Assembly (NCBI GenBank): GCA_963662665.2
Contig: CAXXJS010000043.1
Location: 1 to 44,242 of the forward strand
Length of the DNA stretch: 44,242 nt
Source of the DNA: Candidatus Latescibacterota bacterium
GTDB lineage: Bacteria > Latescibacterota > UBA2968 > GCA-2709665
Direction of reading: 5' to 3'
In this document: in pieces, positions 1 through 44,242 of the stretch
Layout: each line of letters opens with the position of its first letter
Position numbering within the stretch: the stretch's first letter is position 1
The notes under the pieces: model-generated
Told to the model about the DNA's origin: nothing
Database searches by the model: none
What the model saw: only the letters and a program-made list of their open reading frames with translations
Program-made: the position numbers and the translations under genes

Positions 1-307
1 CCTGTTCGCTCGGGCTCTCGCGCCCGACGTCGGCCGCACGATCGTCGACGGAAACCGGTTCCGTGCCGGCGACGACGCGCATTGGGTCGAACAGCTCTAC
101 ATTCCGGCGATCCGCGCCGCGGGCGACCTCCGTACGGCCGGCGCTCTGATCGCGCCTGCCCCGTTATATGTACACAACACGGGGACGGATTTCCCAATTG
201 ACGAATTTCGCTCCGCTTACCGCGCCGCGGAAGCCTGCTCATCTCTTACGATCTCACGCCGGCGGGTCAACCGGAGGGCGTTGTACAATTGGCTCACGGA
301 TGCCTGA
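1..307 (+). CDS. 3' end of a probable alpha/beta-hydrolase (acetylxylan esterase-like) protein, partial
   Basis: Frame 2 is open from the window edge to TGA at 305-307 (LFARALAPDV...GDLRTAGALIAPAPLYVHNTG...LYNWLTDA*). The LIAPxPLxxHN segment resembles hydrolase C-termini. Not in the ORF track. Confidence 0.55.
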   Translation, partial: LFARALAPDVGRTIVDGNRFRAGDDAHWVEQLYIPAIRAAGDLRTAGALIAPAPLYVHNTGTDFPIDEFRSAYRAAEACSSLTISRRRVNRRALYNWLTDA

Positions 308-332
308 CCCCGCTTCTCGCCTGGATCAACCA

Positions 333-1643
333 ATGAAAATCGCCCATATTTCGGATTTTCATCTCCGCCATCATCTTCCCGGCACTTCCACGATATCCCG
401 TCGCCTGAGCCGTTATATGCCGGATCTCATATCACAGGCGGTGGAACGCATTCGCGTGGAATCTCCCGATCTTGTCGCGGTCACCGGCGACCTGGTCGAC
501 CATCCCTTTTACGGGATGCACGACCCGGAACTCATCGCCCTTGGGGAGAAGGATCTCCGTCTTGTCCGTGAATGCTTTGCGCCGCTGACCTGCCCCGTCG
601 CCTTTCTCTACGGCAACCACGACCATCCGGAATCTTTTCACAGAGTCTTCGGCGACCTGCCGTTGGACTTCCGCGCGGCGGGCCATCGCGTGCTGATCTT
701 CCTGGACGACGAAGTGGAAGACCACTTCCCACAGCGCCTGGGAACCCAGCGCGAACGGTTTCTGGCTGCACTGAACGACGACGACCCGCGCCCACAGGTC
801 CACCTCCAGCACTACCTCGTCTCGCCCGAGCGCACGGGCGGCTATCCCCACGCCTACAGGGAGGCCGGGAGCCTCAAGGCGGCCCTCTTGGCCGACAGCC
901 GGGTGCGCCTGGTGCTCAGCGGCCACTACCACAAGGGGGACAGCCTGTTCAGGGAAGGCCACGTCCACTTCGCCAACGCGCCCGCGTTCGGGGAGCCGCC
1001 GCACCCGTTTCGAATCTACACCCGGAGCGGGACCGGCGTCGTACAGAACGAATATCGATTGCGTTCGCCAGAGGCTCGAAAACGAAGCGCCGTCTTCCTG
1101 GACCGAGACGGAACCGTCAGCCCTGCTCCCGCCTACCGCACCGGTCCTGAGCACTTCAGCCTGTTGCCCGGAGCCGGGGAAGCGCTTGCAAAGTTGAAAC
1201 GCGCCGGGCACGCCCTCGTGATTGTCTCGAACCAGACCGCCGTCGGACAGGGATACGTCACCACCGAAACCGTCGGCGCCGTAAACGACCGCATGGCCGC
1301 GCTGTTCGGTGCTTCCGGCGTGGAACTGGACGGGGTCTACTGCCGGTACGGCAGTCCGAACGCCGTGCTGCCGGAACATCGTACAGATCGTCCGGAGACG
1401 AAGCCCAGTCCCGCGATGCTGCATGCCGCGGCCGAAGACCTCAATCTGGACCTTTCCGTGTCTTTCATGATTGGTGACAGAAAAAGCGACGTGGACGCCG
1501 GGCGCAACGCCGGCTGTCGCGCGTCCATCCTGGTGAGGACGGGTTCCGGTCCCACGGCGCTGGCGAAGATGTCTCCCGGGCACGCGGATTTTGTTGCTGA
1601 CGACCTCAGCGCCGCCGCGGACTGGATTCTGGAGCACGGATGA
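333..1643 (+). CDS. Calcineurin-like metallophosphoesterase fused to HAD-IIIA GmhB/HisB-like phosphatase
   Basis: N-half motifs SDFH, TGDLVD, GNHD, GHYH. C-half motifs FLDRDGT, SNQ, KPSP, IGDRKSD. Start moved to ATG 333 (MKIAHISD) because the upstream CDS ends at 307. Confidence 0.85.
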   Translation: MKIAHISDFHLRHHLPGTSTISRRLSRYMPDLISQAVERIRVESPDLVAVTGDLVDHPFYGMHDPELIALGEKDLRLVRECFAPLTCPVAFLYGNHDHPESFHRVFGDLPLDFRAAGHRVLIFLDDEVEDHFPQRLGTQRERFLAALNDDDPRPQVHLQHYLVSPERTGGYPHAYREAGSLKAALLADSRVRLVLSGHYHKGDSLFREGHVHFANAPAFGEPPHPFRIYTRSGTGVVQNEYRLRSPEARKRSAVFLDRDGTVSPAPAYRTGPEHFSLLPGAGEALAKLKRAGHALVIVSNQTAVGQGYVTTETVGAVNDRMAALFGASGVELDGVYCRYGSPNAVLPEHRTDRPETKPSPAMLHAAAEDLNLDLSVSFMIGDRKSDVDAGRNAGCRASILVRTGSGPTALAKMSPGHADFVADDLSAAADWILEHG

Positions 1644-2266
1644 TGGCAAGACCGTCCTTTCGATCCGTTCTGATGATCCTGATTACGGTGGCGCTCGCGG
1701 CCTCGGTATTCGGCGTTGTCCTCAATGGGTATTCGAAGGATCTGGACGTCCTTCTGGGCTCTCAGCCTGCCAACCTCGCAGCCACCGATCTACCCCCTGT
1801 CCTGCTGAGGGTCGCAGACTCTTTGTCGACTGCGGATCTTGCCCGCCTGCTTGCCGAACAACTCGCTCGCCCGGGCAGTGCCAATCCCTCAGGTTGGCTG
1901 AGGCGGACCTGTTACCCGTTCCTGATCACCCTCAAATACGAAAAAGAAAGCCTGCTGGCTTTCTTTTTCAACCGGACGCCCTTCCCTTTTCCTCGACGAA
2001 CCCCCGTGCCGGGTTTCGAAGACGCCGGTCGCGCTTACTTCGGCGTACCGCCGGATCGGCTGACCGCGGGCGAAGCGATCCTGCTGTTCCAAATCGCCCG
2101 CTTTCCCGATTCGCCGTTACCCGTAAGTGACCCGGAAGGTTCATTGGAACTTCGGAACCGCCTCCTGCTGGACCTCCTGAACGACAAGCTGATTACACCG
2201 CGCCGGTATCGCTCCGAATCCAGCCGCCCGCTCATCCTGTCCGGCAGCCATCCGGCCGTGTGGTGA
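1640..2266 (+). CDS. Membrane-anchored transglycosylase (GT51)-like protein, degenerate
   Basis: N-terminal TM helix. KESLLAFFFNRTPF...GFEDAGRAYFG...LTAGEAILL resembles GT51 motifs 4-5. Overlaps the previous stop codon. Confidence 0.65.
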   Translation: MMARPSFRSVLMILITVALAASVFGVVLNGYSKDLDVLLGSQPANLAATDLPPVLLRVADSLSTADLARLLAEQLARPGSANPSGWLRRTCYPFLITLKYEKESLLAFFFNRTPFPFPRRTPVPGFEDAGRAYFGVPPDRLTAGEAILLFQIARFPDSPLPVSDPEGSLELRNRLLLDLLNDKLITPRRYRSESSRPLILSGSHPAVW

Positions 2267-2289
2267 AGCGTCTGCGCGCTTGCGGAATG

Positions 2290-2445
2290 TGGGTGCGACC
2301 AGGGGAACATCGCCGGGACATATAATTCGGGCCTCTATCCGAATTTCCGCCGGCCGGGAGGGTTTGGCAAGCGGAGTACGCGACAGAGGCCCGCGTCCTG
2401 GTTCATCTCACATATTATCCGATTTGATATTGCGAGTCAAGCCCC
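2290..2445 (-). ncRNA. Candidate promoter-driven structured small RNA, copy 1
   Basis: Minus-strand TTGACT(2440-2435)-17 bp-TAATAT(2417-2412). 12-bp stem 2393-2382/2339-2328 with a CCCUCCC loop region. Second hairpin 2313-2295 with a UCCCC loop. Paralog at 6893-7044. Confidence 0.55.
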
Positions 2446-2685
2446 AATCGTTCGGCAGGTGATACCTCGCACTCAGTATTCCGAAAACACAACGACGGCG
2501 CCATTTAAGAAAAAATACCGCAGTCTTGCTGATATTTCGCGTATATTATTGCGAAATTGATGAATTCGCGACTCTTCCGGCCCTGCGCAGCCCCTGGGTT
2601 GCGGACGGATCGCGTCTTGAATTTTTCACCGCGGTCGATCAATGTGGTGGTGTCTTCCATAATGGCAACTGTAAAGGAGTTCGGT

Positions 2686-5600
2686 ATGGCTAACGAAGTC
2701 TTCGACAAGAAAAAGCCTTTGTCGATGCTGGCGCTCATTGCGCTGCTTTTCGGCTTTCCGGTGTCCGGCACGGCTGTAGACGATATGCAGGAGGACTACC
2801 GGAAATGGCACCTGCCCGACGGTGCGACCGGGCGCCTGGGAAGGGGGGCAATCGGGTCCGGAGCCCGTGCGCTGGACGTTTCTCCAGACGGGCAGACGCT
2901 GGCCGTGGCCAGCGGCATCGGCGTGTGGCTGTATGACGGGTCCACGGCCAGCACCCTGGCGCTTTTGCCGAGTTCCGGTCGGGTAAACTCGGTGTCGTTT
3001 TCGCCGGATGGCGGCACGCTGGCAACCGTGTCAGAGGATGGCGCGGTATTACTTTGGAACGTGGCGACGCGATCAGAGGCGGCCACATTTGAAGGTCAAG
3101 CGGAGAAACTCACTTCGGCCGTGTTTTTGCCTGAGGGTGACGAACTGGTCGCCACGTCAGACGACGGCACCGTTTCATTGTGGGACGTGGCTTCGCAATC
3201 CCTGACAGCCACCTTCGTCGGTCATACCGATCCTGTCACTTCCGTCGCGTTTTCGCCGGATGGCGGCACGCTGGCCACCGCGTCGGAGGATGGCGCCGTG
3301 TTGCTGTGGGACGTGAGCGCGCGAACGCAGGCCGGCACGCTCGAAGGGCTCGCCGATGACGTCACCTCGCTATCGTTTTCGCAAGACGGTGGCACGCTGG
3401 CCACCGTGTCGGGGGATAGCACGGTGTTGCTTTGGGACGTCGCCTCGCCGACGGAGGCAGATACCCTTAAGGGTGATACGGGAAGAATTACTCTGGTAGC
3501 ATTTTCGCCGGATGCGGACACGCTGCTCACAGCGTCGGATGACGGCAACGTGTTGCTGTGGAACGTTAACAGGCGATGGGTGGTCGACACCCTCGAAGGG
3601 CATACGGGTCGCGTCACATCGGTGGTGTTTTCGAATGACGGCGGCACGCTGGCCACCGCGTCAAAGGATGGCACGGTAAGGTTCTGGGACGTAGAGACAG
3701 GGTATTTCGTCGCATTTGGCGGTCATAAATCCGCTGTCAATTCGGTCGTGTTTTCGTCGGACAGTGACACGTTGATTTCCGGATCTGCGGGTGGCGCGGT
3801 AATCCTGTGGGACGCAGGTGCAGGAATACAGATAGATACCTTCCTGGGGCATGGTGGAAGCGTCACGTCAATGGTTTTTTCGCCCGACGCGGACACGCTG
3901 GCTACCGCGTCGGCGGATAGCACGGTGCTGCTGTGGGACGTGGCCTCGCGATCGGAGGTTGTCGCTCTTGAAGGCCACGCGGGCGGTGTGACTTCGGTGG
4001 TATTTTCGCCGGAAGGGGACGCGCTGGCATCCGGTTCGGAGGATGGGACGGTGCTGCTGTGGGAGATTGCCACACGATCAGGGGTCGCCACCTTCGAAGG
4101 GCATCGAGAGAGTGTCAACACGGTCGCGTTTTCGCCGGACGGGAGAACGGTGGCCACCGGGTCGAGCGACTACACGATCAAGCTGTGGGACGTTGCATCA
4201 CATTCACAGGTAGCCACCCTGCAAGGGCATTCGGATCGTATCGTATCTGTGGCGTTTTCACAGGACGGCAGCAGGCTGGCCTCAGGTTCACATGACAACA
4301 CCGTCAAGGTGTGGGACGTGGCAGCACGAACCGAGGTCGCTACGCTGACGGGGCATACCGCCAATGTCAATTCCGTCGTGTTTTCGCCTGATTGGGGCAC
4401 GATGGCCTCGGGGTCGGAGGATGGTACGGTGCTGCTGTGGGATCTGTCGGAGTGGCCGGGACTCCGGCCATTCTCGCTGGAGGTTGTCTCGGGAGACGGA
4501 CAGGAGGCTGCGACCGGTGGAATCCTTGCAGATTCCCTTGTCGTTGCAGTGAGAGATCAGAACGGCGAACCCTTGCCCGATGTCCCTGTCGCATTCACGG
4601 TCTCCGCCGGCCAGGGTATGCTCAGCGGCCGGTTCACAGTCCAGCATACACGTACTGGCGCCGACGGCCGAGCGGCCGTCACCCTGACGCTGGGTAACCG
4701 TGCGGGAACGAACATCGTGCTGGTAACGCTCGGCGGTCGAGAGTTGGCTGCCTTTAGCGCGGAAGGAGTGGGAAGCTCCGTGGTCGCGATGGATGGGGAC
4801 TTCCGGAAGTGGCACCTGCCCTGGCGGGCGACGGCGCGCCTTGGCAAAGGCGCCATTTCACGGAGCGACCGCGCGGTGGCTACGTCTCCTGATGGTCGAT
4901 CAGTGGCGGTCGCCAGCGGAATCGGTGTGTGGCTTTATGACGCGAGTGCCGCCCGCGCCACCGCTCTCCTGCCGTCCGACGGTCATGTCCTGACATTGGC
5001 ATTCTCAGGTCGTGGCAACCTGGCCGTGGGGAGGTACGATGGACAGATCGAACTCTGGAACGTCGCATCAGGCGCGCGAGTCGCCACCCTCGCAGGGCAT
5101 GCGGATGGGGTGAATTCTGTTGTGTTCTCGTCCGACGGGACCACGCTGGCCTCCGGGTCTGACGATGGGACGGTCCGGCTATGGGACCTGGACTTGCGGA
5201 CAGAAATCGCCATACTGCAGCGGCAAGGGTTCGGGGTCGCTTCGGTGGCGTTTTCTCCTGACGGCACCCTGCTGGCATCCGGATCGAGCGACAATAGAAT
5301 CAAGCTATGGGACGTGGCCTCGCGAACCGGGGTCGCTACCTTTGAAGGTCATGCGGATGGCATCACTTCCGTGTTGTTTTCTCCGGATGGGGGTACACTG
5401 GCCTCGGGATCGGGCGATCGTTCGGTGAGACTGTGGGACGTGGCCGCGCGAACCGAGGTCGTCACGCTCGAAGGGCATGGCGGTCCGGTCACCTCAGTGT
5501 CGTTTTCGTCTGACGGCGCCACGCTGGCCTCCGGGTCGGCCGACGGCAAGGTCAAGCTATGGGACATCCCCACGCGAGAACTGATCAACACACTGGAAAG

Positions 5601-6792
5601 GCATACGCACAGGGTCAATTCGGTATCGTTCTCACGGAATGCGTCCATTCTTGCGTCCGGGTCGGAGGACGGCACCGTCATCGTCCGGGACCTGGAGACG
5701 GGGAACGCGGCAACGGTTTACGGGCACCGGTCCTTAACGTCAATGGCGCGTTCGCCCGATGGCGCCACACTGGCCTCCGGGTCGCTGGATAACAGCGTGA
5801 GGCTGTGGGACGTGGCCGCACGAACCGAGGTCGCCGTTCTGGAAGGGCACAGGGATTGGGTGCGCTCGGTGTCGTTTTCGCCCGACGGCGCGACACTGGC
5901 GTCCGGGTCGAGCGACCACACCGTCAGGCTTTGGGACGTGGCGACGCGATCCGAGGTTGCGACCCTCGACGCGCGCAGTTGGGTCTATTCGGTGGCGTTC
6001 TCGCGGGATGGGGGCACCCTGGCCGCCGGGTTGCGGCATGGCACGGCGACGGTTTGGAACATCGCGACGCTCGCCGAGGTTGCCATTCTCGAAGGACATG
6101 AACACACGGGCGGGGTCGCCTCAGTGGTGTTTCTCCCGGATGGGAGCACGCTGGCCACAGGATCCAGCGACCGCACCGTGAAGCTGTGGGACGTGGCGGC
6201 GCGAACGGAGGTTGCCACGCTTGAAGGGCACGATGGATGGGTCTATTCGTTGGCATTGTCGGAGGATGGGAGCATTCTGGCTTCCGGGTCTGAGGACGGC
6301 ACGGTCCGGATTTGGGACGTAGCCACCAGGACGGAGACCGCCAGGCTCGAAGGGCATACCGGCTGGGTGTATTCGGTGGCGTTCTCCGAGGATGGGAGTA
6401 CACTGGCCTCCGGGTCTCAGGACGGTACGGTCCGGATATGGGACGTGGCCGCGCGAACAGAAACCGCCAAACTCGAAGGGCATACCGGCTGGGTGTATTC
6501 AGTGGTGTTTCTGGAGGATGGGACCACGCTGGTTTCCGGATCGAGGGATGGCTCTATGCTGATATGGGATCTCTCCGATGACGTTCCGCCGCCTCCGGTT
6601 CCACCGCAAACTCCCAGCGCGGACTTCAACGATGACGGGGCCGTCAACTTCGCTGACTTTGTGCTGTTTGCGCGGCAATTCGGATTGCGGGAAGGCGATG
6701 CCGGATATGACGCAAAGTTTGACCTGAATGAGGATGGCGCCATCGGCTTCGGCGACTTTGTGCTGTTCGCAAACGCCTTCGGGCAGATTTGA
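2686..6792 (+). CDS. Secreted WD40-repeat protein: two WD40 modules, central Ig-like (Big_1-like) domain, C-terminal dockerin/EF-hand-like domain
   Basis: AAGGAG RBS before ATG 2686. Signal-peptide-like N-terminus. Many GH...V.SV.FS.DG..LASGS.D.TV.LWD repeats. SGDGQ...LVVAVRDQNG Ig motif. ADFNDDGAVNFADF...FDLNEDGAIGFGDF tail. Confidence 0.9.
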   Translation: MANEVFDKKKPLSMLALIALLFGFPVSGTAVDDMQEDYRKWHLPDGATGRLGRGAIGSGARALDVSPDGQTLAVASGIGVWLYDGSTASTLALLPSSGRVNSVSFSPDGGTLATVSEDGAVLLWNVATRSEAATFEGQAEKLTSAVFLPEGDELVATSDDGTVSLWDVASQSLTATFVGHTDPVTSVAFSPDGGTLATASEDGAVLLWDVSARTQAGTLEGLADDVTSLSFSQDGGTLATVSGDSTVLLWDVASPTEADTLKGDTGRITLVAFSPDADTLLTASDDGNVLLWNVNRRWVVDTLEGHTGRVTSVVFSNDGGTLATASKDGTVRFWDVETGYFVAFGGHKSAVNSVVFSSDSDTLISGSAGGAVILWDAGAGIQIDTFLGHGGSVTSMVFSPDADTLATASADSTVLLWDVASRSEVVALEGHAGGVTSVVFSPEGDALASGSEDGTVLLWEIATRSGVATFEGHRESVNTVAFSPDGRTVATGSSDYTIKLWDVASHSQVATLQGHSDRIVSVAFSQDGSRLASGSHDNTVKVWDVAARTEVATLTGHTANVNSVVFSPDWGTMASGSEDGTVLLWDLSEWPGLRPFSLEVVSGDGQEAATGGILADSLVVAVRDQNGEPLPDVPVAFTVSAGQGMLSGRFTVQHTRTGADGRAAVTLTLGNRAGTNIVLVTLGGRELAAFSAEGVGSSVVAMDGDFRKWHLPWRATARLGKGAISRSDRAVATSPDGRSVAVASGIGVWLYDASAARATALLPSDGHVLTLAFSGRGNLAVGRYDGQIELWNVASGARVATLAGHADGVNSVVFSSDGTTLASGSDDGTVRLWDLDLRTEIAILQRQGFGVASVAFSPDGTLLASGSSDNRIKLWDVASRTGVATFEGHADGITSVLFSPDGGTLASGSGDRSVRLWDVAARTEVVTLEGHGGPVTSVSFSSDGATLASGSADGKVKLWDIPTRELINTLERHTHRVNSVSFSRNASILASGSEDGTVIVRDLETGNAATVYGHRSLTSMARSPDGATLASGSLDNSVRLWDVAARTEVAVLEGHRDWVRSVSFSPDGATLASGSSDHTVRLWDVATRSEVATLDARSWVYSVAFSRDGGTLAAGLRHGTATVWNIATLAEVAILEGHEHTGGVASVVFLPDGSTLATGSSDRTVKLWDVAARTEVATLEGHDGWVYSLALSEDGSILASGSEDGTVRIWDVATRTETARLEGHTGWVYSVAFSEDGSTLASGSQDGTVRIWDVAARTETAKLEGHTGWVYSVVFLEDGTTLVSGSRDGSMLIWDLSDDVPPPPVPPQTPSADFNDDGAVNFADFVLFARQFGLREGDAGYDAKFDLNEDGAIGFGDFVLFANAFGQI

Positions 6793-6892
6793 ACCGCCGA
6801 TGCAGCGCAGGCCGGTATTGGTCAATCCGGGCATCCTTCCGGGATTTGACGTCGTGGTGAGCGCCGGCAACGCCGGCGTTGAGGAACCCTAT

Positions 6893-7044
6893 GCGCGCGA
6901 CTGCGGGGAGGTCGTGCGGGTCATATGATTCGGGCCTCTATCCGTAACTCCGGCCGCCGGGGGGACGGCAGACAGAGCGCAAGACAGAGGCCCGCGTCCT
7001 GATTCATACAATGTTATCCGATTTCCGGCACAAAGTCAAGACCC
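6893..7044 (-). ncRNA. Candidate promoter-driven structured small RNA, copy 2
   Basis: Minus-strand TTGACT(7039-7034)-17 bp-TAACAT(7016-7011). Same 12-bp stem 6994-6983/6942-6931 with a UCCCCC loop. Second hairpin 6914-6898 with a UCCCC loop. Confidence 0.55.
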
Positions 7045-7111
7045 GGTGATCGAAACCTGCAATTCTTCAGCATCCGGCAGTCCCGCGCGACAACCGCTGC
7101 CGCAGGCGGGA

Positions 7112-7861
7112 CTACGGAATCAACTCGATTCGGACCACGTTCTTGACGTTCGCGCATTTGTCGTCGGTTTCAGGAATGAACAGCCGTATCGGGCCGCCGA
7201 GTCTTTCCGGTAGCGGATGGTCGCCGATGCGGTAGACGAGGACGCCATTTTCGACTGCCGCGGCGAGGGAGACCCGGGCAAAAAACCCTTCGTCGGGCGA
7301 ATGAAATACGGCCTGGCGCGCATCGGCGTGCACTGCCGCGCCCCTCAGAAGATCGGCGACTGATACCGCCGATCCGCGGCGCCCGGGAACGATGTGCCCG
7401 ATGTCCTCGATCTGTCCGGGAACCCGCCGCAGGTCCGCGTACGTGAAGGCCATCGGTCTGTGTAGACATCCCGCAATCGTCAACAACGGCGCGGTCTCGT
7501 CACTGTCCATCCCCGAAGCCGTCTGGTCGATGTAATCGTGTGCGATTTCGACCAGACGCGCGTCGAAGCCGACAGTCGGCGCGACGTGGATTTCCAAATC
7601 GGCATGGCCCTTGTCAAACCTGCCCACGCGCTGTCGGACACGATGCAGAACCCGTTCGTCCTCACGAAACAGGAACGGCAGGACCGCGATCTGCTTCGCT
7701 CCGTGTTTGACACACGCCGCCAGAGCGTCTTCGACAGAGGGACGGCCATCCAGAGCGCCCGCTTCAGCCACAATTCCCCGGTGCACAAGCGCATCCACTA
7801 CCTGTGTCAGGCAGTTGTCATCCGCGCGCGCCGCGACGAGTACCGTGGCGTGGGTCATCAT
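7112..7861 (-). CDS. CbiX/SirB-like chelatase-fold domain fused to a molybdopterin-oxidoreductase-like domain
   Basis: GGAGG RBS before ATG 7861. PSVEDAL...GAKQIAVLPFLF...HVAPTVG (CbiX-like). LPERLGGPIRLFIP...NVKNVVRIEL (sulfite oxidase/YedY-like). Confidence 0.7.
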   Translation of the reverse strand: MMTHATVLVAARADDNCLTQVVDALVHRGIVAEAGALDGRPSVEDALAACVKHGAKQIAVLPFLFREDERVLHRVRQRVGRFDKGHADLEIHVAPTVGFDARLVEIAHDYIDQTASGMDSDETAPLLTIAGCLHRPMAFTYADLRRVPGQIEDIGHIVPGRRGSAVSVADLLRGAAVHADARQAVFHSPDEGFFARVSLAAAVENGVLVYRIGDHPLPERLGGPIRLFIPETDDKCANVKNVVRIELIP

Positions 7862-7960
7862 TTCGCCTCCATCCGGCGACGGAACATTCGTTAGACGTTC
7901 GAGTGGTCTTTGGCGCGGGTCGTTCGAAACCCGTGCTTCATCAGCGGTGGGTTCCTGATT

Positions 7961-8095
7961 ATGCCCAATTTTGTCGATCTTCCGATTCTCATCCAGGTGA
8001 TTCTGCTGATTTTCGCGGTACTGATACTCCTGGTTGGCGCCAGCCTGGTCCGGCGGATGGTGAAAGCCCTTTTCGGCAAGAAAGACCGCGACTGA
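7961..8095 (+). CDS. 44-aa single-pass membrane protein
   Basis: MPNFVDLPILIQVILLIFAVLILLVGASLVRRMVKALFGKKDRD: one strong hydrophobic helix plus a basic tail. Divergent from the CbiX-like gene. Confidence 0.55.
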   Translation: MPNFVDLPILIQVILLIFAVLILLVGASLVRRMVKALFGKKDRD

Positions 8096-8213
8096 CCCGC
8101 CCGTCACGAAGACCTTCCCGAAATCAAGTTTGAATAGCAGACTACGGCGGCAAGTTTCGTTTTACCCAAGACCCCCTTTGGTGAGTTGTCGCAGTCGATT
8201 GAGTCCATCCCGA

Positions 8214-8237
8214 TATACACACACAAGTGTGTGTATA
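8214..8237. promoter_or_regulatory. Perfect 11-bp inverted repeat, operator-like
   Basis: TATACACACAC-AA-GTGTGTGTATA. Confidence 0.4.
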
Positions 8238-8294
8238 AAATTCCAATCCCTCGATTTCGCGCCGGTATTTCCAAGTGTACGCCCCGATCTCCCG

Positions 8295-8576
8295 CTATTC
8301 CTCCGGTCGACTCGAAGTCCCTTTTAACTGGCTTCGCGCATAGGAGAGGGCCATGACTTCAAGGGCGTTGATGAGGTAGACTTCGCGCGCGTGGCCGTCT
8401 AGGGCTTCGGCCATCTGTTTCGCAAGCGCGGGGATCTCGGCCTCCAGGTCGGCTCTCATTGCGTCCCAGCCGGACAGGCGGCCGTGTTTTTCGAGGCAGG
8501 ATTCCCGCGCGGCGCGGTAGATTGCCCTCGCGAGCGTCCGCGGATCTCCGTCGAGCTGGATCTGAGCGTCATCCAT
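8295..8576 (-). CDS. Hypothetical protein (93 aa)
   Basis: Protein-like helical composition with GC-typical codons; fills the intergenic gap. Confidence 0.55.
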   Translation of the reverse strand: MDDAQIQLDGDPRTLARAIYRAARESCLEKHGRLSGWDAMRADLEAEIPALAKQMAEALDGHAREVYLINALEVMALSYARSQLKGTSSRPEE

Positions 8577-8600
8577 TGGGATCTCGTGTTATTGCCGGAA

Positions 8601-8741
8601 GCAGGGGCAGGTTTCAAACCTGCACCGACGATTGGTGTAATGGAACCATCCAGGATTCGGCGGCGAGTTGCGATGTTCTCGGACACAGCAAAATCCCGTT
8701 TCGGTATTATGTACATGAGCAGACAGGAATGTCCGCTCCAC
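8601..8741. repeat. Two REP-like palindromes
   Basis: GCAGGTTT-C-AAACCTGC (8607-8623) in a GCAGGGGCAGG context, and GAGCAGACA-GGAA-TGTCCGCTC (8717-8738). Confidence 0.55.
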
Positions 8742-8839
8742 CCTGTCAAGATGTCGTTCGAGGTATTGCACTATTGAATCTATCATCCGAGACAAAACCC
8801 CTGCACTTGCTTCCACTTCCCGAAGCATCCTGGCGCCGC

Positions 8840-11800
8840 TTACCCACTCGACCCAACCGGCTCGAAGAGGACGGTGTCGCCGACAACGTAGTCCACAATT
8901 TGAACCCAGGCCCCGGTCGCCAAATTCTGAAGCCGGTCGCCGTCACCTTTATTGGGGTCGATGTGAACGGAGGTCCGGACGCGGCCGGGCGGCCAGGACC
9001 CCTCGTTGCTCGCATTGGATATCAACGCCCAGTCGTCGTTCGCGCCGGTCTGGATCCGCGTACCGTTGAGGTTGCCGGACTTGGCCAGGATGTGAAAGCC
9101 GAAGTCGATCCTGCCGTCTTCGGCGGCGACCACCTTTGCACGCCCCAGGAGCGAGGTTACGTCCAGCGTGAGCCGATTGACTCGTACTCCCTCGCGCTCG
9201 GCGGCTTCAACGCGATAGGTGTGCGCCCGGCCGTCCGGGTTGACGGTGATGCGGTCACCCGCGGCGATGCCCTCCAGGCCTTCTACGTCAATCGTGCACG
9301 CGTCTCTGTCGAGGGCGACAATGCGGCCGGTTTGCCGGGCGCCGCCGACGGTGAGCGATGTCTCTGCGTTCTGGAACGCGGAAGCGCCCACGGTAGATAT
9401 TCGCCCGTCAACCACGGCCGCGAGCGCGCCCTGCAACGTTACGCCGTCATCGAAACGCGTGTGTTCGCCGGGATCCGCGTCGGGCGCCCAGTATAGCGCG
9501 ATTTCCCTGCCCCGCGCGGTGGTGAGCCTGACGCCGGTGGCGGTGGGAGACGGGGCGGTAACGGCGACCGCTTTGGCGATGGTGGGTTCGCCGGTTCTGG
9601 GTTCGAAGACGAGGTCGACGCAGGTGGTATCGTTTTGAGGCGTCCGTCGCCAGATGACGGGCTCGTAGAGGTAGTTGGACGTTTCGGGGGTGCCCATCGC
9701 CTGCGCCGCGCGGGTTGTGAACAGGCGGGCGCCGTCGGTGACGTTGAACTGATAGAGGTCCAGGTGTACGTCGGGTTCGGTTTCCGATTGCCACGCCCCG
9801 CTGAAGGCCGCCGGCGCCAGGCCGGTCGACACGTTGTCCATGTAAGCGAGAGCGGTATGGTCCGGGTGCGGCAGGTTACCGGTTTGACCGCGTGCGATAT
9901 GGGCGCCCGCAACCGTACCGGTTTGAGGCTGAAGTCCAGCGTTGTCCGGCCTGAAGACGCCTTCAAGCCCGCGGCAAGTACGCCAGTGTTCCGCGCCTCC
10001 CGTGATCCTGGAGAGGTCGAGGAGGGCGACGCCGTCGCCGTCGGTTTCCACCAGGGCGATGAGGCGGCGGAACGTAACGCCGAGCCTGCGCCAACCGCGT
10101 CCCGCGTGGTGCGCCCATCGGTGCGCCTCGACGTCCAGCGCCTGGACGCCGTCCGTAAAGAGGCTCCGCACCAGGCCCCCGCGGCCGGCGCTGACCGGTT
10201 CCCCCGGAGGCAGGTCGGACCAGACGGTGTTGTGGGTTGCCCAGTGGGATTCCCAGGGAGACATGCTGGCCCAGGACTGGGGATATCCCAGATCGGTCAG
10301 AAACGGGCGCTCGAACGCGAACAACTGGACGTCCAGAAGGTCCCGGTGGCGGTGGTGGAGCGTATCTCCGTAGACGATCCCGGCGGCAGCGCGCTCGGGC
10401 GCCTCGGCTGTGCGGAGAATTGCGATGCCGACGCCGTCGTGGACAGTGGGTCCCAGTGCCAGGTGCCGTCTGCTCCGGACTGCGGAGCGGATCTCTTTTA
10501 CCCGCGGGTGATCGGTGAAGGCTACGGCGCGGTCCAGAAGATCGGGATCCATGGGCGGATGGAAGAGGTCGTTTTCAAGGCGGATGGTGTCCTCTCCCTT
10601 GAAGCCCGCGGAACCGGGGGCGGATCCATCGCCGAACTGGAAATAGGATTTGCCGGCCATGGTGATCTCGTGCAGGGCGCGGGGAACGTGTGCGCCCCGC
10701 CGATCGTCGAAGAGGGATGGGTAGTCAGATTCCGGGTAGGCTTCGGGTTGCAGGGCACGAAGGTTTCGGAGGTGATGCTCCAGGTCGAACAGCCCGTCGC
10801 TGTGAATCGAGTTGTAGCCTCCCGTGGCCTCCTGGGGCGTACCGTCCGGGAAGAAGTCGTTGGTGGTGAAAACCCGCAGCGTGTCCGGCCCTTCATCGTA
10901 AATCCAATCCATCACGTCCCGCGCGTCGGGGCGGTCCAGACAGCGCAGAATACTGAACGCCCCCTGGCTCTCTCTGGGAAGGTTGCTGCTCGCGCCACGG
11001 TCCAGCGTGACCTGGAGCAGACAGGCCAGCATTTCTTCCGTGAGTTGACAGGCATCTTCGGGAGTCTGAACGGAAAGGCCCATCGATTGGGCGCGTTTGA
11101 CGAGTTCCCCGTCTTCACGCATCAGCGGCCAGACCGTATCGTATGCCAGTGCGAGGCTCGCTATCAGATACGGGGTGTCGATGCTGTAACGAATGCTGCC
11201 CTTGGCGCGGAGCGCCTGAACCGGGTCCGACTCGTCCGCCCAGTCGGTCTGACCCCAGTCCCAGGGTTCTTCCACCCCCTTCGAGGGGCCGTATCGGAAC
11301 TGGGGGACGGAGGCCACATAAAGCTCTTCCTCTGCATAGCGAAGCAGTATCAACCCCAGCTGCCGCGCGCGGGATTCATCGAACCCGCCAACGCGCAGGG
11401 CGTTAGTCAGAGCGCCGATTCCCGAATGGAAGCTGCGGCATTGATCCCGGTGATAGGTGGCTGCAAACAGATAGATGTGACCCTCGGCGTCGAAATAGCC
11501 GTACCCGTCGTCCGGACATTCGCCCGAAATATAGTCGTCGTCCGTCAGGTCGTTGCTGGGATAGACCGAAGCGCAATTGGGGCACTCGGACTTGAAATCA
11601 CAGGGAAGGTGGTTGCGAACCCAGGGATAAAAGCCACTGTGTTTGAATATCGCCGTACCGCAGTTCGGACAACCCTGGTGGCAGTTGGCAAAGTGCGCTT
11701 TGGGCATTTCCGCGCCAGGAAGCTGCGACCAGACGGTTTCGTCGGGCTGGGACGACCACCAGGCGGCGGTTTCTTCGTTTACGCGATCGGATACGGGTTC

Positions 11801-12157
11801 GTCCTGCAGCGTCTGCCGGGTCTTTGCCGGTTGGTAGTCCTTCTCCATGGGCCAGCGGCGGGGCCACCACGCGCCGTTGTAGACGTGCGGCCGGCGAAGG
11901 TCGTCCAGCGTTCGGACGCTGATGGCGGCTTCCGCGGTCTTGCCGCCGTGTGTGGCGCGCAGGGTGTATTCTCCGGCCTGGCCGGGAGACCGCAGATAGT
12001 GGTAGACCGCCCCGTCCCGTTCGGACCACCTGGTGGCGATCCGTTCGAAATAATCCGCCGAAAGCGCGACGTCGGCGTCCGGCGCCTGAACCGGGAGGCG
12101 GAAGCTGCGCCCAGGCAGAATGACCCTGGGCCGCCAGGGTATGGCAGGATTGGACAT
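8840..12157 (-). CDS. Heparinase II/III-like polysaccharide lyase-family protein
   Basis: AGGAGA RBS before ATG 12157. E-x-x-GGYN, FGD, HRHRDLL (HxHxD), DLGYP and HNTV motifs. Two CPNC motifs near the N-terminus. Confidence 0.75.
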   Translation of the reverse strand: MSNPAIPWRPRVILPGRSFRLPVQAPDADVALSADYFERIATRWSERDGAVYHYLRSPGQAGEYTLRATHGGKTAEAAISVRTLDDLRRPHVYNGAWWPRRWPMEKDYQPAKTRQTLQDEPVSDRVNEETAAWWSSQPDETVWSQLPGAEMPKAHFANCHQGCPNCGTAIFKHSGFYPWVRNHLPCDFKSECPNCASVYPSNDLTDDDYISGECPDDGYGYFDAEGHIYLFAATYHRDQCRSFHSGIGALTNALRVGGFDESRARQLGLILLRYAEEELYVASVPQFRYGPSKGVEEPWDWGQTDWADESDPVQALRAKGSIRYSIDTPYLIASLALAYDTVWPLMREDGELVKRAQSMGLSVQTPEDACQLTEEMLACLLQVTLDRGASSNLPRESQGAFSILRCLDRPDARDVMDWIYDEGPDTLRVFTTNDFFPDGTPQEATGGYNSIHSDGLFDLEHHLRNLRALQPEAYPESDYPSLFDDRRGAHVPRALHEITMAGKSYFQFGDGSAPGSAGFKGEDTIRLENDLFHPPMDPDLLDRAVAFTDHPRVKEIRSAVRSRRHLALGPTVHDGVGIAILRTAEAPERAAAGIVYGDTLHHRHRDLLDVQLFAFERPFLTDLGYPQSWASMSPWESHWATHNTVWSDLPPGEPVSAGRGGLVRSLFTDGVQALDVEAHRWAHHAGRGWRRLGVTFRRLIALVETDGDGVALLDLSRITGGAEHWRTCRGLEGVFRPDNAGLQPQTGTVAGAHIARGQTGNLPHPDHTALAYMDNVSTGLAPAAFSGAWQSETEPDVHLDLYQFNVTDGARLFTTRAAQAMGTPETSNYLYEPVIWRRTPQNDTTCVDLVFEPRTGEPTIAKAVAVTAPSPTATGVRLTTARGREIALYWAPDADPGEHTRFDDGVTLQGALAAVVDGRISTVGASAFQNAETSLTVGGARQTGRIVALDRDACTIDVEGLEGIAAGDRITVNPDGRAHTYRVEAAEREGVRVNRLTLDVTSLLGRAKVVAAEDGRIDFGFHILAKSGNLNGTRIQTGANDDWALISNASNEGSWPPGRVRTSVHIDPNKGDGDRLQNLATGAWVQIVDYVVGDTVLFEPVGSSG

Positions 12158-12276
12158 GGCAAGGTCTCCTGGAAGTGTGGAAATGCGGTCGGAGAAACGG
12201 CCGGATGCCGCTTTCCGGCCTAACGGCACGTTGAAAAAGCCCATCCAGGCTGCAGAGCGACTTTATCAACGGACTG

Positions 12277-13113
12277 TTATACCGCCATTTTGGCCTTGAC
12301 AGCGGCATGGCAGCGGTAGTTGATTAGCTGGAAGTCGTCGTAGGCGAAGTCATCGATCGCGTTCTGGCCGCGGTCCTCTATACGAAGGTGCGGGAGCGGA
12401 AACGGGACGCGGGAAAGCTGCTCCGCCACCGCGTCCAGGTGATTAAGATAGATGTGCGCGTCGGCGAGAGTATGGATGAATTCGCCGGGTTCGAGCCGGG
12501 TAATTCTCGCGACCATGTGCAACAGGAGCGAATAGGAGGCGATGTTGAGCGGGACCCCGAGAAACATATCGCAGGAACGCTGGTACATGAGAAGGGAGAG
12601 ACGCCCTTCCGCAACGTAAAACTGGAAGAAAGAATGGCAGGGAGGCAGGGCAACGTCTTCGGGCGCGACTTCGGCGGCGTTCCAGGCGTTCACGATCAGA
12701 CGCCTGGAGTCGGGGTTGTTTCGGATCAGGTTGATTGCTTCCTGCAACTGGTCGACGGTCCGCCCCGCTCCGCGCCAGCGGCGCCACTGGGCGCCGTAGA
12801 TACGTCCCATCGAGCCGCTGTTCCCGCGCAGACCCTGGCGGTCCAAATAGTCCTGGTAATTGCCGTCCCAGAGCTTGTTGTGGGGATAGATCTCCTTGAG
12901 ATCGTTGATATTGTCAGAACCGGAGATAAACCAGAGAAGCTCGGATAGCATGGATTTCCACACGAGCTTTTTCGTGGTGACGGCGGGGAATCCGTCTCTC
13001 ATATCGTACCGCGCCTGGAGGCCGAAACAGGAAATCGTCCCCACGCCGGTCCGGTCCTCTTTCCTGACGCCGTGGTCCAGGACATATTGAAGCTGACCGA
13101 GATATTGTCTCAT
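12277..13113 (-). CDS. thyA: Thymidylate synthase
   Basis: DRTGVGT, FPAVTTKK, ELLWF, ALPPCH, YQRSCDMFLGVPLNIASY, DAHIYLNH. Confidence 0.97.
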   Translation of the reverse strand: MRQYLGQLQYVLDHGVRKEDRTGVGTISCFGLQARYDMRDGFPAVTTKKLVWKSMLSELLWFISGSDNINDLKEIYPHNKLWDGNYQDYLDRQGLRGNSGSMGRIYGAQWRRWRGAGRTVDQLQEAINLIRNNPDSRRLIVNAWNAAEVAPEDVALPPCHSFFQFYVAEGRLSLLMYQRSCDMFLGVPLNIASYSLLLHMVARITRLEPGEFIHTLADAHIYLNHLDAVAEQLSRVPFPLPHLRIEDRGQNAIDDFAYDDFQLINYRCHAAVKAKMAV

Positions 13114-13159
13114 GCATATACCTGTACAGATAAGCATTCGGCTGCGATCGGTCGCTAAT

Positions 13160-13312
13160 GAGCGGAGAGAGGGTAGAGGTGAGTCACGGTAGAAGAGGTC
13201 TTTGCCCGGTTGGTTCTTCCTTTTTTGCCTTCGGCAAGAAATGAAACCGCTCGGGCACTCACATCATCTCCCGTCTACCGGCTTACGCCTCACCGCATCT
13301 ACTCCGTCTCTC
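13160..13312 (+). ncRNA. Candidate rod-shaped structured RNA at the folA-thyA junction
   Basis: Nested helices CGGAG/CTCCG, GAGG/CCTC, GTGAGT/GCTTAC, CGGTAGA/TCTACCG, GCCCGG/TCGGGC, GGTT/AACC, TTTTTTGCC/GGCAAGAAA. G-U pairs favour the plus strand. Confidence 0.4.
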
Positions 13313-13762
13313 ATACACGAACAGGGTAAATCCGGCGTGTTCTTCTTCTATAGTCAGTCGCCATTCGCTTTCGTCGAAATCGGGGAAGAACGTGTCGCCG
13401 TCATAGTCTCCTTTGATGCAGGAGAGATACATCCTGTTCGCGAGGGGAATGGACTGCCGGTAAATTTCCGCGCCGCCCGCGCTGAAAACGGGTTTTCCGA
13501 AGGACCTCGCTTTTTCGAGCGCTTTTTCAAAGGTGCGACAGACGTCCACACCCCCGGTTTCAGGGAATGAACGGCTGACGACGACGTGGGGGCGATTCGG
13601 CAGGGGCCTGCAGCCGATCGATTCAAAGGTTTTGCGCCCCATGATGAGAACGCCGCCCGTGGTGATTTTCTTGAACAGACGGAGTTCCTCTGGTACATGC
13701 CACGGCATCGTATTGTCCTTACCGATCACTCCGTTGTCCGACATGGCGGCGATCACGGTCAT
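13283..13762 (-). CDS. folA: Dihydrofolate reductase
   Basis: IAAMSDNGVIG..MPW, IMGRKTFESIG.RPLPNR, GGAEIY, GDTFFP. Confidence 0.95.
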   Translation of the reverse strand: MTVIAAMSDNGVIGKDNTMPWHVPEELRLFKKITTGGVLIMGRKTFESIGCRPLPNRPHVVVSRSFPETGGVDVCRTFEKALEKARSFGKPVFSAGGAEIYRQSIPLANRMYLSCIKGDYDGDTFFPDFDESEWRLTIEEEHAGFTLFVYERRSRCGEA

Positions 13763-15102
13763 AGATGCCTCGGCGAGTCGATATCCAGCAGCTGCGGTAC
13801 CGCCGTCGTGCGCCCGATGAGATCGTGATCGAGCGAGTCGGTAATTTCAACGTCCGTGAATTGGCCAACCTGCGCCTCTCCGGATATAAAGACTTCCCCG
13901 TCGATTTCGGGAGCGTCCATACGCGTACGTCCGACATAGTCGTAGGCCGGATCGTCCGATGGGCGGTCGACCAGCACGCGGAGGTTCCGGCCTACGCATT
14001 CGGCGGTGATTTCGGAGGAGATGACGGCCTGAAGGCTGAGGATCCGGTCCAGCCGATCCCGCTTTTCGTCCTCTGGAACGTCGTCCTCCAGCCGGCCGGC
14101 GCGGGTGCCCTCCTCGTGCGAGTAGAGGAAGCCGACCAGTCGATTGAAGCGGATTTCCTCGATAAACTCCAGAAGCTCCTGTACGTGTTCCTCTCTTTCA
14201 CCGGGAAACCCGGCGATCACGGAGGACCGGAGAGAAAGATCGGGCACCCGTTCGCGGAGTTTTCCGATCAAGGCACGCGTGTTTTCAACCGTCGCCCCGC
14301 GATTCATCGCTTTCAGCATTGCATTGGAGGCGTGCTGGACGGGCATATCCACGTATGCGCAAAGCTTGTCCTCACGCGCCAGGAGGTCGATCAGGTCGTC
14401 GCGCCAGCCCGTGGGGTAGGTGTAAAGCAAGCGGATCCACTGGAGGCCGTCGATTCGGACCAGTTCGCGCAAGAGGTCCGCCAGACGGGGACTGCCGTAA
14501 AGGTCGGCGCCGTACCTCATGGTATCCTGGGCGATAAGCGCGATCTCTTTTACTCCGCCGGCGACCATGCGCCAGGCTTCGGCGACCAGGACCTCGATGG
14601 ATTCGCTGCGGTTTGCGCCCCTGATGCCCGGGATGGCGCAGAATGCGCAGGTCCGGTCGCAGCCGTCCGAGATGCGCAGATACGCCCAGTGGTTGGGGGT
14701 GAGCAGGTGTCTGGCGCCTTCTTCCCGATAGACTCTGGGACGCGAGATGCCCAGCACACGGTCGCAATGTGAGACGATCTCGCTTTCACCCGCCAGACCG
14801 ACGATAAGGTCCGCCTCGGGAATTTCCGCTTCGAGTTCCTGCCGATAGCGTTCGGCCAGACACCCCGTGAGAATCAGCGCCTTGCAGTTGCCGGTTTCCT
14901 TGTAGTCCGCGGCTTCGAGGGCGGTTGCGATGGACTCTTCTTTGGCCGGTTCGATAAAGCCGCAGGTGTTCACAACGATAATGTCCGCTTCATCCGGTTC
15001 GTCGGCCACGTCGTAGTCGTTGCATTCCAGCAACCGGTGCATGCGTTCCGAGTCGACGGTATTCTTCGGACATCCGAGCGTTATAATGTTTACCGACGGC
15101 AT
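13759..15102 (-). CDS. rimO: Ribosomal protein S12 methylthiotransferase RimO
   Basis: LGCPKNTVDSE, NTCGFI, radical SAM motif CDRTCAFC, IAQD, DAPEIDG TRAM domain. Confidence 0.93.
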   Translation of the reverse strand: MPSVNIITLGCPKNTVDSERMHRLLECNDYDVADEPDEADIIVVNTCGFIEPAKEESIATALEAADYKETGNCKALILTGCLAERYRQELEAEIPEADLIVGLAGESEIVSHCDRVLGISRPRVYREEGARHLLTPNHWAYLRISDGCDRTCAFCAIPGIRGANRSESIEVLVAEAWRMVAGGVKEIALIAQDTMRYGADLYGSPRLADLLRELVRIDGLQWIRLLYTYPTGWRDDLIDLLAREDKLCAYVDMPVQHASNAMLKAMNRGATVENTRALIGKLRERVPDLSLRSSVIAGFPGEREEHVQELLEFIEEIRFNRLVGFLYSHEEGTRAGRLEDDVPEDEKRDRLDRILSLQAVISSEITAECVGRNLRVLVDRPSDDPAYDYVGRTRMDAPEIDGEVFISGEAQVGQFTDVEITDSLDHDLIGRTTAVPQLLDIDSPRHL

Positions 15103-15235
15103 AAGATCCTCCAGAACACGGCCGATGACGGATGGATTTCATCGATTCCGTCCCCGTGGCCGCGGCGCTTGCAGAAAAATCGTCGATGCGGCGGATTTTG
15201 TCAAGGGGAAGATGGTTGCAAATCGCGGATCCCGT

Positions 15236-16462
15236 ATGAAAAATCTGATCTTTCAATGCATCACGGCCGGCGGGCTCTTATTGCCGGCGGGCGTTCTGCC
15301 CCTGGCCGCACAGGAGACGGCAATGGACTTCGAACTGTCGCGCATCGATAGCGGCGTCGCATCGGTCAGCCCTTTCTGGGGCTACAACGCGGCCAAGCTC
15401 GTGTTCGACGGCGAGCATTTTTACACGATGGGCCGGTGGGGGCCTCACAAGGATACCGGGACCGGCGTTGTGTACCGCAAGGGACGCGACGGCTGGGAGG
15501 AGTACGTCAATCTGGACGGGCTTCATCACCAGCCGGGAATGTTGCTGCTGGATGCGAAGCAACGCATGGTGATCGTTCACGCGAGAATCGGCGCAGGGCC
15601 GCGGATAGCACACCAGCGCCGGCGCGGCAGCCCGCGCGGTTTCACGGAGATTGCGCTGCCGGGCGGATTGGATCGCGCCGGATATATCGGGGCGGCAATG
15701 GACGGGAACCGGCTTATCCTCGGGTACATCGGGGCGCCGGGGCAATACTCGTTCAACGTGGCCTGGGTCGACCTGTACACAGAGACATGGTCCGGGCCCT
15801 TTCTGCTGGCCAGGGAACAGCGGTCGAAGGAACCCTGGACAACGTGGCTGTACCCGCTGATCGTGCCCGAAGATGACGGCTTTCATCTCGTTGTGAGCAA
15901 CAACGCCTATCGCAGCCCGTATTACAACCGGATCAGCTACCTCTTCGTTCGGTTCGACGATCCCACGTCCTCCGTCGCGGAAGTCGTTTCGGAGGTGTTC
16001 CCATGGACGGGAAATCTGGCCTTCGCCCAGGCAATCTGGCGGGCGGCCGACGGAACGATGTTCGTAACGGCCACGCACCGGCCCGATGGCGCGAAGAATC
16101 AACTTCTACTCTACCGGCGTGATCCCGGTACGCGCAGGTGGGAAGCGGAAACCGCAGGCCGCGCGGGAATCGCCGCGGTTTTTGAAAACCCTGCGCGGCC
16201 CGGACAGATGTGGATGTCGAGTACCTCGGGTCCGGCCCTCCGGCTGTACCTGGGAGAAGACGGTGGCCGAAGATGGTCCGCGGTGGCTCTGGATAACTTC
16301 AAGGGGTACGGACTGAGGAACACCTTTTTCCTCTACGGTATCACTCCTGCCAGCGGGAGCCTGATACCCGACGAGCCCTGTGCGGTGTTCAGCAGCGGCG
16401 TCAACCCTAACCTGGAATTGTGGTTCGTGCGTTTCCACACTTCGGGTTGGCGTACCCGGTGA
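15236..16462 (+). CDS. Secreted hypothetical protein, probable beta-propeller (BNR/sialidase-like)
   Basis: Signal peptide (MKNLIF...LPLAAQ). Beta-strand-rich. EDGGRRW resembles an Asp-box. Confidence 0.6.
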   Translation: MKNLIFQCITAGGLLLPAGVLPLAAQETAMDFELSRIDSGVASVSPFWGYNAAKLVFDGEHFYTMGRWGPHKDTGTGVVYRKGRDGWEEYVNLDGLHHQPGMLLLDAKQRMVIVHARIGAGPRIAHQRRRGSPRGFTEIALPGGLDRAGYIGAAMDGNRLILGYIGAPGQYSFNVAWVDLYTETWSGPFLLAREQRSKEPWTTWLYPLIVPEDDGFHLVVSNNAYRSPYYNRISYLFVRFDDPTSSVAEVVSEVFPWTGNLAFAQAIWRAADGTMFVTATHRPDGAKNQLLLYRRDPGTRRWEAETAGRAGIAAVFENPARPGQMWMSSTSGPALRLYLGEDGGRRWSAVALDNFKGYGLRNTFFLYGITPASGSLIPDEPCAVFSSGVNPNLELWFVRFHTSGWRTR

Positions 16463-16596
16463 CCGCGTGCGGGGGGAACCCACGCTCACGGGAACGTGGG
16501 CGCGGTGCGCGAATTGGCAACATGCATCTGCGGGAAAGCCCGGCGAACAAGGGGTGCCGTGCAGGTGTTGAAGGAGGTGCGAATACGGGTTCTTTC

Positions 16597-16624
16597 TTGA
16601 CAAGTTCCGTCTGATGGATATATT
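16597..16624 (+). promoter_or_regulatory. sigma70-type promoter for rpmB
   Basis: TTGACA (16597-16602)-16 bp-TATATT (16619-16624). Confidence 0.6.
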
Positions 16625-16634
16625 TATGCCGCAA

Positions 16635-16733
16635 GGAATTCTTGTGTCACCGTAAAGTCGGATGGCATTACGGGGTGTGAAAGCGGGGCGGTTTCAACTT
16701 CAATTTGACTCGGACAACTCAATCAGGAATTCC
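16635..16733 (+). promoter_or_regulatory. Structured 5' leader of rpmB
   Basis: GGAATTCTTG/CAGGAATTCC closing stem; inner TGTC/GACA, AGTCGGAT/ATTTGACT and TGAAA/TTTCA. Ends immediately before the AGGAGG RBS. Confidence 0.45.
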
Positions 16734-16747
16734 AGGAGGGTTTGGAC

Positions 16748-16939
16748 ATGGCAGCCAGATGTGATATCTGCGGAAAGGGGCCGATGGTCGGCAATCACGT
16801 CAGCCACGCCAACAACAGAAAGAAACGGCGATTCAATCCCAATCTCAGGCGGGTGCGCGCGCTGGTAGACGGAACTGTGCGAAGGGTCAAGGTCTGTACC
16901 AAGTGCATAAAACTCGGCCGCGTGAATAAAGCCGCGTAA
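16748..16939 (+). CDS. rpmB: 50S ribosomal protein L28
   Basis: [33 protein letters not shown]...VCTKCIK; AGGAGG RBS. Confidence 0.97.
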
Positions 16940-17022
16940 GGAATTTACGGAGTCGTCAGGTGGACGCTGACAGTTCACCGGCATGAGTTCGGGGAATGCC
17001 GGCAGGGGAATCCGGCCCGGAA

Positions 17023-17060
17023 AAACTCACCTTTTGTTTCAAGGTGGGTTTTTTTATTTT
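17023..17060 (+). terminator. Intrinsic terminator after rpmB
   Basis: ACTCACCTT-loop-AAGGTGGGT followed by a T tract. Confidence 0.75.
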
Positions 17061-17164
17061 ATTGACGTTACAGCCACGCCCCGGGGGTGAGAGCGGCCCC
17101 GGGAATGCAACTGCATGGGCGGTACGGTTATTCGACACGACGTTGTCGACGGGACACGCTTTTA

Positions 17165-19297
17165 ATGGACTACTTTCGCGCCAAACGCTATCTGAATACG
17201 CTGCAGGATTGGGAGAGGGACGGGGCGTCCTCGGGTAAGCCGGACGACTATCTGCCCCGGGTGCGTGCCCTGCTGCGCAGGATGGGAGAACCTCAGAAAG
17301 ACTTTGCGTCGGTCATTGTCGGCGGTACGAATGGCAAGGGGACGGTGGCCAACGTCCTGGCAGCCCTCATCCAGGCCTCGGGCCGCCGGACCGGTGTCTA
17401 CACGTCGCCTCATCTGCACACCATACGCGAACGTATCCGCATCGAAGGCAGGATTCCGGATAAGGATGAGTGGGCGAAAGCCGTCGCCGAACTTTACGGG
17501 CTAACGCGAGGATTCGAACAGGAGGGGTACGGTCCGTTTACCAGGTTCGAGGCGTTAACGGCGCTGGCTACGACCATATTCGCCGCGGCCGAAGTCGAGA
17601 TCGGGGTGTTCGAGGTGGGGTTGGGCGGCCGTTACGACGCGACCAATGCGTGGGATGCCAATGTGGCGGTCCTGACGCCTGTCGATCTGGATCACACCGA
17701 AGTTCTCGGCGATACGGTGGAGGCGATCGCGCTGGATAAGCTCGATATCGCCCGTACCGGCAGGCCGCTCTTCACTCCGGACACACAGAAACCCGAGGTG
17801 TTGGCGTTGTTGCGGCGCGAATGTCGTGAACGGGGTGTGGATCTTCGCGTTATCGGCGGTGAAACTGAGGGATGGTGTCGGGGCGCGGAGGGAGAATTAG
17901 AGCAACCCGACCTGACGGACCGGGGGTCCGTATTCCGGCAAAACGCCCGGCTGGCGGTTGCGGTCGCGCGCTACCTTGTGGGGCGGGACCTTACACAGGT
18001 GCGTATCCGTGAAGCATTGAATGGGCTACGGCTCCCTGGCAGGTTCGAGGTGGCGCGCCGGTCGCCCCGGGTCGTGCTGGATGGCGCGCACAACCCTGCG
18101 GCGGCGGCGGCCCTTGCCGGCGATTTGCGCAGGACGTCGGACCGGTGGACGTTTGTGGTTGGGGTGAACGCGGGTCATAACGCCCGGGGAATACTCGAGG
18201 CGATACAGCCGCTGGCGGGGCAGGTGATTCTGACGCGTTCTGACCACCCGAAAGCTCTGCCCGTGAACGTGTTGCGCGAGAGCTTGCCGGATAGGCTTGC
18301 CGCCTGCTGCGCGACGGACGTTTCAGAAGCGCTGGAGCGCGCGGGGTTGCGGGATGAGGATCCCGTGTGTATTATGGGATCGCTGCACCTGGTGGGCCGG
18401 GCGCGGGAAGCGCTGGGTCTCCCCTGTGAACGGGACGGTTTCGGGGAAGATCTTCACCGCGAAAGTCTGGCGTGCCTGGCAACGGCTTGCAGGAACCTCG
18501 GCCTTCCGTTGGAACCGGCTTCGAAAGACGGAAATCTGCTGGGCATCCGGCCGCCCGGCGCCGGTACGGTGTACTTTCTGCGCAACAAGCATCCGTTCAA
18601 CGACTACGTGTCCGCCCGTCTGGCGGAAGACAAGGCATACCAGTACGAGTTGTTTTCGCGTGCCGGGCTCGCGGTTCCCGAAACGCTCGCGGCGTTCAAC
18701 CCGTTTTCGGACGAACGGTTCGCGCGGTATCGGACCCATCCGTCCATCGACGCGATTCTGGACGAGGCGGAAGACCGATTCTCATATCCCGTGGTGGTCA
18801 AACGCAACCTGGGTTCGCTGGCGCAGGGGGTCTTTCTTGAGCGGGACCGGCGCTCGCTTGAGAATCGTTTGCGGGCACTGTTCGAAAACAGCGGTTTTCT
18901 GGACAATATAGTCCTGGTGCAGGATTACGTCTGCGGAACGGAATATCGGATCGTTGCCGCCGGAGAAGAATTATTGCTGGCATATGAGAAAGTCGGCGAA
19001 TCTCCGGGCAGGGATCTTAATCCGCTGCACGGGTCGTCCGGGTTAGCGAGGCGGGTGGATGCGCCGGAACTGATCGACGCGTTGTCGCAATTGGCGTCGG
19101 CCGTGTCGGGCGTGATCGAACTGGGGTTCTACGCGATCGATGTGATTCAGTCGCCGGCGGGATTCCAGGTGATTGAAATCAATCCGAACCCGATGTGTTA
19201 TTTTTACAACCTGCACAACGGTCGATCGGACTTCGTCGGTATCTACGAATGGCTGATGCGCAGATATCTTCCGGCTTCGGAGTCTGTAGACGTGTAA
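17165..19297 (+). CDS. folC: Folylpolyglutamate synthase/dihydrofolate synthase fused to a C-terminal ATP-grasp (RimK-like) domain
   Basis: GTNGKG, YTSPHL, RERI, EVGLGGRYDATN, DLDH, PGRFE and DGAHN motifs. Then DKAYQY, YPVVVKRNLGS...GVFL, VQDYV..EYRI, AIDVI...IEINPNP. Confidence 0.85.
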   Translation: MDYFRAKRYLNTLQDWERDGASSGKPDDYLPRVRALLRRMGEPQKDFASVIVGGTNGKGTVANVLAALIQASGRRTGVYTSPHLHTIRERIRIEGRIPDKDEWAKAVAELYGLTRGFEQEGYGPFTRFEALTALATTIFAAAEVEIGVFEVGLGGRYDATNAWDANVAVLTPVDLDHTEVLGDTVEAIALDKLDIARTGRPLFTPDTQKPEVLALLRRECRERGVDLRVIGGETEGWCRGAEGELEQPDLTDRGSVFRQNARLAVAVARYLVGRDLTQVRIREALNGLRLPGRFEVARRSPRVVLDGAHNPAAAAALAGDLRRTSDRWTFVVGVNAGHNARGILEAIQPLAGQVILTRSDHPKALPVNVLRESLPDRLAACCATDVSEALERAGLRDEDPVCIMGSLHLVGRAREALGLPCERDGFGEDLHRESLACLATACRNLGLPLEPASKDGNLLGIRPPGAGTVYFLRNKHPFNDYVSARLAEDKAYQYELFSRAGLAVPETLAAFNPFSDERFARYRTHPSIDAILDEAEDRFSYPVVVKRNLGSLAQGVFLERDRRSLENRLRALFENSGFLDNIVLVQDYVCGTEYRIVAAGEELLLAYEKVGESPGRDLNPLHGSSGLARRVDAPELIDALSQLASAVSGVIELGFYAIDVIQSPAGFQVIEINPNPMCYFYNLHNGRSDFVGIYEWLMRRYLPASESVDV

Positions 19298-19366
19298 GTC
19301 CGCGAAACGCCGCGTCGCTGATTCCTGCACGACACTGCTGATCCGGGATCCCGGAAAGGAAGCGCC

Positions 19367-20104
19367 ATGCCACTCACTGCAGCCCAACTGGAACAGTATC
19401 GCGCCGAAGGCTATGCCGTCGGCAGCCGGATACTGGAAGACAATACGCTGTCCCGGTTGCGCGACGAATTGGATTCGATTATCGAGAACCTTCCACAAGG
19501 CAGACGGCCGGAGAACATGCCATCGCTTCACTACGAAAACGAATACCTCCGTGACCTGTTTCTTGACGACCGTCTCATCGACGTGGCGGCGCAGATCGTA
19601 GGGCCGGACGTCGCGCTTTTCACTTCCTACGTGATAAGCAAACGCCCCGACGACGGCCTGGCGGTAGACTGGCATCAGGACGCGGCATTTTTTCCCATCG
19701 AGCCGATGGATACGTTCACCCTCTGGCTGGCGGTGGACGACTCCAATGTGGAGAACGGCTGTATGCGGGTGATTCCCGGCACCCACCGGCAGCAGGCCGT
19801 GTTGCTTCACAAGGTGGATCTCAACTCCGGGACGACGCTGCCGATGTCACTGTGTGACCTTGATCTTTCGGAAGCCAGGGACGTGCAATTGGGGGCGGGT
19901 GAGTATTCGGTTCACGATCCCTGGATTCTGCATGGGTCCAATCCCAACAGGTCATCGCACAGACGGTGCGGCATTACGCTGAAATACATCTCCACCCACG
20001 CCTCTATCGACCGCACGTTCCGTTCTCCATCCGGGTTCGACTGGGACGGGCTCCGGCTCTACCTGGCGCGGGGAAACCCGGGCCGCCACACCTATGTGAA
20101 CTGA
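19367..20104 (+). CDS. Phytanoyl-CoA dioxygenase family (Fe/2-OG) protein
   Basis: WHQD, WLAVDDSNVENGCMRVIPGTH, LHGSNPNRS..RR. Confidence 0.9.
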   Translation: MPLTAAQLEQYRAEGYAVGSRILEDNTLSRLRDELDSIIENLPQGRRPENMPSLHYENEYLRDLFLDDRLIDVAAQIVGPDVALFTSYVISKRPDDGLAVDWHQDAAFFPIEPMDTFTLWLAVDDSNVENGCMRVIPGTHRQQAVLLHKVDLNSGTTLPMSLCDLDLSEARDVQLGAGEYSVHDPWILHGSNPNRSSHRRCGITLKYISTHASIDRTFRSPSGFDWDGLRLYLARGNPGRHTYVN

Positions 20105-20148
20105 TTCTCAGGGGTTTTCAGTATACCCGCCGAGATAACTGACAGAAA

Positions 20149-21813
20149 ATGACGAATCGCAGCCATCGTTTTATCCTGCTGGCCGACCTCCACCTTTCGG
20201 ACAATCCGGACACGGCGGCCCACCAGGCGCTCCAGTGGGCCGTCGACCGCGTGAATCTGGAAAGGCCGGATTTCCTGGCCGTGGGGGGAGATATTACGAC
20301 CTTCTCGACGGCCGGTTCGGCCTCGCGGTGCCTCGAAGCGCTGGAACGGGTGGAGGCGCCGGTTCTCTTTACCCCGGGAAACGCGGAACGTCGGGGCCAA
20401 CACGCGATGTCGGTGCTCGGAGCCCTGGCGTCGCCCGAACGACGGGTGGCCGTATTCCACGACCTTCTGGTCCTTCTTCCCGATACGTCCACGGGGTCGC
20501 TTCCGGGTGAGGAGCGTTTGTGGCTGGACCGGAGCGTACGGCTAAAAAACGCGAAACGCCGGGTGGTCATCACCCATTATCCCCTGGACAGGATGGACGC
20601 GGAGGGCCGGACGTGGCTGATGCGCTGGCTTTCGGAGAACGGTGTCGAACTTTTTGCCGCGGGACACAGCCACTACCACCGCACCCGGCGCGAAAACGGC
20701 TTCGTGGAAGCCGTGGTCCGCGGGCTGGATCCGGACAAGGCGATCGGAGATCTTCCGGGAATCAGCCTCTTCGCGAGCGAGAAAGAGGGGACATGGACGG
20801 AGACATTTATCCCCTGGTCGCCAGCGATCCGGCTACTGCCGGCGGATCTCCCGAGTGGAATGCTGCCGGTGGGCTGGTCGATTCAGGGCGACCCCATGGC
20901 GGCCGTCCGGGAGACACTGGGTTCCGGCGTTTCCTGCCTGGAGATCCGACCTGCGGAACTCGATTTTTCATTGCGCACGCTTGCCGAGGGGCTTGATGAA
21001 CTTCGGGATCGAGGTCCTCTTTTTCTCTCCTATCATTTGCCCGACCTGAAATTGAACTTGAGATCAGGACGCGTCGAGGGGGTCGACGCGGTCCGGGCGC
21101 ACCTGAATTGCGCGATGGAGGCGGGGGTGGACAGCCTCACCGTCCACGTACCCAGGGCGAGCGCCAGCGCGATGGAGCGCGTTCAGGCGGGGCAGCCGGA
21201 GCCGACGGGATATTTCGGGACCTTCGCGGAAACTTTCGCGAGCCTCTTCAGGGCGGCGGCTTGTGCCGGCGTGGGGATCGCAATTGAGAATATCCACAAT
21301 CCCATCAACACGCCGGCGGATTCGCCGGACCGGGAATTCGCCACGCGGATCGATGAGTACCTGAGATGGATCGAGGCCGTGGCGCAAGAAATGGCGGATG
21401 CGCCGGAAGCGAGGGTAGGCGCCCTGCTGGACGTGGGCCACGCACGGAACAACGGTGGCGATCTGGACAATCTGCAACCCCTCGGCGACTGGTATGCCTG
21501 CCTGGGCCGGCGTATTCTGGGGTATCACATCCACCAGGTGGACACCGATCCCGTGACGGGCGCGCTTTCCAACCATCATGAAATTTCGGAATTGTTCGGC
21601 AGTCGGATCTCCTTCGCCGGTTTTCTCTGGGCGTGGTCCACGCACCAGATCACACGGGGCCCTCTCTTCGTAGAGGTCCGCGATGACCAGGGGCGGCGGA
21701 ATACCCTCCGGCGGTTCAAGCGGCTATTCGAAGACGCGCAAAGGATCCGGGAGGCCGGGGATCTGCCCGACAGAAGAACCTGCGCAGACACCGGAGCTAT
21801 CGATGATTCCTGA
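20149..21813 (+). CDS. Metallophosphoesterase fused to a sugar-phosphate isomerase/epimerase (AP endonuclease 2-like TIM barrel) domain
   Basis: ADLH, GGDI, PGNAE, THYP, GHSH. Then SYHLP, TVHVP, AIENI, LLDVGHA, YHIHQ, FVEV. Confidence 0.75.
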   Translation: MTNRSHRFILLADLHLSDNPDTAAHQALQWAVDRVNLERPDFLAVGGDITTFSTAGSASRCLEALERVEAPVLFTPGNAERRGQHAMSVLGALASPERRVAVFHDLLVLLPDTSTGSLPGEERLWLDRSVRLKNAKRRVVITHYPLDRMDAEGRTWLMRWLSENGVELFAAGHSHYHRTRRENGFVEAVVRGLDPDKAIGDLPGISLFASEKEGTWTETFIPWSPAIRLLPADLPSGMLPVGWSIQGDPMAAVRETLGSGVSCLEIRPAELDFSLRTLAEGLDELRDRGPLFLSYHLPDLKLNLRSGRVEGVDAVRAHLNCAMEAGVDSLTVHVPRASASAMERVQAGQPEPTGYFGTFAETFASLFRAAACAGVGIAIENIHNPINTPADSPDREFATRIDEYLRWIEAVAQEMADAPEARVGALLDVGHARNNGGDLDNLQPLGDWYACLGRRILGYHIHQVDTDPVTGALSNHHEISELFGSRISFAGFLWAWSTHQITRGPLFVEVRDDQGRRNTLRRFKRLFEDAQRIREAGDLPDRRTCADTGAIDDS

Positions 21814-22008
21814 ACGTGAGGTGACGGGACCGCCATTCCGGCGTGGCGAACGGATCGGCCGCCGGTTCAGGCGGCGTACGCGTTCCGCACGGAGCGGTGG
21901 ACAACCTCGGCATCAATCTGTTTCTCGACGAGGTCGAACGCAGGTTCGGTCCTCTTAACGTCATTCCGTGCAATAATTCCGAGCGGATTGCAAGATAGGA
22001 ATTCCTGC

Positions 22009-22821
22009 ATGTCCGGACGGTCAAACGTGCCGCTAGCCGTGGTGACCGGCGCCGCCAGCGGCATTGGAAAGGCCACCGTCGAGCGCTTTGTCGACGAGGG
22101 GTTCAGTACGGCCGTCCTGGACCGATCGCAAGAAGGTCTCGACAGGCTGAAACAATCGAAAATCGGCCCGGGCATCCACGCGTTCCCCTGCGACCTGGCC
22201 GACGTTGGGACCCTCACCCCGCTCGCCGGGCGGATTGTTGAGGAGTTAGGTGCGCCGCGCGTGCTGGTCAACAACGCGGGTGTGTGTCTTTACGCGGATA
22301 TTACGGAAACCACGGACGAGATGTGGGAGGTGTCCCTTAACACAAATCTTGTTGGCGCATCCGCGCTGATCCGTGGGTTTGTGCCGGGGATGAAACGGTT
22401 GGAGGGGGCGGCTATCGTCAACGTGGCTTCCCGCAATGCCCTGTCGAGCAGCCCGCGCGCGGCGACTTATGACGCCGCAAAGGCCGCGCTGCTGGCCCTC
22501 ACGCGCACGCTTGCCGTTGAACTGGGCGGCGACGGCATCCGCGTGAACGCTGTGCTGCCGGGGTTTATCGACACGCCGATTCACGGAGACCTGCTCGAAG
22601 ACCGGGTTTTCGTAGAGAACTATCTGAAGCTGATACCGCTCAACCGCATTGGCAGACCCGAAGACATCGCCAACATCATCTTCTTCCTGGCTTCGGACCG
22701 GGCTGCGTTCGTCACCGGACAAGGGATCGTGGCTGACGGGGGGCAGATGTCGGGCCAGAATTACGTCAAGGTGTTCGGAGAACGGGATTCGTTCCGGGTT
22801 CGCCAGGAACCCGAAACATAA
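22009..22821 (+). CDS. SDR family oxidoreductase
   Basis: TGAASGIG, NNAG, S...YDAAK, VNAVLPG, VTGQ..ADGG. Confidence 0.93.
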   Translation: MSGRSNVPLAVVTGAASGIGKATVERFVDEGFSTAVLDRSQEGLDRLKQSKIGPGIHAFPCDLADVGTLTPLAGRIVEELGAPRVLVNNAGVCLYADITETTDEMWEVSLNTNLVGASALIRGFVPGMKRLEGAAIVNVASRNALSSSPRAATYDAAKAALLALTRTLAVELGGDGIRVNAVLPGFIDTPIHGDLLEDRVFVENYLKLIPLNRIGRPEDIANIIFFLASDRAAFVTGQGIVADGGQMSGQNYVKVFGERDSFRVRQEPET

Positions 22822-22836
22822 GATTGGAACCCGGCT

Positions 22837-24003
22837 ATGGCTTCGTCACCGGTCATCGCACAGGTCAGGGTCTGGGAAGTCACGGTTCCTTTGCTGGAGG
22901 AATGGGCCGCCAGCCCCGTATTCGGGGAAAACCCAACCGGTATAGACGACCGGTACGTGCTGCGCATCACGGACGGAGACGGGTTCGAAGGGTGGGGAGA
23001 GGCGGTAAGGTCTGGCTCGCGGTCGTCCGCCGACGAGGCACTGTCCGATCTCGTGGACAGTTCAGTTTCCGACTTCAGACTTTCCTTCCTGGACCTGTGG
23101 CCCGAAGGTACACTTTACTGGCAGCGCCCGCCGCCTCCTTCTCCGTATGCTGCCGATCCGGCCAATTTGCAGCACAGGCTGCGCCACCCGCTTCAGGCTC
23201 TCGTGGAGATGGCCCTCAGCGACCTTACCGCCAGGCGCGCCGGCCTGCCCCTGTGCGCGCTGTGGGGGGGCGCGTGGCGGGATCGGGTGCCCGTGGACTA
23301 CTGGATGCCGCGCACCACCCCCGACCACGCAGTGAGGTGTGTTGAGAGGGGAAAAGCACTCGGCTTTCGCGGGGTCAAACTGAAGACGTCGCTCGAAGAC
23401 CCCAATGTCGAACGGCTGGAAGCCATCCGGCAGGCCGCGGCGGACTGTGAGGTCACCGTGGATGCCAACGGCCGTTTCTACCGGTTGGATGACGCGATAT
23501 CGGTGCTCCGGGAAATGGATCGGGTGGGCAACATGGCCATCCTTGAGGATCCGTTTCCCCGGTTTCACCTCGAGGAATTCGCCGAATTGCGCCGCCGCAT
23601 GAACGCACGCCTCGTTGTGCACGTCGATCCGCCTGAATCGCTGTGGAACGTGCTGACGTCGGGCGCCGCGGGAGGCCTGAACATCGACGGCGCCTGCGGC
23701 CTTTTCAACTGGCGGCTGCAGGCCGCTGCGGCGGCGCAGGCGAACCTTTCCGTCTGGCAGGGCAGCGGGATCGACCTGGGGATTGCCACGGCGGCTCAAC
23801 TTCACCTTTCCGCCAGCGCGCCCAACTGCACGCTTCCGGGCGACCAGGCGGGGCCGTGGCTGCGGGAGTCTCATCTGCTGACCCGGGACTTGGAGGTCGA
23901 AAGCGGCCATATCCAGCTTCCAGACGGTCCAGGCATGGGGGTTGAAGTCAACCTTGACGAGGTGGATGGCTACTGCACGCACCACCGGACCTGGCAGGCC
24001 TGA
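22837..24003 (+). CDS. Mandelate racemase/muconate lactonizing enzyme (enolase superfamily)
   Basis: GFEGWGE, EMALSDL, KLK, VDAN, EDP, PDGPGMGV. Confidence 0.85.
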   Translation: MASSPVIAQVRVWEVTVPLLEEWAASPVFGENPTGIDDRYVLRITDGDGFEGWGEAVRSGSRSSADEALSDLVDSSVSDFRLSFLDLWPEGTLYWQRPPPPSPYAADPANLQHRLRHPLQALVEMALSDLTARRAGLPLCALWGGAWRDRVPVDYWMPRTTPDHAVRCVERGKALGFRGVKLKTSLEDPNVERLEAIRQAAADCEVTVDANGRFYRLDDAISVLREMDRVGNMAILEDPFPRFHLEEFAELRRRMNARLVVHVDPPESLWNVLTSGAAGGLNIDGACGLFNWRLQAAAAAQANLSVWQGSGIDLGIATAAQLHLSASAPNCTLPGDQAGPWLRESHLLTRDLEVESGHIQLPDGPGMGVEVNLDEVDGYCTHHRTWQA

Positions 24004-24059
24004 AAAATGCGCGACGCGCATTACTCTAAGGCGGGGAGAGGGTAGACGGAGGCTTGCTG

Positions 24060-24512
24060 ATGGCGTTTACGAAGGTCCATCACGTCAAATACACGGTAGG
24101 CGACCTGGACAGGTCGCTCGCGTTCTATCGGGATCTGCTGGGGTTTGAGGTGACCTATGAGGCCGCTCGGGAGGGACTGGCTTCCTATAATATCATAATG
24201 AATATGCGGGATGTCAGGTTACGGGTGGCTATGCTGCTGCACAGGCCAACGGGCTTTGTCGTGGGCCTGGTTCAATTTCAGAACCCGGCAGCAACCGAAC
24301 GTGAATTGCGAAACAACTACGTCGGCGCCTCCAGCCTGGCGCTGCAGGTGGAAGACGCGGCGGCTGAATACGAACGGCTGACTTCTTCGGGCGTGGCCGC
24401 AATGAGCCCGCCCACGGAGATCGTCCGCGACGGGAAGGCGGCCGCGGTTGCATTTTATATTCTGGATCCCGATGGCATTCCCATAGAGATCTGGCAGCCC
24501 CTGGAAGTGTGA
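24060..24512 (+). CDS. VOC/glyoxalase family protein
   Basis: HHVKYTVGDLDRSLAFYRDLLG ... DPDGIPIEI; GGAGG RBS. Confidence 0.9.
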   Translation: MAFTKVHHVKYTVGDLDRSLAFYRDLLGFEVTYEAAREGLASYNIIMNMRDVRLRVAMLLHRPTGFVVGLVQFQNPAATERELRNNYVGASSLALQVEDAAAEYERLTSSGVAAMSPPTEIVRDGKAAAVAFYILDPDGIPIEIWQPLEV

Positions 24513-24551
24513 CGAACCGACGGGGGAACACCCTGGAACAGGAGGTGACAG

Positions 24552-26726
24552 GTGGCGATTCAGGTGCGAGGCAGTGTCGTCGACGATTCATCGGGAAACG
24601 GTATTGCCAGAGTTCCCGTTTCGAACGGAGAGCGGATCGTACAGACGGACGGAGCGGGTCGATACGAACTCACGGTGGAATCCGGTGTACACCGGTTCGT
24701 GTTTATCACGCTTCCCGACGGGTATAGCGCGGGCGACGGGTACTTCAGGTCCACCTTGCACTGGTCGAAGACGCGCGACGGGGTGGATTTTCGGCTTTCG
24801 CAGTCTCCCAAACGGTCCGGGCGATCATTCACGCTCGCGCAGATTACCGATGCGCACATTGTCACCGAAGGAGAAACGCACACTTCGGGACCCGTATTGG
24901 CGGAAGCACTGCAGCAACTCGAAACGGAGGCCGGCCCCGACTTGATAGTGGCCAGCGGCGACCTTACGGATTGGGGGACGATTGACCAGTTGACCGCCTT
25001 TACCGACGCCGTCCGGACGATTTCGACTCCGGTTTTCCCGCTGTTCGGCGGGCACGACGGGAACCAGGAGCGCATGGGCGGTATTTCCATTGACGCGTTC
25101 GTTGCAATGAAGGCGACGCCGAACAACCCGGAGCTGAAAGAGATTGTAAGAAAGTTCGAAGGCCTGCCGGCTACGCTGCACTTCGAGGCGGCGCTGGGAC
25201 CAACGTATTACAGCCTGGATTGGGGCGGGCGCCATTTTGCGTTCTTTCCGAATGAAGACGCGTACTACCCTCCGGCGGACCTCGAACGCAAGGCGCAGTG
25301 GCTCCGGGCGGACCTCGGGCTGCAACTTCCGGACCGCGAAATCGTAGTCGTTGTACACGCGCCGCCGCCGGAGTCATTTCTGCGCGATCTCAGCAGGTAC
25401 AACGTCCGACTCGTCCTGCACGGACACTGGCACTCCAGCAAGGTTTTTTCGTACGGCGATATGGTCGTGGCCGCCGCCCCGCCCGTCTGTTTCGGTGGAA
25501 TCGACACCTCTCCCCGGGGTTACCGCACGGTGAAATTCAGCGATCATGGCGCGGACCTGGGCCTCGGCGTACTCCAGGCCGCCAACGCCGCGCCAAAGTC
25601 CCGGGAGATTTCCCCGCGAGACATTGGGTTCGGCGGTGGTTCGCTCCGCCTGCAATGGGAGCGGAAGATTCCGGGCGGGCTTCACCGGGCGGCGCCGGTG
25701 TCTTGCGGAGAACGCGTGTTTCTCAGCCTGCGCGACGAAGGCTGGCCGGGACGCGCGGGCGTATGCTGCCTCGATGCCGCGAGCGGGGATATGATCTGGC
25801 ATGCCGAGACGGATGCGGCTGTAAAGAACAGCGTGGCTGTCGACGGCGGCGTTTGTGCGGCGGTGTCTGTAACCGGTCGCGTGCACTTGATGGACGCGGC
25901 ATCGGGCGCCACGACGTGGGAGGCAGACCTGCCTGAGTATCCCGGGCGCTGGGTTTATACCTCTCCGGTCATCGCGGATGGAACGGTTTACGCAGGCGCC
26001 AGGGCGGGTTACGCGGCTTTCGATCTGGCCTCCGGGTGCCGGCTCTGGCATACGGTAAACGCAGACAGTGACAACTGGGCGTGTTACGCCAGCCCGCAGG
26101 TTTCCGGAGACCTGCTTCTCCTGCTTATACAGCGGCGGGGGCTTGTTGCGCTGGACCGCGAGACAGGAGACGTGGTCTGGGAACGGCCGGCGGGTGTCGA
26201 ATTCCCCTATGCCAGACCGGTTCTGTCAGGAGACCTGATCGTGAGCGGCGGCGGCTCGTCCGACCTTCACCACTTCTCCGGCGAGGCCGCGTTTCTCATC
26301 GCCGTCGAAAAGGACTCCGGCGGGGTCGTCTGGGAGAGATCGATCTTGCCGTCCAGGTACCCCACGGGACTTCAAGTCCATGACGATCGGATCTACGCGA
26401 CCACGCCCGATGGCGAGGCTCTCTGTTTCCACGTGGACGACGGTACATTGCACTGGCGGTTTCAGGTGGGAGACGACCTGCTGGATATGATTCCGTATCG
26501 CCGTGGTGTGCGGTCCATCCTGGCCGCTCCCGTTATGTTTGAGGACTACCTTCTGGTCTGTGGTTGTGACGGGTCTATTTACGTCCTGGACCCCGCGACC
26601 GGCGACTGCCGCGGCAGCGGCGCCTTCGGCTCTCCGATCACGGCGTCTCCATGCACAGTAGAGGGCGGGCTGGTTGTTGGAACGTATGACGGGCGGGTCT
26701 TCTGTTTTGAAAGAACAGGGTCCTAA
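24552..26726 (+). CDS. Metallophosphoesterase with C-terminal PQQ-like (BamB-type) beta-propeller
   Basis: TDAH, SGDL, GGHD, HGHWH. Repeated LDA.SG...W and SPV..DG.VY motifs. GGAGG RBS before GTG start. Confidence 0.85.
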   Translation: MAIQVRGSVVDDSSGNGIARVPVSNGERIVQTDGAGRYELTVESGVHRFVFITLPDGYSAGDGYFRSTLHWSKTRDGVDFRLSQSPKRSGRSFTLAQITDAHIVTEGETHTSGPVLAEALQQLETEAGPDLIVASGDLTDWGTIDQLTAFTDAVRTISTPVFPLFGGHDGNQERMGGISIDAFVAMKATPNNPELKEIVRKFEGLPATLHFEAALGPTYYSLDWGGRHFAFFPNEDAYYPPADLERKAQWLRADLGLQLPDREIVVVVHAPPPESFLRDLSRYNVRLVLHGHWHSSKVFSYGDMVVAAAPPVCFGGIDTSPRGYRTVKFSDHGADLGLGVLQAANAAPKSREISPRDIGFGGGSLRLQWERKIPGGLHRAAPVSCGERVFLSLRDEGWPGRAGVCCLDAASGDMIWHAETDAAVKNSVAVDGGVCAAVSVTGRVHLMDAASGATTWEADLPEYPGRWVYTSPVIADGTVYAGARAGYAAFDLASGCRLWHTVNADSDNWACYASPQVSGDLLLLLIQRRGLVALDRETGDVVWERPAGVEFPYARPVLSGDLIVSGGGSSDLHHFSGEAAFLIAVEKDSGGVVWERSILPSRYPTGLQVHDDRIYATTPDGEALCFHVDDGTLHWRFQVGDDLLDMIPYRRGVRSILAAPVMFEDYLLVCGCDGSIYVLDPATGDCRGSGAFGSPITASPCTVEGGLVVGTYDGRVFCFERTGS

Positions 26727-26826
26727 TATTGAAGAAGGTAGTGTTCCGGGATGGGACAATTGACCCCGTTGCGGCGCGAAACGTACCGCCGTGGGGATGC
26801 GAGGCCCATTTGGAGTGTAGTCCGTG

Positions 26827-27996
26827 ATGCAACCGTTCTTCTCTTTTTCGCGACTCGATCGGCTTCTGGAGTCGGCTGGCATGGAGGCGATGCTCTTCTG
26901 CCGCCCCTCCTCCTTCCTCTATTTTACGACGTTGCCCTGGTATGAAAGGGTTCATTTCTCCGATATGCCGGGACAATATGTCCTGCCGGTAGCCGGATAT
27001 ATTCGCGGCCGCCCGGATAAGGCCTTTGCCACAGCGTCGTCCCAGATGGATTTCCCCGATTTCAAAGCCCGGAATATATGGATTTCGGATATCCGACCCG
27101 TCATGGGCGTGGCGCGTTATGATACGCATGCCGAGCATATCATCAGGTTACTGAACGAGAAGGGTATTCAATCGGGTCGAGTTGGCATCGAACGGGGTAC
27201 GCTTCCCAACGATCTGGTCGCGGCGCTCGAAGGCCTTGGGCCCCGTATTCGCTGGGCGGAATGCAGGGAGGAACTCTTCAGACTCCAGGAGTTCAAGTCC
27301 GATGCGGAACTGGACCGGTTACGGACGTCCTGCCGGATCACCGAAGGCGGAATTATGCGGGTATTCGACGGGCTGGCGAGCGGCGTGACCCCCGAGGCGT
27401 TGATGGACGTTTACGTCAAGTCCACCGCAGGACTCTATACAGAGCGATTCGGACATTTCTTTTCGGTTCACTTCAAAGACTTCCACTTTACCGGACGTGA
27501 GTTGAAGGGGCCGCCCCTTCAGCCTCAGGCGCTCATTCACATCGACGTGTCTTCGATCCATAAGGGACTGATTTCGGATATCGGGAGAAACTTCTACTTT
27601 GGCTCCCCGGTCCCACCTGAAGTGGAAAGGTGCAGCCGGGCCTGTACAAGAACAACCCAGGTGGTTTTCGACCGCCTGAAACCCGGAATCTCGTGCGCCG
27701 AAGTGGACAGCCTTTCGAAAGAGGTCCTGTTCAACCTGCTGGGAGATCCGACCGGTCTCAACGTGGGCTTTCATTCGCACGGAATCGGCTGGATTCTGTA
27801 CAGCTACCCCTTCATTTCTCCAGAACCGGAAGGCGAAATCCTTCCCGGCCACGCGTTCACACTGGAGTACAAGGTGAAATACCCCGGCATCGGACACTTC
27901 AAGTGCGAAGACACGTTTGCCATGCATGAAAATGGACCGGAGTGCCTCGGTGGGCTCGATCGGAAGCTCTTCGTAAAAACGGTTAAATCCCGGTAG
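26827..27996 (+). CDS. M24 family (Xaa-Pro peptidase/creatinase-like) protein
   Basis: KSDAEL, IDVS...SDIGR, HGIG, TLEY, CEDTF. Confidence 0.8.
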   Translation: MQPFFSFSRLDRLLESAGMEAMLFCRPSSFLYFTTLPWYERVHFSDMPGQYVLPVAGYIRGRPDKAFATASSQMDFPDFKARNIWISDIRPVMGVARYDTHAEHIIRLLNEKGIQSGRVGIERGTLPNDLVAALEGLGPRIRWAECREELFRLQEFKSDAELDRLRTSCRITEGGIMRVFDGLASGVTPEALMDVYVKSTAGLYTERFGHFFSVHFKDFHFTGRELKGPPLQPQALIHIDVSSIHKGLISDIGRNFYFGSPVPPEVERCSRACTRTTQVVFDRLKPGISCAEVDSLSKEVLFNLLGDPTGLNVGFHSHGIGWILYSYPFISPEPEGEILPGHAFTLEYKVKYPGIGHFKCEDTFAMHENGPECLGGLDRKLFVKTVKSR

Positions 27997-28023
27997 AGAT
28001 GGTGTTCGATTTTCAATCGGTTT

Positions 28024-28082
28024 GTCACCCTTGGACATTTCGACAGGTTCAGCACGCGCAATGCAGGCAGGCTCAGGGTAAC
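28024..28082. repeat. REP-like CTTCGACAAGCTCAG-family repeat (degenerate)
   Basis: TTCGACAGGTTCAG and GGCTCAGGGTAAC, related to the copies at 29602 and 39947. Confidence 0.45.
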
Positions 28083-28132
28083 GTTCAGTGGGCGGTTCAG
28101 GGTGCAGGCTTAATCGAACGGGAATTTCGGTT

Positions 28133-29566
28133 ATGAATCATCGGGTTTTGTACGCCGGTGCCGCGCAGCGGGTGATTACACCGCCGGTCGGCGTGTCAAT
28201 GTCGGGGTGGAATCCCCGCGCCTCAGGGGATATCAGGTCGCGCTACGTGCACGACGACCTCCACGCAAAGGCGTTGGTACTTTCCTCCGTAAAACGGGCA
28301 TGGGCCGTGGTTGCCGTAGACCTGACGGGCGTGGACGCGGTGACTACGGAGGAGATCCGTCACGGCGCCGCAGACCGGACCGGACTGAGGCCCGACACAA
28401 TCATGGTCTGTGCGACGCACACCCATTCGGGACCTGCGTTCTGCCCCGTTGCCACAGCGTACAGCCCGGAGGATATGGCCCGTCTCACTGTGCAGGGAGA
28501 TGGGTCGGCGCCAGCGGCTATGGGCGAGGTCACGACGGTATCGTCATCTGCCAGTTGGGTGGGTGAAACGGACCTGGATTGGAAGGCCTGGTTTGTCGCG
28601 CAGGCGGTGGAGGCGGTGGAGGAGGCGCAGGGTGCGCTTCGGCCGGCTTCGGTGGGTTCTGGTGAGGCCCGGGTCAACGGCGTGGCCGGATCAAGGCGTG
28701 TGCTGATGTCCGACGGGAGTTGGGGAGACCCGAGGCGTGACCCCGTTAAAGGCGTCCGCGTGGTTTCGCGCACGAGTATCGATCCGCTGGTTCGTGTGTT
28801 TGCCGTTAGAGAACAGGGAACGGGGGCGCCGCTGGCGGCGGTGATTAATTACGGTACTCATCCCTGGATATTCTGCGGATCGGGCATATCCGCCGAGATC
28901 GCGGGCGCGGCGTCCGATCGTGTAGCGTCTACGTGGGGGCGTGACGGGGGCGAACCTCCGGTTGTGCTCTATACGTCCGGCCCCGAGGGCGACGTGACGC
29001 CCATCTGGAACGTCGATATCGAAGGGGTCTGGAGGACCCGCCCCGGCGAGGATACCGAAGAGAGTCTTGCAAGAAGGGAGCGCGGATTCGACCGGGAACT
29101 TGCCCGTCTGGGCGGTCGGGTGGCGGACGGGGCGACGTCGGCCGTCCACGGGATCGCCGGCTGGGACGAGGCCCCGGAGCTCTGGGCCCGCCGGAAGGAA
29201 GTGGCGCTTCCGTTAAAGGCGGGGTATCGGCACGTGGATGACGTCATTCTGGCCGACTGGCAGCGGGCGGCCCCCGAGTCCCATCACCTTACGGAAGTAC
29301 AGACGCTTGGGGCAGGCGAAGGGGTCTTTCTGGGGCTTCCGGGGGAACCGTTCGTTTCTCTTGGCGCAGAAATCCGGGCGCGGTCCGGATACCGCCAGTT
29401 GATGATTGCCGCACTGGCGAACGAGTTCGGCGCCGTCAGCTACATCGCCGAAAGAGAGGCCTTTGACCTGGGAGGGTATGAGACCGCGTTTACGCCGGTG
29501 GGTCCGGGCGCGGGCGAGGCGCTGGTGGACGGCGCGGTCGCGGTATTGGGCGCAGAGGAAGAATAG
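28133..29566 (+). CDS. Neutral/alkaline ceramidase-like amidohydrolase
   Basis: ITPPVG, VHDDLHAKALVL, ATHTHSGP, NYGTHP, PGEPF. Confidence 0.8.
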   Translation: MNHRVLYAGAAQRVITPPVGVSMSGWNPRASGDIRSRYVHDDLHAKALVLSSVKRAWAVVAVDLTGVDAVTTEEIRHGAADRTGLRPDTIMVCATHTHSGPAFCPVATAYSPEDMARLTVQGDGSAPAAMGEVTTVSSSASWVGETDLDWKAWFVAQAVEAVEEAQGALRPASVGSGEARVNGVAGSRRVLMSDGSWGDPRRDPVKGVRVVSRTSIDPLVRVFAVREQGTGAPLAAVINYGTHPWIFCGSGISAEIAGAASDRVASTWGRDGGEPPVVLYTSGPEGDVTPIWNVDIEGVWRTRPGEDTEESLARRERGFDRELARLGGRVADGATSAVHGIAGWDEAPELWARRKEVALPLKAGYRHVDDVILADWQRAAPESHHLTEVQTLGAGEGVFLGLPGEPFVSLGAEIRARSGYRQLMIAALANEFGAVSYIAEREAFDLGGYETAFTPVGPGAGEALVDGAVAVLGAEEE

Positions 29567-29601
29567 TAGTGTGCGATGCAGGCTCGACGCATTTCCAGAG
29601 T

Positions 29602-29673
29602 CCTTCGACCCTTCGACAATCCTTCGACAAGCTCAGGACAAGGCTCAGAGGCCTGCAAAATCAGGTCGAAGGG
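29602..29673. repeat. REP-like repeat cluster
   Basis: CCTTCGAC three times, CTTCGACAAGCTCAGGACA, and an inverted GGTCGAAGGG. Confidence 0.6.
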
Positions 29674-29697
29674 TCAGCAAAAAAAATGAAATAGTCC

Positions 29698-29733
29698 TTG
29701 ACAATCTGAATAACAACACCATAAATTAGATTG
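29698..29733 (+). promoter_or_regulatory. sigma70-type promoter with overlapping inverted repeat upstream of the TBDR module
   Basis: TTGACA (29698-29703)-18 bp-TAAATT; CAATCT/AGATTG inverted repeat; AT-rich. Confidence 0.5.
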
Positions 29734-29896
29734 AAGTATGATAGTATCAGGGGGCGTTATATTTCGGCTTCTGTATGGATTAGCCGCCGTGCGTTATCTT
29801 GCAATAAATGGATGAAATGGAATCCTGCAGTTTTTAGCAGGAATTCGACTCGGATTTTGCTCCGACGCTGAATTATCGCACTTGGAGGGTACGGGT

Positions 29897-32800
29897 ATGA
29901 ACAGATTGAAGACCGATTTCGCCGTCGCACTTGCACTGTTTGCCATTCTTGTTTTTTCCGGTGCGGCCTTTGCCGGTACGACGGGGAAGATCGTTGGCAA
30001 GGTAACCGACGAGAACGGGGAGGCCCTGCCCGGCGCCAGCGTGGTACTTGAAGGAACGAGGCTGGGAGCATCCACGGATGCCCAGGGGTTCTATGTGGTT
30101 ATCTCAGTCGATCCTGCAGTCTACAAGATGACGGCATCCATGGTTGGTTACCATTCGGTGACCCAGGAACAGGTCCAGGTGCGGTCCGACTTCACCACAA
30201 CGGTGGATTTTCAACTTCGCGAGACGGAGTTGGAGTTGGAAGAAATGGTCGTGGTTGCGGAAGCGCCTCCTGTAGAGCCCGACAAGACGGAGAGCCGCTA
30301 CGTGGTCACAGCCCAGGATATCGCGCGTACGCCGATCCTTAGAGACGCCTCTGAGTTCGTCGCGTTGGAAGCAGGTGTGGCGGTGGACGGCAGCGGCGTG
30401 ATCCGCGGGGGTCAGGTGGAAGATAACCTGATTTACGTCGACGGCGTGCGGCTGCAGAACCAGGACGGACGAGCAGGTCCCACGTCGTCCGGAAGGCAGT
30501 GGTGGGGTACCAACGTAAAGGCGCTGCAGGAGGTCTCAGTAATCACGGGAGGGATGAACGCCGAATACGGGAATGCGCAGGCGGGCGTGGTGCAGATGGT
30601 GACGCGGGATGGAGGATCCAACTACCACGGCGAGGCGGAGTACCGGCTGACGCCAGGCGGCAAGAAACACTGGGGCGCCAACGTATACGATGCCCCCGAA
30701 CACCGCGGCCACACGCGATGGAACGATCCGTCGTGGACCTCGGAGGTGGATCCCGAGACCGGCGCGCTGGTACACCAGCGGATGAACTATACGGATCAGC
30801 GGGGCCACTATGTCGATGCCTATCTCGGCGGCCCGCTTCTCCCGGAAACGTCATTCTTCGTGAGTTCGCGGCACCAGCGGGATGCAGCTACCTTTCCCGG
30901 GGCATGGTCCGTGCGCCCGTTCAATGCCCGGAACACGGCGAAACTGACCATCCGTGCGCACGACAGCGTCAAGATGCAAATCGGCTGGTTATACGACCGT
31001 TGGAAGACTTTCAACAACGGCGCGCTGGGGGGGACAACCCCGTCCGTCAGCAACGTACTCAGGGGTCCCGGCCGCGACATTTTTCTGCCTGAAGGGTCGC
31101 CCGCGGGGGAAACGATCAACGCCGAAAGCGTTGTCTACGGTGTGGTAACGCACACGGTCAGTCCGCGCACCTTCTATGAACTAAGACTCTCCCGGTATCA
31201 GAGTACACAGGATACCAGCGGTGTGCCGAACACCACGGCGGATATCGGCACCGATGGTGACGGCTGGTTCTATACCGGCCGGGGGGACGTTCGCGCGTAT
31301 ACCTTAGGAAAACAGACCAGGAACGCTCTGAAATTCGATCTGTCCAGCCAGCTGACGAAAACGCACTTCTCCAAAATAGGGATCGACTTCACGGGCTATA
31401 GCAACCATTTCATTCGCGAGGGCAACACACCCGGCGACGCGCGTAAACAAATCCTGTATATCGGAAATCCGGAGCCGGGACAGCCGATAACGCCGAAGCA
31501 GTTCGCGGCCTATATCCAGGACAAGATGGAATTCGAGGGATTCATCGTAAACGCCGGAATCCGCTACGACCGCTTCTGGGGCGCCGACGTTCCGATAATG
31601 GGGGCGCTGCGGGCGTTCCAGTACACGACGATGTCGCGATATCTCACGACGCCCAGGTACCCCATGAAGCCCATTGTGAACTGGAGTCCGCGGCTTGGGA
31701 TCTCGCACCCGATCACATACAGGTCGAGCCTGCATTTCTTCTACGGGCATTTCTACCAGTTGCCGAGTTTCTACCAGATGTTTCACGACCAGTGGTTCGG
31801 TTCGGGAGACGGGATACCGGGCATCGGTTTCAGCGAATACACCAGCCACTACCGTCCGGCGCCCACGTCAATCTCAAGGCCGATATGGGACAATACGGCG
31901 CGGACGATCAGCTTCGAACTGGGCGCAGACTGGAATTTCGTATCCGACTATACACTCGCGATGGCGACGTTCTACAAGAGCGCCTCCTTCCAGGAAACCG
32001 GAGGTTGGGACGTATTCCTCTATCCGGAGTTGCGCGGCGCAGGGGTTCGCCTCCGCCAGCGACTCTCCAGCACCCTGTCAAACATCCGCCTCGAAGACAC
32101 GCGGGGTCTGGAGTTCAGCCTCAGGAAGGGATTCAGCCATTACTTTTCGTTCCGCGCGGCCCTCAACCTGGCCTGGAGCGACTACAGCCTCGGCGGGGGC
32201 GGCACCGTGAGCAACGGCGCCACCGTGATACCCGATTCGAACTACATTGCCAGCGGCAACTACTTCTTCGCGTGGGAGGCTGCGGGCGGTTCGGAGCGTC
32301 CCGTAGCCCTCACCGATGAGCAGATCCGGATCATCGGTCACGGCGCCAATGAGGCCATAAGAGCCGCACAGGCGGACCGGCTGGTAGCCGGTGGTTACGT
32401 CTACGACATGTCGACAAACAAGGACGCGATCGTGCCCACCTGGGAAGAGAACTGGCTGTCTGATGCCGCCGCCGAGGGGGCACGCGGCCTCTGGATCGTG
32501 CATGGACACAGGGCCAATCCCGGCGTGGACGTGGGTCGCCGGAGCCAGGGAAGCCTCCAGATGTTCCTGTCCACGCCGCAGGATTTCGGCATGGGTCCTA
32601 AGATTGGAGGAAGCACGCTTCTGGGGGGCGTCAATGCCAACCTGATCTACCGGATCTATACCGGGTCCCAGTTCACCTATCTGGTCCTCGAGGGTACGCG
32701 TCAGACCGCACGAGGTCCATTACGCACGGTTATGGACCTGAACGTGCAGAAACGCTTCGAATTGGGCAGGGCAAGCGCCGACGTCTTCCTGGAGGTCTTC

Positions 32801-32974
32801 AATCTGTTCAACCAGAAGGACGCGTTGGCGTCGGGAACCGACTATATGTGGTGGGGGCTGCAAAAGCCCAGGCCGAACGACGCGAACTATCTCAACTATG
32901 GCGATTTCCAGGACCGCAGCCGATATATTGGCGAACCCCGGATAACCCACGTGGGTATTCGCATGCGGTTCTAA
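29897..32974 (+). CDS. TonB-dependent receptor with N-terminal carboxypeptidase-regulatory-like domain
   Basis: Signal peptide. GKIVGKVTDENGEALPGASV, IRGG...YVDGV plug, GGMNAEYG, YIQDKMEF, SPRLGISHP, VFNLFN. C-terminal Phe. Confidence 0.92.
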   Translation: MNRLKTDFAVALALFAILVFSGAAFAGTTGKIVGKVTDENGEALPGASVVLEGTRLGASTDAQGFYVVISVDPAVYKMTASMVGYHSVTQEQVQVRSDFTTTVDFQLRETELELEEMVVVAEAPPVEPDKTESRYVVTAQDIARTPILRDASEFVALEAGVAVDGSGVIRGGQVEDNLIYVDGVRLQNQDGRAGPTSSGRQWWGTNVKALQEVSVITGGMNAEYGNAQAGVVQMVTRDGGSNYHGEAEYRLTPGGKKHWGANVYDAPEHRGHTRWNDPSWTSEVDPETGALVHQRMNYTDQRGHYVDAYLGGPLLPETSFFVSSRHQRDAATFPGAWSVRPFNARNTAKLTIRAHDSVKMQIGWLYDRWKTFNNGALGGTTPSVSNVLRGPGRDIFLPEGSPAGETINAESVVYGVVTHTVSPRTFYELRLSRYQSTQDTSGVPNTTADIGTDGDGWFYTGRGDVRAYTLGKQTRNALKFDLSSQLTKTHFSKIGIDFTGYSNHFIREGNTPGDARKQILYIGNPEPGQPITPKQFAAYIQDKMEFEGFIVNAGIRYDRFWGADVPIMGALRAFQYTTMSRYLTTPRYPMKPIVNWSPRLGISHPITYRSSLHFFYGHFYQLPSFYQMFHDQWFGSGDGIPGIGFSEYTSHYRPAPTSISRPIWDNTARTISFELGADWNFVSDYTLAMATFYKSASFQETGGWDVFLYPELRGAGVRLRQRLSSTLSNIRLEDTRGLEFSLRKGFSHYFSFRAALNLAWSDYSLGGGGTVSNGATVIPDSNYIASGNYFFAWEAAGGSERPVALTDEQIRIIGHGANEAIRAAQADRLVAGGYVYDMSTNKDAIVPTWEENWLSDAAAEGARGLWIVHGHRANPGVDVGRRSQGSLQMFLSTPQDFGMGPKIGGSTLLGGVNANLIYRIYTGSQFTYLVLEGTRQTARGPLRTVMDLNVQKRFELGRASADVFLEVFNLFNQKDALASGTDYMWWGLQKPRPNDANYLNYGDFQDRSRYIGEPRITHVGIRMRF

Positions 32975-33089
32975 GATGGCGTCGTCGCATTGGCCGCAGG
33001 GTCAACGCGTGCGACGAGGTCCTTTTCGAAACGGCCCGGTCAGACCGGATGCGGGTACAATCGATGCTGACACGAAGGAGACCTGGGAG

Positions 33090-35396
33090 ATGATCAAGAT
33101 TTCGAAGATCGAGGCGATGGCAGTGCTTCTTGCGCTGATGATATGCTTGCCGGACTCCGCGCCGGCACAGGAAAACCACAGGTTCCAGACCCGCGCGAAG
33201 GTGTGGGACATGTTCTGGAATTACGGGACTCAGGGCGTTTCCGAAGATCCGGACGCCTGGTTGAGCTACTACCGCCAGATGGGCATGCAATATCCTGGCG
33301 TTTGGACCCGGCAGTATTCCACGGAATTCCAGGACTACTGGGGAGAGCGGAGCTGGGGTTCCCTCCATCCGGCCTACGCGGCGTTGTTCGAATCCACGGC
33401 CACGATGCCCGGATTCAGCACGTACATAGCAACCCGGGCGCCGGACGACCCCGAGGGCGAGTATTACGTGTCGATTTCGAAGCCCCGCGCTATCACGGAC
33501 GATATCAGGATGATGTCCTACGATGCGTCCGCGGGTCCGGAGGCGGCTATCGGATACCCCAACTATTCGCCCGTAGGTCCCGCGATGGCCAACTGGTGGC
33601 CGGGCGAGTCACCGGTGGAAAGCAGGTACGTCACGGAAATACACAACTACCGGTACGGCCATTATATGGATTCCGATAAAGACAACTTCCCCGAGAGCCT
33701 CCTCGTCATGCGCTGGACCACGAAACGGGGGATCACGGTCACCAAAAAGGTATATACCTGGAGCTACCCCGACTACGACGATTTCCAGATTATGGAGTAC
33801 GAGTTCGAGAATACCGGAGACTCCGACGGGGACGGCGCGGCGGACGTGAACGGCGGCGCCGGGCTGCAGTTGAACGACACTTTTTTCGCCTTTTCGGTCC
33901 GCTTCTTCATCTCCCAATCCGGACACGGATGGATGAACTACGATGCGTGGTACCGAAACACCAAACCGACCGACAATGACGACTGGTTCAAGTTCACCGA
34001 GGCGGCGAACTACGACGGACCCGCCGCGGGCATGGGCATGAAAATGTGGTACGCTTATGACGGGGACAACCCACTGGTGCCGGGAGACGACATCGGCAAG
34101 CCCTACAACCCGTCCGCGGCAAACCCGGGTTACGCGGGGCGGCCGTCGCAGGTCCGGACACCGGGGGAGTTGACGGCATTTCAGTACTCAGGCTTCGCGC
34201 CCATCGCGTACCTGCCGTCTACGTCGAACGATCCGGGCGCCTTTTCCTACGACACGAAGGGCGATAACAGCTACGTCGCCCCCAGGATCGAAGACCAGCC
34301 CCACACGGTGAGATGGTGGGAATACCGGAACCGCGGCGATTTCGACGAGCCGGACCAGGAAAACCATTCCTTCCAGGAAATTTACGATCAGTTGATCGGC
34401 GCCGAATCCGATATCAGGGACAATCCACCCGTGGTCGGCGCCTGGCACGGGTCGATCGCGTACGGTCCCTACGACCTGGCGCCCGGCGACAAGGCGAAAT
34501 TCGTCTTCGTCCTGGCGGCGGCCGCGCCCGTGGAAGAGAATATCTGGGGATGGGCGAAGCAGGGCAGTCAGGCAGAAATGCGTACGGACAAGGCGTTCAA
34601 CAACCTGGTCAAGCACGTCAACAAAGCCAAAGAGGCGTTTCAGTGGAACTACGACCTCCCCGACGCGCCGCCGGACGTGAAGGTGGACGTGGGCGTGACC
34701 ACGGAAGGCTTCATATCTCTGGTCTGGGACGACACGGCGGATGACGCGGTCAATCCGGACTATACGGGTGAGGAAGCCAGAGACGTGAGTGGCTACCGGG
34801 TCTACCGGTCTCTCTTCAAACGGGACGACTGGGAACTGATGGTGGAAATCCCGCGGAAGTCAGACATATTCTACAGTGGCGGCAAGTACGAATTTATCGA
34901 TAAGAAATCGATCGCGGGATTCCTGTATGACTACAGTGTGCGCACCTACAGCGAGCCACACAACGACTGGAACGGAACGGGCATCGCCATTCCGTCCCTG
35001 GAGAGCGGAAACAGTTCGCCGGAGCAGTGGGTGAACGGTGTCAAGGTCTCCACACCCTTTGTCCCGTCCACGGCGCAGTCCGACCAGCTGGACAGGAAGG
35101 TGATCGTGACCCCGAATCCATACCGGGATGACGGCGCCCATGCCTATGAGAATAAGGGTCAGATCCGGTTTCTGAACATCCCGAGGAAGTGCCAGATCCG
35201 GATATACACCGTGGCCGGGGACCTGATCGCCGAGGTGAATCACGACGACCAGGGGCGGGGCGAGACCACCTGGAGCCAGACAACCATAGACAACGTGGGT
35301 TCGGCTTCCGCCGGCGTGTACTTTTACGTGGTTGAATCTCTGGTGGATGGGACAAGCGGAAAAACGCAACGGGGAATATTCGTTATCAGCAAGTGA
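33090..35396 (+). CDS. Secreted protein with FN3-like domain and T9SS-CTD/FlgD-Ig-like C-terminus
   Basis: AAGGAG RBS, signal peptide, YGPYDLAPGD, ISLVWD...GYRVYRS, VTPNPY...IRIYTVAGDLI...AGVYFYVV. Confidence 0.8.
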   Translation: MIKISKIEAMAVLLALMICLPDSAPAQENHRFQTRAKVWDMFWNYGTQGVSEDPDAWLSYYRQMGMQYPGVWTRQYSTEFQDYWGERSWGSLHPAYAALFESTATMPGFSTYIATRAPDDPEGEYYVSISKPRAITDDIRMMSYDASAGPEAAIGYPNYSPVGPAMANWWPGESPVESRYVTEIHNYRYGHYMDSDKDNFPESLLVMRWTTKRGITVTKKVYTWSYPDYDDFQIMEYEFENTGDSDGDGAADVNGGAGLQLNDTFFAFSVRFFISQSGHGWMNYDAWYRNTKPTDNDDWFKFTEAANYDGPAAGMGMKMWYAYDGDNPLVPGDDIGKPYNPSAANPGYAGRPSQVRTPGELTAFQYSGFAPIAYLPSTSNDPGAFSYDTKGDNSYVAPRIEDQPHTVRWWEYRNRGDFDEPDQENHSFQEIYDQLIGAESDIRDNPPVVGAWHGSIAYGPYDLAPGDKAKFVFVLAAAAPVEENIWGWAKQGSQAEMRTDKAFNNLVKHVNKAKEAFQWNYDLPDAPPDVKVDVGVTTEGFISLVWDDTADDAVNPDYTGEEARDVSGYRVYRSLFKRDDWELMVEIPRKSDIFYSGGKYEFIDKKSIAGFLYDYSVRTYSEPHNDWNGTGIAIPSLESGNSSPEQWVNGVKVSTPFVPSTAQSDQLDRKVIVTPNPYRDDGAHAYENKGQIRFLNIPRKCQIRIYTVAGDLIAEVNHDDQGRGETTWSQTTIDNVGSASAGVYFYVVESLVDGTSGKTQRGIFVISK

Positions 35397-35477
35397 GACG
35401 GTCGAATTACCGAGTCAGGGATTCCCGATTCGCCTTCTCGTCGAACCGCTCAACCGAAACGGAGAAGGAACAAACCT

Positions 35478-36431
35478 ATGAAACGGATCTTGTGGATTGG
35501 AATCGTGGCGTGTACGGGATATGCGATGCTGTCTCCCGGGGTTGCCTACTGCGACACGCAGAAGCGCCTCGGCCAGGCCGTATTCTCCGTGCACAAGGTG
35601 GACCACGGGGCGCGTGTCGCTGGCATGGGCGGGGCGTTTACGGCCATCGCGGACGACATCAGCACGATCTTCGTGAACCCGGCCGGACTCACCCACGTCG
35701 AGGAGATGGAGTATACACTTTCGTACACCCGCTGGCTCGTCGATACCCGTTTCTATTCGGGCGCACTCGCCTACAATACGGCCCGCGGTGTGGTTGGCTT
35801 GTCCGTAATGGCGTTTTCGGTCCCGGACGTTGAGGAAACAACCATCTATCAGCCGATCGGGACCGGCAGAATGCTGGAGATCGGTGATTTCAGCGTCGGC
35901 GGTTCTTACGCGACGAAGTTAACCGATAAGCTTTCGTTCGGATTTCAGGTGAGATGGACCCAGGAAACCATAGACGTGGACCGGCTGACCGGCGTGGATT
36001 TCAATTTCGGAACCACGTTCGACACGGGTTTCAGAAGCCTCCGTCTCGGGATGGCGTTCAAGAACCTGGGCAGAGACATCGAGTCGAGGGAAATCAATTA
36101 CCAGATGCCGGTTGCGTTCGACTTCGGTTTCGCGGTGGAAGTCTTCGGCGTCAAGGGCAGCGATGACTCCTATCTGACGTTTACGGGAGAGAGTCACTAC
36201 GCAACGGATTACTCGGAGCCGCGGTATCGTCTGGGCGGCGAACTTTGGCTGCAGAACGCGTTCGCGCTGCGAGGCGGCGTCAAACCCGGATACGATACAG
36301 AGGTGTTCAGTGTCGGTTTGGGATTGAAGGTCAAGCCCGTCGATGGCAAGGTTGTCCGAGTGGATTTCGCGTACAGCGACGGAAACGACTTCGAACCGCC
36401 GCTTCGTTTCAGCCTGAGCGGGTCGTTCTGA
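35478..36431 (+). CDS. PorV/PorQ family outer-membrane beta-barrel
   Basis: GARVAGMGGAFTAIADD...NPAGL, amphipathic strands, DFAY, C-terminal Phe. Confidence 0.85.
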   Translation: MKRILWIGIVACTGYAMLSPGVAYCDTQKRLGQAVFSVHKVDHGARVAGMGGAFTAIADDISTIFVNPAGLTHVEEMEYTLSYTRWLVDTRFYSGALAYNTARGVVGLSVMAFSVPDVEETTIYQPIGTGRMLEIGDFSVGGSYATKLTDKLSFGFQVRWTQETIDVDRLTGVDFNFGTTFDTGFRSLRLGMAFKNLGRDIESREINYQMPVAFDFGFAVEVFGVKGSDDSYLTFTGESHYATDYSEPRYRLGGELWLQNAFALRGGVKPGYDTEVFSVGLGLKVKPVDGKVVRVDFAYSDGNDFEPPLRFSLSGSF

Positions 36432-36473
36432 CGGAAGACTGACAGAGCGACAACCGCTTCGTTCAAGTCACAA

Positions 36474-36507
36474 GAAAAACCCCGGTTTTGCCGGGGTTTT
36501 TTTATTT
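36474..36507 (+). terminator. Intrinsic (likely bidirectional) terminator
   Basis: AAAAACCCCGG-TTTTG-CCGGGGTTTTTTTATTT. Confidence 0.85.
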
Positions 36508-36850
36508 GCGGGCATGGTCAATAGCCAGGCGCAGGGAGTCCACATGCGTTCGCCGAGGCGTCGGCAACAATCGGACGGCGGCCACGCTAACCGGGCGCCC
36601 ACCACGACGTGAGACGCCTTTGACTGTTCGAACGAGGGCGGCAAAAAACCGTGCGAGGTGCCCGTGGCAGGTCGGTCTCAACGTTACTGCACATCCGTCG
36701 GCAAGATGTGACCGCATACGTCGATACGGCAGCTTCACACACCCACCTGCGCTCCGGATCAATCAGAAACTCTACCTGCGATTTCTCTGTTGGGATTCCG
36801 CCTCCTCCGCTCCCGCCCCCTTAGATTCGAATCGAGTCTACTGGCTGAAC

Positions 36851-37020
36851 GATGCCCTGATGCGGGTAGAGATTTTCAGGGCTGGCGCACAGCCGGGTAC
36901 AGCTCTGTTAAAAATCGACAAATCTTAATGGATCATACGCCAAACTTCAAGAAAAATTCAACACAAACGTCTCATTTTTCAGAGATAGTTCAACATTTTT
37001 TCGGTATCGTTAATTATAGC
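36851..37020 (+). repeat. Conserved intergenic element, copy 1 (paralog at 41597)
   Basis: GATGCC..GCGGGTAGA.AT.TTCAGGGCTGGCGCACAG and TTCAGAG.TAGTTCA shared with 41597-41740. Confidence 0.6.
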
Positions 37021-37047
37021 CGGCCACATTTTTATCCGCGGTCGCGT

Positions 37048-37350
37048 TTGACTCGTCTGGGACGGTTGGGTACCGCTTTCAATAACATCACGGACGTGGC
37101 CTCGCTGTCAGTTCTGACGAGGTTGGAATGAGTCGCTCTTGCCGATAACAGCATCTCCGACCTCGCGCCGCTGGTTTCAAACACGGTAATGGGTGTCGGG
37201 AATCAGGTTGAAGTCGAGAACAACCCCCTGAGCGCCACGTCGATAAACGAACACATTGCGGCGCTTCAGCGTAGAGGAGTCGATGTGTCATTTGGCGCAT
37301 CCAAGCTGGCTGTAAGCAAGAAGCGAAGTAATGCAGTGATGGAGAGATAC
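37048..37350 (+). pseudogene. Internalin-like leucine-rich-repeat protein C-terminal fragment
   Basis: NNITDVASLSVLTRLE*VALADNSISDLAPLVSN...NNPLS...RGVDVSFG. In-frame TGA at 37129-37131 and no 5' end. Confidence 0.75.
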
Positions 37351-37397
37351 AGGACTGGGTCTGCCAGAAGCTGGCTTTTTCAATTATCCCTGGCGCG

Positions 37398-38340
37398 AAC
37401 AAGATTCAACGCTCAAATCTGGACGGATCGGGTGTCGAAGACCTGGTCACCAGCGGTGCGAACAGTCCCACCGGGATCGCACTCGATGTATCCGGCGGCA
37501 AGATGTACTGGACGGACCGGCGCTCCGACAAAATCCAGCGGTCCAACCTGGATGGATCAGCGGTGGAAGACCTGATTACCAGCGGCCTGCATAGCCCGAA
37601 TGGACTGGCGTTGGACGTATCCGGCGGCAAGACGTACTGGGCCGACGCCGGTACGAACAAGGTTCAGCGCGCCATCCTGGACGGCTCCGGCGTGGAAGAC
37701 CTGGTAACCGGCGCCGTCGTCCGCCGGCACCTACTACTACGGCGCCTGTGTGGATGCGGTATCGGGTAAGTCCGACACCGGAAACAACTGCTCTGCCGCG
37801 GTAAGCATAACGGTCGCGACGGTGACGCCACCCGCCACGGGAACGTCGAAACTGTACTGGTCGGACTGGGGCACGGACAAGATTCAGTCCGCCGACCTGG
37901 ACGGTTCAAACGTCGAGGACCTGATTACCAGCGGCCTGAGCGTGCCGTACGGTCTGGCGCTCGACGTGTCCGGGGGCAAGATGTACTGGACGGACCGGCA
38001 AAACGGCAAGATTCAACGCGCGGACCTGGACGGTTCCAACGTCGAAGACCTCCTCACCAGCGCCGACGGGCTTGTGGATCCATCCGGACTGGCCGTTCGC
38101 GCCGGCAGCAGCAGCGGCGGAACCTACGGCGTCGGCGACGCACTTCCGAATTTTCCCACCGGCTTCTTTGTTCCCCGGCTTCTTCGGAATGCAAACCTCA
38201 CGATAAGCGGCGGGCGCGCGGTACTCAGCTTCCAGAACGGCGGCCTGATCGAACTTCAGAATGGCACCCGATATACCTGCGTCGCCGCCGGTGGATGCGC
38301 CATCGAGGGCGGACGCGTCACCAGGGGCACCTTTGAATAG
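37398..38340 (+). pseudogene. YWTD (LDL-receptor class B) repeat / CARDB-like protein remnant
   Basis: NKIQRSNLDGSGVEDL...KMYWTD repeats. Out-of-frame join near 37711 to APSSAGTYYYGACVDAVSG...NNCS, then more YWTD repeats. No start codon or signal peptide. Confidence 0.7.
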
Positions 38341-38353
38341 GGGTAGCTGACTT

Positions 38354-39847
38354 ATGAAACGGCCATTTACGAATCGGCAATTCGCCTTTTTGTCACTGGT
38401 TGCCGCCTTGATCGTTTTCACCGTGCCGGCTCCGGGCTACGCCCAGGTTCCCGTACCCGCCGTGCAGGAGTCGATCACCGTGTCGACGTCAAGCCCGTTG
38501 ACAGAGGAGATTCTGGATGGGAGCGTGGTGACCGTGACGCTTGCCGGGCGTACATTCGAGCAGTCCATCTTCTCCATCCGTCGGGCGGTGTCGGTCTCGG
38601 GAATTGCGGGCGTGAGCGTGGGCACGTTCGGTATCCGGCGCGTCAACGACACGAAGGTGACGGTTGAACTGACGTTCAACGGCGATATCGACAGCGACGG
38701 TACGTTGACGTTTACGGTGGGCGCGATCGCGAACTACAGCGGCGAACCACTCGTTGCGACATTGCCGGTTGCCGCCGAGGCTAGCGGCGGAACCAATCAG
38801 GTTCCCACGTTCAGCGAAGGCGCCAGCGCAACGCGCAGCTTTGCCGAGAACACCGGCGCGGGACAGAACATAGGCAATCCGGCGACCGCGTCGGATAACG
38901 ACGGCGGTACGCTGACGTACAGCCTTGAGGGTACGGATTCGGCGAGTTTCGCCATCGTCTCAACCAGCGGTCAGTTGCAGACCGGATCGGGCGTCGCCTA
39001 CGACTACGAGGTAAAGAACCGCTATGACGTGACGGTGCGGGCGTCCGACGGACAGGGCGGCAGCGTTACCATTCACGTGACCATTGACCTGACGGATGTG
39101 AGCGAACCTCCGGTAACGTCGGCGCCGCAACTGTATTGGAATCACGTCAATTACAAAATCCAAAGCGCCAACCTGGATGGATCAAACGTAAAAGACGTGT
39201 TGGTCACCGGCCCTAGCGGACAGAGCGCCTCGTGGGGGCTGGCGCTGGACGTGGGGAACGGCAAGCTGTACTGGACGGACTGGGGCGCCGACAAGATTCA
39301 ACGCGCGAATCTGGACGGTTCGAACGTTGAAGACCTGGTCGCCAGCGGTCTGGGCCGCCCAAGCGGGCTGGCGCTGGACGTGGGGAACGGCAAGATGTAC
39401 TGGATGGATCGGGAGACGTCCAGGATTCAACGCGCGGACCTGAGCGGCTCGAACGTGGAAGACCTGGTCACCAGCGGTATAAACGAGCCGGTCGCGCTGG
39501 CGCTGGACGTGGGGAACGGCAAGATGTACTGGACGGACTGGACCGCCGACAAGATCCAGCGCGCGGGCCTGGACGGCTCGAACGTTGAGGACCTGGTTAC
39601 CAGCGCCGACGGACTGGACAGGCCATTCTGGCTGGTTCTGGCGGTCCCGGCGACTGCCACACCTCCAGCGCCGCAGGGACAGAAGACGGCCGATTTCAAC
39701 GGCGACGGCATCGTAAATTTCGCCGATTTCTTCGATTTCGTGGACGCCTTCGGCACCACTGACGCCCAATATGACCTGGACGACAACGGCATCGTAAATT
39801 TCGCCGATTTCTTTGAGTTCGTGGATGCATTCGGGACGTCGGGATAG
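38354..39847 (+). CDS. Secreted protein: cadherin-like domain, YWTD repeats, dockerin/EF-hand-like tail
   Basis: Signal peptide. NQVPTF...FAEN...ASDND...YDYE...VRASDG (cadherin). YWTD repeats. ADFNGDGIVNFADF...YDLDDNGIVNFADF. Confidence 0.88.
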   Translation: MKRPFTNRQFAFLSLVAALIVFTVPAPGYAQVPVPAVQESITVSTSSPLTEEILDGSVVTVTLAGRTFEQSIFSIRRAVSVSGIAGVSVGTFGIRRVNDTKVTVELTFNGDIDSDGTLTFTVGAIANYSGEPLVATLPVAAEASGGTNQVPTFSEGASATRSFAENTGAGQNIGNPATASDNDGGTLTYSLEGTDSASFAIVSTSGQLQTGSGVAYDYEVKNRYDVTVRASDGQGGSVTIHVTIDLTDVSEPPVTSAPQLYWNHVNYKIQSANLDGSNVKDVLVTGPSGQSASWGLALDVGNGKLYWTDWGADKIQRANLDGSNVEDLVASGLGRPSGLALDVGNGKMYWMDRETSRIQRADLSGSNVEDLVTSGINEPVALALDVGNGKMYWTDWTADKIQRAGLDGSNVEDLVTSADGLDRPFWLVLAVPATATPPAPQGQKTADFNGDGIVNFADFFDFVDAFGTTDAQYDLDDNGIVNFADFFEFVDAFGTSG

Positions 39848-39946
39848 GGGGGTGCAGATCACGGATGTTGATCGGTTGAACTCTCTCCTCCGAGCGAAGT
39901 CGAAGATCGCCTGCCAAAGCGAGGTCGTTGCCGGTGCTGCTTGCGT

Positions 39947-40006
39947 TGAGCCTGTCGACCTACCCGCAGGACGCGAATCCCTTGCCGACCCTTCGACAAG
40001 TTCAGG
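39947..40006. repeat. REP-like repeat
   Basis: TGAGCCTGTCGA ... CCCTTCGACAAGTTCAGG inverted pair. Confidence 0.55.
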
Positions 40007-40167
40007 GTGCGCGCCGGGGCGCAGCGTCCATCGGTGAATGCTGCCGCGTCAATCGGGTAGGGATGTGCCGCGCTTTGAGAGACCCGGCGACTGTCCACCT
40101 GGTTCCCGCCGGCCAGTCCCGGGCACACAACAATCGCGAGCGAAAGCCGGCTTACGTTGAGGCACGT

Positions 40168-41496
40168 ATGTCCCCCCGGAATCTCTGTTCTCCGATCCGT
40201 TATTCTCACCTTTCTCGTTGTCACATTATTGTCTTCTGGCGCCTTTGCCTCTACCTTGGAATTCGAACCGGCGCATGCCTGCCAGGCGCCGGACCATGAA
40301 CAGTTAGAGCACGAATTGGCCGCCGGTCCGGCATCCAAGTGGCCCGCGTCGTCGGACTCGAGCCAGACGCGTTCTGTGCGGTTGATCTACTTCCTGCCCA
40401 ACGACCGCACGTTCAACCCGGACATGGTCGATTCGATGAAGGCCAGGATTCTCAGGATCCGGACCTTCTTCCGCGACCAGATACAGTCGAACGGCAAAGG
40501 CAGCAAGACCTTCGAGAATGAGACCGACGCCCGGGGCGCCCCGGTTGTACACCGTGTAGACGCGTCGTACTTTGATGACAGCTATCTCCGCTCGTACCGG
40601 ATCGTGGGCGTGGGAAACGTATTCAGGGACCTGAGACCGACGTTTGTTACCACCAGGAACATATTCTTCATTGTCGTTGACCACAGCACCTACGACAACC
40701 TGGGTTGGGGAAACGTGGCAGGGTTCGGCGGCCGGTGGGCGGACAACCGCGGTTACGCGTTGCTGCCCGCCAGTTTCATCGTTGAGACGGCCGCTCATGA
40801 ACTCGGTCATGCATTCGGCTTGCAGCACGATTTCAACGATGGCGCCAATATCATGTCGTATGGCCCGAGATGGAACAGGCTGGCGGCGTGCAGCGCCGGC
40901 CTGCTGTCGGTTCATCCCTATTTTCAATCCTACAATTCCGATCAAGGGATTTCAGCATGGATACGACCTGGGGGAATTCAACTCGCCCGGCGTCGAGTTG
41001 ATCTCACCGCTGAGATATCCAGCCGGCGCAAAGAGCTTCTCGGTTCAGTCCAGAGGTCATCTGGCGTTGAACGTCCGTATAAGGGTTTAGAAATCAGCTT
41101 ATCCAGGGCTGCACACACCAGGGTTTCGTCCATCAAAACAGATTCGGTGATGGAAGACCTCGACGTCAACGCGTATGCCCTGCCCACAGGGTTCGCAAGA
41201 TACGTGACTCACTGGTTCGACGGAGTTTCTATGGGCCTTTTTCGGACGCAGCCGCACAGCCTGTGTAAAATGTCGAGCCCGTGACCTTCACTGCCATCGG
41301 CACAGCTCACGCCGACTTCGACGGCGACGGGACGGTCGGTTTCGGCGACTTTGTGCTGTTCGCCTCCGAGTTCGGTCGAAGTCAAGGCGACTCGGATTTT
41401 GACGCTCGATTCGATCTGGACTGCAACGGCGCGATCGGGTTCAGCGACATTCTGATCTTTGCCCGCGCGTTGGGAGGCAACACGTCGTCCGGTTGA
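40168..41496 (+). pseudogene. Secreted zinc metalloprotease (metzincin-like) with dockerin-like tail, frameshifted
   Basis: HELGHAFGLQHD plus Met-turn NIMSY. Apparent +1 shifts in C6 (40172-40177) and T4 (40921-40924). Orphan VTFTAIG...ADFDGDGTVGFGDF tail at 41281-41496. Confidence 0.7.
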
Positions 41497-41596
41497 CGAT
41501 CTGCCGGGTCTCGTATTTTGCGCTTTTTCAAAAGGTTGTTGACGCTGGCCCTGCTATTCCCGCCCGGCAATTCAACTCAAGTCGACTGCCTGAAAG

Positions 41597-41742
41597 ATGC
41601 CTTGGAGCGGGTAGAAATCTTCAGGGCTGGCGCACAGTCGCGTTCGAATTTGGAACAAACGAAAGAAATTCATGAAAAAATCATCGCCAAGGCGTTCGAA
41701 TTCAGAGTTAGTTCAGTGTTTTTTTGTTATCTTCACAGTACA
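41597..41742 (+). repeat. Conserved intergenic element, copy 2
   Basis: Matches 36851-37020. Confidence 0.6.
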
Positions 41743-42094
41743 GGTTTACCACAAGGCCCAATTGCGACCTGCAAACGCGTTAGGTATTCCGAAGGGAGCT
41801 ACACGAAAACTGCACGCGAGCGTCGGATGTGGCTCTCCGTTGCAGTTGCTTAAATCTACCCGATTGCGGACGTGGAAATGAATCAATCCTGCAGCCACAC
41901 CTGGACACCGCCCAAATCGTAGACGAAAACCGAAGACTGTCCAATGACGGGATCTTCAACCGGCTTGGCAGGCAGACTTCCATTGACACGTGAATTCGAA
42001 GTTCCGGATCGAAGCGACAACCCGATTTCTCAGAAAGAGGACAACCCGCCGCAATAACTTTAATACGCCCGTACTTGCGGGAAGGAGAACCGTT

Positions 42095-43933
42095 ATGATG
42101 AAGGCTCGAACATTGCTCACTTCGGCGTCCATGATTCCCGTTGTCGGCCTGTTCGTATTATCCGGTGTCGTTTCCAATACGCCTCCGGCACTGGCGAATT
42201 GTCAAATCCCCGCCGGCGCGACGCCTCCTGTGGCACCGCAAACAACGGCCCAACAAGTGGAAGACGGCAGCGCCACCCTTAAGGACTTCACGCTGGCCGC
42301 GAGAGATCACTTCAAGTTCGGACCTACGACTCCGGAAGATTCGTTTTACTTTGGGTGTCTCGTCAGGCAGGAGGGGAGCCATTGGCGTTCCGGTTCCACG
42401 TACATCGTGTCTCTGCTGGCCGACGGCAGGGTGTTCGTTCACGCAAAGGATATGGCATTGTCGGGCAGGTTGCTCAATCCCGTGATCTATGGATCGATCC
42501 TTTCTGCTTTGGGAGTATCCCTGACCGACCTGGCCAATCTGGCCTCTCCCGATCCAGCTACCCAAGCCCAGGCTTTCGGCGCCCTAATGGGCACATTGAT
42601 GCAGGAACCGGATGCGCCATTCGATGCGACCACCCCTATTCCAGGTCTAAGTCCGGGTATACCAGGCGCCTCCGGCTATTCCGCCGTATATCTCTCTGGC
42701 AATTTCCGAGTCCCGGTAATAATGCTCGTCGGATTCGATCTCGATGAATCTCACCTGGCTGAAGAAGACATCGATTACGGCGCCCCCGCCATATCCGCCG
42801 AGGACGTGGTGGACCGGGGAAGTTTGAAGGCCTTCGTCACGCAGGCGGGGGAGTTCATTCTCGAACTCCAGAAAAGCGGCGATTTCGCCGCTTCCTCCAA
42901 ACTCAGGATCGCCTTGAGGGACCCGGACGGGCCCTGGAGACACGGTTCCGTGTACCTCTACGTCCTGGATCTCACCAGCAACATCATTCTGTTCCACGGC
43001 GCGTTTCCGGACAGATTCGAATTACGGCCTCTGATAGCCACCGTCCGTGACGCTGTTACCGGAGAGCTTGTTTTGCCGTTGGTCATCGAGGCGGCGAAGA
43101 GTAGCCCGGAAGGCGGCTTCGTGGAGTATTACTTCGACGACCCCACTGACGATACGGACGGCGCCGATATCCCCAAGGTGGGCTACGCCCGCGAGTACAA
43201 AGGTGAATTCGATGCTGGCGGACGTGTAGTAACCCTCGACTTTATCGTCGGGTCGGGGTTCTACGGGCGCGCGGCCGACGTCGGGACGGATCCCGGTACG
43301 GATGTGGAGGCCACGGTGCTGGGCGACGCGGTGGAGGGATTGAACGTGGCGTTTTCGCGCGCCATTGCCGGCCGACAGTCCGAATATGCCTGGAGCGCAG
43401 TTACCGATGCCGCCGGCCTGTTGTCCCTGACCATTTCCAGCGAGGATGGCGTGAGTGGCTACTATCGGGCCCGGGCCACCAACGCCGATGGCGAGGTTGT
43501 TGGTCAATGGAGCAGCATACCGCTGAACGAAGGCCGCCGCCAGGTCCTGGAACTGACGCTGGGCGGGGGTGCGAGGGTCGTACGGGTCGCATCGCTGGCT
43601 ACAGCCGAGCGGGTGGCCGCTGCCAAGCCGGCATTCGCGGCTGAGGTTGTGCCGGAAGCCGGCGGTCTGGCGCCCAATTCGCCCAACCCGTTCAACAGCG
43701 CCACGCTGATCACCTACCACCTGTCCGGCGCGGGTCCTGTGAAGCTGGTGATCTACAACGTTCTGGGCCAGCCCGTAAGGACGCTGGTGGATGAGTCCCG
43801 CGCCGCGGGCAGCTACCAGGTGACGTGGGATGCGCGCGACGACGGAGGCTTGTTGCTGTCGACGGGAGTGTATATCGCACGGCTGACCTATCCTGGCGGC
43901 GCGCAGACGCAGCGATTGCTATACCTCAAATAG
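42095..43933 (+). CDS. Secreted Cache-domain-like protein with T9SS-CTD/FlgD-Ig C-terminus
   Basis: AAGGAG RBS and signal peptide. Two repeats (WRSGSTYI / WRHGSVYLYV). GGFVEYYFDDP...KVGYA...IVGSGFY. NSPNPFNSAT...IYNVLGQ...WDARD...TGVY. Confidence 0.8.
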   Translation: MMKARTLLTSASMIPVVGLFVLSGVVSNTPPALANCQIPAGATPPVAPQTTAQQVEDGSATLKDFTLAARDHFKFGPTTPEDSFYFGCLVRQEGSHWRSGSTYIVSLLADGRVFVHAKDMALSGRLLNPVIYGSILSALGVSLTDLANLASPDPATQAQAFGALMGTLMQEPDAPFDATTPIPGLSPGIPGASGYSAVYLSGNFRVPVIMLVGFDLDESHLAEEDIDYGAPAISAEDVVDRGSLKAFVTQAGEFILELQKSGDFAASSKLRIALRDPDGPWRHGSVYLYVLDLTSNIILFHGAFPDRFELRPLIATVRDAVTGELVLPLVIEAAKSSPEGGFVEYYFDDPTDDTDGADIPKVGYAREYKGEFDAGGRVVTLDFIVGSGFYGRAADVGTDPGTDVEATVLGDAVEGLNVAFSRAIAGRQSEYAWSAVTDAAGLLSLTISSEDGVSGYYRARATNADGEVVGQWSSIPLNEGRRQVLELTLGGGARVVRVASLATAERVAAAKPAFAAEVVPEAGGLAPNSPNPFNSATLITYHLSGAGPVKLVIYNVLGQPVRTLVDESRAAGSYQVTWDARDDGGLLLSTGVYIARLTYPGGAQTQRLLYLK

Positions 43934-43966
43934 CGCCGAACGGTCAGGCAGGAAACATCGTTCCTG

Positions 43967-44030
43967 GAACCCGTCCGGAAACACCCGGTGAGCCCTGTAC
44001 GCGAGGCCTTCGGGGTTTTCGGACGGGTTC
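43967..44030. repeat. Long inverted repeat / hairpin downstream of the last gene
   Basis: GAACCCGTCCGGAAAC ... GTTTTCGGACGGGTTC (16-bp stem with one G-T). Confidence 0.55.
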
Positions 44031-44242
44031 TATTCGTAACAACCAGAAACCTCTACTGGCGCGAAATGCGACACAATTGAGACCCATTCAACAGGTTAAA
44101 GAAGCACGTTCCGAAATGAAGGCAATGACAACAAAGTGATTACAAACGGGTTTTTTAATTGCGTAACCGGTGAATTTTAATTAATATCCCGAATTGAATG
44201 ACCGGTCCTGGCCGATGGACCGGCTTCTCAGATAGAATGACA

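Follow-up and report, generated by a model that had tools for sequence, protein, structure and literature searches.

The window studied here, a stretch of 44,242 nt from a Candidatus Latescibacterota bacterium, carries two copies of the same element of about 150 bp, one on each side of a long gene for a WD40 repeat protein. This arrangement raises the question of what the repeated element is and whether it has any connection with the gene that it flanks. An earlier note on this DNA had read the two copies as an undescribed, multicopy family of small RNAs expressed from the minus strand, possibly co-duplicated with the WD40 gene or marking its insertion. It had also called for a search of Rfam and for a comparison of both copies with their own genome and with relatives, including the conservation of promoter and pairing. 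Our results suggest that the copies are fairly likely to be paralogues of an independently transcribed, trans-acting small RNA (sRNA) of ~80-115 nt with an anti-Shine-Dalgarno-like loop. This reading is based on the repeat, the conservation of the promoter motif, a covarying structure, the strand, the terminators and the distribution of the family, all of which were directly observed.

Copy A (2290-2445) and copy B (6893-7044) lie in direct orientation and present 81% mean column identity when aligned on the minus strand. The repeat detection recovered them as families D12 and D14, spaced 4601-4603 nt apart, which confirms the paired direct element of the earlier note. Across the 4.86-Mb assembly, these copies were the only two matches of the RNA element; six further candidates consisted of 17-20-nt matches only (E of at least 0.118). 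The WD40 gene between them (2686..6792, plus strand) starts with an ATG at 2686 preceded by AAGGAG and encodes a protein of 1368 aa with 24 stretches matching Pfam WD40, a hydrophobic N-terminus and a C-terminal dockerin domain (Dockerin_1, 25.7 bits vs a cut-off of 22.9). On the outer sides, a transglycosylase-like gene (1640..2266, plus strand, Pfam Transgly) is convergent with copy A, and a CbiX/molybdopterin-oxidoreductase gene (7112..8107, minus strand, Pfam Oxidored_molyb and CbiX) lies just upstream of copy B.

Both copies possess a near-consensus sigma-70 promoter on the minus strand, as had been proposed. The consensus scan called TTGACT-17-TAATAT from 2440 to 2412 for copy A (-35 hexamer at 2435..2440, -10 hexamer at 2412..2417, predicted start near 2405) and TTGACT-17-TAACAT from 7039 to 7011 for copy B (-35 hexamer at 7034..7039, -10 hexamer at 7011..7016, predicted start near 7004). 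These represent two of the four promoter sites found in the 7 kb scanned, where shuffled sequences yielded 1.6 +/- 1.4. The promoter motif was present in all 23 copies of the window's genus, with a -35 element TTGAC in 21 of them and TTGCC in the other 2, and the 3' half of the spacer contained an invariant AATCGG followed mostly by A. A related promoter form, TTGACA-17-TAnnnT, was found within 90 nt upstream of 19 of the 44 tRNA genes of the window's genome, against a background of 1051 sites in 9.72 million positions (~0.65% per scanned window). When the promoter was combined with the invariant spacer motif in a genome-wide search for a regulon, only the two RNA copies and one unrelated site were recovered.

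The predicted transcripts start with a single-stranded 5' tail (2394..2405 in copy A, minus strand, ending in CAGGACG; 94% mean majority fraction across the 23 genus copies), which is followed by a long hairpin at 2328..2393 in copy A (minus strand, -51.2 kcal/mol, z -3.38) and at 6931..6994 in copy B (minus strand, -56.7 kcal/mol, z -3.59). Both folds beat 200 of 200 shuffles. The hairpin of copy A is composed of a 12-bp invariant lower stem, an internal loop and a 10-11-bp upper stem. As described earlier, the lower stem is the same in copy A (2328-2339/2382-2393) and copy B (6931-6942/6983-6994) and holds a G-U pair when read on the minus strand. The upper stem was likewise found to pair despite its divergence: it forms a common 10-11-bp helix with one mismatch per copy, at differing positions, and the differences between the copies are mostly one-sided or wobble changes with few clean compensatory ones. 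The upper stem of copy B is of the type that we call copy-B or MoOx-side. The apical loops are indeed C-rich, with CCCUCCC in the 10-nt loop of copy A (2356..2365, minus strand; motif found in 17 of the 23 genus copies) and a run of six C without any U in the 8-nt loop of copy B (6959..6966, minus strand), an all-C variant shared by 6 of the 23 genus copies. The second C-rich-loop hairpin of the earlier note stood only in part. It is predicted in both copies, at 2295..2313 in copy A (minus strand, weak, C-rich loop) and at 6894..6918 in copy B (minus strand), but it is not conserved among the 23 genus copies, whose downstream folds vary in shape and sequence.

We widened the family by three rounds of covariance-model search. 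All 15 genomes of the window's genus possess the RNA at a single locus, with one or two copies each, and it was identified in 38 of the 40 genomes around G022. Every one of the 21 genomes of genus g6 presented at least two matches, the two high-scoring ones being at unlinked loci. In our sample of the phylum, the RNA was found in 16 of 18 genomes of family f1 and 23 of 30 genomes of family f2, and in none of the 102 genomes of twelve other Latescibacterota families. Families f1 and f2, in which most genomes carry the RNA, belong to a single Latescibacterota order. The term multicopy does not fit this distribution: a genome of the window's genus carries one or two copies, and most genomes of g6 show two matches. 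An exact-pattern scan of public genome contigs returned 15 stretches with true matches, all from assemblies of genus g1, and 8 other stretches at chance level (9-25 bits). Of seven stretches from public metagenome contigs, one was a true member, identical to one of the G006 copies over the aligned 86-nt RNA stretch. The intergenic DNA beside the transglycosylase homologues in the other genera of the taxonomic family yielded hits of at most 13 bits (model R1). We also observed that the family members in those other genera sit away from the transglycosylase locus.

Rfam 15 gave no match in the whole window at gathering thresholds, and a permissive search of positions 2200-2560 gave two hits only, far below threshold (E 7.5-8), indicating that the RNA is undescribed. 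Yfr1 (RF01116) was the one structured sRNA family among these permissive hits, and identity with it was rejected as a match at chance level (12.3 bits vs a gathering score of 38, E 7.5). Identity with the SRP RNA was also rejected, as an ordinary large SRP RNA is encoded at another place in complete relatives (174-177 bits); RF00169 was not found in the G000 assembly, an absence that reflects the incomplete assembly. The 6S RNA (RF00013) was not found in the G000 assembly either, which has no bearing in either direction on the hairpin RNA.

Conservation across the 23 genus copies follows the predicted architecture: it was 0.87 in the -35 block, 1.00 in the 3' half of the spacer, 0.94 in the 5' tail and 0.82-0.98 in the stems, and it fell to background beyond the element (0.54 upstream and 0.57 downstream). 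Covariation within the genus was not significant, with two pairs changed on both sides, a count matched by 155 of 500 shuffles. The structural case rests on the distant members for this reason, and these members were found with a structure-aware model, which introduces a bias toward sequences that fit the structure: with their inclusion, a MAFFT alignment of 26 sequences presented 11 both-side-changed pairs vs 3.2 +/- 1.3 when shuffled (reached by 0 of 500), and a model-fitted alignment of 26 sequences presented changes on both sides in 20 of 25 pairs, 56 both-side-changed cells vs 14.0 +/- 3.1, and 90.3% of cells paired vs 30-45% with the partners slid, with 0 of 500 for all five measures. 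The final model-fitted alignment left out G002_a, G004, both G006 copies and L105, and reverse-strand echoes from some of the left-out sources reached 32-34 bits, overlapping the weakest true members; L026, which carries the same two G003 copies as L015, was left out as well. Within the genus the promoter motif was kept in 23 of 23 copies, and covariation supports the pairing once distant members are included, the two features that the earlier note had singled out. The changes are also asymmetric between strands, with 55 G-U vs 9 A-C combinations within the genus and 65 vs 12 and 30 vs 4 in the wider sets.

Outside the genus, the conserved portion of the RNA narrows to its tip. The motif CCCUCCC was present in all 15 copies examined there, although the stems have been rewritten, and the 5' tail showed no conservation. 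Each of these 15 copies also presented at least 7 U within 9 nt past the hairpin, and a U-run terminator was also clear in the genus copies of G009, G012 and G001. The 3' ends of the window copies are uncertain because they lack such a U-run (of the 9 nt past the hairpin, 4 are U in copy A and 3 in copy B) and the terminator scan called neither. With no Rfam match, presence in 15 of 15 genus genomes, covariation, the excess of G-U and the U-runs, the proposal of an undescribed minus-strand small-RNA family is supported.

That the element is a genuine, independently transcribed small RNA appears very likely. The RNA of the window's genus would start from a sigma-70-type promoter (TTGACT, 17 nt, TAnnAT), ~10 nt before a hairpin of ~66 nt and 25 bp. 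Because a U-run directly follows the hairpin outside the genus, it may double as an intrinsic terminator, giving an RNA of ~80-85 nt in the window's genus and of ~115 nt where the promoter is further upstream. The part that is fixed across the order is the apical loop motif CCCUCCC. The 16S rRNA of the window's genome ends in ...GGAUCACCUCCUUUCU, with the core CCUCC, and the loop has this CCUCC core in common with the 16S 3' end ...CACCUCCUUUCU. As the fixed motif contains the CCUCC core of the anti-Shine-Dalgarno tail, loop-mRNA pairing would be the most likely mode of action: the exposed loop could pair in trans with mRNAs, at ribosome-binding sites of the GGAGG type or at other G-rich stretches, and block the initiation of translation, as C-rich-loop sRNAs do elsewhere. 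The RNA with its CCUCC-core hairpin tip probably silences messenger RNAs. Transcription, action in trans and pairing between the loop and Shine-Dalgarno sequences are what we infer from sequence, and if the sRNA is genuine, we consider the chances of the anti-Shine-Dalgarno mechanism to be evenly balanced.

The promoters suggest a further distinction between paralogues. In the sister family, one paralogue would be driven by an ECF-sigma-like promoter (GGAAC, ~16 nt, CGTT) and the other by a sigma-70-like one. The ECF-like motif GGAAC-N15/16-CGTT was found in 9 of 9 copies of one paralogue group, in part by eye and in 4 of 4 by regular expression, against a background of 151 sites in 9.72 million positions, and the other paralogue group outside the genus presented a sigma-70-like promoter. 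In Corynebacterium glutamicum, GGAACT-N16-CGTT is a mapped sigma-E/H promoter form, as described in PMC10012870. This difference in promoter type between the sister-family paralogues suggests that one lineage might be a stress-induced copy and the other a housekeeping copy. The paralogues of the window's genus share a single locus and would both depend on sigma-70-like promoters; those of the two window copies are not ECF-like.

Not all observations favor loop pairing. We compared loop A, loop B and the 5' tail by RNAduplex with 10,123 crude candidate start regions and found nothing above shuffled seeds, the minima and 0.1-percentiles being within the range of 5-6 shuffled seeds in a scan that did not use conservation. 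Moreover, the all-C loop found in copy B and in 6 of the 23 genus copies overall allows no perfect pairing with GGAGG and is poorly suited to Shine-Dalgarno pairing. Finally, sequence is fixed within the genus in both the 5' tail and the 12-bp lower stem, beyond what the scaffold of a seed needs, and this invariance, which loop pairing does not explain, suggests that the RNA may have a protein partner. It is possible, then, that the small RNA binds or sequesters a protein through its C-rich loop or through the invariant stem base and 5' tail. We regard this as unlikely: outside the genus the stem base and the tail vary freely and the loop motif alone is fixed, the CCUCC core shared with the 16S anti-Shine-Dalgarno tail offers a ready RNA partner, and the RNA, whose neighbors differ among lineages, has no candidate partner protein linked to it. 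Homologues of Hfq and CsrA were not found in the window's genome, which is 92% complete.

Another alternative is that the hairpin acts in cis only, as a long intrinsic or bidirectional terminator or as a structure in the 3'-UTR of the upstream gene. Indeed, in every lineage a gene on the hairpin's own strand ends shortly before it, here the molybdopterin oxidoreductase and in family f2 a methyltransferase located 20-70 nt upstream, and in four genus genomes it lies between two convergent genes; the U-run that follows it outside the genus is also what a terminator would present. A terminator, however, needs neither a 7-nt loop motif fixed across the order nor a stem of 25 bp, and has no need for a conserved promoter past the upstream stop codon and ahead of the hairpin. 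Copy A has no upstream gene on its own strand, the WD40 gene being divergent, and an ordinary terminator scan calls neither window copy. The upstream genes are also unrelated across lineages: the flanking genes change from one lineage to another, with an MTS methyltransferase and a Mo-hydroxylase operon as neighbors in family f2, as expected for an autonomous gene. A role in cis alone is improbable on this evidence.

The position of the copies around the WD40 gene also invites an explanation at the DNA level, in which they are a recombination site, the ends of a mobile element or REP/MITE-type repeats bracketing a WD40 cassette. The gene between the direct copies does vary in presence among relatives, since full-length WD40 orthologues (65-73% identity) were found at the locus in 10 of the 15 genus genomes, G000's gene included, and were absent in 5; in addition, the spacer between the copies of G003 has nothing in common with the WD40-bearing genomes. 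But the pair of copies and the cassette do not always go together: G003 presents both paralogues 300 bp apart without the WD40 gene, G009, G012 and G001 present the WD40 gene with a single RNA copy, and four genus genomes present one RNA copy without the WD40 gene. The idea that the RNA was co-duplicated with the WD40 gene or marks its insertion finds no support in these cases. An element of this type would also be at odds with two copies in the genome and one or two per genus genome at a fixed locus, with the lack of any match to the RNA element in plasmid and phage collections, and with the lack of any recombinase family among the eight ORFs scanned (window 168 to 12244). The MoOx-side copies of G000, G003, G006, G002 and G008 form one clade (support 100/98), an old paralogue common to five species, and the G-U vs A-C asymmetry and the U-runs indicate selection on the RNA of one strand. 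A DNA-level role is very improbable and largely refuted. Least credible of all is a leaderless micro-protein of ~23 residues translated from the 5' tail: a start codon (ATG, GTG or TTG) does occupy one column in 23 of 23 genus copies and 14 of 23 keep open the 23-codon frame that runs to a TAG in the 3' arm, but the frame has a stop at codon 3 in the single-copy genome G004, loses its register in the copy-B type through a 2-nt deletion in the loop and is altered in others, 15 consecutive nt are invariant without synonymous change while variable codons alter the residue, no Shine-Dalgarno sequence is present, the start codon lies at a variable distance from the -10 element, 10 of 23 starts are GTG or TTG, and the tail is not conserved outside the genus, all in line with the earlier view that the element has no credible ORF.

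The RNA family is far older and wider than the WD40 locus. The transglycosylase-like gene adjoins the RNA gene in 13 of the 15 genus genomes, with no match in the stretches of G007 and G013. The locus is also mosaic in its similarity to two different species groups. A broader scenario can be imagined in which the RNA mimics the ribosomal anti-Shine-Dalgarno tail and serves a phylum lacking detectable Hfq and CsrA as a general translational brake with ECF stress and housekeeping paralogues, the RNA pair of the window's genus bounds a hot spot of gain and loss of a secreted, eukaryote-like WD40-dockerin gene, and the mosaic locus reflects interspecies exchange guided by the conserved RNA genes, but this combination is decidedly unlikely.

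Latescibacterota have no cultured model. In the literature that we searched, we met no account of a regulatory RNA from this phylum, and a full-text query gave only unrelated work. The RNA family constitutes a defined candidate regulator, with an order-wide distribution, covariation, a clear promoter motif and, outside the genus, U-run terminators, a fixed loop with a testable mechanism and two paralogues that are seemingly wired to different sigma factors. With a covariance model, the gene could be annotated in metagenome-assembled genomes and sought in metatranscriptomes. The analysis also corrects the unsupported idea that these repeats mark the insertion of a eukaryote-like gene.

Several known RNAs share some of these properties. 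RNAIII of Staphylococcus aureus is a 514-nt multi-domain RNA that encodes a peptide and whose UCCC loops have been proposed or shown to pair with Shine-Dalgarno regions; the Latescibacterota RNA resembles it by its C-rich apical loop but is a single hairpin of less than 120 nt. The cyanobacterial Yfr1 is likewise a short sRNA with an exposed conserved C/U-rich motif, and the Latescibacterota RNA is not a member of that family. The enterobacterial MicA, RybB and MicL are sigma-E-dependent, Hfq-dependent sRNAs that repress translation through a 5' single-stranded seed, whereas the conserved element here is an apical loop and the promoters of the window copies are sigma-70-like. One Latescibacterota paralogue group is comparable to them through its ECF-type motif GGAAC-N15/16-CGTT, of the kind described in PMC10012870.

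According to the accounts in PMC8034643 and PMC8216469, the CcsR/cuckoo RNAs as well as RoxS and FsrA act on ribosome-binding sites through C-rich loops or regions. In the latter account, RoxS/RsaE and FsrA of Firmicutes have no known Hfq requirement and pair with G-rich ribosome-binding sites through exposed C-rich regions, and the window's genome, in which no Hfq was found, presents a similar situation. As portrayed there, these RNAs possess several C-rich regions, a multi-hairpin body and a separate terminator (PMC8216469), unlike the Latescibacterota RNA, in which the terminator hairpin itself bears the one C-rich loop and which shows no sequence or model match to them. According to PMC8034643, the cuckoo/CcsR RNAs of Alphaproteobacteria (Rfam ar14) comprise a pair of hairpins whose 9-nt loops both read CCUCCUCCC, and they adjoin a DUF1127 gene; UTR processing gives rise to many of them, and at least some are controlled by stress sigma factors. 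Compared with CcsR as outlined in that source, the Latescibacterota RNA has one conserved long hairpin with the 7-nt CCCUCCC and its own predicted promoter, no DUF1127 neighbor and no Rfam match, and it belongs to an unrelated phylum. What it has in common with cuckoo/CcsR, on the same account, is the anti-Shine-Dalgarno C/U-rich hairpin loop and the occurrence of several homologues side by side, at loci that have been duplicated and rearranged.

The repeat described in the earlier note was recovered: copy A (window positions 2290-2445) and copy B (6893-7044) are homologous, with 81% mean column identity when aligned on the minus strand, and a repeat search of the window returned them as two-copy repeat families with a spacing of 4601-4603 nt. 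A search for both copies across the whole assembly (66 contigs, 4.86 Mb, 92% complete) yielded nothing else of note. Copy A is flanked by a transglycosylase-like gene (1640-2266, plus strand) and the WD40 gene (2686-6792, plus strand); the latter also borders copy B, on whose other side there is a CbiX/molybdopterin-oxidoreductase gene (7112-8107, minus strand). The WD40 gene encodes 1368 residues with a C-terminal dockerin domain, and its ATG at 2686 is preceded by AAGGAG. Read on the minus strand, both copies present a -35 block (GGG-nn-TTGACT), a 17-nt spacer, a -10 block (TAATAT or TAACAT), a short 5' tail whose 3' end is CAGGACG and a hairpin of ~66 nt composed of a lower stem, an internal loop, an upper stem and an apical loop. 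The two promoters first noticed by reading the sequence were both called by a consensus promoter scan, as two of the four sites in 7 kb (shuffles: 1.6 ± 1.4). The 12-bp lower stem with its single G-U pair, said to be the same in both copies, was also confirmed; the upper stem measures 10-11 bp and the apical loop is C-rich. Both copies folded better than all 200 dinucleotide shuffles (z of -3.38 and -3.59).

Within the window's genus, BLAST detected the element in 14/14 other genomes; the same approach found it in 0/7 other genomes of the family and in 0/19 sister-family genomes searched. A search with a first covariance model (R1) recovered the same 23 genus copies at 77-102 bits and, besides these, weak reverse-strand echoes only. 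Conservation among these copies is at background outside the putative gene (0.54 upstream of the -35 and 0.57 downstream of the hairpin) and rises to 0.87 in the -35 block, 0.94 in the tail, 0.82-0.98 in the stems and 1.00 in the spacer's 3' half. Judged from these alignments, the profile is that of a predicted promoter-bearing gene. A promoter of this sigma-70-like type is credible in this organism: the same architecture (TTGACA-17-TAnnnT) is found at most 90 nt upstream of 19 of the 44 tRNA genes in its genome, against an expectation of ~0.65% per search window. The stable-RNA promoter consensus of this genome is very clear, TTGACA-17-TA(n)(n)TT (e.g., C61:247870), and would help to annotate further non-coding genes in such MAGs.

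Among the genus copies, base pairing in the hairpin is found in 91% of cells, relative to 30-45% for slid partners; changes on both sides were observed in two pairs only, a number equalled by shuffles. The structure is conserved inside the genus but is not proven by the genus copies alone. The second hairpin proposed in the earlier note did not hold up as a family feature: it is predicted in both window copies and is not common to the 23 genus copies. Finally, the genus copies contain 55 G-U against 9 A-C oppositions (65:12 and 30:4 in two wider sets), and this excess favors the minus strand.

More distant members were identified with successive models. R1 returned two weaker sister-family matches (54 and 35 bits) from a phylum sample. 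Their stems differ in sequence and yet pair, their loop is the same CCCUCCC, and 7-9 U directly follow the hairpin. Adding these two members to the R1 set (R2) led to five more in three further genera, and R3 detected the family in 38/40 genomes around G022, a relative outside the genus. Among these, all 21/21 genomes of genus g6 presented at least two R3 matches, with two high-scoring ones at unlinked loci. Across the phylum sample (151 genomes, E ≤ 1e-5), the RNA was found in 16/18 genomes of the window's family, the window's genome being additional, in 23/30 genomes of the sister family and in 0/102 genomes of twelve other Latescibacterota families; this sample was searched with stricter filters, so weak members were possibly missed.

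These distant members provide the covariation. When the genus copies and the first two distant members were aligned with MAFFT, both-side changes appeared in 11 pairs versus 3.2 ± 1.3 in shuffles (0/500). In a model-fitted alignment of 26 sequences, which is biased towards structure, both-side changes were present in 20/25 pairs versus 9.1 ± 1.8 pairs in shuffles (at most 12 pairs with slid partners) and in 56 cells versus 14.0 ± 3.1, and 90.3% of cells pair. Five copies (G002_a, G004, both G006 copies and L105) were left out of this alignment because reverse-strand echoes from some of these sources, at 32-34 bits, overlapped the weakest true members. Outside the genus, each of the 15 copies inspected retained CCCUCCC, and 7 or more of the 9 nt that follow the stem are U. 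The U-run was largely lost in the window's genus: the corresponding counts are 4 and 3 for the window copies, and a clear run was kept only in G009, G012 and G001.

The paralogues fall into two groups with different promoters. In the first sister-family group, the motif GGAAC[C/T], 14-16 nt, CGT[T/A] precedes the modelled RNA by ~20-45 nt; it was found in 9/9 copies examined, by eye in one set and by regular expression in another (4/4). The window's genome contains 151 sites of this ECF-like motif in 9.72 million positions. The motif has the form of mapped ECF sigma-E/H promoters, such as GGAACT-N16-CGTT in Corynebacterium glutamicum (PMC10012870). The other group presents TTGAC[A/G/C]-17-TAnnnT abutting the RNA, and G022 possesses one copy of each promoter kind (loci L129 and L123). 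The ECF-like motif is absent within 200 nt of either window copy, and the promoters of both are sigma-70-like.

The neighbors of the RNA gene vary with the lineage. In the sister family, there is an MTS methyltransferase on one side and a Mo-hydroxylase (coxMSL-like) operon on the other; elsewhere, the gene is flanked by a sulfatase and a transporter or is adjacent to purL. Such lineage-specific flanking genes fit an autonomous RNA gene. Outside the genus, the U-run of each copy examined is followed within ~5 nt by another TTGACA-17-TAnnnT promoter, which serves the next gene. This next gene in the sister family (L113, L114, L119-L121) is part of the coxM/S/L-like molybdenum hydroxylase operon, and a molybdenum enzyme gene is likewise found beside the RNA in the window's genus. 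These recurrent neighbors may hint at a regulon or may be a coincidence.

Four arrangements of the locus were observed in the genus. A single RNA gene lies between the transglycosylase and oxidoreductase genes without a WD40 gene in G004, G005, G010 and G014; two RNA genes lie 300 bp apart without a WD40 gene in G003; two RNA genes surround a full-length WD40 orthologue (65-73% identity) in G000 (the window's genome), G002, G006, G007, G008, G011 and G013; and an orthologue is accompanied by the transglycosylase-side RNA gene only in G001, G009 and G012. The WD40 gene is therefore a variable occupant beside or between the RNA genes. RNA duplication is separable from WD40 presence, and the earlier suggestion that the RNAs were co-duplicated with this gene or marked its insertion is not supported. 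The oxidoreductase-side copies of G000, G002, G003, G006 and G008 form a clade (support 100/98), which indicates that this paralogue is old and common to several species. The 165-bp stretch between the two copies of G003 had no match in WD40-bearing genomes. In G011, an extra WD40-like piece (L032, 13399-14226) separates the oxidoreductase gene from the RNA copy next to it, which indicates that the locus acquired WD40 sequence more than once. Compared with loci L030-L041, the N-terminal 130 residues of the WD40 protein, like copy A, most resemble G007 and G013 (75-76% identity), and the C-terminal 110 residues, like copy B, most resemble G008 and G002 (87%). This suggests a mosaic locus with between-species recombination inside the WD40 gene.

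Other repeats were found in the window. The dockerin-type repeat that closes the WD40 protein (6622-6770; families D6 and D7, Pfam Dockerin_1 match) recurs at 39692-39837 and 41314-41378, where at least two other window genes end, and may serve several large repeat proteins as a common module for anchoring or secretion. A two-copy direct repeat at 36825-36898 and 41570-41643 (74 nt, 82% identity) is non-coding, follows two plus-strand genes and contains a 7-bp GC-rich inverted repeat; it has no further copies in the genome and is possibly a further small structured element.

Across the order, nothing but the apical CCCUCCC is fixed. The 16S rRNA of the window's genome ends in ...CACCUCCUUUCU, so this loop displays the anti-Shine-Dalgarno core. 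The working part of RNAIII is its exposed C-rich loops or regions, which pair with ribosome-binding sites. Excerpts of PMC8034643 and PMC8216469 describe the same for the CcsR/cuckoo RNAs and for RoxS and FsrA, respectively. Based on the fixed loop and these parallels, we favor a predicted role as a trans-acting repressor of translation initiation. The exposed loop would pair with the ribosome-binding sites of mRNAs and repress their initiation in trans, and the two paralogues would be wired one to stress and one to housekeeping. Scans of loop and tail seeds against crude translation-start regions gave nothing above shuffled seeds, no homologue of Hfq or CsrA was found in the genome, and the all-C loop of copy B would pair imperfectly with GGAGG. 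The main rival is that the RNA has a protein partner, for which the invariance of the lower stem and tail inside the genus leaves room; across the order, the 5' tail and stem sequences vary freely, unlike the loop.

Other identities were also examined. A micro-protein was considered for a 23-codon frame starting in the tail, which is open in 14/23 genus copies. This frame has a stop at codon 3 in G004 and a frameshift in the copy-B type, and it spans 15 invariant nucleotides with zero synonymous changes across the 23 copies; the element is thus non-coding. SRP RNA was considered since RF00169 and RF01854 have no match in the window's assembly and was rejected since complete relatives carry a normal large SRP RNA elsewhere, which implies that the MAG lacks part of the genome (6S RNA was not found in this assembly either). 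Rfam 15 returned zero matches across the whole window at gathering thresholds and chance-level matches only in permissive mode, the element was unmatched in plasmid and phage collections, and a full-text literature search for Latescibacterota and 'sRNA' retrieved nothing relevant. The observation of the earlier note is thus confirmed, and its central reading is upheld and considerably extended. This RNA is a real and previously undescribed sRNA family of one Latescibacterota order, with predicted transcription and RNA ends. It falls outside the cuckoo, RsaE/RoxS and every other curated family; by kind, it belongs with the C-rich-loop, anti-Shine-Dalgarno sRNAs and is not a new kind of system.

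Follow-up and report, generated by a model that had tools for sequence, protein, structure and literature searches.

Layout of the Locus

The locus analyzed here raises the question of how a TonB-dependent receptor is served at the cell surface when its gene is followed not by one for a SusD lipoprotein but by genes for a secreted protein with a type IX secretion system (T9SS)-like tail and for a PorV/PorQ-family barrel. The reading that we favor, with a probability of roughly 55%, is that these genes encode a module for TonB-dependent uptake in which the T9SS exports the surface partner and a dedicated PorQ-like barrel retains it, in the way that PorZ is held by PorQ. The window (the whole stretch of 44,242 nucleotides that was analyzed) is a contig of a Latescibacterota MAG. 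All three genes named in the preliminary description are present where it placed them; they run co-directionally on the + strand in the order receptor, secreted protein (MID), and barrel, and are followed by a terminator:

29698 to 29727, + strand: promoter-like site TTGACA-18-TAAATT, upstream of the receptor gene (promoter scan)
29897 to 32974, + strand: TonB-dependent receptor, 1025 aa (Pfam, structure model, Foldseek)
33090 to 35396, + strand: MID, secreted 768-aa protein (signal peptide, homologue alignment, structure model)
33177 to 34649, + strand: MID supersandwich, residues ~30 to 520 (VIA-align wide search)
34668 to 35009, + strand: MID fibronectin type III-like domain, residues ~527 to 640 (Foldseek FN3 matches, secondary structure)
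35103 to 35393, + strand: MID divergent T9SS-type CTD, residues 672 to 768 (sub-threshold CTD matches, VIA-align, complex model)
35478 to 36431, + strand: PorV/PorQ-family barrel, 317 aa (NF033709, solved PorV match, subfamily identities)
36473 to 36506, + strand: intrinsic terminator, GC-rich hairpin then U-run (folding versus shuffles, sequence)

The same receptor–MID–barrel order occurs six times in the genome, and these trios hold 6 of its 12 receptor-like ORFs. The reported lack of a SusD lipoprotein was confirmed, with PF07980 giving 0 matches across the whole of this 92% complete genome and the B. thetaiotaomicron control being detected. A literature search found no description of a TonB receptor–MID–PorV/PorQ-like barrel module.

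The unit had been credited with one promoter and a strong terminator. The terminator is well supported: the hairpin at 36473 to 36503, which precedes a U-run, folds with a centroid energy of −20.4 kcal/mol (z = −3.8) and 0 of 200 shuffles fold equally well, although it was missing from the output of a simple terminator scan. The promoter fared less well; a site matching at 10 of 12 positions does lie upstream of the receptor gene, but the scan found 3 such sites where shuffled sequence would give 2.9, so that the site carries no significance by itself. The sequence CCTTGACA upstream of the receptor gene is common to two of six aligned orthologue leaders.

An Oar-Class Receptor outside the SusC/RagA Family

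The receptor gene starts at an ATG preceded by GGAGG, which is conserved among orthologues, and its product has, after the signal peptide, an N-terminal extension of the CarboxypepD_reg type, a conserved TonB-box-like sequence (EEMVVVA), a plug domain, and a barrel of 22 strands. Pfam matches above cut-off were obtained for the extension (CarbopepD_reg_2, 67.5 bits; CarboxypepD_reg [PF13620], 64.8 versus 32.3 bits) and the plug (PF07715, 39 versus 23.9 bits), and Pfam barrel models gave no match at E ≤ 0.01. Positions V119 and A121 do not vary among 24 sequences. The structure model (pLDDT 79.1, pTM 0.76) matched solved TonB-dependent transporters in Foldseek (PirA, 5fr8_A, E = 5.1e-24, TMq 0.49), which bears out the original assignment. 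As a candidate SusC/RagA protein (TIGR04056), the receptor scored 47.8 bits against a cut-off of 368.25, and over N-terminal residues 31 to 149 only, placing it outside that family; its model is no nearer to SusC than to siderophore receptors.

The combination of CarboxypepD_reg extension, Plug, and 22-strand barrel is that of the Oar subclass. In Oar of Myxococcus xanthus, a CarboxypepD_reg extension precedes a TonB-box-bearing plug and a large barrel; Oar exports PopC, a protein without a signal peptide (PMC6434023). The receptor has the same domain order, a likeness of architecture, no sequence comparison having been made with Oar itself.

MID Joins a Supersandwich to a Divergent T9SS-Type CTD

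Counted from the Met that opens its signal peptide, MID has the 768 aa first given for it; the ORF is open from 32976, and homologue alignments begin at the later Met. MID has no lipobox and is therefore not a lipoprotein. A Pfam search gave no family at cut-off, and the annotations of its homologues go no further than hypothetical or FN3 protein. In the structure model (pLDDT 77.0, pTM 0.80), a supersandwich is followed by an FN3 domain and a divergent T9SS-type CTD. The N-terminal domain has the galactose-mutarotase-like β-supersandwich fold of the N-terminal domains of GH94, GH15, GH65, and GH116 enzymes, with the best VIA-align matches to 4zle_A (Z 16.2, rmsd 3.9, 253 aligned) and 1lf6_A (Z 15.1, rmsd 3.0, 222 aligned). 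Likeness of fold does not establish function, and MID may have enzymatic activity.

The tail had been described as a T9SS-like CTD. Its fold agrees with this, but every curated CTD cut-off was missed: it scored 17.4 bits on TIGR04183 (type A, cut-off 23), 15.6 on PF18962 (type A, cut-off 27), and 23.1 on PF13585 CHU_C (type B, cut-off 27, E = 8.2e-5). Its best match is the PorZ CTD, both in NCBIfam (28.5 bits, sub-threshold) and by structure (PorZ 5m11_A; Z 11.0, rmsd 2.7, 90 aligned, 20% identity by VIA-align). The paralogous MIDs scored 16.2 to 21.3 bits on TIGR04183, and an ordinary T9SS cargo encoded in the window at 41990 to 43933 reached 39.6 bits in the type A CTD test.

MID might instead be a surface-anchored depolymerase, for example a lyase or hydrolase with the supersandwich as its framework, the products of which the receptor would import, with anchoring and transport otherwise as in our favored reading. 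Polysaccharide lyases and aldose epimerases occur among the supersandwich matches (5xq3_B: Z 10.8, rmsd 4.0, 226 aligned; 5no8_A: Z 10.7, rmsd 3.6, 205 aligned), numerous polar and acidic residues of MID are invariant, with Asp-rich motifs in residues 230 to 340, and some loci have lyase-like neighbors. We nevertheless consider an enzymatic MID unlikely: its top matches are non-catalytic accessory domains, neither an (α/α)6 nor any other known catalytic domain follows the supersandwich in the structure model, and the Pfam and NCBIfam searches matched no enzyme family.

T9SS Components and Neighboring Genes

The genome encodes SprA (639.7 bits versus a cut-off of 200), a PorU-like sortase, and a canonical-type PorV. 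SprA was found in 163 of 168 genomes of the phylum and in five of five distant trio-bearing genomes; with SprA near-universal in the phylum and MID present in only 59 of the 168 genomes, their co-occurrence says little. The search for core T9SS genes suggested in the preliminary description thus succeeded for SprA, but profile models did not detect PorK, PorL, PorM, or PorN, and the GldL, GldM, and GldN controls likewise matched nowhere.

The genome has six TonB_C matches, including one that closely follows a paralogous trio. Genes for DUF6785/DUF6784 proteins, which have nine hydrophobic segments, lie downstream of the module in 6 of 42 non-redundant loci and close to three of the genome's own six trios. 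Sugar-linked families (LacI, ROK, PfkB, GFO/IDH/MocA, heparinase II/III-like, PcRGLX-like, BNR, Laminin_G_3, and Golvesin_C) flank 13 of the 42 loci. The nutrient would most likely be a glycan or a derivative of a sugar. Downstream of 5 of the 42 loci and three of the six own trios are genes for TPR, FGE-sulfatase, or FG-GAP proteins. No clear CAZyme is encoded in the flanks of the window copy, whose genes are for an M24 peptidase, a ceramidase-like protein, an enolase-superfamily enzyme, SDR and PhyH proteins, and LDL-receptor-repeat proteins. Eukaryote-like repeat proteins (WD40, LDL-receptor, and cadherin) are abundant in the window.

Transport could also run outward. MID would then be an adhesin or a coat protein that the Oar-class receptor helps to cross or enter the outer membrane, and the barrel would be its anchor. 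The Oar-subclass architecture (PMC6434023) would suit such a role, the WD40, LDL-receptor, and cadherin proteins suggest host contact, and TPR proteins follow several trios. PopC has no signal peptide (PMC6434023), whereas MID has one; the Sec signal peptide and T9SS-type CTD of MID, together with SprA in the genome, mean that an outward route already exists. Moreover, the downstream TonB and polytopic membrane protein and the sugar-regulator and kinase neighbors fit import, and nothing here indicates export by the receptor. We therefore regard outward transport as distinctly improbable.

A Trio-Specific Barrel Is Predicted to Bind the MID CTD

The barrel had been called PorV/PorQ-like and a cognate PorV. 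Family membership is clear (NF033709, 156.8 bits versus a cut-off of 90; 144.7 to 175.5 bits for the six trio barrels), and the barrel matches solved PorV (6h3i_F, E = 1e-5). It fell short of every equivalog cut-off, scoring 51.8 versus 250 bits as PorV proper (NF033710), 68.5 versus 220 as PorQ (NF033711), and 39.4 versus 325 as PorV2 (NF052325), and is 21 to 28% identical to the other PorV-family members of its genome. Judged by sequence, the barrel belongs to a separate, trio-specific subfamily and is not PorV itself.

We modeled barrel residues 26 to 317 with MID residues 520 to 768. The complex score was 0.91 in each of three runs and 0.00 for the best of three controls, thus passing a mark that solved complexes reach in 116 of 157 cases and mismatched pairs in 2 of 215, although solved PorV/CTD-type complexes exist and the pass may reflect likeness to them and not binding by this copy. 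The runs share at least 88% of contacts, with partner pLDDT of at least 73. On the MID side, the interface is formed by CTD residues 672 to 768, and an invariant barrel loop (T122, I123, G128, T129) contacts an invariant CTD motif (P675, N676, P677) in the model. These predictions, which are in line with the pairing first proposed, suggest that the MID CTD is bound by its cognate barrel. That the barrel is instead a T9SS-independent, FadL-like channel for a hydrophobic substrate, and the MID tail merely Ig-like, we consider very improbable; the weak Pfam Toluene_X/FadL match (E = 4.8e-6, 25.8 bits, under the cut-off of 29.7) is far exceeded by the PorV/PorQ family match, the complex model puts the CTD on the barrel, and that CTD resembles the CTD of PorZ.

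Linkage and Co-Divergence of the Three Genes

Among related loci, the receptor gene lies upstream of MID in 80 of 80 and the barrel gene downstream in 78 of 80; both misses are contig ends, giving 78 of 78 testable loci. In a distant set from Ignavibacteriota, KSB1, Calditrichota, Fidelibacterota, Kryptoniota, and Fermentibacterota, the receptor was upstream in 42 of 47 testable loci, the barrel downstream in 46 of 52, and both were in place in 37 of 42. In most relatives, a fourth gene, for a small outer-membrane barrel, lies upstream of the receptor gene; the window copy is without it. Patristic distances among the three genes correlated at 0.931 to 0.951 (84 modules, 35 genomes), whereas shuffling modules within genomes gave mean correlations of 0.35 to 0.37 with a maximum of 0.56, and 0 of 1000 shuffles reached the observed value. 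The conserved linkage and shared phylogeny that had been proposed as checks were both found; co-divergence follows from tight linkage alone and is therefore no proof of contact. Block duplication alone could likewise yield both patterns in three genes that are neighbors by descent and act separately, a view to which we give hardly any credence, since the order persists over several phyla, to about 25 to 30% identity, despite repeated duplication, and genes that did not work together would be expected to separate.

Proposed Mechanism and Comparison with Known Systems

In the T9SS-displayed uptake module that we favor, MID would cross the inner membrane via Sec, and its divergent CTD would take it through the T9SS translocon SprA. 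MID would stay on the cell surface because its CTD remains bound to the dedicated barrel encoded by the neighboring gene, as PorZ does with PorQ. The supersandwich, projected on the FN3 spacer, would bind or perhaps cut the substrate. We conjecture that MID then passes the substrate to the adjacent Oar-class TonB-dependent transporter for import, and the same goes for any role of MID as a lid. In other copies of the module, the downstream TonB and polytopic DUF6785 membrane protein would complete the path into the cell.

The SusC/SusD and RagA/RagB pairs of Bacteroidota loci for polysaccharide or peptide utilization resemble the module in setting a TonB-dependent transporter with a CarboxypepD_reg-type extension beside a surface partner, in the multiplication of paralogous copies within one genome, and in the sugar regulators or enzymes of some flanks. 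MID differs from SusD in being β-rich and not TPR-like, in having a T9SS-type tail in place of a lipobox, and in having its own barrel. The preliminary description had called the locus PUL-like and distinct from SusCD. The distinction stands, as receptor and partner both fall outside the SusC/SusD families; a PUL is defined by SusC and SusD genes side by side, accompanied by CAZymes and a regulator, and here we found no SusC/SusD-family gene and flanks with no clear CAZyme. Some relatives' modules neighbor LacI, ROK, or lyase-like genes, and a PUL-like reading draws only on fold and gene context.

We also propose, tentatively and with rather less confidence than we place in the module itself, that such modules are an old, FCB-wide alternative to SusCD, in which an Oar-class transporter works with a T9SS-displayed β-supersandwich protein that captures the substrate and is held permanently by its own PorQ-like barrel, often with an upstream outer-membrane barrel and a downstream TonB and DUF6785 permease. 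If so, lineages without SusD and Bacteroidota-style surface lipoproteins would use type IX secretion to anchor transport partners, and PorZ–PorQ would be one specialized offshoot of the pairing of capture protein and barrel.

Two T9SS systems offer partial parallels. Genes for type B CTD cargoes of Flavobacterium johnsoniae are linked to genes for cognate PorP/SprF barrels, and the cognate PorV-like barrel is required for cargo secretion and placement (PMC12618676, PMC10202324). The module is alike in linking a cargo gene to its own PorV-like barrel gene, but its barrel is of the PorV/PorQ and not the PorP/SprF family, and the MID CTD lies under the CHU_C cut-off. Known type B cargoes are adhesins, and to our knowledge they have no receptor partner. 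The closer parallel is PorZ of the P. gingivalis T9SS attachment complex, a T9SS protein that retains its CTD and is bound by the PorV-like barrel PorQ (PMC10202324). PorZ and MID are alike in length (~750 to 770 aa), and the CTD of MID is likewise predicted to sit on a PorV-like barrel. PorZ has β-propellers, in place of which MID carries the supersandwich, and the barrel remains under the PorQ equivalog cut-off. The role of PorZ is the delivery of anionic LPS to PorU; the MID–barrel pair, unlike PorZ–PorQ, is present six times in the genome, each time linked to a TonB receptor.

A three-gene unit closed by a strong terminator

The window is the entire contig C43 (44,242 bases) and carries, between positions 29698 and 36507, all three plus-strand genes of the preliminary description: a TonB-dependent receptor, MID (the secreted protein of the middle gene) and a barrel of the PorV/PorQ family.

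Features of the receptor–MID–barrel unit in the window
29698, + strand, promoter-like site matching at 10 of 12 positions
29897-32974, + strand, receptor of 1025 aa; GGAGG ahead of the ATG conserved in orthologues
33090-35396, + strand, MID, 768 aa counted from the signal-peptide Met
35478-36431, + strand, barrel of 317 aa; PorV/PorQ family, 156.8 bits against a cut-off of 90
36473-36506, + strand, terminator closing the unit; hairpin and U-run, −20.4 kcal/mol, z −3.8

The length of 768 aa originally given for MID agrees with the count from the signal-peptide Met, and the strong terminator described after the barrel is borne out by the hairpin and U-run. A longer MID ORF starting at 32976 receives no support from homologues. 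The proposed promoter is present as a site, but such sites are no commoner than in shuffled sequence (3 found against 2.9 expected). The absence of SusD extends to the whole source genome (4.86 Mb, 92% complete, 5.4% contaminated), in which none was found. In the leader 5′ of the promoter-like site (29598-29660), CCTTCGAC occurs three times and GCTCAG(G/A) twice, with a similar CCTTCGAC/GCTCAG pattern in the leader of one orthologous locus (L007); these repeats are possibly an operator or a small repeat. An Rfam search of the window, and of the leader at E ≤ 1, returned no riboswitch and no other family, so the RNA gives no clue to the substrate.

The trio is repeated, conserved and inherited as a block

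The order receptor–MID–barrel occurs six times in the source genome, on C43, C40 (twice), C25, C26 and C57, and these trios account for 6 of its 12 receptor-like ORFs. A scan of one genome per species yielded 301 stretches with MID relatives; in the best 80 of these, a receptor gene immediately precedes MID without exception and a barrel gene immediately follows it in 78, the two misses (L012 and L052) ending at a contig edge. In a survey of the phylum that took up to six matches per genome, 59 of 168 genomes had a MID match at E ≤ 1e-20; most belong to the window's own family (20 of 21) and one sister family (28 of 31), with few in the largest family (2 of 76).

A more distant scan, queried with six distant MID-family members (28-36% identical to each other; a subset of a 17-sequence alignment), reached titles from Fidelibacterota, Ignavibacteria/Melioribacter, KSB1, Kryptoniota, Calditrichota, Fermentibacteria and some Bacteroidota-labelled MAGs, with FN3-only matches from unrelated phyla at the tail of the list. 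Carriers of the module include MAGs labelled Melioribacter and Ignavibacteriaceae. Of the 57 MID-family ORFs in this set, 47 could be tested for a receptor upstream and 42 have one; 52 could be tested for a barrel downstream and 46 have one; both partners flank MID in 37 of 42. Exceptions include a pair of Calditrichaceae loci, a receptor–MID–receptor–MID tandem and probable FN3/CTD-only matches (CTD, T9SS-type C-terminal domain). Linkage across FCB genomes, a check named in the preliminary description, is conserved in close and distant loci alike.

Loci 92-97% identical at the protein level come from MAGs titled Latescibacterota and a few labelled Gemmatimonadota; the latter (L002, L003, L005 and others) are 93-94% identical to Latescibacterota-titled loci. 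Trio loci of the distant set also occur under Bacillota, Actinomycetota and Deferribacteres titles. The public phylum labels of these MAGs look inconsistent and not always reliable.

Co-divergence was assessed on FastTree trees (LG+gamma) of 84 modules from 35 genomes by correlating patristic distances. The correlations were 0.951 for MID and receptor, 0.931 for MID and barrel, and 0.949 for receptor and barrel. Shuffling modules within each genome's own set of paralogues preserves the species signal; under it the means fell at 0.35-0.37 with a maximum of 0.56, and the observed values were reached by 0 of 1000 shuffles. The co-phylogeny proposed as a check at the outset is pronounced: each module has duplicated and diverged as a block, with no exchange of parts. 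Such block evolution would be expected of cognate partners; tight linkage by itself would give the same pattern. The module is widespread and multi-copy, and we put the probability that the trio is a unit of function at roughly 0.95.

The barrel is predicted to bind the MID tail

The barrel falls below the PorV, PorQ and PorV2 equivalog cut-offs, and its sole solved sequence relative is the PorV 6h3i_F (E 1e-5). The six trio barrels share 36-53% identity with one another and 21-28% with the genome's three other PorV-family proteins, one of which is a canonical-type PorV that adjoins an M6-like T9SS cargo; the other two are non-canonical (on C37 and at C26:6960).

A complex model of barrel residues 26-317 with MID residues 520-768 scored 0.91 in 3 of 3 runs, against 0.00 for the best of three controls; of 157 solved complexes 116 attain this mark, as do 2 of 215 mismatched pairs, counts that are rough for runs on user-supplied alignments such as ours. 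At least 88% of contacts agreed between runs and the partner's pLDDT was at least 73. The modeled interface is almost wholly CTD (MID residues 672-768), with an invariant VVPNP-type motif placed against the barrel's invariant loop around T122-G130. Because PorV-type complexes have already been solved, the model's success may reflect likeness to them, and since the interface core is invariant across paralogues we make no claim of a private MID–barrel pairing. Binding of MID to its cognate barrel, as put forward in the preliminary description, is nevertheless predicted, and on this modeling we consider it likely that the MID tail binds the barrel. A review (PMC10202324) describes a PorZ CTD that is retained and bound to PorQ, and proposes that cognate PorV-like barrels shield such CTDs from cleavage; in Flavobacterium johnsoniae, cognate shuttles have been demonstrated for type B cargo (PMC12618676). 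The MID–barrel pair would work in a manner like PorZ–PorQ, but the equivalog tests did not assign it to that system.

MID combines a supersandwich with a divergent sorting domain

A Pfam search found no family covering MID, and annotation calls its relatives hypothetical or FN3 proteins. In a library of 1.84 billion representatives, thresholds of E ≤ 0.001, 1e-10 and 1e-30 retain 1293, 305 and 53 relatives respectively, many of them matching over the C-terminal half only. The AlphaFold model (22 sequences) had a pLDDT of 77.0 and a pTM of 0.80. Whole-model Foldseek gave mainly FN3 and tail-fiber matches with low TM-scores; domains were assigned via a wide structural search, all against representatives. 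By this search, residues ~30-520 form a beta-supersandwich (4zle_A, Z 16.2, rmsd 3.9, 253 aligned; 1lf6_A, Z 15.1, rmsd 3.0, 222 aligned). One main rival to our best reading is that MID is a surface enzyme. Supersandwiches of this type are found in aldose epimerases and, N-terminally, in GH94, GH15, GH65 and GH116 enzymes; in MID the structural search finds no catalytic domain after the supersandwich, the next parts being a helical linker and a domain like FN3.

MID ends in a beta-sandwich resembling the PorZ CTD (5m11_A, Z 11.0, rmsd 2.7, 90 aligned, 20% identity), and MID has no lipobox. Its tail matches T9SS CTD models consistently, always below threshold; at E < 0.01, five of the six MID paralogues match NCBIfam and four of six match Pfam models. 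In contrast to this divergent tail, the 647-aa protein at window 41990-43933 has a FlgD_ig/type A sorting tail that passes the type A cut-off (TIGR04183, 39.6 bits) and is ordinary T9SS cargo.

MID residues 27-100 (window 33168-33389) are poorly modeled (pLDDT 35-58). R31, R35, W39, G46, G49, Y68 and P69 are invariant within them, and a similar motif recurs in distant family members. This segment may fold only against a partner, and a docking role would be our guess.

The receptor resembles TonB-dependent transporters

The receptor has a signal peptide, and its CarboxypepD_reg-type and Plug domains exceed Pfam cut-offs. A segment, EEMVVVA, is conserved, with V119 and A121 invariant in 24 sequences; it resembles a TonB box. 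The model (pLDDT 79.1, pTM 0.76) resembles solved TonB-dependent transporters, the first match being PirA (5fr8_A, E 5.1e-24, TMq 0.49); the first SusC appears at rank 11 (8aa4_A, E 8.1e-22, TMq 0.44). Membership in the SusC/RagA family was rejected (47.8 bits against a cut-off of 368). The second main rival is that the receptor, as one of the Oar class, serves export or display (PMC6434023).

Type IX secretion in the source genome and the phylum

The source genome encodes SprA (639.7 bits against a cut-off of 200), a canonical-type PorV and a PorU-like protein of 1916 aa that carries a type A CTD (308.3 bits, under the cut-off of 420). The GldL, GldM and GldN models had no match in this genome, nor in any control genome, and the GldK model gave partial FGE-sulfatase-domain matches only, below cut-off. 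Thus, the core T9SS genes sought on the basis of the preliminary description are represented by SprA but not by any convincing GldK, GldL, GldM or GldN match, the latter three models being silent in controls too. Divergence of the motor and ring beyond the reach of the models would account for this, as would a different organization of type IX secretion. Of 168 genomes in the phylum, 163 have SprA (162 over cut-off), and the five that lack it all belong to families in which MID was not found; SprA also occurs in five of five distant trio-bearing genomes. Being near-universal, it makes co-occurrence with the trio a weak test. The near-universal SprA, set against undetected PorKLMN, raises the separate question of the power source of type IX secretion.

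A TonB-dependent uptake module as the best reading

Our best reading is that the trio is a TonB-dependent uptake module with a surface partner: the T9SS would deliver MID to the cell surface, the dedicated PorQ-like barrel would hold it there, and the receptor would perform uptake. That MID acts as a lid over the receptor to capture substrate, as first suggested, seems unlikely. The module is like SusCD in outline, but none of the SusC, SusD and PUL membership tests assigned it there.

SusCD and RagAB, TonB-dependent transporters with surface partners, account for much of Bacteroidota feeding; to our knowledge, substrate capture is not known for the uncultured relatives in Latescibacterota, KSB1, Ignavibacteriota, Calditrichota and Fidelibacterota/Marinimicrobia. 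A literature search, with subscription journals and supplements outside its scope, found no description of the trio, and the available portions of the genome papers of Latescibacteria (PMC4454575), Melioribacter (PMC3534657) and Caldithrix (PMC5317091) do not mention it. If the module is real as read, the T9SS would gain a further role, anchoring transport partners as well as secreting enzymes and adhesins; the large hypothetical-protein family of MID would acquire a function; and uptake loci could be marked in genomes for which PUL prediction based on SusD comes up empty.

Neighboring genes

In the source genome five of the six trios have a small OMP_b-brl-like gene (~240 aa) immediately before the receptor, as do 55 of 102 testable modules overall; the ancestral module therefore probably had four genes.

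Small OMP_b-brl-like genes upstream of trio receptors in the source genome
C40:378139-378861 and C26:18227-18931
C57:44052-44771, C25:72806-73552 and C40:82783-83520, − strand

The gene is missing before window position 29897 and in the closest orthologues (L001-L009, 92-97%) and is retained in the 81%-identical L010; the window copy and its close orthologues have lost it.

Downstream of one paralogous trio, C40b, and on its strand, lie a TPR-protein gene, a frame bearing TonB_C and a gene for a DUF6785/DUF6784 protein. The genome has 22 copies of such proteins (~660-700 aa, 9 hydrophobic segments), for example at C40:388094-389587, C26:32253-33734 and C40:68627-70150 (− strand), three of them 2.7-6.6 kb downstream of its trios; the family is a candidate for an inner-membrane permease. 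In 6 of 42 non-redundant loci a DUF6785 gene follows the barrel in first or second place.

A flank scan at E ≤ 1e-12 covered 114 of 122 selected ORFs, taken as the nearest one upstream and the two nearest downstream, from 42 of 47 non-redundant loci. Sugar-linked families, a grouping of our own, occur in 13 of 42 loci (LacI/periplasmic-binding regulators, ROK, PfkB, GFO/IDH/MocA, heparinase II/III-like, PcRGLX-like, BNR, Laminin_G_3, Golvesin_C, NAGPA, enolase superfamily and DegT) and TPR proteins in 5 of 42; about half of the flank-scan ORFs had no family at this threshold. On this gene context, we give even odds to the import of a glycan-like nutrient. Proteins with FGE-sulfatase, TPR or FG-GAP/ASPIC-UnbV domains follow some trios, for example at C25:64043-65829 (− strand), downstream of the C25 trio, and L071:10897-11874; the FGE-sulfatase domain is also part of PorK/GldK.

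The upstream flank in the window encodes PhyH, metallophosphatases, an SDR, an enolase-superfamily enzyme, an M24 peptidase and a ceramidase-like protein. Elsewhere in the window, a frame at 8840-12244 (− strand, 1134 aa) overlaps one at 9635-12223 (+ strand, 862 aa), with no Pfam match on either. The downstream flank encodes LDL-receptor-repeat and cadherin proteins: those at 37750-38340 and 38354-39847 have LDL-receptor class B (YWTD) repeats, one with a cadherin domain. A 1411-aa WD40 protein with 22 WD repeats lies at 2557-6792. Such eukaryote-like repeat proteins suggest a host-associated lifestyle.
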